DNA of 64,000 bases, taken from Lytechinus pictus. Its lineage: Eukaryota. The stretch lies in the NCBI RefSeq assembly GCF_037042905.1, contig NC_087245.1, positions 8,062,001 through 8,126,000 of the forward strand, written 5' to 3'. Every line of letters begins with the position of its first letter. Position 1 is the stretch's first letter. The position numbers were made by a program, and so were the translations under genes. Shown one piece after another: positions 1 to 64,000 of this stretch. Under the pieces are notes generated by a model. That model saw nothing but the letters and a program-made list of their open reading frames with translations, was not told the origin of the DNA and did not search any database.

Positions 1-1313
1 TCAAACATGCATGCAGCAAGAAAGACCTTGGCTCCGTTACACAAAAGTTAACGATGAATTGCAAACATGAAATAAAAGCAATGATTGGCTCCCGGTCAGT
101 ATTTTAAACAGAGTGTGCATGCAACGATGATCTTGATTGGTCATTGGTATTTAGCGATTGATTGTAAACCTTTGTGTTACCATTGGTTACGGCGCCCTGG
201 TTCATTATCATGATTATTCAAAACTCAAGCGAAGGTTGATTACAAATTATGCGGTAAAGAGAGAGGAGTTTCAGAAGATTAATCTCAATTTGAGTTTTAT
301 TCGAGATATTATTTGATAAAAATGGACAGTGAAACTACATTTATCAAGATATTTTGACATGTATATCCTACATACCTGACATATAAATTTAGATGAAATA
401 TTATACCTTTGAATTAATTGACATTTAATGCATTTGACAAGACATTTTAGATATGATAATACGACCCAGACTTGTTAAAGAATAACCCCACCTATTCTAA
501 AAACTTCAATCTTTGATGGATTTTCCTCATGCCTTTTTATTATTTTTTCTCCTATTTTTGCAATAAACTTTTTGTCAGGTTGAACTTCCTCTGCAGTTCA
601 TGTAACACTGTCGACATTGGCAAGACAATTCACCACAATGACACAGGCAAGGGACATTGGCAACTCGCGTTGACGACATGTCACTTCGACGACATATTAT
701 TCTTTATTTATTCATTTATTTATTCAGTTTTATTTAAAAACTGGGTAGTCCTTTCAGAGCCCAAAGGCCTGCTTTACAAAAGAGCCCTGTAGACATAGAA
801 AGATTTACAAAATAAATGAAATACAATTAATATAAAGTAAAATATAGTACACAATCAAAATTACATGACATCTCAATGCTATCACATTAAATGAATCAAA
901 ACTAAACTTAAAAACCTAGATTAAAATCAAAAGACGGTTTAGAAGACGAAGAAAATCATAGAAATAAAGGAAATTACTTCAAAAACATGTGACTAAAATT
1001 AAACTAAGTAAAATTAATAAATAAGTTACAAAATTGACAATTTAAAAGACAATTAAAATTATGAATATAAAATGGCATAAAGCAGATAGCATACAAGGAG
1101 AAATAAAAATGGGTAAAATGACAAAAAAAATACACAAAAGTATCACAAATACATAAAAACAAAAAGAAAAAACTTTACGATAACATCAAAACAAAAACGA
1201 AATAAATTGACCTCATGGCAAAAGACATTATAAATAGGACTAGTGTTACAACAATAAAGAGAGTGGCCTGATTTGATTTTTAAACATTTGGAGTGAAGTT
1301 GCCGTGTGTATAT

Positions 1314-1456
1314 CAGGGGCCGCGGAAGCGGGGGGGGGGGGGCTTCAGCCCCCCCACTTTTTTCCAAAACCATGTACAAAAACGCAAAAATGACCATACG
1401 ATTGTGATTTTTTGCATGGTCAGCCCCCCACTTTGAAAACCGTTCCGCGGCCCCTG
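1314..1456. mobile_element. Short MITE with CAGGGGCCGCGGAA terminal inverted repeats and a 5-bp TSD, inserted in the LINE
   Basis: CAGGGGCCGCGGAA...TTCCGCGGCCCCTG, flanked by TATAT at 1309-1313 and 1457-1461. A second copy lies at 50049-50224. Confidence 0.85.
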
Positions 1457-1948
1457 TATATGAGGCGGTAGATTATTATAGATATTTGGAGCGATGTAGG
1501 AAAGAGATCGCTTTTTAAATTCTGTCCTAGGTTTCGGAATAGATAAAGGATTTAAGGTGGAATGACGAGTAACATAAAAGAGTGGTCGTTTACAGGCAAA
1601 ATATTCTAAATAATGTGGGGCTAGATTATTAAGAATTTTGAATACGAAAAAAGAGTAGTTGTAGTTGATTCGAGTTTCAATGCTTTGCCATTGAAGATTG
1701 TTTAAAAGGATCTCCTTTGTGGTACGATAGTCTGCATTGAGGACTAATCTTGCATGTCTGTTTTGCGTCTTCTGTAATTTGAGCAAATCTTTCTTTTTAC
1801 ACTTACCCCAAACAATAAAAAACCGAACAATAATCTATATGTGGGAGAATAAGGGCATGGTAAAGGTGTTTGAGAATGCGTTGATTCAAGTAACATTTAA
1901 TCCTTCTAATGCATGCAATAGCCCGGTTGATTTTATTGGTAAGATTAA

Positions 1949-2738
1949 CCCCATCTTAACTGGGCTATTTCAGACCAGTATATACTGGGGGGGGGGGCAA
2001 TTTGACCCCCCTCAGATCTCGGCCGCTGATTGCGCGATCGCCGCAAAAAATTGCACGCGCGTAGAGCCGGATGTAAACTACCAGACCGTATGGTAAAATT
2101 TAAAAAAAAATTAATTCTTTCTATTTTTAATTAATTAACTATGCAAATAAGCGTATGAAATTTGCCCTAAATTTTGTTTTTTGTGTATGTTTTTGCCTTT
2201 AACTCAATTTATATAGCTAGTAGAATGCTAATTTTTAATTGGAGTATCAATTATTACATTTCTAACAAATATCTACCAAAAAATTGCAAAAATATAATTA
2301 ATTTCTTATGTATTTTATTGTTTTTAAAATTATTATGTATTTCTTTGTTTTTTCAGACCTTTGTTTTTTATTGTTCTTTCCAATGAACTTTGTCGGGGAC
2401 CCTTCTGTGATTATAAATAGCATAAAATAAATCAATTTAAACCAACAAAAGTAAAAATAATCATACATCTATGATTTTTGGTTGAAAAACACAATTTGCA
2501 TTGACTTTGTACACGGAATCACGTTTTTGAGCAATTTCGGGTCTGACATGCACTTACAAAATGTTGCGTAATTTCAGAACCGCGTCCCCGGGCGTCGCAA
2601 TTTTGGTCTCAAAAGATGCGTAAGACTTGAAAGTAAAAAGTCAGTGAGCGGCGCGATCAAAAAACTTTGTGCGACGGCGTAGTGATGAAATTTGTCGAGG
2701 GGGGTCAAATTGACCCCCCCCCCCCAGTTTATTAAGAG
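1949..2738. mobile_element. TTAA-target non-autonomous DNA transposon (piggyBac-like), inserted in the LINE RT region
   Basis: TTAA at 1945-1948 and 2739-2742. The element starts with CCC and has subterminal GGGGGG-CAATTTGACCCCCC palindromes at both ends. LINE coding sequence resumes on each side. Confidence 0.7.
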
Positions 2739-4504
2739 TTAAAGATGTGCGGTGTCCAACTTAGAATTTGGTCAAGGGTTACCCCTAAATATTTGATATC
2801 AGAAACATTCTCAAGGTATTCTCTTCCGTGAAAGATATTCATACTTAGATTCTTAGTAATATGTGTCGTCCTAAAAACCATCATTTTGGTTTTCTTTGCA
2901 TTGATTTCCATTATTTATTTCAAACCATTTGCACAGTAAATCATAATGTTTTTGTAATTTTTTCTGAGTGCTTTTTGAATTATTTCCTTTACAAAACAGA
3001 GCCGTGTCGTCAGCGTTAAGTGCAATCTTGATTTGATTACTAAATTTCAAGTTACAAATATCATTTAGAAATAAGCAAAATATCAATGGGCCCAAAATTG
3101 ACCCTTACGGCACACCTGAATAGATCTGTAAAAATCACTCTGCACGCCTTGAAACGAGACACATTGCTGTCTATCTGTTAGGTATGAAGAGAACCAGTGT
3201 AATTCGACCGATGTTATACCATAATATGGTATTTTTTATAACAATATTTCGTGAGATATTACGTCGAAGGCTTTTTCCAGATCAAGGAATATCGCACCTG
3301 TTATTAATCCACAATCAATATTATTTAACAGGTCGTCAGTTATTTCAATTAAACAAGTTGCGGTTGAGTGCTTGGGGCGAAAACCCGATTGGCGCTGTGA
3401 CAGCAGTTTGAATTCTTGTAGATAATCGTAAAGTTGGGCATGCACTGCCTTTTCAAGTATTTTTGATAGACATGACAACATTGAGATTGGTCTATAATTG
3501 CCGATGTCACTTGACTCACCACTCTTCGGTATTGGGATAATCTTTGCTCTTTTGGAATCACTTGGGAAGCATCCTGAGCTTAAAGATTTGTTAAATATGA
3601 TTGAAAGTGGTTCAGCTATAAAAGGGGCGGCGATTTTCAATAATCTTGGATGTAAATCATCCAGACCAACAGCTTTGTTTACATCGATTTTTCTAAGTTC
3701 CTTCATTACAAATTCCGGGTCTATATTTTTAAACTTAAATTTTGATACGACTTTTGATAATGTATTCATTGAATTAAAATTTTGATTGTCGGGAGGGTTA
3801 TGCCTTTTACCAACATTAACAAAAAAAATCGTTGAATGACTTTGCGATTGCTGTCGTGTGAGTCCCAGTATTTATATTAGGGTTGACTGAAACCTTTTTC
3901 TTGGGCAACAAATTTTTCAGTACTTTCCAAGAATGTTGTATTTTGTTTTGACATTTTTTGATTTTGTTGCGATAAAATTCCCTTTTCAACTTATCGTTTA
4001 AAATATTCACTTTATTTCGGAAATACTTATATTTTCCCCAAAGTTCATTGATTTCCTGACCTGTTTTTATTGATTTCTTCAGTTTGTCAAACTTTCTTTT
4101 ATAATAATCACGATCCCTCGATAGAGCCAGGTATTCAGTTGTAATCCAGGGAGACCCACCCAATTTCTTTCTTACTGTATTATGGGGGGCGTGTTTATAA
4201 TAATTTAAAAGCTTCAATGAAATTCCCCCAGTTGTAATCGACGTCCTCTACTGACGACAATAGATCACTCCATCGAATATTAGCATCGACAAAGTCATCC
4301 TCGACAAAGTTTCTAAACGATCTAAATGTAAATATTTCAGGCTTAGCTTTTGGTCTATTGTAACCGAGGATCAGATATACTAGGGAGAGATTGTTCCAGA
4401 TTGCTTTACACTTGTTACCATTGAACTAGAAACACAAATAATATCGATCAAGTTACTGCTACAAGGAGTTATTCTTGTAGGCTCTTGTTATAAGCTGGGT
4501 TAAT

Positions 4505-4935
4505 AAGCCTGTTCACGGTTCTAAACTGCGCACGAGCAGAAAAAGGTCATTGGAGACAACCATGAAGGTGGCTTTCAAATTAACTGACATAGGCATTTGT
4601 GATTTGATGGTTATTCATGTATTCCTTTCAAAATATTTATCACATCCAAGCTGAAGAGTAATAAATAGAGCCTTCATAATCACTGGTATTTGACAGTAGC
4701 CTAAACAATAGTCAAATGTGCCAAAGGCAGACAATAAAACAGATTTCCAAACTTTATCCCTGATGTACTATTCTAGTCACCTGGTCTATACAATGCCTTT
4801 TGTTCTTAGAATTTGAATACTCTACTGGTAAAGCTTACGCAACATCTACATTTGAAAATAATAGTGCTTATCCTAATGAAAAATCACAAAGGTCATTTGA
4901 GAAAAGTTGATCATGAGCTAACCGTGAACTGGCTT
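4505..4935. mobile_element. MITE with AAGCC(T/A)GTTCACGGTT TIRs and a 2-bp AT target duplication, inserted in the LINE endonuclease domain
   Basis: AAGCCTGTTCACGGTT...AACCGTGAACTGGCTT. Removing the element plus one AT restores the reading TFQ-LTQLIT of the endonuclease domain. Confidence 0.75.
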
Positions 4936-7303
4936 ATTGAAAGGTGGAACAGAGTTCATGGACCTTATCTGAAAGGCTATTTTTTATTAACATGTTGGAG
5001 TTAAAATCACCTAGAACAATGACATTATTTGTAAAAGAAAATACCTGATCCAAACTTCCTTCTAGGCTTTCAAAGAATGATAAAGAACAATCCGGTTTAC
5101 GATATACGACACATAGGAAAAATGGAAGTCGATATCGAATTTTCATTTCAAACCACATTATTTCTAAATCGTCTTTTTCAAAATCACGTCTTCTAACATA
5201 TTCTACATTATTTTTTATGTAACATCCAACTCCACCACCGAGGACATTACGATCCCTCCTTTCAAAACTGTAACCTGGAATGTCTAATATATTTGAGATA
5301 AATGTATCGTCAACCATTGTCTCAGACATAGTGAATAAATCGACTGAATTGTTATTCATAAAATATTCGATTTCTTCCTTTGTGTTTCGTAAACTTCTTT
5401 AAGTCGACTTCATGAGATGATCTATTTCGCAATGTCGACTTACAAAAAGGTAGATTAGTTGACATAGTCAGGTGACATGTTGATAAAATATGGTTGTCAC
5501 GATAAGAAATAGACTAGACGCTAAGTGAACTAGAACTGTAAACCTACCGCATATTCCCATTCAAATATGCACATTTCGGCAATTTTGGTTTGGTCACCAT
5601 AAACATTTTTAAAAGGCCAAAATTAATAATTTTCCAAACTGTTCAATAACATCCTGTACTTCCATCGTTTTTATTTATACCTTCCCATGATATGAACTCT
5701 GTACCTATTCCATGCTGCTATTATACTACAGCGCCTGAATTCGCCAGCACACTATTGTTAAAGACATTTCCTATTGAATTAGGCCTGGAGTCTGAAAATA
5801 TTCAAGCTCGAATCCATATAAATCACAGAGCTATTATACACTGCGAAAAAACTGTTAGGCTGTATCACCATCAATTCTAGTTTAGTCCGTTAAAATTGGA
5901 ATGAGACTGACCTGAACTGTGGTAAAATGTTCAACATCGAATCCTGTTGGTTGCCTGCAACACTGTTTCAAACATGAGTCTCAAAGGTGTTCGACTCTCA
6001 CAGATATTCATCAAGTGTTATTGTCGTCCTCAATTACATCTCTAAAGCCGGTTCAAACATCACGTACAGTATTCAAAGAGAATAGTGAAGTAGTGCAGGA
6101 ATATGGCGTCCAAAGTTGTATCGTTTAATGCATTCACTACTTCACTTACCAAATAAAATAATTTAGAGGCCACTATATGATATTTGAAGTGGGAAAATCA
6201 AATTTGTACCTGTCTGAAATGTTTGACCGTTAAAGCATCCGAGAAATCCATAAATCACAAATATCTTTTTTATGACCAAACAATAACCACTGTTACGAAA
6301 GATGAATGCCATCAAGCTTAACGAAAACGCCATAAACATGTATTATCACATTGGGTATACTGCTTATGGAACCTCAAAGTTTCGAGGTATTATGATAATT
6401 ATTTATCATATATCATTGGCATAATTATGGTGTTCATCCCATAAATAGAAAATAATAAATCCATAAATCCGTGGGTTTCAAGAAGACCCCCCCCCCGCAC
6501 CCCAATAAAAAATAATAAATGAAAAAAATAGAAAATGGCTTTGAAAAGATTGCCTTAATTAAAATGCAAATGTCTTTTCTAAGTCTTCCAACTTGCAAAC
6601 ATCTTTTGCTTTCTATTTTGGTTTTGAAATTATTTGCATAGACTTTATATTTACATTGTAAGTAATATCAGCAACCAATGTCGACAATATGCATCATGAT
6701 CTTATTTGTTTGAACTACACGTAGACTGCGCCGTCTATTCTGTATTGAATAACTGTAAATATTTGGATTCTGTATTTGCACGAACTGGAAAATATGACAT
6801 GTAATCTGTTCATTACTGTTTTTAATAGATATTTATGATGAAAGTCTGCTAGACATCGATAGAGTGAGTGCTTTGCTGAAGATATTCTTATTTCAGCTGC
6901 ATAATAGAATTATCACTGCCATTCCAATAGGGCAAAACATTGATTTAGCAGATGGGTATTGGCAGGTGGGGCACTATGGTGGACAGGGGCGACAGCCCCA
7001 ATGGTTTTTTTTAATTGGCCCTCACCACGTGAAAAAGGCAGCAAAAAGAGGGAGAAATGGGAAATGGTGATGAAAAAGGGGAGGATAAACTGAAGAAGAG
7101 TGCCAAAAGAGAGATCTGGGTCTTGTATCTTTAGGTTAATCATGTTATTGAATTGAGAACAAAACATGTCACCTTTACGTCACCTTGTCCCGTATCGAAA
7201 TAACGCGGTGCCGCACCTGCATATTGACATAGCATTGGTTGTGTGCTTGACATTGTCTACAAAAACATTGTACAAAATATGCAGTTTTATTTCCAACCCG
7301 TCG

Positions 7304-7655
7304 AATGCCAATTCGTCAACTCGTCTACTATCATTTGGTCTACCATTAGTTCGTCCACTCACCACATGGTCTACTTTCAAATGTTAGTCTAATGCAATCT
7401 AAAAACTAGTTGGTCCAATAGCCATTTAGTCCATATACCATTTGGTTCAATCGGACTAAGTGTTAAACTGTGCAAAATGAATAAAAATGAAATGGATATT
7501 AGACCAACTGGTTATGAGACGAAATGGTGATTAGACGAAGTGATGATTGGACCAAACGGTTAATGGACCAAATTGTTGAAAGGAATGGCATTATACTAAA
7601 TGAAATTAGACCATGTGGCGAGTGGACGAGTTGGCAATAGACGAATTGGCAATTT
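7304..7655. mobile_element. Foldback-type MITE with short internal repeats (GGTCTA / TAGACC motifs)
   Basis: ATGCCAATTCGTC...GACGAATTGGCAAT inverted ends. A partial relative lies near 44335-44470. Confidence 0.5.
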
Positions 7656-9089
7656 CCATTCCTACAAACCGATAAACATGATAAAAATGTATTTAAAAAT
7701 CAATATCTGTGCCTCCGACAAAATTTTGGCAAAAGGGTAAATGCATAGATATTGCTACGCAAGTCACCCATTAATCAAGAATCATTGAATTAAGAACCTC
7801 CTTCGTTATTAATTGACTCATTGAAGACACCATATTAATCTGAAGTAAGGTCGATGTTGATCAATGATCTGTATATTATCCGTTAATTATCTTTTATTTT
7901 TCAATTTACAGATTAGTGCTTAAAATTCACAAATAGGCAATTTTTTTTAATACTGAAATGAAGCCGTAAGTTTTATAATCAATCACTGATCAAACTGATA
8001 CTGACGAAGCATAATAAAGTTTGCTGAAATAATCGATTTCGAGATATCCAAAGTAATCAAAATGCTATTTTAACCCACACCCTCTCTCTCCCTCCCCCCC
8101 TCTCTCTCTCACACACACACACCCTCTCACACACACATTCGATAGTCTCATTTCCCGTCTTTATCTTTCTCCAACGCTTCTTATCATGTAGGCCTATCAT
8201 TCTCCTTTCTTCTGTAATCTTAATTTGTGATGAATCAAATTCACATCTCTTTCTAGCGCCAATGTGCAGATTACCCAATCTTGGATATCGGACGCAATTT
8301 TGTATTGACTGAATCTGAAAGCAATTCGTTTCTCTCAAGGTAGCTTATATGAAGAAAATTGTGTTATCGTTATAATGGTAAATGTAGCTTGATTCAGTAT
8401 TTAAAGAAACTTTTCTCTCCCTATAGCTGAAATTATGTAAAAAGAAAGAATAGATGTTCTTGAAAAAATACATGGCGTACGTGGTATGCAACACATTATC
8501 TGTTGGACTTTCAATGTTCGTGAATCCACTCTTTGATATAAATACATGGAAATGAAAAAATAGGCCATTTTATATCTTACATGATTGATATTATTGTACA
8601 AACGCATAAACAAAGTTTGTATTTAAATAACGTTTATTACTCAAACACTGTTGTAGATTAATATTCATTTAAGTGATTATAAACGTAATTGGATCAATGA
8701 AACAACGATAACATGAAAAACCATACAGACATTTGGAAAAACATACATTCACATACTTCATTTCTTAAAATTCATACAAATATGATGATAAACGTGCAAT
8801 CAACTAATCAACCAACGCATATTATGGAAAGAAATATACAAAGGATATTAATTGCTTATAGCAGTTATAGGCAAGCTTTTTGAACGAGGCAAATGAAATG
8901 GAGTGCTTTGCATTATCGCTGCAGTATACTCCTTCACACACACACTCACCACTGTTCCAGAAGATCTGCTCACACTCATCATGAATAAATCATGTTTATA
9001 AGTACAAAACAATTCGATGAACAATTTTGAATATAACAAGCTCACGGGAGAAGCATTACATATATCGAAAGTAAATAAAGACTTACAAA

Positions 9090-10359
9090 CTTAACCTTGT
9101 CATAATTTTACTGTTTCCCATTTTTGCAAGTGCCGCCCTAATTTCCCCATTTTAATAGCTATTTTCTTTTCTTGATCCTTATATTCTAAAATACGTTTAT
9201 GTATATCGTCAATGGTTGGTAATACCCCCTCCTTTCTAAATATAAATAATATGTATTTTACCATAAAGATAATAGTATTACAACTTTTTATTCTATTTGT
9301 ATTGCCTGACAGACCAACAAATATATCCCGCCAATTCAAGTCCTTTATTTCATCTAATTCAAATCGCTGTATCAAAGTTTCCCATATCAGTTTAACCTTT
9401 AAGCAAGACAAAAATATATGTGAATATGTTTCCGTTTCCCGTTTACAGTACGAACAGAGATTATCTTCAACAAATCCAAATCTAAACAAATTAACTTTAG
9501 TGTAAATTGCCCCACGCAGTAGTTTAAATTGAAATTATCTCTGTCTCCCATTCAATAATGTTATTCTTGGTCTAAAAAACATTCACCAAATTCTTTCTCT
9601 GTATAATTATAATTATTTCGTCCATCTCTTATCTGTAAATCATATGACTTTTGCAATTCTTTAATAAAATAATCATATATTTTTCTTGATGGTACCTCCT
9701 TAAAGCTAATTTCCCTCCCCAACAGAAGCAAGTTTATATTATAGTTAATTAAGTCTATCTCACAAAATTGTATCGAACCTAAATAATTTATCCATGCAAT
9801 CACTTGGAATTGCATGATATATTTCACCTATTGTAAAAAAATGATCACTTCCCATACCAGGGTTAAAAAAGTATGCGACTGGTTTAACATGTCCATTGTC
9901 AATGATATGTTCCACCTTAATTAACCCTCGTTCTAATAAATCTTTATCAAATATCATCTTATTTTCTATACAAATATTCTTATTGAAAATGATTGGATTT
10001 TTAGAACCATTAAAATGTCTTAAATTTTCAATCTCTTGCCAAGCATCTAGCATTTCCAAATAATACGATGGAATCTTCAACTTACTTTTTATCTTTTTCA
10101 TTTCATAATCACATAGAAAAATTAACCTTCCTCCAACTGAACTTAGGGAATAATAAAAAAATAACTTCCACCCCAGATTTCTTTCTCCATACAAAAGTCT
10201 TTTTACCCACATTATACGCTGCGTTCTAACAAAAAATATTTCAAAATTTATCATTTTAACCCCACCACAATTATAATTCTGATACATAATTTTTGTCTCG
10301 CCTGCATAGCAGAGCGAGACTATAGGCGCCGCTTTTCCGACGGCGGCGGCGGCGGCGAC

Positions 10360-10390
<31 letters not shown>

Positions 10391-13150
10391 GCGGCGGCGG
10401 CGGCGACGGCGGCGGCGGCGTCAACATCAAATCTTAACCTAAGGTTAAGTTTTTGAAATGACATCATAACTTAGAAAGTACATGGACCTAGTTCATGAAA
10501 CTTGGACATAAGGTTAATCAAGTATTACTGAACATCCTGCCTGAGTTTCAGATCACATGACCAAGGTCAAAGGTCATTTAGGGTCAATGAACTTAGACCA
10601 TGTTGGGAAAATTATTTTCAAAATCTTAACCGAAGGTTAAGTTTTTGAAATGACATCATAACTTAGAAAGTTTATGGACCTAGTTCATGAAACTTGGGCA
10701 TAAGGTCAATCAAGTATTAGTGAACATTCTGCTATAGTTTCAGGTCACGTGACCAAGGTCAAAGGTCATTTAGGGTCAATGAACTTTGGTCAAGTTGGGG
10801 GTATTTGTTGAATTACTATCATAACTTTGAAAATATATGGATCTAGTCCATGAAACTTGGACATAAGGTTAATCAAGTATTAGTGAACATCCTGCTCTAG
10901 TTTCAGGTCACATGACCAAGGTCAAAGGTCATTTAGGGTCAAATGAACTTTGGCCAAGTTGGGGGTATTTGTTGAATTACCATCATAACTTTGAAAATTT
11001 ATGGATCTAGTTCATGAAACTTGGACATTAGATTAATCAAGTACCACTGAATATCCTGTGCGAGTTTCAGGTCACATGACCATGGTCAATGGTCATTTAA
11101 GGTCAATGAACTTTGGCCGTGTTGGGGGTATTTGTTAAATTACCATCCTAACTCTGAAAGTTTATGGATCTAGTTCATAAAACTTGGACATAAGAGTAAT
11201 CAAGTATCACTGAACATCCTGTACGAGTTTCAGGTCACATGACCATGGTCAAAGGTCATTAAAGGTCAATGAACTTTGGCCATGTTGGGGGTATTTGTTG
11301 AATTACCATCCTAACTCTGAAAGTTTATGGATCTAGTTCATAAAACTTGGGATATAAGAGTAATCAAGCATCACTGAACATCCCCTGTGAGTTTCAGGTC
11401 ACAAAACCAAGTCAAAGGTCAGTTAAGGTCAATAAACTTAGGCCATGTTGGGGTAATTGTTGAAGTGCCATCATAACTTTGAAAGTTTATGGATAGAGTG
11501 AATGAAATGTGGACATGGGTGTAGTTGACAGTCTTAAGTCTCCGTTCAAATGTCATTTATGGTCAATGAACGTGGTATTATGTCATTATATGAATGATGT
11601 TTTTGTGAATGATTATTTTATAGTAGTTTTCAAAGTTAGCACTGCTGCTATATTAAATCGCGTAATGCAGGCGAGACTGCCAGAGGCGTTCCACTTGTTC
11701 TTTTAATACGATCTTTCCCTCCCCATATAAAATCAAATAATAATTTCTCGATTTCTATATACACCCATGAGGGGACAACAAGGATGGATGAAACATAATT
11801 TAATTTTGTCAATGCATATGTTTTCAATAAATGTATTCTTCCCATAATAGTGAAATCTCGTTGTTTCCACCAACCTAAATATTAATTTTTCTTTATAGTT
11901 CAGATCATCTTTTAATCTAAAATCAACTGAAAAGATAACTCCTAAAATGTTGACCTCCCTAACATATTTGCCAAATACATATACAGGGTCATTTTTCCCC
12001 ATTTTCCTTACCCATGTACATAAAGTGTCTTGTCCTTATTTACCTTTAAGCCACTGACTTTTTCAAATTCTTCAAAAATATAATGCAACCCTTTTTATTG
12101 AATCCATGTCTTTCAAATAGATTGTCATATCATCGGCATACAATACCTGTCTTATTTCATACTCCCAAAAACTTATCCCTTTAATGATTTTGTCTTTTCT
12201 TATTTCATGTGTCAGTAATTCTATTGCAATAAAAAACAAATAGGGTGACAGTGGGTCACCTTGTCTGACCCCCCTTTCTACATTAAAGTAACCGGTGGAA
12301 TACCCTCCATTCATAACACAACTACTTATATCCTTGTACAGTATTTTCACCCAAGAACAGAATGACTCTCCAAAACCAAAAAAATTGAATGCTTTCAATA
12401 AGTATTGATGAGAAACAGAGTCAAAAGCTTTTTCAAAATCTACCGCAATCAAAAATCCTTGTCCTTGCTCCAAGTAATGTCTAGAGTAAAATAATATTTC
12501 CTCTATTAGTCGAACTGCTTCCCCAATATTTCTGTATCCCGCCTGATCATAATGAATTATTTCGTTTAAAACCTGTTTGATCCTTGTTGCCAAAACCTTA
12601 GATAATATTTTGTAATCTACATTTAATAACGTAATGGGTGACAATGGGTCTGTAATTTTTAATATATAACGCATATTTTCCTTCCTTCTCTATCAATGTG
12701 ATAGTTCCTTGTTTTTGAGAAACTGTTAATTCCCCTCTGTGTATCATAAAATTCTACGGTGAAACCATCATTTCCAGGTGACTTATTCCATTTCATTTCT
12801 TTTAACACCTTAAAACATTCTTCTTTTGTTATTTTACCTTCACATAATTCTCTGTTCTGTTCACTTAACTTTAAGACATCGTTAGAAAATAAACTTTTAT
12901 TATAACAGCTTTCATTTTTCAAAGAAAATCTTTATTTCTTTTAAAATATTATTTTTGTCCCTAATAATTTCTCCATTTTCATTGACTAATTCTTTAATAA
13001 CACTTTTCCTCTTATTTATTTTTAACAGTTGTTCGAAATACTTAATATTATTTTCCCCCTCCTCAAACCAATCTGCTCTAGAGCGAACTTTAATGCCTTG
13101 CCGAGAAAAATTATATAATTAATTTAACTTATCTTTTTCCAATTTAATGT
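9090..13150 (-). mobile_element. Decayed L1/Tx1-clade LINE, 5'-truncated ORF2
   Basis: RSRADWFEEGE near 13050-13090. KSPGNDGFTVEFY in ORF 12659-12922. PITLLNVDYKILSK, DFEKAFDSV, RGVRQGDPLSPYLF and YADD in ORF 12072-12674. C-terminal zinc knuckle CSYC...ETYSHIFLSC in ORF 9100-9489. Confidence 0.92.
10292..11697 (+). mobile_element. Helentron-type non-autonomous element (HINE/DINE-1-like) inserted into the L1 ORF2
   Basis: The insertion sits in a T run. It has a 5' subTIR GTCTCGCCTGCAT (10295-10307), an adjacent IR GCAGAGCGAGAC, a (GGC/GAC)n microsatellite at about 10340-10420, about six copies of a ~180-bp tandem unit, a 3' subTIR ATGCAGGCGAGAC (11665-11677) and a small GCCAGAGGC hairpin. Confidence 0.8.
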
Positions 13151-14529
13151 TATCAATCACTGATCACATACAATCACTTACAATCACGCACACACAACGT
13201 ACACACGCACAAACAAATACATGTTTGTGTTTTTTTATGTTAATTTTCATTGTAATACTGATTGGAGATATATCGATTATTCTCACAAGGCCTCTGTGCT
13301 TTTCTTCTCAAGTCCTCTTTCACTCAATTATAATATTTAATCAAGGCAATATTTTGTTTATTTATAATATGTTTTACTCTGTATTATTTTATGCATTTCT
13401 AATTTGTTTGCATTGTACATATGTTTTTTAACCTATTTGAATTTGAATGAATAAAGAATTGAAGTGTATTGAATTGATGAAGAAGTGGCGTATAGTTTCC
13501 CTAGTATCGAATGCATATTGCATTTAAAACTCTATATAGATTTCTTCTATTTCTTTGTGGGCAGCCATTAATAATGTAAACAAAACTGACTTTGACTGAT
13601 AATTATTTTCGTTCTTACGAATATTAATTTCTTGAATGGTTCCACCACAAAACATTTATTTTCATGAGAAAATATCATTTTGAATCAAAATTTGCTTAAA
13701 GCCTCTGCCACCCATAAATCGTCAGTCAGAAAATAAATAAATAACAATACATGAGAATACTAAAAACAACCTAAATTGTAAAAAGAAAAAAAAAAGAATC
13801 TCGACATAGGTCTAAAGAGTTAGATGTGTGATGTCAATTTTTGTATACACTAGACAATGAGCTTTGCTACTGTATTCATCCTGATGGAAGAATTTTTTAT
13901 CACAATATAAATTGCTTAGAGAGATTAATCCATGTGTCAATTAAAGGATACACATATGCACGAAAGAAGTCATTCACTGTGAGTACGAACCTCAAAGTGA
14001 ATGGTTCTAAAGCTATCGACTTAGGCCTACATGTATTTTGACACCTTTGCGATTAAGTTCCATGAATGCAAACTATGGCATCTCGGGAAAATAAAGTCAT
14101 GAGAAACGTCCTTTTCGTCACAATCACACATAATTATATCAACCGTTTTACTCAGATTCTATAAGAGTTGTAGGCTTCATCGAAGCAACGTCGTAGATGG
14201 CGTAGTTGCTGATGCCGCACAGGATACCTTATTATTCAGTTTCCTGTATCAGTGCAGGTCGACCGGTGAATGAACATTATTATTCGTATTTGTAAGTACA
14301 ATATCCATTTTAATTTATGTTTTTTAACTTTACTAATATATTTTATGGAATATCAGTCATACAATATCAGAATAACAATTACAATTAACATCATGTTTTG
14401 TATCTATATTTCATTTGTCTGTGCCATCATATGCAGTGCCGTATGTAAGACGATATACCTTTTTTTAACAAGTCCACACCTAGTTTCCAACAATGCATAA
14501 AGCATTTAAAAGCATTTCCATTTATTTTA

Positions 14530-14653
14530 ATGCGGGATAATATAGCATTGTCGATTGAATGCCTTGCTCACGGGCTAAGGAGCCGTGGCCGGGGATCAAA
14601 CCCCGGACTGCCAAATGTCTAGTCGGCGACTTAGTCCACTCGGCAACGGCACC
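14530..14653 (-). mobile_element. tRNA-derived SINE fragment
   Basis: Minus strand reads GGTGCCGTTGCCGAGTGGACTAAG (A box) ... GGTTTGATCCCCGGCC (B box), followed by CCCGTGAGCAAGGCA. Confidence 0.65.
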
Positions 14654-15881
14654 TTCCTCAGTCTGGTCAGCCACACGCCAGCTACTACGCCATCTACGGC
14701 ATTTTGAATTTTATTTTGTCTTCGGTTGTCGATCCTTGATTGTGTTTTGATACCTATTAGTGAAAATGGGTCGGCAGCATCAGGGACTCTTGTCAAGTCT
14801 TACCTTGCTTCCTCTGAGTATATTTTACTGGGAAGCACGGTAAGAAACCTTGTTTTCAATTCTTGCAGCATCGCAGGCTAAAGTTCACAAATACGAGGAT
14901 AAGAACATGTGATCATGGTGATTGTGATCATATCATCACCTCATTCAGCTAATTCTCTTCAATTAATATTTACAAACAAAAAGTAAAACCCACCTGAATG
15001 ACTTCATTATCAGGAATTCAAATATAGAACAAAATATCATACAAAGAGATGACACTTGAACACAATAAAACAAGGGTAATGAGGGTAACATGTAAATAAG
15101 ATGAATACGAGGACTATAAAAACAAAGTAATGCTTTCTGAAATAGTCATAATTATATACGACTAAGCTAATATCATGGAGACAATTATAGAATTAATTCG
15201 TCATTTGTAGATGACTATTCCATGTTGCTACAATTATTGTTTTTAAACCTGACTTCCTTTTCCAAAAAGAACAAGTAAAGTGAACATTCTTAAATGCTTG
15301 AAAACACAGTTAAACATAATTGGGCGGTGGACACGAGTCCAATTGCATAACATTCACAAGTATTATTCATTCTTCGTGGTGATAATTGTATTCAGATGTT
15401 CAATTTATAATGGTTTATGATACCTTTGTATAGTTATATATTTCAATGTACTTTTTATATGATTTAAACAAAGATGGAATAAAGACTAAATGAAATGAAA
15501 TGATATATAGTAACTCTGTCATCACCCATGGTACTTTGCTACAATTTCGTAATATAGGCCTAATCTACTTGATGAGATACATCACATAAAATTTCATCGA
15601 GTATGAAGTTAGAAAGAGAAACATTACATTTGTTGGCACGCACAAGGCAAGTTGATGCACTTGATCCACTCTAATTCAATGCTAAATCATTCATGAAATG
15701 TAAATCCTTATACCTAAAGGAGGTGAAGGCCTATATTCAACCGATAAGCCTACATTGTCATCGATTATCATACTTTGAAGAGCATTCGATTTCAAAGAAA
15801 GGTATGATTAAAGAAGTTATACAGTGCCACAGTGATCTCAAATCCTCTGACTGAAGTTCGAGAAAGTGAGAGCCTCGTATC

Positions 15882-16001
15882 TCATTTTCCATGACGCCAT
15901 TTACAGAAGCCATGAACACCGACGATGACGGAGACCAAGGCGAACACGGCTTCGATGAAACTAAGAATAGCTATTACACTGTCCATCACCTGTCTTGATG
16001 A
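15882..16001 (-). CDS. MS4A/CD20-like tetraspan membrane protein, last coding exon (TM4 and stop)
   Basis: Acceptor tttccctattcccatacag. Reads SSRQVMDSVIAILSFIEAVFALVSVIVGVHGFCKWRHGK*, phase 0, 120 bp. Has the characteristic Glu within TM4. Confidence 0.85.
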   Translation of the reverse strand, partial: SSRQVMDSVIAILSFIEAVFALVSVIVGVHGFCKWRHGK

Positions 16002-16540
16002 CTGTATGGGAATAGGGAAAGGGCAGTGAAATAATCAAGATATTTAGATGAAATTTTTATGTCAAAAGCCCTGACATAAACAGCATACAGAAAGATAATA
16101 CATTGATACAAATACAGGTCATGACATAGATATTGAAAAAAAAATCAACATTAAGGACTTGAAATTCTCATGTTTGTGAAATATTATTAGATTTTGCCCC
16201 TATACACTGCTATATAAACCACAGTGGAAGGGGAATAGTGGCATTACAATTTTGTCATATCACTTTTAACACTACCATTATAATTTAGTAATAACACATT
16301 CATGACCATTGCTAATATTCTATATCATGTATATTGACAACAGCATCACGAACTATTGTCAGTGTAGGCTAATTTTCACAAATCCACTTTCAACAACAAT
16401 TCTGATTCTACATGTTCCTATACATATATGTTCTTGTTTATTATTTATTTGAATTGAATTGTGAACTACCAACAAGGTTTACGAAAACAGATATAGGCAT
16501 ACTTCAAATGTTTTAACTCTTCTTGTGTGCGAGATATTAC

Positions 16541-16672
16541 CTCATCAGGGGAGCTGCCACAGTGAAGGTAGGCGCAGATGGAATGAGGTCGAAATCCTGC
16601 CAGGGCATGAATTGCTCCAAGCACAGTGGATGAAACAAAAGAACAACTACTAAGCAAGATGAATGCTGCTAC
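16541..16672 (-). CDS. MS4A/CD20-like protein, exon 3 (TM3 and Cys-containing extracellular loop)
   Basis: Flanked by AG and GTAATA, 132 bp, phase 0/0. Reads VAAFILLSSCSFVSSTVLGAIHALAGFRPHSICAYLHCGSSPDE. Confidence 0.85.
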
Positions 16673-17759
16673 CTATATAATCATGAAACAAACCATCAAC
16701 ACCAGTCTTCAATTAGTCCAGTCATTTTAACTTTTCACTTGGAACAAATTGCAACAGAATGTATTCCAATGCAGAACATTTCTTTGAGGTCCATAGAAGA
16801 CCATACTAAAAGTCCCCAAAAATCCGAATAGGGCAAAGTGTTATAATTTGCACAAACACAATGCATAGTTTTGGTCATATTCGCTCATTTAGTTTACGTA
16901 GCAGACGACGCTAGTGAATACTATGTACTCAGACTCGATTGCAAATCAAATCCATTCCGGACTCGATACTACTGTAAATATTGGCTTTCTCAAACGAACA
17001 AGAACATTGTTACTATTATAAATTCGATTCTGTTTGGACTGTATTAATTGTTTAAAATGAAAGGGTCTAGGTACGGAAACTGTCATATGCTAGTCACGTG
17101 ACGTTGTACACCAAAATATGACATTTTGTGCCTGCTCGATCTCAGAGTTCAAGAGAAAAATGAAATGTAGCCATTGGACCTGTCACATACTATTATACTA
17201 TTATCATACTACCAAAGTCGCTCACCCCTTTTCCGTATTTTGTCAATTTATGGGGAAAATCTGAAAATTTTGAGCCCCTGAAGAGGGAAGGCGTCGATGT
17301 GCTAACATTCTTTTATATGTAGCTGATAGAAAAAAGGCCTTCTCTTTCATCTCCAAGTGGTTAAAAAAGTGACTTTACTCTGTAGCAGAAACGCCTTTTG
17401 CCTCAATGGTGGCTCAAAATTGACTTATTTTCTAATAATTAGGCAAAATCGACAAAAACGTGGGGTGACTACAGCAGCCCCTGAATTTGTAGCGTCGATG
17501 TGCCAGCAGTTTTTGTTACATGTAGCTGATAAACGAAACCTATTAGGCCTATTTCATCTTTAAGTGGTTTCAAAAAATAAAAGTGACTTTACCACATAGT
17601 AGAAATGCCTTTTTGCAGGGAGGGGGGGGGGGTCAAAAACTGCGATTCTTTTTTTTTATAAAGAGGGAAGCTAGGCAAAAGGGTGGGGTGACTTTGGCAA
17701 ACCCTTGAGGGGTAGGCTTTGTGTGCCAGCACTTCTTTACATTTAGCTGATAGAGCAAA

Positions 17760-19020
<1,261 letters not shown>

Positions 19021-19208
19021 ATAAAAAGTAAAAGTAGTATAGGATATAAATAGTAGACCAGTAATTGCCTTTGTTTTCCATAATGTACGGAGAAATTTAA
19101 TCAATAGGCATTTTTGACCTCTGAATCCGTACTTCAAGTCAGAAAAAAAGTATTTTGGGTTTCTTGTCATAGATACTGGTATGATATACACCTGTCGTAT
19201 GCAGGAAG

Positions 19209-20362
19209 TTAAAGGGGGATCCAGCCTTGGCCATTAAATGTTGTGTTGGGAAGGAGAAAAATAAATTAGACAGAATGGTGAAAGTTTGAAAGAAATCGGA
19301 CAAACAATAAGAAAGTTATAGCTGCTTTAAAATTAAGATCACTAATACTATATAGATTTCAAATTGGCAACTGGGTAAGTAAATTATGACAAGGGGCAAG
19401 GACAACTTTTCCATAGGCCATGTACTTTATTATCAGGGATTTGTGGTTTTCTCCTAAGTACCCATTCCCCTGGGGCAGTAATCTAGATATAACCCAGGTA
19501 GTATATTGTTTTATGTCCTCATGAAAGAAAAATCCCGGGGGGGGCCACTTACATTGACGAGTGGATACCATGCGCGACCAAAAAAACACGTAAAAAGGAT
19601 GTCTTTTTCACGATAGGGCACGTTACGTACGTAACGTGATAAGGGTGTCAAAAACACAAAAATAATGAAAAAAGGGTATCTATTTCGCTAGGACAATTAC
19701 GTGTTTAGGGTCGAATTTGCGGGGATGATAAATTAAAATTAAAATGTTTTATAAAGGATGTCCTTTTTGCCCCAACACTTCGTGTTTAGAGTCCAATTTG
19801 CGCGAGGTGTAGAAGATGGGGTCGTACTAAACCAAATTAGGTAAAGCCGACGACCGAAGGACCCGTAACAATAAAACATTCCTGTACTTGTTTAGGGGTT
19901 CATTTCAGGGAATATTTGCCAAGAGTATCGTTTTGTTTCCAATACTTGTTAAGGGTAGGGTTTCACACGCCAAAACTTGTTAAGGGGTGCATTTTCAGAA
20001 TATGGAAATTACGTGTTTAGGGTGCTTTTCGAGACCCCATGGTCGCGCATGGTATCCACTCGTGAATGGAACTGGCCCCCCCGGGAGAAAAATATAATTT
20101 GAAATAAAACTTTTTGGAAAAATGACATTTTAGCCATAATATGTATTGGAGTACATGGAAGAGTAGTCCTTGCCTGACATCACTATGACATCCCATATGT
20201 GGCCAATTTGAAGTCTCCATGGGTATAGTGATTACCAATATTTACAACTTTTAAAAATTCATAACTTTTTTGTTGTTTGTCCAATATTGTCCAAACTTTC
20301 ACCTATCAACTTGTCTGATTTTTATTTTCCTTATAAAAACAAGTTTTTATTTGGGTTGGATT
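19209..20362. mobile_element. TTAA-AGG type (Kolobok-like) non-autonomous element containing a nested CCCGGG-terminal MITE
   Basis: Starts TTAAAGGGGGATCCAGCC and has inverted subterminal blocks (GGTGAAAGTTTG...CAAACTTTCACC). The right end is degenerate. Confidence 0.6.
19534..20085. mobile_element. MITE with CCCGGGGGGG termini
   Basis: CCCGGGGGGGGCCAC...CGAGTGGATACCATGCGCGACC and its inverse GGTCGCGCATGGTATCCACTCG...GGCCCCCCCGGG (about 45-bp TIRs). Confidence 0.8.
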
Positions 20363-20673
20363 TTGAGAAGCATGTAGAAGACGAAGGTTGAATAAGGTAA
20401 GTACCATGAGTACGAAAGAGCTGTCTGTTAATTTCATCTTTTTAAGCATATCAGAATTGGAAATTTATATACTGTTCCAAAACATTAAACATTATAATAA
20501 ACATATGATAACATTAATTAGGACTGATATAGTTGAAGATAAATGATGTAGGCTATGTACAGACAAAATATTTGGATAACCAGGAAAAAGTCACAAAGAA
20601 AGGCACATTACATAAACTGTAATAGTCGAGCTCGGGGCGAGGGAGGTCTTTATATTATTATGTATATACTTAC

Positions 20674-20730
20674 CATTCGTTTTGCACGACATTTGGTAAA
20701 GATTCCGAGGACTCCCCCAGTTATGTACAG
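20674..20730 (-). CDS. MS4A/CD20-like protein, exon 2 (end of TM2 and basic cytoplasmic loop)
   Basis: ttgttactacag | LYITGGVLGIFTKCRAKRM | gtaagt. 57 bp, phase 0/0. Too short to appear in the ORF track. Confidence 0.8.
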
Positions 20731-21852
20731 CTGTAGTAACAAATATTACACAATGGAAGTGGTTTCAACAAATTAAGGCAAGCAATATCGAACAATCTCG
20801 TTTCATGCAATTCAGCAATAGATAAACTCCAACTATTCTTTATATATACCTCAATTTCAATCATTATATAGACCTAATCTTCTTGTCATTTTTTTTTTAT
20901 TTAGAAATGTTTGATAAACTCATTACCGGTCCTCACTAATTCACATTCTCATAAATTTTGATTTACCTAGACGAATGTAGCATAACGTAAGACAGTTGTG
21001 ATTTTTTAAATTTTCGCATATTTTACGCGAATCCCTTTAATTTTCTTTTGACAGAAATACTAATGACGAGACTCTTCATCAACATACAATCGGTTTACAA
21101 CAATGGCAATTGCTCATGTTCAGAAAGAATTCAAAACTTTGTTTCACATTAATGAGGAGAAAATCATAATATTCCTTTAGTCATTTAGTGAGTGGAAGAT
21201 ATTGGTTTCCTCATTTGCATACCGACCTGGATTTGCATACAATTGTTTGGTGAACTTTCTTAATTATACATTATTTCAATGAAACTTTCAGCATTTAGCT
21301 ATTTCGAATTTCTCGTTTTATTCAAATCAACTTTATTGTGGTGTGGACCTGACCTTTATATATGGTCTTTGTAGATTAAACGTCTGGATTCATGTTGATA
21401 CTCATTTCAATAAAAGGCTTGATACATTATTTAATTGTCGTAAATTCTGTCCAATTCTTTTACATTAGAGAAACTAGGGGAATTTCATTTAGAACAAGAA
21501 TAATGTTTCAGTCGTTTTGTAATCTTTTAAGATATCACTACATTCTTTGATTTCGAGTGTTTAAAAGTACCCATCCAACACATACTGCAAATTTATTTAC
21601 AGCAAAAACCTGTGCAAAATGGCAAGTTAACCACCACTCTCAAATACTTCCAGGGACACGTAAATTGCAAGGTACGAACAGAAAAAAAAATTTCGATCGT
21701 TTACTTGTGGTTGTTTTACATTCGTTGAATTTGTTTTGTTTTATCTACTTTCTTTCGAGTGTACTAAATAACACTCGGTGGCATATTGATGGTATTGTGA
21801 AGCAATTCTTTAAAGCATTAATTGAAGAGGCTATCTGAGAGGGGTCACTTAC

Positions 21853-22290
21853 CACAACTCCACACCCGATGTCCATGGCTGGTATCATAGGCCCAATTGT
21901 TGCCTTGGCAACGTAAGCAAATATACCGATGAGTATGATGACCACACCCATGATAATCTGCATCAATGAGAGTATCCTTGTGATACCAGAGTTGTATTCT
22001 GGCAAGTAATGACTCTCATCCTCCTCCTCCTGTCTCTGTCTCATGTTGGTAAACAACCCTCTGCATCCTTTCCCTCCTCTAGCTACTCGTCCTAGATCCC
22101 AGGACCTCTTGTTCATAGAGCTGGTATGTATGACGAAGTCTGGATTGGTCGTTTCGAACTCGTGGCTCTTCGATGATAGCGAAGGTGACATGGTGAGAGG
22201 ATCGAATAGGACATCGTTGGTGTCCCATGCTCCGTTGCTTTGTCCTGTATGACCCTTCGCCATGGCGTGGCTGTGGGCGTAATGATACAT
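21853..22290 (-). CDS. MS4A/CD20-like protein, first coding exon (long cytoplasmic N-terminus, TM1, start of TM2)
   Basis: Part of ORF 21745-22290. ILSLMQIIMGVVIILIGIF matches the MS4A TM1 pattern (LGxxQIxxG). GTAAGT donor follows ...DIGCGVV. The four exons splice to 248 aa. Confidence 0.85.
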
Positions 22291-23283
22291 TGTGAATAGT
22301 TTTAGACAGGTATTATCTTCAAGTTTTCACAATAAAGGGGTTATAATGTAACACAATTTTCTTATATATTGAGCTTGTGTCGATGGGGTATGTCCCAGTC
22401 CTTAATCCGTCCACGTCGGTTCACCTTTAGCAGAATTTTACAAAGTCACAATTGCGAAAATGTTGCACGGGCATCAATAAATATTATAGTTGTTTATACA
22501 CATGTAACTCTCAGGAAAAATATTTCAGCAATACAGTAACTGATCCTTGTTTTTTTTATATTCATTGACATTGCTCCGAGTCAAGAATAGAAAAATGACA
22601 GTAAATTCGCGCGTGAATACCATGTGAATTTGGCGGAAATCAAAATACTCTATACGAATGGAAACTGCTTTGCAAGGGATTTAAATGAAAATGAATAAAT
22701 TAGAGTTGGAACGTAACACCGAAATCGATTATTCCGATTGATTTGAATCTCACTAATTGTTACATAACTGGCCTATTGCCATATGGTTGCAATACACTGC
22801 TGTCTGCAGTGATATACATACGGATCTGATCTATAAGTCATGATTTGTGAGAGGGTGTGTGTTTTCAATCATCATTAAAACGACATGAGGGTACAATAAA
22901 TTAATACGATTACCTGAGAAAAATCAAAACTATGTTCACGGCACTGAAGTGGGGAATTAGCGTGTCGATATAATAAACGTAATTATGGATGTGTATAGAG
23001 AAGAGAAAGTACTGAACTATAATTATTTTCAACAAAGCATTCACTTACCACTCCAAATATAATAATTTATATTACACCTGCTCTATGTATATGCAGGGTT
23101 GTCGGTCCATGTTTCCGCGCATTTAATTATCTGGCCTTAATAATATCTCCCCTTTCTCAGTTTAAGAGTACTCTAAAGACCCACCTTTTCAATTCCTACT
23201 ATTATTTGTTATTTAGATGCATAAATGTTTTCAGCTCTAGATATCAATTTAGCTCCTGAAATAGATTAGATTAAATGAGTTTA

Positions 23284-23667
23284 CACTCTTAAAAATGTTG
23301 GGCAGCATACTGTCCGTACAACAATTGGTTAAAACTTTATCCAATTCTGGGTAGTTTTAAACCAATAATGTGCGCTTTGGGTGAAAACTATACAGTATTG
23401 GTTGAAAACTACCAAGAGTTGGATAATTTTTTAACCAATTGTTGTGTGGAAAGTTTGTTGCCCAACATTTTACAATCTTAAAAATGTTGGGCAACATATT
23501 GTCCACACAACGATTGGTTAAAAAATTATCTTATTTTGGATAGTTTCAAACCAATAATGTGTGCTTTGGGTTGTAGACTACACAGTGTTGGTTGAAAGCT
23601 ACCCAGAGTTGGATACATTTTTAACCAGTTGTTGTGTGGACAGTATGATGCCCATCATTTAAGAGTG
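23284..23667. mobile_element. Dimeric CACTCTTAAAA-terminal MITE with TA duplication (EnSpm/CACTA-like)
   Basis: Two head-to-tail ~190-bp palindromic units. Monomeric relatives lie at about 36860-37037, 38747-38941, 40365-40554 and 49963-50326. Confidence 0.8.
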
Positions 23668-24121
23668 TATAAGAGAGTACTTTAACATACTTCATTGTAA
23701 AGCGCATAAAAAATAAACTATGGCTTAATAATGTGACATTGTTATATAATATCTAGGGGACAAAAGCGAAAAAAAAATACAAAAAATTTTCCCCGCACTT
23801 CGCATGCCAAATTATAATAAAGAAGAAAAATTTGTGATTTTTGTATGTTTAAAAGTTTAATGGTTTTATACTGCTTTTCATTGCTTTTCGAAACATATTT
23901 TTGCAATGCGTATAATACACTTTTCAACTTGTCAAAATTATATGGGGGCAATTCGCCCCCCCCCCCCGATCGAAGCCTCTGCATATTTATAGGGTTGGGC
24001 CTTTCTGCCCGACTAATACCATGAATACTGCGGATATAACTTGACAACCATGACAACCAAAGCCTCAAAGAAATTCGTTGGGAAAGGATGGAGGCTGTAT
24101 ATTGTGAACGCCATGACATCC

Positions 24122-25271
24122 CAGTGGCGAATCAAGGAGGGGGGTAGGGGATTTACATTTAACCCTCCCCTTGTGCTACTAATAAGTAAAACAAAAATAA
24201 TAACATGCACGATTACCAACATGACCAAAGGTGCTTAGAGTGTCAAATTTTCAGGTCGTAAAATCAATTTTTTTTAGCTCGTTATTCGCGCTCGCGTCAA
24301 TTATTTAAATACATCTGTACATTGCTTTGAATTTCCTTTTTTAGGATTAAATCTAAGTATGGAAAAAAGTCAGCTCGCGCTTCGCGCTCGCAGATTAGAC
24401 ACCCATCCTATTTATGATTGCAAAATATGGGTACATTTCCAGTTTTCAATCGGAATCTCAAAAATTTTCAGGTCGCTCTTTCGCGCTCGCATTATTGATT
24501 GATGATATGTATATTCCGTCATGAGTCACTGCAAATAGTTATTAATCGAAATCTTTTCAGGTCTGTGTCTGTATATAATTATTTAAGTTCACCTTCGAGC
24601 TCGCATGACTTTTTTTGTGAGATATGCATATTGTTCATGATAGCACACAGTGCTTAGAATGTCTATAGGTTTCAGGTCGGAAAATCAAAATTTCAGCTCG
24701 CGCTGCGCACTCGCATCAATAAGTTAGGCCTATATATATCCATCCTATTCATGGTTACAAAATTGGCTTAAAATGTCCAGTTTTTTGTTCGAGAAATTAA
24801 AAAATTTCATCTCGCGCTTCACGCTCGTTTTATTTGATTGGTGAGACATGTATTCTATTCAAGATTCACAAACGGGTACTTTGGCAGGTCAGTATATTAA
24901 AAATCTCAGCTAATATAGAATTAACGTGTTCATGTTTACGCAATTATTCCACCATGAAAAGCTTCACAAAAGCATGTAGTCTTATTACCATATCATTAAT
25001 TTTATAAGAAAATTGATAATTCATAGGTGGATTTTGTTTTGGGTAACTTATAAAGTTAATAACCAAACACTTGATAGTTCTGGATATAACCATGTATTAA
25101 ATTGTTACTTGATTTGAAAAGTCGTTATCATGAACTGCCTTTTATGGTCTCCTTTGCGTTAGGGGTTCAAAATAGCACCCAAAAAAATCAGCTCGCCGCT
25201 TCGAGGCTCGCGGGGATGGTACTTCTTGTCTACCCCTCCCCCCATCCTTGGAAAGGCTGGATCCGCCCCTG
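24122..25271. mobile_element. CAGTGGCG...CGCCCCTG element with 5-bp TSD and internal degenerate ~115-bp repeats
   Basis: CATCC flanks both ends (24117-24121 and 25272-25276). CAGCTCGCGCTTCGCGCTCGC hairpin motifs recur internally. Confidence 0.7.
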
Positions 25272-27299
25272 CATCCTACAAATTGGTTATTCAAATTTAA
25301 AAAAAAGATGACATGGCCAAAAATTGAATGAAAGCAATTTCATATTCATACAAGTCAAAACAATTTATCAACTGCTATACATGCAAAATTTAACTTTAAA
25401 TTTGGTAGGAAAATTACATTAGTTTTTGTGGAAACAAAAATCCTGTCAGCGCATTACAGTTTGCGCAGCACATTAAATTTACATTTTTAAACCTTTCCTG
25501 CAACTTTTTTTTAGCTTGTTTTCTTTATATTCTATGCAATGTGATGACCTATAGATTATCAAAAAATAAAAATTAATCAAAAATAGTTTTATTGTTTGTA
25601 CGGTTCGGATTCTCCTATAAGAAGACGCTCAGTTATCCATGAAAGATTTTTGGGAATGTGTATGAACTCCTTCTGTATACTCGATAGAATTCAATATGAG
25701 TATTAATCCAAAACTCTGATCTAGATTGTAAATAGAGCCAACATAGGACTAGGAAAATGTCCACTTTTGCTTGGAATTGCCCACAGTCATGTAGGCTGTA
25801 TTAGTCTTCGGAATATCGGGCTTTCTTTCTTATCCCAATACATATACATACCTACTACTATCACATCCCAAATTAATTTTAATAATTTTGTCATAATATA
25901 CCCAATTTAAAAATACGACATTTTTCACCCATACATGACACATTAGAAATCGTTTTTTCTTTCAGCATTTAAACTCACACATCAAAATTACATTTAGATG
26001 CATTTTTATGTTCAAACAGTGCTCACTATGGTGAAAATTATTTTCCTCATTCGCATTGTACATGATATCGCTATTTTTTATGGCAGCGATTTTAAATTTT
26101 ATAATACAGTATTTGTGGCAGAGTAAATTGTATGATTTGTTAGAAATAATAACATGCATTTTATGGTGCCCACTCTTGTAAAAAGTATAGTTTCACCTAT
26201 TCCCATTGCACATGATACTGTTAGGGCCCATGGCGGCTATTTTGAATTTAAAAGTACAGCATTTATCACCTATATGGCAAAAGAAATGATATATCTCGTT
26301 GGAAATCATGTTGCCAAACATTATATTCCACTCTTGCACCACAATTACAGGCATTTTGTAGTCAAGCAAAGCCAAATATTGTCAAAATTATTTGTCCCAA
26401 ATCAATTTTTTTATAATATAGTTAGGGACGTATGGCAGCCATTTGGAAAATCGAAATACAGCATTTATCAATACGTGACATAAGTAATGACGTATTTCGT
26501 TAGCAATAATGTTTTCAGACAGTATACTTCACTCATAGATGAGAATTGCATACATTTTAGTGCTCGCTCTTAAAAAAATTTATTTTTGGCCATTCATATT
26601 GTACACAATAAAGTATGTTACAGGGTTCTATGGCAGCAATTCTGAATATCAAGAAAATTATTTTCAGATATATTTCGCTCCTGGGACACAATTACAGCCT
26701 TCTTAAAGACAATGTGTGTGCAGTTTTGTGATTTCCATGGGTAATTTGCATATTTTGGCGGCCATATCGGAATTTGCGAGAATTGTTCAAGGTAATAATG
26801 CGAGTCACTATGAGATTCCCGGCCAAAATCTCTGAATTCTCTCTCGTGTTTAACTCATAAATGTCACGAATGGTCTCCAATTCAACTCCTTTTCTCCTTG
26901 GCCAAAATCACTCGTTTTTATCTCGTTTGGGTAAAAGGGGGTAGTTGTAAATTCGTTGAAAACAAGATATATTTTAGATTTTTGATACATCGTTGAGCCA
27001 ATGGCGAAGGTCAGAGAACTTCAATTCCTCTCAAATTTTGACAACGGTCGTAAACCATTGCTGAATCACTAGAAACCATCTCGATTTAATGTCCTTTTTT
27101 ACGAGCGGACGAAGGGCGCTCGCTCCCCAGATAGGTAATCGGATAGTCTGTATATTCATACATTATATTGGATATGATAATGGCATCGACCAATATGACC
27201 AGCACTTTCTATTTTGCAAGTACATAGTTAATGAATTAACAATGAAATGAATCAATGTATCATATACTTTAATTCATTTTTTCCACCAACACCATTGTT

Positions 27300-30200
27300 T
27301 ATTGTTTTTTTTTTCTGAAATTCACACCAAGCTGGTCTGGACAAACAACTGTACGTAGACTACGAAGTCTGGCCCCGATATAAATAGAAGGTCATTGGGC
27401 TGGGTGAAGTATAGAAATTAGCTAATTATGATTTTTTCCCTTTATCATTTACGTAATTTCGACTAAACATGTAAACAAATAAATAAAGTAAGAAATTTCA
27501 TGTTAAAACAAACTTTGAACGAAGAAAATTGATGCCCGAGAAGTCGACTTTCTGCACATGGAACATAGCCTCATGTCAAGACTTTTGGTATCGATTTATT
27601 ATTTTTTTCTTTTTGTGGCAGCACCATAATAAGGCTATTTCTTTCTGCTGCCAATTCTGAGCTGTCTCCTCGTTTCACAAATCATTTCGATTTCTTGTGT
27701 ATCTCTCGCATGAAGGAAATATAAAGCTTACCAACTAAAACTTTCAAATTAATTCCCGGCTACATCAAAATAATTATGGCACTATGGTGGTTGCAGCAGG
27801 TTTTTTTTTAAATGAACCTCGCATGAATTGAATTAAATCAGTGGCGTAATGAGCAAAAATAAATGAGGGAGCTGTATAGCTTTTCGGGTATATTTATGAA
27901 AAAGATTTTAACATTTTAAAACAATTACGATATTGTGATAAAATGTTGACATAATATTCAAATAATGAATTTCACACTTTCTCCTTTTTCTTTCTTAATC
28001 GTGATTTTCATTTCTTCTGGGGATATGGGGGGGGGTAAAGCGACACAAGGGGGGATATCTGTGCGCCACTGAATAGTTTTAGGTTAAGCTCCCCCACCAA
28101 ACTTCGAGGAAAAGGGGCCCAACTGCCCAAGGCTCTTAAACACCATACGATTCCACCTATTATCATGTGGTACTGCCCGCGCATCCGCAATCATTGAAAA
28201 TATTACGCAAGTTTTGTTTTCAAGAAAAAAACATGAATGATAAAAATTATTTTTAAAATCATTATTAAATAATTGATTAACTTATTTATTCCATCATTTA
28301 TCTATTTTCATTTACAATGCCAATGTTCAGGACTTAAATAGGCACACCGCACAGGCCTAACGAAAGAGCTGTTTTGATTAATGCAGAGACGCAAATAATG
28401 TGAAGATTACTTGACGTTTGTTTCGAGAACCTCTAGTCGTATGCTTATAGTATGCAAATACATTTCTTTCAGGAAGGATTTCCCTTAAATTAATACAATA
28501 TTAAGTCTATAGGAAAACAGGTGTATTCTCAAGCATCTGCTCCGCTGGTCATGCATTCTATATTGGTACCTGGAATTGGTATACATTAAATTGTCATCGC
28601 CATGAGAGTCATGTACAGGCGCTGGCGCAAAAGCATATTAAAATTCCTCAGTTTTTTTCCATTGGGCAACGCGCTTCCCGCCACCACTTATGGCAGTCAC
28701 ACTCCGGGTGAAATTTTGAGCTACTGTATATCCTTGGTTTCGCCATGGACATATCCGTTGAGAATACAAGCGTGTACGTGAAAGAGGGTGGAGAAAGGGA
28801 GAGAAAGCCTGATTGATTCAATCCATATATGTGCACGATGGTCCAACTCTTGGAGGGTGGCAATATATATTGATAGAGGAATTAAACTTCTGTTTATTCT
28901 CGTGTAGATCTAAACACTTCGATTTGTCCCATCATAGAGCTAATAGCTCTATGGTCCAATATAATGAAACAGATACTAGTACCATGAAGCTATTAGAGAG
29001 CTTCATGCTAGTACCATGGAGCTATCATGGAGCTCTACGCTAGTACTAGTACACAAACAAACTTTCATTGACTTTATGAACCAATCAAAGTAGATACACT
29101 GGCGTGAATGTAAGCAGTGGGGTCATACCCTTTAAAAAAAAAAAAAAAGTCCTATCCCATACTGCAAGGCAGTCAAGAGTGTATGATGAGATGACTTTGA
29201 TCAAATCAAGCCGTTAATGAAACATTCTGTTCGGACAGTAGTCCCCATATATCTTTGCAATAATTATATTCAATATATAGGGTGACTGACTGCATCATCT
29301 TTGAATATAATTTTAAAGATTGTTCACAATTTGTCCCATATTTTTTTATTTTTATTTTTATTTTAAATCATCGTGCTATATCCATGTATTTATATAAGCC
29401 TATTGTGGCCTGTGATGGATTATAATCACTTCATAAGGCATCCCTAGATAATAATGAAAACGACCAATTTGACCAGCAATAACTATTCTGCAATTAAGTA
29501 TATAATTTTTGTATTTGCAATTAAATGAAGCAATGTGTCATACATTACACCAAAGCCATTGTTTTTTTTAATGACACTCCCACCGACTGGTCTGGAGAAA
29601 GAGCGAAGTCTGGTCCAGTACAAACAGAAGGTCATTAGGCTGGGTGAAGTACAGAAAATGGCTATAATTATGATTATTTCCATTGCTCTTTTACACGATT
29701 TTGACAAAATATGCAAAAAATGAATAAAATATGAAATTTTATGTTAGAATAAACTTTGAACAAGAAATTTGATGCACGACAAGTGAAGTCGGCTTTTCGC
29801 ACATTGAACATAGCCTCATGTCAATACATTTGGTTTAGATTCATTATTTTGTTCTTTTGGTGGCAGCACCAATGCGGTTTTCTGTCTTCTATGCCGTCTT
29901 CTCGTTTATAGTATTATAAGCAAACATATTTGTTTTTATTCATTTTATCTATATTTTTAATTGCACATTTTTATCTCTCTTCTTTATCATTTACTATAAT
30001 TGTGAATCTGAATCATTTTTAATTCTCAATTCATTTTTTTTTCAATAAACCTTAAAGGGGTACTCCAGTCTGAACAATATTTACATCTAAATGAATAGAG
30101 TATAATTCACAGAGCACAATGCTGAAAATTTTATCAAAATCGGATTACAAATAACGAAGTATAATTGAATTTCAAAGTTTATCAATATTTTGTGAAAATA

Positions 30201-33200
30201 GTTATCTGCACGTTATGAATATTCATTAGGTGGGCTGATGATGTCACATCCCTACTCAGTGGCGTACCTAGGATTTTCCACAGGGGGGTGCAGCAAAAAA
30301 AAGGTTTTCTATCACAAATAACGGATATTGTACCAGAAAAAATTGTGACAAGCAAAAAAAAGGTCTTCAAGCCCGTCAGGGGAGGGCAATAAAGGTATTC
30401 AAGCTTGTCAGGGGGGGGGGGCAAAAAGGATGTTTCATGCTCGTCAGGGGGGCAGGGATACGTCCTTTGCATGGGTTGTGACTCGTCAGGGGGGGCAGAC
30501 TGCCCCCCATAGGTACGCTAGTGTCCCCACTGTCCTTTAAAAAAAAAAGTTATTACATTAAATAAGTATTGCTTTATTTTTCATACAAACGTGTGAATGA
30601 TGTGTCTCCCTTATAATGAAATAAGTTGCAGCAATGAATATCTGATGCACTTAATCTGTTGTCAATCCAATTTTTTTAGTTCTTGCTAGAAAAAGAATGT
30701 ATAAACCTAATTCCATAATACAAAAGAACAAGTGGGGATATGACATCATCACCTTGCTCACTGAATATTTATATAAAGACATGCCTAGAACTGTTTCACT
30801 GAAATAAGGCAAATCTTTAAAATGCCAAAACTTTATTATTCCTTGTCCGATTTGGACCCAATGTTTTGTTTGCCTGATTTTTATTTATCTCTTTAAATTA
30901 TATTATTTTCAGCCCGCGGCTGGAGTATGTATCCCTTTAGTTGAATTGAATTGAAAAAGTGGCATAATGAGCCAATTTTTTGTGAGGGCTGGATAGTATA
31001 GTATAGTATTCATTTTCCGTATTTAAAAAAATGCAAAACGGATGGATAGCCCATTTTCAGTTTAGTCTACATGACTATACTGTTCTTCCATGGGGTCCAT
31101 ATACAATTCAAAGTAAAAAGTAAACACATATGAAAGAAGCATAACATGTACGGTAAATCAAACAGAATAACAAAAGTGACATAATATATGTTGTTATAAG
31201 AAAAGATCATAAAATTAAATAGTTTGGCAAGAATTTACACTAAATATTTTATAAAATGAATGAATTGAATGAATTAGGCTGATATCACGTTCTTGAAAAA
31301 GGTTTTCACAAGGAGCAAGGAATAATAAAATGAATAATATGAATGTTCAAGTGAATAAAAATGAATATGTAATGATTGTAAACTGTGATCATAATAACAC
31401 AAAATTCTGGTTCACGCATACAATTTTAAGAGGACAACAATATAATAGAGTAAAAACATTGAAAGGAATTCAGGATAAAAGTACAGATTACATTGAGACA
31501 ACATAGAAATAAATATATAAAACATGTATATACACTGATTGGATTCATATGAGAAGTAAGAAATAAAAAGTATAAGGATCATGGCTTTTTGGACAACATT
31601 TATGAAAAAGTTGTCAGCGTGGAAGCAAAAATTCTGACATAAGTATTATGATAAATTTTGACATATTCAGAAAATGTATTTCACCTTTCTCTCCTTTCAA
31701 TTTTTTTTTTCCTTGGTCGTGATTTTTTTAGTCAGGAGCAAGCGCCCCAAAGCCAAGTTCTCCATATGCACGCCACTGAGTTTAAGTTGAGTTCCCCCCC
31801 CCCCAGCCTTCGTGGAAAGGGACCAACGCTCATAAACATCAAAATGATGAATCCTCCTGATATCATAATACTGCTCGCGCATATTAATTCATTCAATTTT
31901 ATTTACTTTTATTTACAATGACAATTCATGGGATTTTTAGTTGACAACAGGCCTAATAAACGAGCTGCTTTAATTTATGAGACGCCAATCGTGTGAAAAT
32001 TACATGTAGATTATTTTCTTATTGACGTATGTTTCGAAAACACATATTTACTGTATGTGCTTATAATATTCAAATTTACATTTCCTTCAGGAAGAATACA
32101 ATTTATAGGGAAAAGGTATACTCACAAACATCAACGTATTCCGCTGGTCATGCATGCTAATGGTGGACAATTCGTCGCCATGATATATATCACAAGCCCG
32201 CGCGAAAGCATATTCCCTCATTTTGTTTTCCAGTGAGAAAGTTCCCGCCAACACTGACATTACGCGCGAAATTTTGAGTTATATCCCTGGTTTCACCGTA
32301 GAAAATACACGCATACATGTGTAAGGACGATGGAGCGAGAGAGAAAGCATGATGAATTGTTCAATGAAAATATTAATCCATATATTGTTCACATTAATGT
32401 AAGTTTGTGCCAGATGGCCCAACCATCTTGGAGGATGGCAATATCCATAGAGGAAAGTCATGAAGAACTGCCGTTTATTCATCTGTAGATCTGAACGTTT
32501 TTATTTTGTCCAATGTAGGGTCCATGGTATGACCACGGACCTATGAATCACGATCAGCATACAAATGTTCATTTCATCTTCTTCAGACCTTGTAGTTTGA
32601 GCTAGGGGTTAAACCCTTGACCCTTGACCACTGCCAGGAGGACTGGAAATGTGCAGATGCAGAACGTGGATATATAACATCCACATCCAAGTAGGCAATG
32701 TATGCAAGCATTGCCCGCCTGTAATTACCAATAGTAATTTCATTAGAGATAATCAATACACACATTGTGAAGAGAAATGTATTTAAAAGAAAAAATGTTA
32801 ATTGATTAATGTTCAAATAATAACGCGTGAATTCATAATTTAATGCAGTCAAAATGTTTTATTTTGGCTAATTTTGCATTCTAAAAACGAAAAATTCCTC
32901 TGCGGTCGCTCCACTTTTGCAGTCAATCATGATATAATTTTCTAGTTTCTAATTCATTTTATCTCGATTTTTAAGTATACATATTTATTTGTTGTTTATT
33001 TATTGTAAATCTTAATCATTTCAGATTCTCATTATTTGCACGCTGCTGAGTACATAGTATTGTGCACAATTTATTCTACGACCGCAATAATGTTTTTCAT
33101 TATTATTAACGACTCCACATGAACTGTATGATTCCATTGACCTTTAAATAATAAAACTTTGATCATGAACCAATCAAACCACCCTTACATACACCATGGA

Positions 33201-33560
33201 CATGATGGATAGCTCTATGCATACACAGGCGTGGATTTGAGCGGTGTGCTCTTGTCATTCTTATTCTGGTATATTTGTAGAAGCGAGTGATATATTCTTT
33301 TTTTAAATACTTCAAAACAGTTGAGTGTATGATCAATGGCATTGATCAAATCAATGCCGACAGGACAACAACATTTCTGACATATCTCTACAATTTTATT
33401 CATTTTATAGGGTAATTGCATCATCTCTGAATACAGTTTTAAAGATTGTTCAAATTCTGTCCTTTCCGCTATATTTTCCTTTTCGATTTAATCAACGTGA
33501 TATTTCCAAGTTTTTTTAAGTTGTGGACTGTGTCGGCGTATTATTTCATAAGACATCCCT
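27300..33560. repeat. Old, diverged tandem duplication (copy A about 27300-29450, copy B about 29585-33560 with extra insertions)
   Basis: Colinear shared blocks, e.g. GAAGGTCATT(G/A)GGCTGGGTGAAGTA near 27390 and 29630, TCCGCTGGTCATGCAT near 28540 and 32140, and TTCATAAG(G/A)CATCCCTA near 29430 and 33545. Confidence 0.8.
30052..30940. mobile_element. Kolobok-like TTAA MITE with nested hAT-type MITE (30257-30523)
   Basis: TTAA|AGGGGTACTCCAG...CTGGAGTA...CCCT|TTAG. The nested CAGTGGCGTACCTA...TAGGTACGCTAGTG element has an 8-bp TSD TCCCTACT/TCCCCACT. Confidence 0.8.
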
Positions 33561-33794
33561 ATGGCCGATAACTATCATCTAAATATCTCACCTCTAAAAA
33601 GTTAGTAAAACTAGTTTTCATTTCAATTTTAGTTTTATTTTATTGTTCACATGGAAATTCGTTCTGCTCATTTTGTAAACATTTGTAATAAAGTACCTAA
33701 TACTTAAATGATTCGACTTAAAACATTTTATCCTTATTTGCCAACTGTGATGTAACAACTAATTTATATTTCGTTTTCCTATTCTTATTAAGTT

Positions 33795-35700
33795 TTCGTT
33801 CTTCTTCCCCTTACTTTCCACTGTAATAATAAGCACATTACTTTCAACAACTTACTAATCTTCAAGGCTCATGCACTCACTATGCTCACTTACATACCCC
33901 TTGATGACGTTTTAGACACTATTCTGTCTTTCAACTGCTAAAAATTTAATTTCCATAGCAATAGCCATCCTGAAAAAAAAATCGAGATAGGCCTTATCTG
34001 TTTAAACACAATAAGTGAGAAATGGTAGTATATTCTTGTATTCACGGAGCCCCATATGCATAGCCCTTGATGTGATAACTACTGTAAACGTAAGTTGAAA
34101 GACGGTTTGGACAACATTCTCCCGACCATTCTGTCCTATGATATAGTAATAATTGAAAACTATTTCACTCGCCTAGTTCCCACATTGATTTACATCCATC
34201 TGGGTCGAGGGAAGGAAAATAAAACTTTCCATCTCCGGCGATCAAACGAGGTCGGGAGACTCTTTCATGAAATTTGTAAACGTGTTTCGTAGACAACAAA
34301 ATCCAAGGATATCACTAAAATTGCCAGAAGTCAGTCCTAACAATAATGGCACCCCGTCTTGACCCCCTGACCCATGGTCTGCACGGTATTTTATATAGCT
34401 AGGTCCAGTATATAGCTAGCTCTATGGTCTTCGTTCTTCTTCCCCTTACTTTCCACTGTAATAATAAGCACATTACTTTCAACAACTTACTAATCTTCAA
34501 GGCTCATGCACTCACTATGCTCACTTACATACCCCTTGATGACGTTTTAGACACTATTCTGTCTTTCAACTGCTAAAAATTTAATTTCCATAGCAATAGC
34601 CATCCTGAAAAAAAAATCGAGATAGGCCTTATCTGTTTAAACACAATAAGTGAGAAATGGTAGTATATTCTTGTATTCACGGAGCCCCATATGCATAGCC
34701 CTTGATGTGATAACTACTGTAAACGTAAGTTGAAAGACGGTTTGGACAACATTCTCCCGACCATTCTGTCCTATGATATAGTAATAATTGAAAACTATTT
34801 CACTCGCCTAGTTCCCACATTGATTTACATCCATCTGGGTCGAGGGAAGGAAAATAAAACTTTCCATCTCCGGCGATCAAACGAGGTCGGGAAACTCTTT
34901 CATGAAATTTGTAAACGTGTTTCGTAGACAACAAAATCCAAGGATATCACTAAAATTGCCAGAAGTCAGTCCTAACAATAATGGCACCACGTCTTGACCC
35001 CCTGACCCATGGTCTGCACGGTATTTTATATAGCTAGGTCCAGTATATAGCTAGCTCTATGGTCTTCGTTCTTCTTCCCCTTACTTTCCACTGTAATAAT
35101 AAGCACATTACTTTCAACAACTTACTAATCTTCAAGGCTCATGCACTCACTATGCTCACTTACATACCCCTTGATGACGTTTTAGACACTATTCTGTCTT
35201 TCAACTGCTGAAAATTTAATTTCCATAGCAATAGCCATCCTGAAAAAAAAATCGAGATAGGCCTTATCTGTTTAAACACAATAAGTGAGAAATGGTAGTA
35301 TATTCTTGTATTCACGGAGCCCCATATGCATAGCCCTTGATGTGATAACTACTGTAAACGTAAGTTGAAAGACGGTTTGGACAACATTCTCCCGACCATT
35401 CTGTCCTATGATATAGTAATAATTGAAAACTATTTCACTCGCCTAGTTCCCACATTGATTTACATCCATCTGGGTCGAGGGAAGGAAAATAAAACTTTCC
35501 ATCTCCGGCGATCAAACGAGGTCGGGAAACTCTTTCATGAAATTTGTAAACGTGTTTCGTAGACAACAAAATCCAAGGATATCACTAAAATTGCCAGAAG
35601 TCAGTCCTAACAATAATGGCACCCCGTCTTGACCCCCTGACCCATGGTCTGCACGGTATTTTATATAGCTAGGTCCAGTATATAGCTAGCTCTATGGTCT
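33795..35700. repeat. Near-perfect tandem triplication of a 635-bp unit
   Basis: The same short ORF recurs at 34095, 34730 and 35365 (spacing 635). Only isolated substitutions separate the copies. Confidence 0.97.
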
Positions 35701-36804
35701 AAGGCATTTATACTTTCTGGCAGAAGACGATTTTGTTACAAGCTGCACATGCATGGAGCATGAAGCTAATAGCTTCATGCATGGAGGGAAGGAGATAAAT
35801 TTTTTTTAAATTTACTTAACAGTTGCTACTGATGGGTTATTTATCTGTACATTGATAATCCATAGATCTTTAATTCGACTTTAAAGGTGCACCCCCGCGC
35901 ACGGACCTCAACATTTCTTAACTACAAAATATGAGACTGGATTCCTCTTAAGCCCGCGGTGCACAATATATGATTCGTAGCGATCCGAAAAGTAAATAAA
36001 TTGTAATAACATTTGATATAACTTATATTAACATTCCATCCAATAAAATCTTAGCGTTCAGAGTAGTGTTACTGAAATCGAAATTCTGTCTTGTTCGAGC
36101 CTCCGTGTACTTGAACAAATTTATATTGATAATGAAATTCATCCCTATATATAACCTCTAAATTATTGATTGTCCTACATTATATAGTAAAAGAAATATA
36201 TACAACGCTGTTTACTATACGAACATTAGAGTAATTGTTTAAAAGGTTTAAATAAGGGTTAGTGTTTAACTCTTATAAGCAAAAAAGTTTAATTTTCAAT
36301 ATCTAGTAATCTTCAATAAATTAAACAGGATTGTTTAAATGGTTAAACAAATACTGCAAGGTTCATATGTAGTAAACAGCGTTGTATAAAATGTTAAACA
36401 GCGTATTTACTGTGTATCATAATATGCCCTTGTTTACTTTTGATAAATGTTCAATTAGTTAATGTTCTAATAGCGTCCCTCTTCATTTGGCACAAGTTTT
36501 CCTATTATAAAGATTCTGAAAATACACATTTTAAATTAATGAATATATTATATCGAGCCTCGAGGAAAACGATGCTGTTGCTAAAATCAAATGATAGGCT
36601 ATGTACTTTAGTTTCATGGGTTAAAGCTTTGTGAGTGCATGGGTAGATAAGTTAGCATTTTTGCTTTGTTTCAAAAGAGCGCCATTTCGGGAAAAATGTG
36701 CCCTTTTCCCCTGTTCCCCCCCCCCCCCCCCACTTTCACCTTCGCTCCGCCACCCCTAAATTTCTATGAGCTCTTATTAGGCCATTTATAGGCCAAATAT
36801 AATT

Positions 36805-39800
36805 TTCCTTGTCTGATGACAGCTCACTGTTGATTTCGTTCAATTTAAAGGTACACATATGATTCTTAAAATGTTAGGCAACATACTGTCCACACAAAAA
36901 TTGATTTAAACTTTTATCCAACTTTGGGTAGTTTTCAAACAAAGCAGACATTATTGGTTTAAAACTACCCAGAATTGGATAAAGTTTTAACCGATTGCTG
37001 TGTGGACTGTATGTTGCCCAACAGTTTTATGAGTGTGTGTTACAACACTTCTTAAACACACCGTTTTGGCAGATGTAGATTACTGAAATGAAATTGTAGC
37101 TGTAATTTGAATTAAATCATCTTGATCCATATCCCGTTATTGTATTCCAATGCAGATCTTCTCTTGAGTAGGATCGACTGTATTTTGTTTAAATAATAAT
37201 AACAACACATTGATATAAAGTCAATTTTCGGTGCTCTTCCCATCAATTATTACCACTGCAACTTGGCTGTTACATACAGCTGTGAGATAACTTTGTATTC
37301 TTGATATTAAACAGATCTTACTGGTGTAATTTTTTTTTTAAATATATCTTACCAACCACCAACAATTTTTGACAACTGTTTGCTATTTAGGCCCACCTTT
37401 CACAAATGCAAATTCAATTAAAAAGGCTTTGGTTCATTTAAGATAACTTCATCTGTCATTGTCTGTATGACTGAATCTCTGATATATCGAGATCTTACAT
37501 CAATACATGTATATTATATAGGCATTTGTTATATTTCTTAGATAGCCCTTAGCCTACACTTTAACAACCCCTACATGGTTGGGTCACGGTGATGAGTTGT
37601 TCTGATGGGGAATTACACGACTGTGTTTGTGTTCTCTTTAATCCGTTTAAATTATGCAAATTAACTTTTAATGGAAGTCATGTAAATTGTATAATATCCA
37701 GTTATCTCTGTGATTCATATAAACAATATTCACTTGATTTTTCTGTAAAATGTGCAAAAAATTCTAAGTCATGTCAAGCCTGGCAATTCCAGCCTGCTGC
37801 TTCTACGGCTACGCCTGACACATCCCGCCTTGAGTTCCGGGGGAATTACAGTCCGGGTCGGGCATCATTCCTGCTGGATATTTTGAAAGATTTAAAGCTA
37901 TTCATAATATTTATGTTTTCTCCTTCTTTTCGATAAGATCCGTATAATTGTTCCGTTTGACAATATAATCAAATGTCATTTCAACAGGGTTTTCGTTAAA
38001 TTTGCTCCTCTGAAATTACATGCAACATGTTTTGGCCTATATGAAAATGAGGTTATTTGAAAACTGTCTAAGAAAATGAACCTTTCTCCAGCATCCATAA
38101 CAAAGCATTCGTTATTTGATAAAAACGAATCGTACAAGGTTGATTTTTTTAATTCTGATTAATTATACAAATCAATAATTTATTTCATCATTTGTATGAT
38201 TTTATTTGCATTTGCTGATTTTTAAACAAATATTTCTGTTTTGAAATTTTACGCCCTCTATGGTTGAACATTGATTTAGTATGAATATTATAGAATTATT
38301 GTAACTGTTTTCTTTCTTAAAATAGTTTAAAAGTAACATGACTTTATACCCTAATACAATGATATTATAGTGTATTACTTTTCCATCTTTTTAAGACCGG
38401 ATACAATGTATAAGAACTTCTTAAATGCTGTCATTTTGTGATGTTTGAAGTCAAATGGCCTACTTTTTTCATTATATTATGTATGTACAGGTAAAAGGGC
38501 GAATGGGATGTTTTTCCTTGTCTAATTATACTTCACTGTTGCTTTCGTTCAATTTACATGTTCACACATGTAGTATACACTTCTCAAAAACATGCATTCA
38601 AACCAAAGTTTGACAGACTTCCCAAATGAAATTGTAAAATGCTATAATTTAAATGAAAGTTAATAATCTTGATCCATATCGCGTTATAATATCAACCAGA
38701 TCTTCTTTTGAATAGGACTGTATTTTTTATAATAATAATTAAAAATACACTCTTAAACTGTTGGGTAACTAACTGTCCACACAACTATTGGTTAAAAATC
38801 AAATTCTGGGTAGTTTTCAACCAGTACTGAAGTTTTCACCCAAAGCACACATTATTGGTTTGAAACTACACAAAATTGAATAAAGTTTTAACCAATTGTT
38901 GTGTGGACAGCATGACATGTTGCCAAACATTTTAGGAGTGTGGGAAACATTCTAGAATATCATATCTTGCCAACCACCAAGGATATTTGACATCTGTTTG
39001 CTATTTAGACCCATGTGCACCTTTCACAAATACAAATTAAATTAAAAGGCTTTGGTTCATTTAAAATAACTCCATCTGTATGACTGAATCTCTGATATAT
39101 CGAGATCTTATGTGTATATATCTTACGCGTATATATTATATATGTTATATAGGCATCTGTTTTATTTCTTAGATAGCCCTTAGCCTATACACTTTGATAA
39201 CCCCCTTCATGGAAGGGTCACGGTGATGTGTTGTTATGTTATCATGGTTATATGGAATTACACTATAGGTACGTGTGTATGCGTTCTCTTTAATCCGTTT
39301 CAAATATGCAAATTAACTTTTAATGGATGTCATGTAAATTGTATAATATCCAGTTATCTCTGTGATTCATATAAACAATCTTCACTTGATTTTTCTGTAA
39401 AATGTGCAAAGAATTCTAAGTCATGTCAAGCCATGCAATTCCAGCCTGCTGCTTCTACGGCTACGCCTGACACATCCCGCCGTGAATTCCGGGGGAATTA
39501 CAGTCCGGGTCGGCCCTCATTCCTGCTGGATATTTTGAAAGATTTAAAGCTATTCATAATATTTATGTTTTCTCCTTTTCGATAAGATCCGTATAATTGT
39601 TCCGTTTGACAATATAATCAGATGTCATTTTAACAGGGTTTTCGTTAAATTTGCTCCTCTGAAATTACATGCAACATCTTTTGGCCTATATGAAAATGAG
39701 AATATTTCAAAAGCTGTCTAAGAAAATGAACTTTTCTCCAGCATCCATAACAAAGCATTCGCTATTTGATAAAAACAAATCGTACAAGGTTGATTTTTAT

Positions 39801-40885
39801 GCTGATTAATTAGACATATCAATAATTCATTTCATCATTTATATGATTTTATTTGCATTTGCTGATATTTTAACAAATATTTCTGTTTTGAAATTTTACG
39901 CCCGCTTTGGTTTAACATTGATTCAGTATGAACATTATAGAATTATTGTAACTATTTTCTTTCTTAAAATAGTTTAAAAGTAACATGACATTATACCATA
40001 ATACAATGATATTATAGTGTATTCTTTTCCATCATTTAAGACTGGATACAATGTATAAGAACTTCTGAAATGTTGTCATTTTGCGATGTTTGAAGTAAAA
40101 AGGCCAACATTTTTTCATTATGATTATGCATGTACTGATAAAAGAGTGAATATGATGTTATTCCTTGTCTAATTATACTTAACTGATGCTTATCCGTTCA
40201 ATTTACAGGTTCACACGTGTAGTATACACTTCTCAAAAACATAAAATTGTAAAAATGCTATAATTTGAATAAAAATTAATAATCTTGATCCATATCCACT
40301 TTATAGTATCAACCAGATCTTCTTTTGAATAGGACTGTATTTTTTTTCATGATAACTGAAAATACACTCTTAAAATGTTGGGTAACATATTATTGTCCAT
40401 ACAACAGTTGGATACAAAAATTATCCAACTATGGGTAGTGTTCAACCAATACTGTGAATTTTTCACCCAAAGCACACATTATTCATGTTATTGGTTTAAA
40501 ACTACACAAAATTGAATTGTGTGGACACTGTGTTGGCCAACATGTTGAAGAGTGTCTTACCAACCACCAACAATTTTGACAACTTACTGTTTGCTATCAC
40601 AGCAGTTCAATTCATTTAAAAAAGGCTTTTGGTTCAATTAAAATAACTCCATCTGCATGACTGAATCTCTGAATTTATCGAGATCTTACATTTGAGAACC
40701 CCTAGACTTTTGGAAGTGTCACGGTGATGTGTTGTCCTGATAGGGAATTACACGACTGTGTTTGTGTTCTCTTTAATCCGTTTCAAATATGCAAATCATT
40801 TTTAATGGATGTCATGTAAATTGTATGCCCAGCTATCTATGTGATTCATATAAATAATCTTCACTTGATTTGTCGGTGAAATGTG
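36805..40885. repeat. Diverged tandem duplication of a ~1.65-kb unit (two full copies and one partial)
   Basis: Similar ORFs at 37589 and 39223. Shared blocks such as ATGACTGAATCTCTGA..ATCGAGATCTTA occur near 37470, 39080 and 40660. Confidence 0.9.
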
Positions 40886-41239
40886 CAATGGGAGCAAATA
40901 CTCGAATGGCGTTGAAGCTCTGAATTTTAAAACTTTCTCTGAAACTTTAACCATGTTAACCTGCTCTAGTTTTGATATTTTTATATAACTCGATTTACGA
41001 AGAAAAAAGAGCTCAACATAATTATGAAAGGGATGATGCATGCTAGATGCGGGACTTTTACTTTCCATGCATGCGAGGCATGGAAACCTCTGTGATTTAT
41101 CTTGGCAAAAAAATGTAATTTCGCTCATAATAAGCGCTTCCTTTTTTGTATGATTAAGAAACTTCAGTGATATTCAAAACAACACAGGAAATGGATGTGC
41201 AGCGATATAGAAATGTTTCATCGCATAAACATTTTCATA

Positions 41240-42092
41240 TATATATCTCGGAATTCACATTGACGCTGAATTGAAATGGGATATTCATATACATAACATG
41301 TGTCAGAAAATCAGTAAACTGGTTAGTTTTCTTGGACGGTTAAGACATGTTGTTAACGAATCAAGCTTAAATTTGATATACAAATCCGCCATTTTGCCAC
41401 ATTTTGATTACGCTAACGTCATTTGGTATTCAGCTCCACAAGGTTCTCTGTCAGCCCTTCAAAAACTCCAGAATAGAGCTGGCTGTATAATTATGAAAAT
41501 AAATCCCTACTCTTTTGTCTCCAATCAACATATTCATGAGACTTTGAATTGGGAATTTCTTGAATGCCGCTATAAAAAGCATATATGTACAATGATTTAT
41601 AAAATATTGCACAATCTTTTTCCAAACTATATGTCTGATAACATTTCTAGAAGAACTTTAAATTATTCGCTTCGTTCGAACCAAAACCTTAATTTACCCA
41701 AACCAAATTCTAACAATTGTAAAAAGACATTTTTCTATAGGGGCATATCAATTTATAATCAATTGCCCAATGAAATTCGTAATGCACCAACTTTAAGTTC
41801 CTTTCATACTCTATTATATAATTATTTAGATTGAGCATTTGTATTTCTTTTTTCTTTTTGTCTTAGTAATTTTTTTATTTTTTTTTCTGTCAATGTATTT
41901 TACTCTGAAATGTTTTTTTTTTATGGTGTATATTACTTTGTATGGTAAATGTAGGACCCCAAGGAAGAACAGCAGTATTTTGAAAATACAGCTGAATTGG
42001 GTGATCCTCCGTTATTGTATGTATCTCTCTTGTATATTGTGTATTTTTTTTTTATCTGATTCGGAAATAAAAACAAACAAACAAACAAATAT
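41240..42092 (+). mobile_element. 5'-truncated CR1/L2-clade LINE 3' end with (AAAC)n tail
   Basis: YLGIHID..LKW, IYKSAILPHFDYANVIW, LQKLQNRAG and TFFYRGISIYNQLP in and just before ORF 41271-41834. Ends in AATAAA followed by AAACAAACAAAC. Confidence 0.88.
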
Positions 42093-42878
42093 AGCATGAC
42101 ACGAATTAAATGCCTCCACCCGTGAGCAGATACTTTGCTTTAAAATTGCTTGCTGAAAAGCGGAAGAAATAGTACTTTGTGACTCGACTCGGGGAGTGTT
42201 AACCCATATTTCGAGACAGATGGCACCTTTGTTTTCCCACTGAAATATCCATAAAAAGGGCTAAGGGTCAAGAAGGTCGAGAATGGTTTCTCAATGCTGA
42301 ATAGATTACCTTCATACTAATAGGTCCATGATGTGACCATACAGCTATTACACACTGAGGGGTATAGTATAGTTTGGGAATCTCCAAAAATTGTTGAATT
42401 TGAATCAATAAAGAAAAATCAGACAAGAATAATGCTGACAATTACATCAAAATCGGATGTAGAATGAGAAAGTTGGGACATTTTAAAGTTTAGTTTATTT
42501 TTCACAAAACAGTATATGCACAATTTAGTCACATGCAAATGACAGAATCGACGATGTCTCTCACTGACCAGTTCTATTGTGTTTTATTGTTTGAAATCTA
42601 CAATATTTTAATCTTTACAGATTTGGCAATAGCTGATGTGACCATAGCTCTATGGTGTGACTAACAATCGTTTACCATGTCATTACCGAGTCATACAAGA
42701 TTGATTGTTTGAACACGATTCTTATAAAAATCAATCACTCATTTCATCATTTGGATAATTTTATTTCCATTCATTGAAATAGAAATACGTTCGGGTGCTA
42801 ATAATGCCTCTCCATAGTGATAAGACACAGTACGAACGGGGGCGGTTCTAGACGATTTTTTTTATGGGGGGGGGGGCG

Positions 42879-43540
42879 TGTTGCACCCACAAATGTAATA
42901 ACACTTTACCCACAAATGTTATAACGCCCACAAATGTAATAACACTTTACCCACAAATGTAATAATTTCACCCACAAATGTAATAATGCACTTTTTGAAA
43001 CAACCGGGTCTGGAAAAAAGACTTTGGACTTATACAATAGTTTTTAAACAACCGGGTCTGGAAAAAAGACTTTGGACTTATATAATAATCTTTTAATTAA
43101 CCGGGCTGGAAAAAAGACTGGACTTATATAATAATTTTTTAAACAACCGGGTCTGGAAATAAGACTTTGGACGTATATTATAATTTTTTAAACAACCGGG
43201 TCTGGAAAAAGACTTTGGACTTATCTCCAACAAAGACTTTGCACTTTTGTGCTATATGAAGCCATTACTATAGGATCTTAGTTTAGAACGGATTAGCCAA
43301 AAATCCCTTCAAATTTATTACATTTGTGGGTAAAGTCATTATTACATTTGTGGGCGATCAAAAATTATTAGGCCTACATTTGTGGGTAAAGTGCACTATT
43401 ACATTTGTGGGTGAAATTATTACATTTGTGGGTAAAGTGTTATAACATTTGTGGGCGTTATTACATTTGTGGGTAAAGTGTTATTACATCTGTGGGCGTT
43501 ATTACATTTGTGAGCGATTATTACATTTGTGGGTGCAACA
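42879..43540. mobile_element. TGT...ACA foldback element with arrayed subterminal CCCACAAATGTAATA motifs and a central ~56-bp minisatellite (Ginger-like, non-autonomous)
   Basis: TGTTGCACCCACAAATGTAATA...TATTACATTTGTGGGTGCAACA. Flanks are GGGCG and AGGCG. Confidence 0.75.
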
Positions 43541-45527
43541 AGGCGCTTGAGAAAATTTTGGCGTTGGTATACTCATTACAATGAAAATGACCTATTGTTG
43601 GTAGCCTTATACTGACCAATAAGCTGTACACCCCCTCCATTAAAATATTTTCAATATGCGAGGGAGCGTAGCGACCGAGCGAAAAAAAAAATCACACTAT
43701 TAAAATGCTTGAAAACACCCTGATGGGTGTTAGGGCATTTAACGATAATGGGGGGGGGGGGGGTATACAGGACTGGTACGTTAAGGATCTTTTTCTAAAT
43801 AGCGATGTTCTCAAATTTTAGAGACCTTGAATGCAAAAAGGTTTTATAAACATAGCAAGATACGGGGTTTCATGTAATGATACCCTTTTATTTGAGGGAA
43901 TGTGGTGACCAGGTATAACATTTTGAAGTGAAACCTTGCATTTGGAGCACTTTGTGAACATCCGAATACATCTTCAACATCGTTAAATTACTTAATTGGA
44001 TACTCAGCATGCATACAGGCTGCAAAAGAATGACACCCCAATGATCACGAGCTGCCTTGTATAACACATAAGTCAACACAATAGAGTATTGTAGAGAAAA
44101 GAGTCAAATCATTCTACATGTTGCTTCTATCAGGAGACCGGGCGATCTTGTGAGACCGCGACGTTTGTAGAACGAGCTGACCAAGGTGTGAACATATAGG
44201 TATATTACAGGCAAATATAAGTATATCCCGCTGTTTTTCTTATGTTCTTATAATAAAGAACCACTGGTTTTCTCATTTGCTTTCCTCGGATGAATAAAAA
44301 TGTTGGCATTGAAGATGATCGCCCTTTATTTTCAATTGGTCTAAAGCCAATTCTTCCAAATGCCAACTCGTCTACTCTCATAATTATGATTTACCATCAG
44401 CCTGTCCACTATCCACATGCCCTAATTTCCAATTTCCAATTTGTCCACTCACCAAAATAACCAGTTGGTTTAAAAAAGCTTGTAGTATTTTCCAAATTTT
44501 ATCCTTTTTGATTTCTCAACTTTGCCCATCGTCTTCGAGAGGACATTTCCCTTCCACTTCTTAGCAATAAACATGCCATCAAGTGGTCAATAATGACCCT
44601 CACACAGCACACTCACTTGTGACTCACTATAAATTCTCTGAATTGGTACCTCTCTCTCTCCCCTCTCTCTTCGTTTACATCCTACATCACATTTGGGATG
44701 AAAACTACTACTTTCTTCTTTGGCACACTTCTCAAAGTTTTCTACTTTAGTAAACACGTATTTTGAGAACGTCATCAAATTCCATCATCTCACTTGGAGC
44801 AAATTAACTTCATCCACTGTGTCTTCCATTTCATCTCACATACAAGTTATCGTACTATATACCGTTTCTCCGTCAAAAATAAAAAATACCGCTTGTGCTA
44901 GCCAAGTTAGTTTTGTGATAATAATATGTGTAGTTTTGTGTATACACATACAAATACTGGGATCGTGCAAAAATTGGAACACTTTGAATACATGTATATT
45001 GGAGGATTGTCTGTCGGATTTCTCTACACGCATAAAGTCGGTAAGAGGAGATTGGCTCTTTAGTACTTGGTTGTAGCATGGACCTATTACCTATTCGTAA
45101 TAGGTCCATGGTTGTAGTTCCTCCAAAATACTCCTGATGGAATTTTAACTGGAGATTGTGGCTTGTTTCCATTACATCTTATAACTATAACCAACCCCCG
45201 CTTCAAGCCAATTACTCCATATATCACTTGGACTAAATACATTGGTATTAGACTAACCACAGGCTTGGCCTTTAAAAGTCAAGGACACTTTCACCTTAGA
45301 ACACCGTTATTTAAAAGCAGAATTGAACCAAAGTTCAAATTGTTATAACTTTAAGAAAAAGAAAAATTAGACAAGTTGATAGGTGAAAGTTGAATAGCGG
45401 ACAAATTGCTTCTCCAACTCCTTTCACCATAGAGCACCATTCTGTTTTATTTATTTTCTCCCTTCTACCACGACATTTTATGACCAACGCTGGATCCCCT
45501 TTAATGTCCATATTCATGGGAGGAGGG

Positions 45528-45588
45528 CACTAGCGTACCTACGGGGGGGCAGGGGGGCACTCTGCCCTCCCTGACGAGCTTTTGAAGA

Positions 45589-45619
<31 letters not shown>

Positions 45620-45757
45620 TTTGCTTGTCAAATTTTTTCTGGTACGAAAATCTTTATTTTGTATTGATGACCTTTCTTTTCTTTTTTTTGCTTGTCAAAT
45701 TTTTTGGCGGCCAATTTTGCCCCCCCCCCCCTGTGGAAAATCCTAGGTACGCCACTG
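45528..45757. mobile_element. hAT-type MITE, 8-bp TSD
   Basis: CACTAGCGTACCTA...TAGGTACGCCACTG flanked by perfect GAGGAGGG at 45520-45527 and 45758-45765. Confidence 0.88.
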
Positions 45758-46131
45758 GAGGAGGGTATAGATCCTCCATACCTAGAAATATTGGTGCATA
45801 TGTAATAAACACACTCAAATGGACCCCGCCCCCGCATACAAATCATTTGACCCGGGATTTGACCTATATTCATTCAGTTCTACTCAAATCTCATTACATA
45901 ATACTCGTAATATTAGTGCACCATATTGTGTTGAATTATTGCTAATTCTACCATGGATCCTATAGAACCATGATTTTACAAAAAGAAACCTCTGCAGATT
46001 ATAAGTATGTTTAATTTTAGACATTCTTCAGACAGTCTCTGTTATTCAAACATCCTGAAAAATAAGGATATTTACCGATCGAATCTTGCGATGTATACTT
46101 AGGTATAACCATCAAGAATTACCTTACGCTT

Positions 46132-46739
46132 TTAAAGGAATGGTCCGGGCTGAAAATATTTATATCTAACTAAATAAAGTAAAATTTACAGTGCAATATG
46201 CTGAATATTTCATCAAAATCGGAAAACAAATAACGAAGTTATTTAATTTTAAAGTTTATCAATATTTTGTGAAAACAGCTACATGCACATCGTCATGAAT
46301 ATTCATTAGATGGGCCGATGTCACCTACCCACTTTCCCTTTTCTTATGTTATTACATGAAATCATAAATGTTTCATTTTTCCATTATGTAAATGATATGT
46401 CTCATTTTATGATGAAATAAGTTGCGGCAGTAAATAACTACTGCATTTAATCTGTTGTCCATCCAATTGTTTTAGTTCATGGTAGAGAATGTTTGAATAA
46501 ACCTAATTTCATATAATAAAAGTCAAAAGAAGTGGGGATATGACTTCATCCGCCCACCTATAATGAATATTTATAAAGACATGCCTAGAAGAACCGTTTC
46601 ACCGGAATAATGCAAATCTTTCAAATTCAATACTTCGTTATTTGTTATCCGATTTTGATAAAATTTTCAGCATTTTGCTTTGTGAATTTTACTTTATATA
46701 TTGAGATATAAATATATCCAGCCTGGACCATCCCTTTAA
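46132..46739. mobile_element. Kolobok-like TTAA MITE
   Basis: TTAA|AGGAATGGTCCGGGCTG...CAGCCTGGACCATCCCT|TTAA with long subterminal inverted repeats. Degenerate relatives lie at about 59993-60590 and 62500-62944. Confidence 0.8.
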
Positions 46740-49700
46740 CAATATATTTTGAGAAAAAGTGTCCCCTGCAAAGAACTCGTACAACATTTACGTAGAACCC
46801 GTTTATACTCAATACGCCCCCATATTTCCTTCCTCTCAATAGAAGAGAGCTTGTATGACTTGTGCGATCGTGCCCCCTTGATTAGGTGCATATTTCATAA
46901 TTGGTGTTTCCTTCTTCTTTTGTATCATATTCTCTCTTTTAGTGGAGCCCCACCCCATTTATCCATGGCCATCTGACGTTCCTTTCATATTTGCGTTCAG
47001 TATGAGTGTTATAATCCTTCTCGCTTCTTTGCTTTTGTTCTCATTTTAAACGCATTCATTCAATTAGTCATAAGCCTAATTTCAGAAATATTTAGTTTAT
47101 CTTATGAAAGTTTTGATGTGATTGAGATTATTGTATTCGGTTTGCTTTGCTATAACACGATGATTTGCATCTGTTGATTTTGTTTAAAATTGATTTGTAT
47201 GTTCGAAATTGAAAATAAAATGAAAAGGTGACAAATTGATATTATTATTCTTTAGGATGTTGTCTAAGCTAATGTCTCCTTTAAAGTTTCATTTTCCATA
47301 TCTATTCTTCATGTTTTTATTCGCTGCGAATAATGAGTGTTCAGCTAATGCGGTGAATGCATGCAGTATGTACATTACAAACAAAAGCAAAACTATAATT
47401 GGGTAAACTTTGCATTTTATCTATTTTTTCAATATACAAGAACTGGAGTAAAGCCAACTGTAACTTTTAACCCTTTTTTGCCATAACGCTTTCTGCAGGG
47501 ATCTGTGGAAAATAGCACAGAACAGTAATAGATTTAAAATGCGATAAATTTATAATAACATTTACAATTCATATAATATTATCAAAGTCATGCTGTGATA
47601 TCGTACTATTCGAAAACTGATGAAGGTGTTGCTGGAGTTTTCCCAGTAAATTGCAAAAATAATGAGATTGGAACAGCCACTATATCATTATCAGCACATA
47701 TTTTTTTTCTGTTTCCTGTTCGACGGTGCCACAAAATTCTGGGCCTTTCAGATCCGTAAAAGTACAAAAACAACACAAACGCGACGTACTACCATATTTC
47801 CATTTTCAGGACTAATAATGGATAGTTCTGATCTTCTGTACTGCCAAAGAATGCTGCAGAATACCGCCGTGTAGTCGTGTTTTTCATCTACAATGCATGC
47901 TCTACCAAAAGTTATTTTTATTTTAAAACTTATTCTTATTACTATAGATATCGGTGTAAATGTAAAATTCACTGTAAGCCTGCACTGTTTTTTAAATTTC
48001 GTGAAAGTCTGGGAGTGAGATTAAGCGCATTGTGGCCGCAATCGAGAGGGAACGGATACTCCCTGTAGGATCGTAAATCCCATCAGCGAAGTGATTCGCT
48101 TGGGCCATTCAGGGCCAAACGGCCATTATATTTGAGACAGATTCTAGAAGTGGCCTTCTGGAGGATCATAAAAACTAACTTTGCTCTCGAAAATTTTGAG
48201 ATGAAAATCCGTTAAAAATAGTTAAAAAATTAGAGACTTTTATGCGAGAAGTGGCTCTCGTTTTATTGAGAGTAAAACGAGAGAAATTCCTGCTCGTGTT
48301 CATAGTGAGTGGCACCATCATCAGATTTGAAATCAGCACCCTTGATTGTCAAGAATCCATAAATTAACATCGCAGAAATAAAGATAAAGAACAAAGATAA
48401 AAAATAATCGATTCATCATTATAACAAAACACATGAATCTTAGACTACGCAGTGAACAAGACTTTCGTCAAGAGGATACCTGTTGTCATGGTTACGGATA
48501 AGGGTCATTACAAGGGCTGAGACTTTCTGAGTATGTTTCGGTGGAGGGCTTTTCATCTCCTCCAAGAGCAAGGTCAACCAGTAAAATACCTTCATCTGGA
48601 ATGGATCGCATTATTTTACGGCTTATGTGTTTATACCAGTGAACTTCAACCCCCAAAAGAGTTGGCACGCATACACTTGAGCCAACATCAGATGAAGAAC
48701 GGTCGTATGAAAAAATGGGTGTTCATCTATGGTTTGATCATGGATATAACTTTTCATCACTTTTGTCAAACGTAAAAGCAAGTCTCACTTCTAAATAAAA
48801 CGACACGATAGTAATAGCAGCAATAATAACATCGATATCAATGATGGCAAAATTAATAAATATAGCAATAATCATAATTATAGTAATACTATATGATATC
48901 AATTGCATTGATTATGACGATGATGATGACGACTACGACGATGTTGATGATGATGATGGTCTGAATGATGATCACATGATGATAATGCTGCTTTTGATGA
49001 TGGTCACTGTCTTTTCGATTCCACTCCTATGGGCCGAGGAGCTATCACATAATGCTTTTTTTTTTTAAGATATATATAAGCCTAAATAAAAAGGAAGGAT
49101 GCCAGTGAAAAGTGACAATGCCAAAATAGAAGAAAGATTCATAAGTACATTAATACAATAATTACATACCTATAAGCTCGCTGTTCCTTCAAACTTCAGA
49201 GGGTACTACTAATAGGCTGATGGACGTAAATCACAAGATAAAAAGTAGGTTAGGGAGATACTTTGATTTAGAATTCATTAAATTTTCTCATTATGGCCTA
49301 TTACGATATGATAATACCTTAGCTGTACAAATGAATCGACCTAATTTATGCAGGTTACACAGAAGCAAACAATGAAAATACTAGCTTTCATGACCAATCA
49401 AAAATTATAACATTCCAGTCAAGTGATACATACCAGATGTGATGAACTTTGACCTACTGGGGCAAGACGGAGGTTGACGGTGATGATAAAATCCACCTCG
49501 AACCACCAAAGAAAAAACGGAGAGCTGGTTGCCAACGCTACAGGAGCCTGCTGTACAGTATTATAGGTATGCGGCGATGCAATGTCCGGTTGCATTTATG
49601 GTAAAGCTTCTCCTTCCCCAGTTTCAAAGTTTGTAATGAATGTTTGAAGATGGTGACTACAACAAATTAAACCTGATCCAATTTCGAAGAAAGCAATGAA

Positions 49701-49962
49701 TGCCAAACCTCCTATTCATTTTCAAGACAGTTAAAGACTGACTATTGACATGATTGAAGTGAATCTTGATCAACGACGCTCTTCCTGATAACGAGAAGAG
49801 AGTTGTGGCAGAAAGGTGAAGGAAGAATAACCCCCACATTCTCTTGTCTTGCATCTCGTAGCAAATAGCCTTGCCTAAAGCACTTTTATCGTTTTCATCC
49901 GGTCGTCACCATTTACATGTTTTATAATATATTTTAAAATAGTGATAGATTTGTTTTAGTAC

Positions 49963-50326
49963 AATCTTAAAAATGTTGGGCAACATACTTCTGGGTAGTT
50001 TTAAACCACCAATAATGTGTGCTTTGGGTGAAAACTATATGCACAGTGCAGGGATCGCGGAAGCGGGGGGCTGGGGGCTTCAGCCCCCCCCCCCCCCACT
50101 TTTTTCCAAAACCATGTACAAAAACGTAAAAAATGACCATAGGATTGTGATTTTTTGCATGGTCAGCCCCTCCACTTTTGGCTCAGCCCCCTCCCCCACT
50201 TTGAAAACGTTTCCGCGGCCCCTGCAGTATTGGTTGACAACTACCCAGTGTTCGATAAACTTTCAAACCATTTTATGTGTAGACAGTATGTTGCCCACCG
50301 GATGTTGCCCAACATTTTAAGAGTGT
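49963..50326. mobile_element. CACTA-like MITE with nested CAGGG-terminal MITE (50049-50224)
   Basis: The host matches the 23284 family. The insert matches 1314-1456 and is flanked by CAGTG/CAGTA. Confidence 0.8.
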
Positions 50327-52427
50327 ATCATTGCCACTTTCATTCGGAAAATCGAAAACTCCAACAAATTACAACCCCCCCCCCCCTCTCCCGTAACGGC
50401 ACACGGGGTATTAAAATGGCATACACTATTTTTCACATCGGCCCCGATACATTGTATTTTTTTTTTTAAGTTAAAGTATATCTCTTCTGTTTTTGTGTGC
50501 TCTTCTCTATTTTAATTGCTACCCTAGTTTTGACAAGTGTAAGTCCACAACAAATCGACATTATCGTTTCATTCAAATTTTATCGGAGGGAATTTGATCT
50601 TTAACATAGCCAGTCCATAATGTGAATTAGACTCGAGTATCATCTAACATGATATTAAACTTTAAAAAAACTATGGCCATTGAATCTTTGTCCAACCGTC
50701 AATTCTTTTAGAAACTTTAAATCTTGATTCTTTAGCTATCCACTCTCTCTGGGAAATGTTTTTATCTTCCTTTACAAAGGATGATTACAGAACTTATATT
50801 TAAAATAACAGTGATTATATATCAGAAAGCAGCAAGAGTGAAATTTCCAACCATTTCTTGCATGCTTGGGAGGAGGTTTGGGTAAATAAAAAAAAACAGA
50901 TATATCATTTTCATCGGGCACCCAAAGTCCAAATGTATTGTGAAGCATAATCGCAACATTTTATCAAATAAATCACACACACTTATGCATGGTGTTTCTT
51001 CCACACCACAACTATTTTAGGAATACATGTTTGTGAGTGTAATCTAGCAATAAATTGGAAGAATGACAGACATTTTTTTTGGGGGGAGGGGAGTTGGGAT
51101 TTACCATAACTTGAAATGAATACAGATTTTGAAAAGAAAAGTAACGTGTGACTATGCATCCTTATGAAGGATCGACCAATACTTGATTTGGGAACAAAAT
51201 ATAATTGGTCTGAATAAAAACCACGAATTTCCAGCAGTTATAACCTTTCTCCTGATAACCTCCCCGATATCTACCGGGAAAAGACGAAGATTTACGAGCT
51301 TCTAATATTGAGTTGCCGTTACAGAGTAAATATTCAGTCGGCTCACATTAAACAAAACATTCATCAAAAAATCATGGGGTATTGTTTTTTCATTATTTAT
51401 TCATCTTCATGCAAAAATGCTAATTCATGCATAAAGCGGTATTCCAATGGGATAAAAATATAAAATAACACGTTATTTATAAATATAAAACGTTTTATAC
51501 ATCTCTGCCAGATCAATCCCCCTTCAAATTTCCTCACAGAACATTATATTGAAAATCAAATCTTTATGCAGAAATATACCAATATATGTAAATTGCTAGT
51601 AATTTAGGCATGAATTAATATATCAGTGTAATAAACAATATAGTAGTGTGAAGCCTTTTGTATATTTCTTTCAGAGATTTCTTACAGGAAATAATATTGA
51701 AAATCAAATCTTCAAGCAGAAATATGCCATTATATGTAAATTACTAGTTATTTCCGTATAAATCAATATTTCAATGTAAATAACAATATAACATTGCAAA
51801 ACAGGGTTTTCATTTTTTTTGTATAATCTTTGTCAGTTCAATACCTTTGAAATTCCTCTGAGAATTTGTTTTAATCTATAACATAAAATGTTAATTCCCG
51901 TACATGAACAGTAATCTATGCATTCATGTAAATCAGCATTCCAATGGTAAATGTAAAGAATACCCATATCTTTATCTGATCAAATACTCCAAAGGCAGAA
52001 AATACTATTGAAAATCACAACTTGGTGCCTAAATATGTTAATTTATGTAAATGAGTAACAATTCATGCACAAAGCAGTATGCGATAACCAAATAATAAAT
52101 TGCCTTAATAAGGGCGGAACTTTTTTTCTATCTTTATCAGATCAATAAGTTCATGTTCTTCACATAACATGTTATTGAAAATCACATCACATTTCCATGC
52201 AAAACTATGCTAATTTATTCAAATGAGCAGATAATTAGCATTCCAATGAAATTAAATGAAATATATAAAACCAGTAAAGCTAGCTTTCTAGAACGAGAAA
52301 ACTTATCAGATGTCCCATGGACAGGATGAGTAGAAAAAACCTTTGGATCTCGCTACCACTAAGTATATCCTGTCATAGAAGAAGTCATAATTTTTGCTAC
52401 CAAAGTAGTTTTTTTTAATGAGAACAG

Positions 52428-52703
52428 GGGCCCGTCTTACAAAGAGTTACGATTGGTCCGATCAATTGCAACTATGGAAAGCCAGCAAAGTCAACATATA
52501 AAATGCATGTTTGCTCAAAAATTTTATCTACATATGAATGAGTGTATACCCATAAATTCATTGATTTCTTGACAATTTGGTTTGTTTTCCTTTGTTAACA
52601 AAGAACATTTTGCAAATTTCCTGCAGAAAAAAATATGACACTGATGGATTTCCATAGAGTTACGATTGATTGGATCAACCGTAACTCTTAGTAAGACGGG
52701 GCC
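52428..52703. mobile_element. PIF/Harbinger-like MITE
   Basis: GGGCCCGTCTTACAAAGAGTTACG...CGTAACTCTTAGTAAGACGGGGCC with 3-bp flanks CAG/TAG. A possible relative lies at about 30-198. Confidence 0.7.
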
Positions 52704-52707
52704 TAGG

Positions 52708-53069
52708 CACTGACGTACCTAGGATTTCCCAGAAGGGGGGCACATTTTTTGGAGGATATTTCGTCCGCGAAAAAATTTGACAAGGAAAAAAAAAAAAAAG
52801 GTCTTCAACCACAAATAAAGGATTTCTTACCACAAAAAAAATTTGACAAGCAAAAAAAAAAGGTCTTCAGGTTCAAAAGAGGGGGTACACGTCTGTTTTT
52901 ATTGCATTTTTACATTAGAAATTATTAATTTGGCTTCTCAAAAGGGGGGCACGTCCCCTGTATCAGTTGTGACTCGTCAGGGGGGGGCAGGCATACGTCC
53001 CCTGCATGAGTTGTGACTCGTCAGTGGGGGGCAGTCTGCCACCCCCCCCCCCGTATAGGTATGCTAGTG
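52708..53069. mobile_element. hAT-type MITE, 8-bp TSD
   Basis: CACTGACGTACCTAGG...TAGGTATGCTAGTG flanked by perfect GGCCTAGG at 52700-52707 and 53070-53077. Same family as 30257 and 45528. Confidence 0.88.
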
Positions 53070-53397
53070 GGCCTAGGTCATACATAATGGTCACGTATAA
53101 GCAGATACCAGAACACTTGCTCACCTAGTCCAGATTGGACCTTGGTGTTTGGAAGTTTTCTTTTCCAGAGCTAACATAGAGGGCACATGACTCCCACTCT
53201 CTAATCAGCACCAATCCACTCATCGATAAGATTATAATTGACAGGTTCGAAGGCTCAAGATATGATTTTTGGTGTTGAATTATACTTGTACCAGTAAATT
53301 GGTAACGAAGTACACAACGCAGGAAATACATTACATCATTATCACCAATGCTATCGATTTAAGTTTCATACATTTTTTTATCTCATTTATTTTCAGT

Positions 53398-54291
53398 TCA
53401 AAGTTCTTCGATGAATTTTGGTTTCGGGAAGCCGAATATTTCAAAGTCCTTTTCATAAATCTTCCACAGTTTTTGTAAACTGTCCTTTGGCAAGATTCGG
53501 AAAGCTTTTTCAAACGTTTCAGTGCTGTTTGTGGGGTGACTATTACTTTTTGACGGATAGTCAACAAATGAGTCTAACTGCAAATCGGTTAGCATGTATT
53601 TTGCGTCATCTACGACAGTTTCTAGATTTCCCACGTAATCGTATTTAATCTTACACGGTGCACATATTTTGAACATTTCTTCCCAATGGTCGTCAAAGAA
53701 TGGCCGCTTAGGTTGAGTCAAAAATTTTACAAATTCTGTCCAAGTTATATTTTCACCCGTTCTCAGCTCTCTCGATGTTGCATGCGGTCTGAATTGCTTC
53801 ATGATGGTTTTTGCAAATCCCTGGAAGTATTTATCCTTTCGGTACTGAATAATATTCCCATATTTATTGTTGAATGCTGATAGCAAACGCACGAATGGAT
53901 TGCGCACGTAAATGAACTTCTTGTATGTTTCCAATTTATGTTGTCGATCTCGGGGTGTGAATCCAGCAAGGCGCTTCATGCCGTTGTTAAAGTGGACTTC
54001 ATCAGATGAAATCTCGCTTAACTTTTTCTTGCTCCCATTCAGTATCATCATCACCCTCTTCCAATTGCTACAGCCAACTTTAGGGACGAAACAATAGAGA
54101 AGATTATGTTTGTCATTAACGTATATATGGCGATATGTATTGTCTGTGATAGCGCCTCGAATCAATTCAGGATACTTGGCACAGCTTTGATCTGTCATCT
54201 CTCCTCTCAATCTGTTGATTTCACTTTGTATTGACATGAACTGATCTATGGTGTTATTATTTTCATTCGCTTTTTCCTTCATCTCATTGTC
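53398..54291 (-). CDS. Carbohydrate sulfotransferase (Sulfotransfer_2 family, CHST11/CHST8-14-like), catalytic last exon
   Basis: 5'-PSB motif LLYCFVPKVGCSNWKR, 3'-PB motif FIYVRNPFVRLLSAF, DDHW, CAPCKIKYDYVGNLET and YEKDFEIFGF. Acceptor tcgttttag precedes DNEMKEK, phase 0. Confidence 0.95.
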   Translation of the reverse strand, partial: DNEMKEKANENNNTIDQFMSIQSEINRLRGEMTDQSCAKYPELIRGAITDNTYRHIYVNDKHNLLYCFVPKVGCSNWKRVMMILNGSKKKLSEISSDEVHFNNGMKRLAGFTPRDRQHKLETYKKFIYVRNPFVRLLSAFNNKYGNIIQYRKDKYFQGFAKTIMKQFRPHATSRELRTGENITWTEFVKFLTQPKRPFFDDHWEEMFKICAPCKIKYDYVGNLETVVDDAKYMLTDLQLDSFVDYPSKSNSHPTNSTETFEKAFRILPKDSLQKLWKIYEKDFEIFGFPKPKFIEEL

Positions 54292-54639
54292 CTAAAACGA
54301 TAAAAGATATAGAAAGATAGAGACCAGGTGAATGTGTCTATGAACAAATCTGCTGCATAAATCCAGAAAATAAGCAACAACCAATGATCGAAAACACTAA
54401 ATGTAGACATTGTTTTCATTTTAAAATATCAACTTCTAATGGAAAGCAGAACACTATTTCTTTGGAAAAATCAGATCAAAACTTCCAATCTAATCAAAAG
54501 TGATATTCATAATGGCGCATAGGATGATAGTAGGATGATTGATCATTCTTTCAAGGTCAAGTTCAGGAGAAAAAGACAGAGCATATCAAAATTAGTACCG
54601 TTACCGTCAAAACTTTTCAATTCTGCCGACATGGTGACA

Positions 54640-55243
54640 TTAAGGGTCAAGTCCATCTCAGAAAAATGTTGATATTAATCAATAGAGAAAAATGAGACAT
54701 GCATTATGCTAAAAGTTTCATCAAAATCGGATGTAAAATAAGAAAGTTATGACATTTTAAAGTTTCGCTATAGTTATCTGCAAAATTTAGACACATACAA
54801 ATGAGAGAATCGATGATGTCCCTCACTCACTATTTCTTTTGTTTTGTCTTGTTCGAATTATAAATTATTTCAATTTTTACAGATTTGACAATGAGGACCA
54901 ACTTGACTGAGCCATAAAATGTTAAACAATGGTAATTTAACATGTTCAGGGAGAAATAAAACTTTGTTTCACCTGATAATGAGGAGAAAATTAGAATATT
55001 TCATATTTCATATAATAAAATACAAAAGAAATAGTGAGTAATTGATGTCATCATTTCCCTCATTTGCATACCGACCGGGATGTGCATAATATATAACTGT
55101 TTTGTGAAATTAATCGAAACTTTAAAATGTAATAACTATTTTATTTTACATCCGATTTTGATGAAATTGTCAGTGTTATGCTTGTTGGATTTTTAGCTTT
55201 TTATTCAAATCAACTTTTTGTTGAGGGTGGACATGTCCTTTAA
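54640..55243. mobile_element. Kolobok-like TTAA MITE in the sulfotransferase intron
   Basis: TTAA|GGGTCAAGTCCA...TGGACATGTCCT|TTAA. A fragment of the same family lies near 21110-21358. Confidence 0.75.
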
Positions 55244-55620
55244 GTGCCTGCCAAGTCAACTTCTAAAAGGTTATTATGGTATCATGCAAACGTATATTAT
55301 CTCACCAAGTCGTCTTAGCCCTTAAAAATATATAATGTCGCCACAATGACTAGTATCTTTTAAAAGTTAACTAAGTCGACATGAGGATATAATTATCGTC
55401 AAGAAGATGCTCTTTGAATAATTCGGTATACTTCAAGGATGATACATACAGCATCAGACATGTCAGACCTGACTGTCTGAAAAGCTTTAATCGATATCAA
55501 GGTGTTATTTCAAAGGAGTAAAAACTGATACGCGGACATAAACCCTCTGCAATACAAATCAAACGTTATTAATTTGGATAAAGATAAAAACGAAACACTA
55601 AATAAAGAAATAATCATTAC

Positions 55621-55811
55621 ATCTTTTTCAGATTTCTGATCAACGGTCTCCGCCTTTGGCTTCTCGGTGAGATTTTGAAGGGAGTCATGATGCTCACGAA
55701 TTGCCCGATTAGAAAATTGTCCCGCTGCTCCATCTGCTGGAGCGTGGTCTGGCTGTTCCCATGGAAAAGGAGGTGGGATGTTTTTGTGTGGCTTTTCCAA
55801 GCTGATGCTTA
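55621..55811 (-). CDS. Carbohydrate sulfotransferase, stem-region exon
   Basis: ttgttttcag acceptor and gtaatg donor, 191 bp, phase 1/0. Reads (V)SISLEKPHKNIPPPFPWEQ...KSEKD, compatible with both neighbouring exons. Confidence 0.8.
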
Positions 55812-56449
55812 CTGAAAACAAATGGAAAAGTATATTAGCAATGTACTCTTCAATCAAAATTGAGTTTTACAAAATTCGATGCACTTGCCCCAAAACAAAA
55901 GACAATATATAAACCCATGATCTACTGTCGTGAAGCTAACAAGGCATAAATTAGATACGTTTTCTCTGCTGTCATGTGGATGCACAAACTATAGTTTGGG
56001 TATGGATGTGAGTGCATTTTACAGAACTCAATAAAAATATATAATTATAACATTGAAGTTTTATGATAACAAATTATACTAATATCAATTATAAAGAAGA
56101 CAATTTAAAAAAATTAACAATAATAATGATGTGGGGAAATAGTCAGTGTGATAATCATAGTAAGAAGTGATCAGACGCTAATACAGAAGGCGAAGGGGCA
56201 CATCCAACCCCCCCCCCCCCCCTTCCACATTCGTACACACAGCAACTAGCGCATCCTCTGGAAGTTTTAGGGGGAAATATTGAACCCTTGTAACGAAAAT
56301 GCTGTGCCTCGCCCATTCTGAAATCCTTGATCCGCCCCAGGAACTAACTATATATCAAGGGATGAGATAACCATAGAATTCTGGAAGAAGTCCGACTGCT
56401 GTTTGATAACAGAGCAAAAAGATGTTGAAAAAAAACATTTGTACATTAC

Positions 56450-56558
56450 CATCAAATGTCTGGCTTGTTGAAAGGTATACTGCCATGTAGACAAAGCAAA
56501 CCATGATGAGAGTCATCACACCCCATCGACGCATAAACCTTCCCCGTATCATCCTCAT
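56450..56558 (-). CDS. Carbohydrate sulfotransferase, first coding exon (type II membrane anchor)
   Basis: MRMIRGRFMRRWGVMTLIMVCFVYMAVYLSTSQTFD gives a basic cytoplasmic tail plus TM helix. Phase-1 gtaatg donor. An acceptor at 56565-56567 implies an upstream exon. Confidence 0.8.
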
Positions 56559-56761
56559 GAGGCCCTGTAATATAAGATGAAGATCAAATTTCAGTTCATT
56601 ACTATTATCAAACCCCTTCAATGATTAAGTGTCTGTGTTAATGTGGATGATTAGTTGGTTTTGATAATCAAGCTACAGTATTAAAAACAGAATATTATCC
56701 TCGGGTCAAATGAGTATATTACGCCTTCTTGGTAAACTTGACTGAGAGCTGCATGTCACTA

Positions 56762-56945
56762 GTGTGTGTGTGTGTGTATTTGAGTTTTGTCAGACGTGTA
56801 TCAATCAGATATGATTATTTACGTCTGGGACCGACCTTTAACGTCACCATCCGAAAGACGTGACCAGGGCTCGAACCTCGAACCTCTGCATCAATTTGTA
56901 ACTTCCCCAAAGCTTGGATTACAGGCGCACGCCACAACGCCCAGT
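56762..56945 (-). mobile_element. SINE with 7SL (Alu-domain)-like head, Pol III B box, Deu-like core and (CA)n tail
   Basis: Minus strand: ACTGGGCGTTGTGGCGTGCGCCTGTAATCCAAGCT...GGTTCGAGCCC...GTCTTTCGGATGGTGACGTTAAAGGTCGGTCCC...(CA)n. Confidence 0.75.
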
Positions 56946-57629
56946 AGTATACAAAGTGTTATAAATATTGGCATATAGATTTCTAATAAATATGGTTAAT
57001 GTTTCGTATGAAACGAAGTGGAGATTCACCAACGATTACAAAATGCAGTAAAATTTGAGTAACTGTTTCGGATTGTTTTATTTCTCAAATCTAATAAATT
57101 TCTTCTATGGTGGACGTGTACTCTTTATAATTTCAGTCATGACAGTGTGCCCCTATAATGAATTCGCCTATCTTTTATTATAGCGACCTCATTATTTGGT
57201 AGAAAACGCTATATATTAAAAAAATAAAGACACGGTGCACTTAAGAATCGAAATGGGCACATCATGGGCCCTATATCAAAATTGTGTCCCTGAAGGAATA
57301 ATGTACTTTTAAAATAATTTTGTCAGCTTTCACAGCAACGTATGTCCTTCATAAATTAATCATAAATCATGAGTTGAATCGGTTTTGACATTTTGATTTA
57401 ATATACAAGTAGGCCTACATGTACACTAATCTAGACATTCGTAAAGTAGGCCTGTATTCCACAAAACTATATATATAACACATTTTAATGTTTGAAATGA
57501 ATAATGGATCATTCTGGGGAAAGAGATCCTTTTGCGACAACCACTGTAACCCTAATCCTATATTTTTCCATGCACTTTAGGTGGCTGTCGCAAAAGGAAC
57601 TCTAATTCCCCATCATGTGAGTTCAATCA

Positions 57630-58046
57630 GTCTTGCTTATAGAGTACCAAAGTGATGACGTCACAAAAACCTTTGTTTGCATTTCAGCATTTTTTATAAC
57701 AAATTTTGGTAGAGCATGATGAAAACCCCCCACAACCCAAATTTGGTGGGAATCGGTCCATGGGGGCCTTAGATATGACCTCATGAATACATAATTAGCC
57801 CCATTGAAGTCAATGTATTATTGGCTTGGTTCTAAAAGGTACGAACCAAGCCAATAATACATTGACTTCAATGGGGCTAATTATGTATTCATGGGGTCAT
57901 ATCTAAGGCCCCCATGGACCGATTCCCACCAAATTTGGGTTGTGGGGGGTTTTCATCATGCTCTTCCAAAATATGGTATCAAATATGCTGAAATACAAAA
58001 AGTGAAAATTGATGATGTCACACTTCTGTACTCTATATAGAGCAAT
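57630..58046. repeat. Long inverted repeat (palindrome) with a 10-nt loop
   Basis: 57711-57832 pairs with 57843-57964 with one visible mismatch. Looser pairing continues outward. Confidence 0.92.
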
Positions 58047-60789
58047 AGACCTGGAACCCTGACATACCTGGTCTGTGTTCAATCTAGAAGAATCCACGTC
58101 TATTAGTCCAACATGTGAACATTTGTTAGAATGGTTTAATATAATATCACTATCTGTAAAGCTCCATGCATGATTCCTTCTTGATAAAACAGAAATATAA
58201 AAGGATGGAGAACTGATGACAATATAGCGGGACCAAGTTTGCTTCAATGAGTAATGAACAACACTTTAAAATGCCATAATGCTACACGCAGTACATGAAG
58301 ACGGAATATGAGAAGATATTGATTATTTATTGCATTCTTTCTCGATCCTAACACACATATAGCATTGGCCCCCGTCGATTACCTGTGTTGATACGAAGGC
58401 CTAAGTCCAGCGCCTTGAGTAGAGTAACAATACAGATAAGAAAGAAGATTGGATTGTGTGTTTTGAGCAGGCTAGTCTGACCCAACATCATCGTCAATAA
58501 GGCTTCCCATTGTTATGGAAATACTATTGACGTTCCCATTGATGTTATGCAATCACCATTGACCAGGATGTATTAGCATCCCTCGAGTGCAAGCATATTG
58601 GGCGATTCCGTGGTAAAAATACAAAAATTTGCGATTGCATTTAATGTTTAACAGGTTAAAAAAAACGCGTTAGATGTGGATTTAATTATGATGAAATTCA
58701 TTTCAGTCAATATAGTCATATTTACCATGAAAAAAACCACAGAGTAAACAAATAAAAATACAAAACTTACATCAAAGACTAATCGGAAACTAAACCGGTT
58801 TTCGCGGTTCCAGTTTCTTTACCATATCTCATTCATTCATTAACACACCAACACACCGTCCCAGGCAGATCATTTAAAAATGTTAGAAAATATTAGAAAG
58901 AATATAAAGTGTTAATGAGGGGTAGAAAATATGTGAAAATGAAAATACGATAGGAAAAACAAAGAAAAGGGGAAAAGGGAAAAAGAAAGACAACAAAGAA
59001 TGATAAAGAAAAGATAAGCATAAGTTCATAGAAAATGAAACAAAAGGGAGACAGTGAATTTAAACATTGCATTTTGATTGTTTTAGAAAGGCAATTTGAG
59101 CACTTAGAGAATTTGAGAGAGCTACATTATTTGCATTATGATTGGCCACCGAATCAAACGAATTATTTCTGTAAAATCGAGGGAAAATAGTCCAATATAA
59201 CAAATTTCACTTTTATGTCCTTCGATCACATCATAAAATTTTTATAGCATAATATGATGTAATACTGTAACTTATTGGAATAGTGTTGTTATGTACGTTT
59301 TATAAATATTTTAACGGACTAGGGAACAGAATGCTCCGTTATCCGATATACGGTCTCCGTTTCACAACATGCAAGTATTAAAACAATTAGATAATGTTTT
59401 AAGAAGTTCATGAGAATGGTGTGTCTTTACCAGCTCAATGTTCTATTGGTGATGACGTCGTCGGTTCATGGGAACACCAGAAGGTGCAGACTTCACTCTA
59501 AAAAAAGTCAGTCAAAAATGACTAGATGATAGGGTCAGCTGGGTGCAACTGTTGTTCTATAATCTACATAATCATATTTGACTATTTTTTAGTCGTATGT
59601 TACTCGAACAGAGTTATTTTTTACTAGAGTATATGTCATAAATGTTACAAGCATATCAGTTACACCCAGCTGACTACTTGTCTAGTCAATTTGACTTATT
59701 TGTTTTAAGACTGTTGACTTCCTTGCCGACTACGGGCTGCAGGTTAGATCTGACGAGGATACTTTTTGGTGGTAAAAAAATTACCCAATATTTTTTTTAC
59801 AGTGAGAGGCCTGTACCTCAAAAAAAAATCTACGTCTGGGGCGGGATCGCTGGCAATTAGCCAAAAAACAAACATGGTATGAAGCGCAGTAAAGAGAGCC
59901 TACAATGAGAGATGAAATGAAGACTGCGTGGCGGAACTTCTTACCACCCTCCTCTGATAGCTGACCCCCCTATTTACACCATTGATATCATCAAAGGGGT
60001 ACTCCGGCCTGAAAATTATGAAGATTCATTGAGCAACTTGAAAACGCGGGAAAAATCATCAAAATCTGATAACAAATAACGAAGTTATTGAATTGGTGTC
60101 ATTAAAAGGGTACTCCGTCCGGTCGAAAATGATTACAAAATAATAAAGAAAGATTCATGGAGTAAAACGCTGAAAATGTCATCAAAAACCTGATAATGAA
60201 ATTATTGATTTTGAAGTTTAGAAATATTTTGTGAAAACAGTTACATGCACGTCATCATGGACTTGTATTATAGATGGGCTGATGGTGTCATGTCTCCACG
60301 GCTTTCCGCTTGTTTATGTTGTTTAATGAAATAATATTTTTTTTCATATTTCCTTGTAACAAAATAAATTTTAGTAAGGATTATCTTACAAAGTAAATCA
60401 GTAGTAATTTTTTTTCATTATTGGGGGACAGAATTTGATTAAATATAATTTCATATGATAAAATACAAAATGATAAATGGGGATAAATAAATATCATCAT
60501 CTTGCTCATTGTAAATTCATGAAAGAGTGCTTAGAACTGTAACACCGAAATAATGCAAGACTTCACAATGTCATAACTTCATTATAGGTTATCACCCAAT
60601 AAGTAAGGTCATCTCTTCCATCATAAAAGACCGAAAATAGAAGGGGGACATTTGATATTGTGTCCCCCTACTATTTTGGGTAGGGGGACACGCCCCCCCC
60701 CCCCTGTTCCCCCTGGGATTTCCGCCCATGCTATACAGCAGGTGGTGGGTAATGAATGAGGACAGACTTGCTTGGTTAGCTTCAGTCTT

Positions 60790-61290
60790 ATCAGTTTCCG
60801 TTGCTTTCTTTCTCTCTTTCTCGATTTTTTCTTCCGCTCACCATTCCCCCATTATATTCTCCCCCCCCCGTCTCTCTCTAGAATCATAACCCTGTCCCCT
60901 CCCTCTCTTCCTCCCTTCTCACGTATTCACCTACTTTCTCCTACTCTTCACTCATTTCTTCTTCTATTCTTTCTCTTCTGTCTTTCCGTTTTCTCTTTTA
61001 TTTTTATTCCCCATCCTTTATATTTCTTTCCCCTTCTGACTTTCTCTTCTTTTATTTCTGCGTCTTTTCTTCATCTTATTTTTGTTTCTGTTCTTCCACA
61101 TCTCCTTTATCGTTTTTCTCTGTTATTTACCCCCCCACACACACACACACACACCCCTCTTTCTCTTCTTCTCTCCATTTCCCCTTGCACTTCATGTTTT
61201 TCTTTTTCCAGATTTTTCTTCTCTTTTTTAGATTTTTCTCACTCTTCTTTCTGACTTTTCACTCTCAATTTACCTACATCTTCTTTTCTA
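60790..61290. repeat. Pyrimidine-rich low-complexity tract
   Basis: The plus strand is almost entirely C/T. This accounts for the F/L/S/P-rich ORF 60772-61254. Confidence 0.85.
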
Positions 61291-62087
61291 CTATTCACGT
61301 CACAAGTTATTTCAAAATGAGAAAAGATTAGATTAGAAAAGATTTTTGTCTTTATAAATATATCATTCAATTGAGACATAACACATCGCTATATCTCGGT
61401 TCCGTTTCTCATGGGAAGCGCTGAAATAGTCAGTGCATGAAAATAATCAACGTATAGGTAAAACCTGAAGGATACTCAAATCTTTTGATATTCTTCACCC
61501 CATTTTAAACCCTAATGATAATTATACCATTCCAATCTAGTTAATAATGCTTTTCATGCACTCACATCACCAGTTCGAACATTGTTAACCTTCGGCTTTT
61601 AATATAATAAAGGGGGACTCAATTGAAAAGTAGCTCATTGAACACAATGGGTTACATTATTTCATTAGCAAACTTGTCATATATACTTGTACGTTATCAC
61701 AAAACAATCAGAAATACATTGTGAACATTGGAATAAAAAATCATGCTAGTTCGATCTTTATCGTGAATTAAAGGACGGTAAACATTTGATTTCTTGGCAA
61801 TATTGTGATGTGAAAGTTGTATTGGAAAGTAACAGAAAAGGGAAGTAAAGTAGGTTGATATTTGCCTTATTAAAAATTGTGCAAAAACCCCGGCATTTTC
61901 ACATTTGCTTATCCAAGGGCTTTGGGTTCACCTCACGAAAATACTAGTTTGTGAAATATGAGTAGCCAGGCCTATGGGTTTTGAGTTTTACTGGTACTTG
62001 TCTTCACAGTTACTGTTTCATATTCTCCTACCATCGCAAATTATCTTTGATAATAACTTTAGATCCGTTATTACATCACAATTCGAT

Positions 62088-62408
62088 TATAATAATTGCA
62101 TTTATATAGCGCTTTATCAATCTACGACTGCTCAAAGCGCTTCACAATAGAGCCATCTGCACCAGCCCGAGTTTTCAATAATAACTTCAGATCCGTTATT
62201 ACATCACATTTTGATTATAATAATTGCATAAAAAGCGCGTTATCAATCTACCCGGTCACTGGATTCATAGCATTTCAAGCAGCCTGTTAGGTGCACATTT
62301 GCTTTCGAGAAGGGCTAAGTGTGGACTGACTCCTTGTACGCTGGAATTCGAACACACGACCCTCTGTTTACAATGCGAGAGTCAGAACCGCTACACCACA
62401 GCGCTTCC
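62088..62408 (-). mobile_element. tRNA-derived SINE with a locally duplicated 3' end
   Basis: Minus strand GGAAGCGCTGTGGTGTAGCGGTT (A box) ... GTGTTCGAATTCC (B box). The tail ...GCGC..TATGCAATTATTAT occurs twice (about 62090 and 62220). Confidence 0.65.
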
Positions 62409-63693
62409 ACAAATTATTTGTCCGCATTGTGTTCTTAACTAATAATATTCACAATCACGATTATACAATGTTTCTAAAACAGTTCTTTACATGTTTCTAT
62501 GAATACAGATGCTGTTACATCACTACTTATTCTTTTGTATTTTATATCCTGAAATTATAAATACTCAAATTTTCTCTAAGAATGAAAACAAAATTGGATT
62601 AACTATTGACATGACTGAGTAAATGTGTAAGATAATCAATGCTGCAACTCATTTTGTTACAATAGAGACATTTTATACACATGTACATGTATGAAGATAT
62701 GAAATATTTATGTTATCATGCTTGAAATAAGAAAAAGAAAAGTAGGACATGACATCATCAACCCACCTAATGAATATTCATAACGGCGTGCAAATTAATG
62801 TTTTCACAAATATTGTTAAACATTAAAATTCAATTAACTTTTTTATCTGTTATCAGGTTTTGATGAACTTTTCAGAGTTTTGCTCAATGAATTTTACTAT
62901 ATTCATTTAGATATAATTATTTTCAGCCCTGAGTGTCCCTTTAAAAAGGGTGTATTACAAATCCCATCTATTATTTTTTATCATTTTAATGATCGAGATT
63001 CCGATAACAAAATATAACGGATCTTGAAATGATTTTCAAGCACGATAATAAGTTAATTTCAGCACTTATGAATGCGACAGCCTGTGTATGCCCTATTATG
63101 TTAGGTAATATTTTCATATAATATATTACTTTTAGCACTTAATTCGAAATCCAACTTTGGTATTAAAGTGATGTGTATAACAGGAGAAGAATAGGAAAAC
63201 AGAATTAAGAAAAAAACACAACTCTCTCATTAGTTTTTTTTAAATCTTATTTCATTTAAATCAACAATCTGCATTTATTTTTATTAATCTCTCTCCACCC
63301 CCCCCCCCCCCCCCCTCTCTCTCTCTGAAAGCAACTTTCAATTATAGTTAAATCTCCCTGTCATATCGTGTCAGCCATTTGCTTTCCGTAACTTGAAATC
63401 AACATTATGAGTTCATATTGCCAAAATCTGATTGCTTTATATAACAGTAAACAATCATGACTTTGATGTTGCACTGGGACATTTAAGAAAATACATTCTA
63501 CGTTACTGGAAAAACGATACTCTAAATAATTAAAAATAATTTAAATGAATTAATTTCTTGACAACACTTCCATGAAATCGACTAATATGAACTTTATAAC
63601 AGGTATTTGTTAAATAAAAATAATCAATGATCAATGAAGATAATTTCAGCTCCATCTATGACAATCCAATATTAATATATGTTTTGAATTAAA

Positions 63694-64000
63694 TCACAAA
63701 TCTGGTACGAACCAAGGTTTCGGATAGCCAAAGAATTGAAAATCATACTTGTATATTTCCCATAACTTGACCAGATCTTCATGAGAGAGTTGTGAGTAGT
63801 ATTTCTCATAGACACTCCTTTCTGAACTATTCGTTGGTCTACTCGTCTCAGAACCAAGGTATTGTACCTTTCTACCCACTCCCAGTTTATCTAGAAAGTA
63901 TTTCGACTCTTCAGCAACATTCTCAAGGAGGCCGATGAAATCATACTCTACAGTACAGGGCGAACAAATCTTGTACATCTCTGTCCAATGATCACTGAAA
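63694..64000 (-). CDS. Second carbohydrate sulfotransferase (Sulfotransfer_2 family), C-terminal part; runs off the window
   Basis: FSDHWTEMYKICSPCTVEYDFIGLLEN...PTNSS...LWEIYKYDFQFFGYPKP aligns by eye with the C-terminus of 53398-54291. Confidence 0.92.
   Translation of the reverse strand, partial: FSDHWTEMYKICSPCTVEYDFIGLLENVAEESKYFLDKLGVGRKVQYLGSETSRPTNSSERSVYEKYYSQLSHEDLVKLWEIYKYDFQFFGYPKPWFVPDL

Follow-up and report, generated by a model that had tools for sequence, protein, structure and literature searches.

Eight mini-palindromes in a CACTA-like transposon of Lytechinus pictus, probable excision scars of P-superfamily elements

Eight mini-palindromes inside a CACTA-like transposon

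The window analysed here, a stretch of 64,000 nucleotides of Lytechinus pictus DNA, contains a CACTA/EnSpm-like transposon, and all eight mini-palindromes that are the subject of this work lie inside this one element (Table 1). Eight copies of the host transposon were found; its CACTA termini and the duplication of its target site (TSD), 3 bp long, were confirmed in two of them, the window copy (AGT/AGT) and the copy on C5, which has another flank (ATG/ATG). CACTA/EnSpm transposons are described as having 3-bp TSDs (PMC4158355), and the host is like them in the CACTA... termini and 3-bp TSDs of these two copies. It differs in size (large, at 21.5 kb), in end inverted repeats of only ~8 nt, and in its coding content: no transposase Pfam match, including the CACTA-type DDE domain, was obtained in the 13 ORFs scanned, out of 17 listed at 20000-52000 with a length of 90 aa or more. 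The window copy is likely non-autonomous.

Table 1. Coordinates of the host transposon and of the putative excision scars in the window
Feature	Position	Strand	Composition
Host CACTA/EnSpm-like transposon copy, ~21.5 kb	26806..48311	+	termini CACTATG...CATAGTG, 3-bp TSD AGT/AGT
Scar 1	28926..28960	.	GTCCCAT + CATAGAGCTAATAGCTCTATG (21 bp) + GTCCAAT
Scar 2	28976..29014	.	CTAGTAC + CATGAAGCTATTAGAGAGCTTCATG (25 bp) + CTAGTAC
Scar 3	29008..29052	.	CTAGTAC + CATGGAGCTATCATGGAGCTCTACG (25 bp) + CTAGTAC, then additional TAGTAC
Scar 4	33188..33226	.	CATACAC + CATGGACATGATGGATAGCTCTATG (25 bp) + CATACAC
Scar 5	35752..35786	.	CATGGAG + CATGAAGCTAATAGCTTCATG (21 bp) + CATGGAG
Complex block with candidate scar 6	42318..42661	.	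several parts, as follows
Half scar	42318-42330		TAATAGGTCCATG, then ATGTGAC 42331-42337
298-bp insert	42338-42635		starts with a family terminus, then ATGTGAC 42636-42642
High-copy repeat of ~250 bp	42382-42631		
Candidate scar 6 (12 bp)	42643-42654		CATAGCTCTATG, then GTGTGAC 42655-42661
Scar 7	45070..45117	.	GTTGTAG + CATGGACCTATTACCTATTCGTAATAGGTCCATG (34 bp) + GTTGTAG
Scar 8	45945..45979	.	ATTCTAC + CATGGATCCTATAGAACCATG (21 bp) + ATTTTAC

The first-pass annotation had described these inserts as CAT...ATG palindromes of 12-34 bp, each flanked by 7-bp direct repeats, and all eight were recovered in place. The flanking repeats are as it had given them, perfect in five cases (CTAGTAC twice, CATACAC, CATGGAG and GTTGTAG) and with one mismatch in three (GTCCCAT/GTCCAAT, ATGTGAC/GTGTGAC and ATTCTAC/ATTTTAC). 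The base preferences it had noted were also seen, with A at position 6 in all seven distinct TSDs and T at position 2 in five of the seven. A CAT start with a reverse-complement end was found in most inserts; the exception is insert 3, which ends in TACG and not in YATG. Insert 4 has the 25 bp attributed to it, but the oldest form among the paralogous copies is 16 bp (CATGGATAGCTCTATG), compared with which the window copy has 9 extra nt. The right-hand CTAGTAC of scar 2 is at the same time a TSD copy of scar 3, and the block around candidate scar 6 holds three copies of ATGTGAC/GTGTGAC.

The window was scanned for a 7-mer (with at most one mismatch) followed by CAT..ATG (8-50 bp, with palindromic ends) and the same 7-mer. 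Equal frequency in shuffled sequence, which would have spoken against the annotation, was not observed: the scan gave nine matches, compared with 0.885 ± 0.86 (maximum 4) in 200 dinucleotide-preserving shuffles. Six of the nine are claimed sites, and the remaining three (11584, 46363 and 51373) look like chance matches. The claimed sites at 29015 and 33195 now have altered ends, for which reason a pattern as strict as this one misses them.

Empty sites and scar history among host copies

Sequence identity is 98-99% for the host copies on C5 and C19 and 88-97% for those on C2, C8, C4, C3 and C15. For four of the eight scars (2, 4, 5 and 7), paralogous host copies hold the exact empty site, i.e., a single 7-mer with no insert. 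Scar 7 is present in C1, C5 and C19, and in its place C2, C8, C4, C3 and C15 have the exact empty site, one GTTGTAG; scar 5 has the same distribution, its empty sites in the latter five copies consisting of a single C(A/G)TGGAG. At scar 4, C15 is empty with a single CATACAC, while the 16-bp form is found between the same TSDs in C2, C8, C4 and C3. Scar 2 is missing from C15, where a single CTAGTAC stands to the left of scar 3, and is reduced to CATG+CTAGTAC plus a flank deletion in C2, C8, C4 and C3. In C5 and C19, scar 3 is shortened to 14 bp relative to the 25 bp that it measures in the other six copies (C1, C2, C8, C4, C3 and C15). Scar 8 is present in C1, C5, C19 and C15, and its region is absent from C2, C8, C4 and C3. 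Two features are common to all eight host copies: scar 1, which has a perfect TSD (GTCCAAT/GTCCAAT) in the older copies, and the complex block, in which the C15 copy has an insert beginning with CATAGAGCTATTAC and a longer half scar.

The first-pass annotation had proposed a test for polymorphism; scar-free versions exist among paralogous host copies, and contigs from other individuals provide them for scars 1-3. One of these contigs, X5, has a single GTCCAAT with the insert of scar 1 absent; in contigs X3, X5 and X10, position 28981 is joined to 29059 via only GACA or GACAAACA, and scars 2 and 3 are both absent.

The eight scars most likely accumulated along the host lineage and were replicated each time the host multiplied. 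As they were inherited with the 21.5-kb host, they are not eight events confined to this locus; the passive multiplication of scars within repeats means that raw counts overstate excision events. The idea of a countable record of cut-and-paste events therefore does not hold for scars that host repeats carry along. The series of host copies from empty to scarred to scarred again offers a relative dating of events. P-element footprints are textbook laboratory products, and scars of this type are not in themselves new; what is new is that all eight lie in one ~21.5-kb CACTA-like transposon, of which older copies have empty sites for four.

Parent families, junctions and scar lengths

Words from the scar ends are abundant in the genome, with counts of 655+667 for the 14-mer of scar 7 (1+0 in the reversed control) and 677+680 for CATRRAGCTATTAC (1+9 in the reversed control). 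The longer elements with the same termini that the first-pass annotation had expected were found for two families and not for CATGAAGCTA among the 30 loci sampled. Scar 7 has the ends of an 842-bp element, whose 7-bp TSD is perfect and whose terminal inverted repeat (TIR), CATGGACCTATTACGAATGGACATTCAACGA, is 31 bp, its left and right ends diverging after position 31; the other is a 1289-bp element with the TIR CATAGAGCTATTACAGAAGGAG and, again, a perfect 7-bp TSD. Sixty loci fetched with terminal words yielded 25 unique scars, with a perfect TSD in 22 and one mismatch in three, together with intact ends of the 842-bp and 1289-bp elements; eight intact elements had perfect 7-bp TSDs. Each scar appears as a 7-bp target duplication that encloses the tips of both inverted ends of families existing at full length in this genome. 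Scars make up about half of one family's sampled termini and intact ends a third, which suggests that excisions outnumber surviving element copies.

Excision by hAT, Transib or Mutator-type elements, which proceeds through flank hairpins, does not fit, as the inserts match element TIRs rather than flanks, with a TSD of 7 bp. The footprints of these types are palindromic copies of the flank or TSD, with TSDs of 8 bp, 5 bp or 9 bp.

None of 23 scars retains more than 18 nt of TIR per end, the TIRs measuring 22 or 31 nt, and the two ends meet with an overlap of 0-4 nt or a filler of 1-11 nt. Genome-wide, mini-palindromes of the form CATRRASCTA..TAGSTYYATG number 3042 in total, with 0-2 in reversed controls (2969 vs 2 at 20-50 bp and 73 vs 0 at 51-80 bp). 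By length class, 20-34 bp accounts for 2449 of them, 35-50 bp for 520 and 51-80 bp for 73; in the middle class, 35-38 bp is the length of 37 of the 50 matches listed, and several of the longest sites are two adjoining scars. The predicted ceiling near 34 bp is therefore seen as a steep drop, with its edge at ~34-38 bp instead of exactly 34. The genome-wide sites include a recurrent 37-mer (18+1+18) and a 36-mer (18+18), which implies that at least 18-19 nt were retained in some families.

These lengths bear on the possibility that the scars are internally deleted elements left by interrupted gap repair (synthesis-dependent strand annealing) and not direct end joins. Internal deletions of Drosophila P are described as arising through inefficient gap repair (PMC4168063), and fillers that copy nearby TIR sequence do occur, e.g., AATAGGTAATAGG in scar 7, and a 48-mer among the genome-wide sites. 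Nevertheless, gap repair predicts a broad spread of retained lengths, against which stand the 18-nt limit per end and the fall from one length class to the next, and we consider this origin improbable.

The mini-palindromes could also be tiny mobile elements in their own right, micro-MITEs made of two TIR tips that insert themselves with a fresh 7-bp TSD. Identical sequences are indeed found at many loci: the 27-mer CATGGACCTATTACGAATAGGTCCATG makes up three of 14 scars of its family, CATGGACCTACTAGTAGGTCCATG accounts for four of the 50 matches listed in one genome-wide scan, and the 37-mer for nine of the 50 listed in another. A copied master element would not be expected, however, to give the variable junctions of the 842-bp family, in which 14 scars of 17-34 bp comprise 11 different sequences with differing break points and fillers. 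Moreover, the recurrent forms are joined at microhomologies (AAT, CG and CTAG), like the commonest junctions reported in Drosophila (PMC2895639), the length edge is sharp yet no full-TIR length is favoured, and a recurrent 38-mer has no TSD and lies within another repeat. Self-mobile mini-palindromes are accordingly a very remote prospect.

In the TSD logo that the first-pass annotation had proposed, position 2 is T and position 6 is A in 90%; at position 3, T is preferred over A.

P-type transposase, proposed mechanism and known systems

A 5.9-kb element at L056:607-6497, with TIRs of the same type (CATGGACCTAC...) and a perfect TSD (ATTAAAG/ATTAAAG), encloses a 496-aa ORF (L056:3695-5182) with a PF21787 match of 54.8 bits (cut-off 24.6). 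The ORF is single-copy and breaks off at profile position 90 of 137, within the RNase H N domain, and the right TIR is short by 13 nt. Its homologue L055, 31% identical and of the same clade, has the Drosophila P transposase 6P5A (E 3e-13) as its sole PDB match. L133+L134 hold a long relative of the 842-bp element without a right end; here pieces of a P-like ORF are flanked, in colinear order, by that element's first 96 nt and its nt 340-690. Of the full-length THAP/P-transposase elements that had been predicted, we thus found a P-like ORF bounded by TIRs and TSD, but neither a THAP domain nor an intact copy. None of the 28 P-like loci examined holds an intact autonomous element with these TIRs; L056 alone is complete in TIRs, TSD and ORF, and a single terminus of this type is present at each of L133/134, L139/140 and L141/142. 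A THAP domain was not detected in the L056 and L055 ORFs even at E<=5, and an upstream exon is possible; the only matches of these ORFs were weak zf-AD-like ones and one to the Tnp_P_element HTH that fell below threshold. PF21788, the GTP-binding insertion domain, is absent from both truncated ORFs and present in L051 and L052, fully domained P-like genes with no such TIRs nearby.

The scarcity of complete loci and the missing THAP domain would suit a non-P or undescribed superfamily with 7-bp TSDs and deep staggered cuts, the P-like ORFs nearby being coincidental. Against such a coincidence, L056 has both TIRs and a perfect TSD around its P-like ORF, and sequence homologous to the 842-bp element lies in colinear order on either side of another. 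In addition, the 31-bp TIR, the CATG start, the 7-bp G-T...A-C TSD and the retention of ~17-18 nt are published traits of the P superfamily (PMC7776569, PMC2895639, PMC4168063). We therefore hold a non-P origin to be highly unlikely. TIRs of the Galileo type, which span hundreds of base pairs with internal repeats, were not encountered, that of the 842-bp element being 31 bp.

Based on these observations, the eight mini-palindromes are, with good probability, donor-site scars of P-superfamily cut-and-paste transposons. Their TSDs of 7 bp fall within the 7-8 bp of this superfamily, and the scars themselves, with retention of at most 18 nt and a length edge of ~34-38 bp, indicate that donor cleavage would have had its long stagger, the probable cut depth being ~17-18 nt into the TIR, as in flies. 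The excision-footprint reading of the first-pass annotation is thus supported, each of its predictions being borne out or nearly so, with corrections on the length ceiling, the copying of scars with the host and site 6.

In the mechanism that we propose, a P-like element would insert and duplicate 7 bp, with the target preference G/A-T-N-N-N-A-C/T. In a later excision, transposase cleavage would fall at the tip of the element on the 3' strand and ~17-18 nt into the TIR on the 5' strand, with a depth of perhaps as much as 19-20 nt in one family, and each chromosome end would retain a long 3' tail of TIR sequence. End joining of these tails, through brief microhomologies or a small number of filler bases, would then give TSD + up to ~17-18 nt + up to ~17-18 nt + TSD. 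Because both TSD copies survive, the preferred target would be doubled and open to a further insertion, which would explain scar arrays with a common 7-mer. Beyond this, we tentatively suggest that scar spectra may reveal transposase chemistry on the basis of genome sequence only, with family-specific cuts of 17-20 nt in this animal, an ancient and tunable stagger and self-reinforcing hot spots. If so, the long-staggered cut of the fly P element would be an ancient and tunable trait, and doubled 7-bp targets would seed re-use, giving arrays of 2-4 scars on one 7-mer that host repeats multiply.

The scars would represent a P-footprint architecture that has become fixed in thousands of instances in the genome of an animal other than an insect, and may provide an estimate of the transposase cut position, ~17-18 nt in, from sequence only. 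As they are too short for repeat masking, they could be misread as regulatory palindromes.

With the Galileo/1360 branch, these elements have in common the 7-bp TSD and its palindromic preference, with a G-T start and an A-C end (PMC4168063); the Galileo consensus is GTANTAC or GTATTAC (PMC4168063). They differ in TSD position 3, T here and A in Galileo, and in their TIRs of 22-31 bp, those of Galileo being very long and internally repetitive (PMC4168063). The zebrafish Pdre2/THAP9 system is also a deuterostome P-like element with a TIR starting CAT and internally deleted copies in the genome, but the Pdre2 TIR is 13 bp and its TSD 8 bp (PMC10983969); the part of that account drawn on here does not describe a genome-wide scar catalogue (PMC10983969).

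The P element of Drosophila melanogaster has a 17-nt staggered cut and shares with our 842-bp element a 31-bp TIR starting CATG (PMC7776569). Repair junctions of P{wa} consist of TSD, up to 17 nt, a microhomology or insert, up to 17 nt and TSD (PMC2895639, Tables 1-3); the scars have the same layout of TSD, TIR tip, microhomology or templated filler and TSD, and one-sided flank deletions occur in both (PMC2895639). In contrast to Drosophila P, the TSD here is 7 bp and not 8 bp, the linked ORFs have no detected THAP domain, and some families seem to retain 18-20 nt. Finally, the scars described here are not laboratory excisions but natural, fixed and ancient, in an animal distant from flies.

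Scars in the window and elements sharing their termini

The eight inserts claimed by the first-pass annotation were found exactly as described, i.e., CAT...ATG palindromes of 12-34 bp, each flanked by 7-bp direct repeats (target site duplications, TSDs) that are perfect in five cases and carry one mismatch in three. The observation is real, and the interpretation of these inserts as excision footprints of P-superfamily elements is most likely correct. The window was scanned for a 7-mer (at most one mismatch) repeated on both sides of a CAT..ATG insert of 8-50 bp with palindromic tips. This pattern, expected to exceed its frequency in shuffled sequence, gave 9 matches, compared with 0.885 ± 0.86 (maximum 4) in 200 dinucleotide shuffles. 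Six of the nine matches are claimed sites and the other three look like chance, while the claimed sites at 29015 and 33195 were missed because their ends are altered. A slightly stricter scan returned 7 matches in the window versus 3, one of them convincing, in 548 kb of other DNA, a non-random sample taken around P-like genes and beside the window. Pfam analysis of 13 window ORFs revealed no gene context. A further scar, GTTTGAC-CATGGATCATTCGCTCCATG-GTTTGAC, is located 13.6 kb upstream of the window (L121:6384-6417; G000:C1:8048384-8048417).

The 812-Mb genome, in which the window occupies G000:C1:8062001-8126000, was searched for terminus words. The 14-mer tip of scar 7 occurs 655+667 times (reversed control, 1+0), and CATRRAGCTATTAC occurs 677+680 times (reversed control, 1+9). 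Among the 60 loci listed for these two words, we identified 25 unique scars (22 with a perfect 7-bp TSD, 3 with one mismatch), several one-sided remnants and, as the first-pass annotation had proposed, longer elements sharing the scar termini. One is a non-coding element of 842 bp with intact ends identical over 31 nt (CATGGACCTATTACGAATGGACATTCAACGA), which are the ends of scar 7; the other is 1289 bp long, with the terminal inverted repeat (TIR) CATAGAGCTATTACAGAAGGAG. The 30 listed occurrences of the scar 7 14-mer fall in scars (16), intact TIRs (10) and one-sided remnants (4). After symmetrisation, the consensus of the scar TSDs is G/A-T-N-N-N-A-C/T, T2 and A6 each reaching 90%, in agreement with the earlier remark on these two positions. 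A 28-mer pattern for the CATGGACCTACYAC family recovered 2 sites only. As candidates for long autonomous elements, L059 and L060 were rejected as 842-bp elements with nested inserts, L097 as not an element, and the L030 extension as a truncated copy. One 35-bp scar sequence, found both at L073 (G000:C1:4561645-4561679) and at G000:C2:25688371-25688405, has unlike ends that combine a CATGGAGCTATTAC tip with a CATGGACCTATTTCG tip; it may represent one duplicated locus or mixed-end elements.

The host repeat and the order of the scars

Using window positions 42300-42680 as the query, the whole stretch, scars included, was found at seven other places in the genome. CACTA/EnSpm transposons make 3-bp TSDs (PMC4158355), and the termini and 3-bp flanking repeats of the host unit are their signature. 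The unit is ~21.5 kb long and present in 8 copies, named here by contig, and the ORFs scanned in it gave no transposase match; it appears to be a giant non-autonomous transposon of CACTA/EnSpm-like type.

Window positions of the host unit and its scars, and the state of each in the eight host copies (C1, window copy)
Feature	Window position	Flanking repeats	C1, C5, C19	C2, C8, C4, C3	C15
Host unit (CACTATG...CATAGTG)	26806-48311	AGT/AGT (C1); ATG/ATG (C5)	98-99% alike mutually	91-97% identical to window	88-96% identical to window
Scar 1	28933-28953	GTCCCAT/GTCCAAT	present	present	present
Scar 2	28983-29007	CTAGTAC	present	CATG+TSD only, flank deletion	empty
Scar 3	29015-29039	CTAGTAC	25 bp (C1), 14 bp (C5, C19)	25 bp	25 bp
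Scar 4	33195-33219	CATACAC	25 bp	16 bp	empty (single CATACAC)
Scar 5	35759-35779	CATGGAG	present	empty	empty
Scar 6 (block 42318-42661)	42643-42654	ATGTGAC/GTGTGAC	present	present	present
Scar 7	45077-45110	GTTGTAG	present	empty (single GTTGTAG)	empty (single GTTGTAG)
Scar 8	45952-45972	ATTCTAC/ATTTTAC	present	region missing	present

For four scars, the copy-by-copy states thus include exact empty sites in paralogues, where the 7-mer occurs once. Because the states nest, they suggest an order of events in which a unit with no scars would have acquired scar 1 first, and scars 3, 6 and 8 by the time C15 diverged. Next would come scar 4 and the insertion from which scar 2 derives, and scars 5 and 7 would be the last.

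Other differences were observed among the host copies. A 635-bp unit (33792-35696) is present as 3 tandem copies in the window copy only and as one unit in C5 and C19; at the end of each unit, a terminus resembling that of an element (reverse complement of CATAGAGCTAGCTATATAC) precedes GTCTTCG or GTCTAAG. The 19-mer of this unit was rejected as a high-copy family, having 5 genome occurrences only. At ~35792-35799, C5, C19 and C15 hold at least about 820-860 bp missing from the window copy, by a deletion in the latter or an insertion in the others. In the scar 6 block, a simple MITE with a TSD copy on each side was rejected as an explanation of 42338-42635, since a different high-copy repeat of ~250 bp was found inside (42382-42631; 4645 first-look candidates at ~87-88% identity).

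Among contigs from other individuals, those of X3, X5 and X10 carry scar 1 and join 28981 to 29059 by GACA or GACAAACA only; scars 2 and 3 are therefore both absent from them. Scars 1-3 are all missing from one X5 contig, in which GTCCAAT occurs once, and the X7 contig has the form of the C2-group host copy. Since the host is multi-copy and contig similarity is mostly 90-95%, these forms may come from paralogous copies instead of alleles, and haplotype polymorphism was dropped as a reading of these forms. Public contigs aligned to an 18-kb stretch gave mostly repeat matches and were, overall, of no use for scars 4-8; one of them covers 33053-33289 with no more than 9 gap letters and thus carries scar 4. 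A contig joint from 45057 to 45198 was rejected as an empty site because it is not clean. At 28974-28982, one contig form reads GATAGACAAAC and the others GATACTAGTAGACAAAC, a 6-bp TA-CTAG-TA difference. Tc1/mariner-type excisions leave such 6-bp differences. If this is one of them, the P-like target CTAGTAC may itself have been made by an older scar.

P-like coding sequences with CAT-type termini

Forty-one genome matches were found for the N-terminal RNase H domain of P-like transposases (Pfam PF21787). No CAT-type TIR/TSD pair was detected near eight long P-like ORFs and ten further P-like loci, except at L056, and most long P-like ORFs, including those of 817 and 959 aa, have no CAT-type TIRs nearby. 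A tblastn search with five P-like proteins against the 60 terminus loci and the window gave no match. Nevertheless, four loci of one clade do have CAT-type termini: L056, L133+L134, L139+L140 and L141+L142. L056 holds a complete element (607-6497) with a perfect 7-bp TSD, ATTAAAG, on both sides, a left TIR CATGGACCTACCACTCTGACTGGACATTGATCGA and a right TIR identical except for 13 missing nucleotides. Inside it, a 496-aa ORF contains PF21787 and is truncated within the domain. The right subterminal sequence of the L056 element is that of short elements in the abundant CATGGACCTACTACTCTGA family; next to the TIR, DNA matches are dominated by a nested 746-bp repeat. The nucleotides missing from the right TIR (6475-6497) are 8-20 of the left TIR (CATGGAC|TGGACATTC), a deletion that falls within the zone of the inferred staggered cut.

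At L133+L134, an end at 4571 shares 83% identity with nucleotides 1-96 of the 842-bp element, whose nucleotides 340-690 correspond to 13904-14241, also on the same strand. Pieces of a P-like ORF (9936-11323) are located between these two stretches, in a copy without a right end. Given this homology on both sides of the ORF, the 842-bp element from which scar 7 derives appears to have arisen by deletion within a P-like coding element. In L139+L140 and L141+L142, a P-like ORF is preceded by a single such terminus, oriented the same way, at a distance of ~2.8 kb and 44-89 bp, respectively. Apart from unrelated nested repeats, the four loci have no nucleotide homology in common. The clade ORFs searched gave no match to a THAP domain; compared with solved structures, the 630-aa homologue L055 matched only the Drosophila P transposase (6P5A, E 3e-13). 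No intact autonomous copy with these TIRs was found among the P-like loci examined, which leaves some probability for a non-P enzyme as the source of the scars; L056 and L133+L134 make such a source unlikely.

Other P-like loci were also observed. L051:4277-6727 (G000:C12) is an open 817-aa ORF with all P-transposase domains (HTH, RNaseH_N, GTP-binding, RNaseH_C and THAP9_C), and a 94-96% identical partial copy (L057, G000:C4) seems to start at a splice-acceptor-like site; the pair could be a domesticated THAP9-like gene and its retrocopy, or an active element. L052 (G000:C4:26165501-26175500) and L053 (G000:C21:9243301-9253300) are 99.4% identical over at least 10 kb, each with an open 959-aa P-like ORF, and would be explained by a segmental duplication or by an element of more than 10 kb. 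Within 16 kb at G000:C6:17788503-17804583, the P-like RNase H domain has 12 or more fragmentary matches, suggesting decayed copies arranged in tandem; CAT-type termini were not found in this stretch.

Length limit and comparison with P elements

Genome-wide lengths were counted with the pattern CATRRASCTA-N-TAGSTYYATG in three gap classes: 0-30 (total 20-50 bp), 2969 sites; 15-30 (35-50 bp), 520 sites; and 31-60 (51-80 bp), 73 sites (reversed controls 2, 2 and 0, respectively). Numbers thus drop from 2449 at 20-34 bp to 520 and 73. The proposed ceiling near 34 bp was about right, with the edge at 34-38 bp rather than at exactly 34, which implies that 17-18 nt are kept per end, perhaps 19-20 nt in one family. 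An origin of the scars in interrupted gap repair, in contrast, predicts no length cliff. Among the 35-50-bp sites listed, 37 of 50 measure 35-38 bp; 9 of the 10 37-mers are CATGGACCTACTACTCTG[T/A]CAGAGTAGTAGGTCCATG, i.e., 18+1+18, and 13 of the 15 38-mers are one recurrent palindrome, which at L088/L089 has no TSD and lies inside another repeat. This palindrome, CATGAAGCTATTACGAG-CTAT/ATAG-CTCGTAATAGCTTCATG, is found at G000:C1:43605121-43641309 and other places, in a repeat with flanks rich in GACATAT/AGAGACAG; it looks like a scar or TIR pair captured and then amplified by another repeat.

Retention was assessed in 23 scars against the TIR of their own family; 14 belong to the 842-bp family and 9 have CATRGAGCTATTAC tips, while L073, with unlike ends, and L082, without a reference TIR, were left out. 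By search design, at least one side of every compared scar retains 14 nt or more. TIR runs kept from either end reach 18 nt and exceed it in 0 of 23 scars, though 22-31 nt of TIR were available; at the junctions, the two ends overlap by 0-4 nt or are separated by 1-11 nt of filler. Junctions vary within one family (11 sequences among 14 scars), making it unlikely that the mini-palindromes are self-mobile micro-elements. Scar anatomy suggests a transposase that would make a 17-18-nt staggered cut. Sites could be re-used if both TSD copies stay good targets, as exemplified by CTAGTAC (three full copies and one partial), ATGTGAC (three copies) and the 51-80-bp arrays, several of which are at least two scars with one common 7-mer (e.g., C2:16848634, C9:23002030, C2:60178022 and C3:76508262-76508387).

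In the literature searched, seen in part, we found no account of P-type scars occurring naturally in echinoderm-like genomes, which leaves their absence unproven. The novel findings are the context of the scars in a host element, their chronology across its copies, including exact empty sites, and two loci tying these TIRs to P-like ORFs. Among known systems, zebrafish Pdre2 starts with CATAC and has 8-bp TSDs (PMC10983969), and the Drosophila P element has 31-bp TIRs with the 5′ strand cut 17 nt inside (PMC7776569). Repaired Drosophila P donors consist of a TSD, up to 17 nt, microhomology or a templated insert, up to 17 nt and a TSD, now and then with deletions past the TSD (PMC2895639, Tables 1-3), and the scars described here have the same anatomy.

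Follow-up and report, generated by a model that had tools for sequence, protein, structure and literature searches.

Structure and position of the element

The window, a 64,000-nucleotide stretch of genomic DNA from the sea urchin Lytechinus pictus, contains a carbohydrate sulfotransferase gene on its minus strand, with a catalytic exon that matches the Pfam family Sulfotransfer_2 (PF03567; 189.7 bits, E 1.3e-55). An ATG at position 56558 of the same strand starts a signal-anchor-like ORF, which has no match in a Pfam search and is a plausible first coding exon of this gene. Upstream of the putative start codon, and oriented in the same direction, lies a full-length copy of a SINE, a non-autonomous retroposon, whose tail ends 204 bases before the ATG. 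The first-pass annotation had placed this element about 200 bp upstream of the first exon of a sulfotransferase; the sulfotransferase and the distance are borne out, while the status of the exon stays at the level of plausibility. The parts of the element and its neighbours are as follows:

56762..56945, minus strand: SINE copy, full length, 184 bp, element base 1 at 56945
56900..56945, minus strand: 7SL-derived head, element bases 1-46, from the Metazoa_SRP alignment and the comparison with host 7SL genes
56932..56941, minus strand: A-box-like stretch from 7SL, element bases 5-14, putative promoter, the same as in the host 7SL genes
56918..56923, minus strand: U-turn motif, separating helix 3 from helix 4, element bases 23-28, from the Rfam model alignment
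56885..56899, minus strand: linker of 15 bases, element bases 47-61, beginning at the junction of 7SL and body
56867..56884, minus strand: B-box region, element bases 62-79, with GGTTCGAGCCC after an overlapping 7-base duplicate
56867-56877, minus strand: B box GGTTCGAGCCC, from the sequence motif
56825..56864, minus strand: Deu/Nin-like core fragment, element bases 82-121, from a by-eye likeness to the BivaMD-SINE1_TeGr row
56827-56858, minus strand: Deu-like motif named in the first-pass annotation, from the sequence
56791..56827, minus strand: 3' stem-loop, element bases 119-155, with an outer 7-bp stem CAGACGT/ACGTCTG and an inner stem
56821-56827 and 56791-56797, minus strand: inverted-repeat arms CAGACGT and ACGTCTG of the outer stem, from the sequence
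56777..56790, minus strand: terminal unique stretch ACAAAACTCAAATA, element bases 156-169, conserved in all aligned copies
56762..56776, minus strand: (CA)n tail, varying in length from copy to copy, from the sequence and the copy alignment
56355..56558, minus strand: putative first coding exon of the sulfotransferase gene, from the ORF list, exon status inferred
53398..54291, minus strand: catalytic exon of the carbohydrate sulfotransferase, Sulfotransfer_2

The boundaries of the SINE follow from the alignment of 46 copies with 50-bp flanks, in which the likeness begins at 56945 and stops with the (CA)n run at 56762. The extent and the strand proposed in the first-pass annotation are confirmed, and the hairpin and the (CA)n tail described there are both present. 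The copy differs from a consensus of 29 copies by a single base at element position 36. It is the only copy in the window, where all other blast matches to it are CA repeats. The 3' stem-loop is predicted in the minimum free energy fold and in the centroid fold alike, and the stability of the whole-element fold is not unusual (z -1.57; 11 of 200 shuffles are equally stable).

Outside the element, positions 57783-57892 of the window form a hairpin, an almost perfect palindrome about 110 bases long. Both of its strands match several miRNA precursor families, among them mir-2831 (55 bits) and mir-1677 (46.8 bits), with scores that stay below the gathering thresholds. A foldback or MITE repeat is the more probable identity of this hairpin, ahead of a miRNA gene.

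Derivation of the head from the host 7SL RNA

The head of the element, in which the first-pass annotation had seen a resemblance to 7SL, is derived from the 7SL RNA of the host. The Rfam model Metazoa_SRP matches positions 56853-56945 on the minus strand with 32.6 bits; E is 4.9e-7 when 301 bases are searched and 1e-4 for the window as a whole. The score stays below the gathering score of 70, as is to be expected of a piece that lacks the S domain. Helix 2 is formed in the alignment by pairing of element bases 1-3 with bases 44-46 and encloses helix 3, the U-turn and helix 4, and the U-turn is aligned to a conserved single-stranded stretch of the model. The closure of helix 2 at bases 44-46 is also the end point of the 7SL likeness, and the head therefore comprises the 5' domain of the SRP Alu domain in full. 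The helix 5 portion of the model aligns poorly, with many non-standard pairs. Since the 3' part of 7SL, which contributes helix 5, is missing, a full Alu domain cannot form.

The 812-Mb assembly has a bindin gene (Pfam Bindin, 236.7 bits), a hallmark of sea urchins, and seven full-length 7SL genes scoring 272-283 bits. Contigs 10 and 1 carry three 7SL genes each, and the remaining one is on contig 12 (L037). In an alignment of the consensus of 29 SINE copies with the contig-12 gene, bases 1-30 are identical and 42 of 46 columns agree; the comparison with the six other genes gives 33 matches in 35 columns. As some of the bases in common are departures of the host 7SL from the Rfam consensus, the source of the head is the 7SL of this very lineage. 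This finding upholds the earlier proposal of a chimeric SINE with a 7SL head that is independent of Alu. A tRNA does not provide a better fit to the head: ARAGORN predicts no tRNA gene in the SINE, and Rfam matches up to E 10 include no tRNA family. The reading of the element as a member of a 7SL-headed SINE family is close to certain.

Origin of the body

The B box of the SINE agrees with the consensus GGTTCGANNCC and is retained in both subfamilies of the element. The "tRNA-type B box" of the first-pass annotation is a match at the level of the motif; a tRNA-derived parent was not found in the searches of the genome. The first 18 bases of the body occur without the head-side bases at three places genome-wide; a young copy that has lost 2 bases accounts for one of them, and old copies of the family for the other two. 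A word-7 blastn search with the body against about 190 kb of the genome recovers only family copies and one fragment in locus L008, and when about 300 kb are searched with a fuzzy core pattern, seven matches without an intact head result, all of them truncated, decayed or interrupted copies of the family. The fragment in L008 (locus positions about 300-350) comprises 27-31 bases across the junction of head and body and has an internal 22-base duplication. The same locus carries a tRNA-like stretch ending in GGGTTCGAATCTCACCC, about 100 bases beyond the fragment.

The core of about 40 bases, which includes TCTTTCGGATGGTGACGTTAAAGGTCGGTCCC, was assigned to the Deu type in the first-pass annotation. 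By eye, about 31 of 40 bases, with three gaps, agree with the BivaMD-SINE1_TeGr row in supplementary file 2 of PMC4824008, and by comparison with this one published row the core is a candidate Deu fragment. An origin of the body from elsewhere in 7SL is unsupported, as the rest of 7SL beyond base 46 has no significant likeness to the SINE (the score is reached by 13-16 of 300 shuffles).

A T-arm-like hairpin with GGTTCGAGTC, a match to the B box that is followed by a T run, is located 19-43 bases 3' of six of the seven host 7SL genes (L031-L036) and is absent downstream of the contig-12 gene. Candidate identities for this hairpin are a Pol III element acting from downstream and the remnant of half a tRNA.

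Size, age and retroposition of the family

The element belongs to a large dispersed family. A DNA search of the 812-Mb genome gave 1669 first-look candidates, and the 40 that were scored contain 44 SINE matches of 93-100% identity on 16 contigs. In an exhaustive pattern count, the exact junction of head and body occurs at 820 places scattered across the chromosomes, compared with none in a reversed control, and the copy number accordingly lies between 820 and more than 1600. A subfamily with a single B box is found at 317 exact-anchor places in a further exhaustive pattern search of the genome; among the matches listed, all except a few truncated ones include the head side of the junction. The form with the doubled B box is present in old copies. 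The loop of helix 4 is variable. Among the 100 of 820 junction matches that were listed and read, 39 have a short form, 25 and 12 have two forms with two additional bases, three have the variant of the window copy, two keep the 7SL-like letters, and 19 have other forms.

Seven of the 29 best copies are identical to the consensus, from which the copies of this set differ on average at 1.6 of 186 columns. The set is biased towards youth because its members were chosen as best matches to the window copy. As many copies are identical to the consensus, the family may still be active. At the other end of the age range, two copies of 75% and 77% identity retain a decayed head. Even very old copies are thus not headless, and the head goes far back in the history of the family, which is old, yet young at its tips.

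The flanks of most of the 46 aligned copies are unrelated between loci, and the lengths of the (CA)n tails vary. The tail anchor, taken from ACAAAACTCAAATA, is preceded by differing upstream sequence at 84 places, about 18 of which, by reading, represent copies that break off at varied points. Of six such copies inspected, five are 5'-truncated, and the sixth is split by the insertion of a short element whose ends are inverted. This interruption, in L069, lies about 190 bases inside the copy; the inserted element has the terminal inverted repeats GGGGAGCG...CGCTCCCC and is probably a MITE-type DNA transposon.

No direct repeat of at least 4 bases is present at the junctions of 33 of the 44 scored copies; nine have a 4-base repeat, one has a 5-base repeat and one lies inside a microsatellite. 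By eye, target duplications can be recognised for the full copy in L038 (11 bases with one mismatch) and for the 5'-truncated copy in L056 (10 bases). Among the signs of target-primed reverse transcription, 5' truncation is therefore seen, and target duplications are mostly lacking. In keeping with a SINE, the element is short, multi-copy and dispersed, has unrelated flanks, and its head comes from a small Pol III RNA gene.

Partner LINE and host factors

The first-pass annotation had raised the idea of a LINE sharing the 3' hairpin and the (CA)n tail. Such a LINE was found neither with genome patterns nor among the 3' ends of 13 LINEs. Searches for the tail anchor joined to non-SINE upstream sequence return only indel-bearing or truncated SINE copies, and the last 18 bases of the SINE occur with other upstream sequence at one place in the exhaustive genome pattern search. 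None of the 13 LINE 3' ends downstream of strong RVT_1 matches shares the SINE tail, and most of them end in poly(A); this result is weak, since 13 ends were sampled and 12239 RVT_1 candidates are present. A partner LINE that is stringent and of a non-L1 type appears likely. With regard to the host factors, the genome contains an exon of SRP14 (30.6 bits), and an exon-wise Pfam search of the genome for SRP9 found none, which is no proof of absence.

Proposed mechanism and alternatives

The most probable explanation, to which we assign a probability of about 0.85, is that three parts were joined, namely a 46-base head from the host 7SL, a body that carries the B box and the short Deu-like core, and a tail of stem-loop and (CA)n repeat, and that the resulting SINE has spread via a LINE. 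According to this model, RNA polymerase III would start at element base 1, using the A-box-like stretch derived from 7SL together with the B box, which is located about 50-55 bases further downstream. Box A of 7SL comprises bases 6-15 (Kojima 2020, PMC7245038), a position that corresponds to element bases 5-14. Among the sequencing runs listed, 20 entries contain 5-22% of the sampled sequence words, roughly as much as the SINE itself makes up; they fall under two organism labels and one estuary metatranscriptome and do not bear on expression, polymorphism or host range. The 46-base head would fold as an Alu 5' domain, bind SRP9/14 and carry the RNA to ribosomes that make the LINE protein. A stringent LINE reverse transcriptase would then recognise the 3' stem-loop and the (CA)n tail and copy the SINE RNA into the nicked target.

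The SRP9/14 step of this mechanism has about even odds. The 46-nt 5' Alu domain is described in PMC12199147 as necessary for Alu retrotransposition, as associating with SRP9/14 and as able to promote retrotransposition. The SRP9/14 step gains weight because this domain is the same piece, of the same length, as the head of the urchin SINE. The further proposal of a still-active invertebrate "Alu", which keeps only the 46-base 5' domain of 7SL and joins it to a foreign B box and the tail of a stringent LINE, is tentative, with odds slightly short of even. If it holds, ribosome docking mediated by SRP9/14 would also aid SINEs in their use of non-L1 LINEs, and the 3' half of the Alu domain would be dispensable in nature.

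The 7SL piece could instead be nothing but a part of the promoter, a substitute for the A box that was acquired by chance template switching or recombination, with no role for SRP9/14 and with a LINE-type tail that suffices for mobility. The SINE indeed has neither helix 5 nor the 3' part of 7SL, and its tail consists of a stem-loop and a simple repeat, features that reportedly were enough for recognition in stringent LINE/SINE pairs in work on the eel UnaL2. Chimeric SINE heads are, moreover, common according to Kojima (2020, PMC7245038). A break exactly at the end of helix 2, which leaves a complete and self-contained 5' domain, speaks against this explanation, as does the retention of the head at divergences of up to 25% between copies. 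The retained domain is also the SRP9/14-binding piece needed for Alu mobility (PMC12199147). The promoter-only role deserves to be taken seriously, with the balance of evidence tilting against it. A role of the 7SL locus beyond the head has been considered as well: a deletion from base 47 to just past the end of the gene would fuse the head to the downstream B-box hairpin, so that head and B box both come from the same locus. The presence of GGTTCGAGTC behind six of the seven host 7SL genes fits this scenario, and the local score of 14 between the body and the downstream flank is reached by none of 500 shuffles for L031 and by two of 500 for L034. For L032 and L033, however, 11 and 26 of 500 shuffles reach the score, and when the B box is held fixed and 22 bases on each side are compared, the score is reached by 119 to 2000 of 2000 shuffles. 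As the sides of 22 bases are no more alike than shuffled sequence, the flank signal is the B-box consensus itself, and the deletion scenario is improbable.

The two other explanations touch on the nature of the head and of the copies. An ordinary tRNA-derived (SINE2) element of the Deu type, in which the resemblance to 7SL is due to chance or convergence, would account for the perfect B box and the Deu-like core, and a tRNA-derived DeuSINE of sea urchins, SINE2-3_SP, is on record (PMC4824008). It is nevertheless highly improbable. For the head it is refuted by the 30 leading bases, which are all identical to those of a host 7SL gene and include bases specific to the host, by the covariance match (E 1e-4) and by the lack of any match to tRNA models in ARAGORN and Rfam. 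That the copies were not retroposed at all but belong to a satellite or to duplicated blocks of larger size is barely conceivable for the family as a whole, in spite of a head-to-tail array of four copies in L026 and a dimer within a repeat that exceeds 3 kb and has 97% identity in L039-L042. For the bulk of the copies this origin is refuted by their unique, unrelated flanks, by 5'-truncated copies with variable (CA)n tails and by the dispersal of 820 junctions over the chromosomes.

Relation to known SINEs

Alu is the most successful human retroposon. The 7SL-headed chimera of the sea urchin keeps only one end of the 7SL RNA. It has the 5' 7SL homology of a SINE1 element but not the 3' part of 7SL and the full Alu domain that all published 7SL SINEs possess in addition; it is therefore not a standard SINE1 but a variant of the 7SL-headed SINEs. 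The tRNA-like head of SINE2 elements is absent, and only the B box fits that class.

In two papers (PMC7245038, PMC13023118), three origins of 7SL SINEs are reported, all in vertebrates: supraprimates, shrew mole and hagfish. The hagfish element SINE1-1_EBu from Eptatretus burgeri was the first clear 7SL SINE outside Euarchontoglires (Kojima 2020, PMC7245038). Like the urchin SINE, it has a head from the 7SL of its own host that forms a chimera with parts of other SINEs or LINEs, and a simple-repeat tail instead of poly(A), which points to a non-L1 partner. Both families are young, comprise about 10^3 copies and originated independently of Alu. In contrast to the urchin SINE, SINE1-1_EBu contains both parts of 7SL, with 96 bases from the 5' one and about 44 from the 3' one, a central deletion and a full Alu domain; it is described with an RTE partner, target duplications of about 17 bp and no Deu-like core. 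The urchin SINE contains 7SL bases 1-46 only, has a B box that does not come from 7SL, mostly lacks target duplications and resides in an invertebrate host.

The shrew-mole Urop is a 7SL-derived SINE, and none had previously been reported beyond supraprimates and hagfish, as stated by Kosushkin et al. (2026, PMC13023118). The same source describes all 7SL-derived SINEs as having arisen after a central deletion of about 183 nt. Urop and the Alu, FLAM and B1 elements of Euarchontoglires share with the urchin SINE a 7SL 5' end with the SRP9/14-binding 5' domain (PMC13023118, PMC7245038). Unlike the urchin SINE, they consist of 7SL sequence only, have A-rich tails, are moved by L1 and include many dimers, whereas the urchin SINE has no 3' part of 7SL and combines its head with a foreign body and a tail of stem-loop and (CA)n repeat. 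The Tu-type SINEs found in tree shrews and the bushbaby element GarnAlu, compared here by their description in PMC7245038, resemble it in being chimeras of 7SL and tRNA-type parts; they descend from the single 7SL SINE lineage of supraprimates and use L1.

The likeness to DeuSINEs consists of the core of about 40 bases, which by eye resembles the start of the Deu/Nin row of the bivalve BivaMD-SINE1 (PMC4824008). DeuSINEs are described in the same source with tRNA-derived heads and 70-330 bases of Deu domain, in contrast to the 7SL head and the short likeness of the urchin SINE; SINE2-3_SP is known to us by its description.

The sea-urchin element is a genuine 7SL-headed SINE family that is unreported in the literature searched. 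Full-text searches on sea urchins, echinoderms and invertebrates found no paper on such a SINE; the repeat catalogues Dfam, Repbase and SINEBase lie outside this scope, and the family may already be included in Repbase or Dfam under another label. A further origin of 7SL SINEs, in an invertebrate and with a different build, would represent a natural replicate experiment on these elements. The family bears on the contribution of the 7SL piece to mobility, since it keeps the 46-base domain identified by deletion mapping as necessary for Alu, and its inferred LINE is not a poly(A)-reading L1. If still active, it would provide a SINE family in an experimentally tractable animal.

Copies in special genomic settings

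Several copies are found in particular surroundings. An older copy, 81-92% identical to the young consensus, lies 34 bases upstream of the start of each of the three 7SL genes on contig 10 (L031, L035 and L036; locus positions about 1290-1500). These insertions divide a conserved upstream promoter region that is intact at the contig-1 genes L033 and L034. In L031, a second copy with an identical 5' flank is present about 410 bases further up. The 7SL upstream promoter might conceivably benefit these copies in a role as source genes.

Larger repeats also contain the element. The repeat that surrounds the dimer in L039-L042, reduced to a monomer in L040, is longer than 3 kb and about 97% identical across loci on contigs 18, 5, 2 and 4. 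The four copies of the head-to-tail array in L026 on contig 19 are connected by CTTA joints.

A tandem repeat of about 115 bp hosts copies at L017, L023, L024, L025 and L067, one of them 5'-truncated, and all of these copies are located within about 8-35 bases after the hairpin motif GGGTCTGGAGGAAAGACTACGCTATA of the repeat, which suggests a preferred target site. A similar motif also flanks the copies in L027, L030 and L042. In L023 and in L026 (copy at 2039), the same 9 bases, TAGCCCATA, directly precede element base 1, and L023 additionally contains a 9-base direct repeat of the 3' flank, 15 bases above TAGCCCATA. The shared TAGCCCATA hints at occasional transcripts that begin upstream in a source copy.
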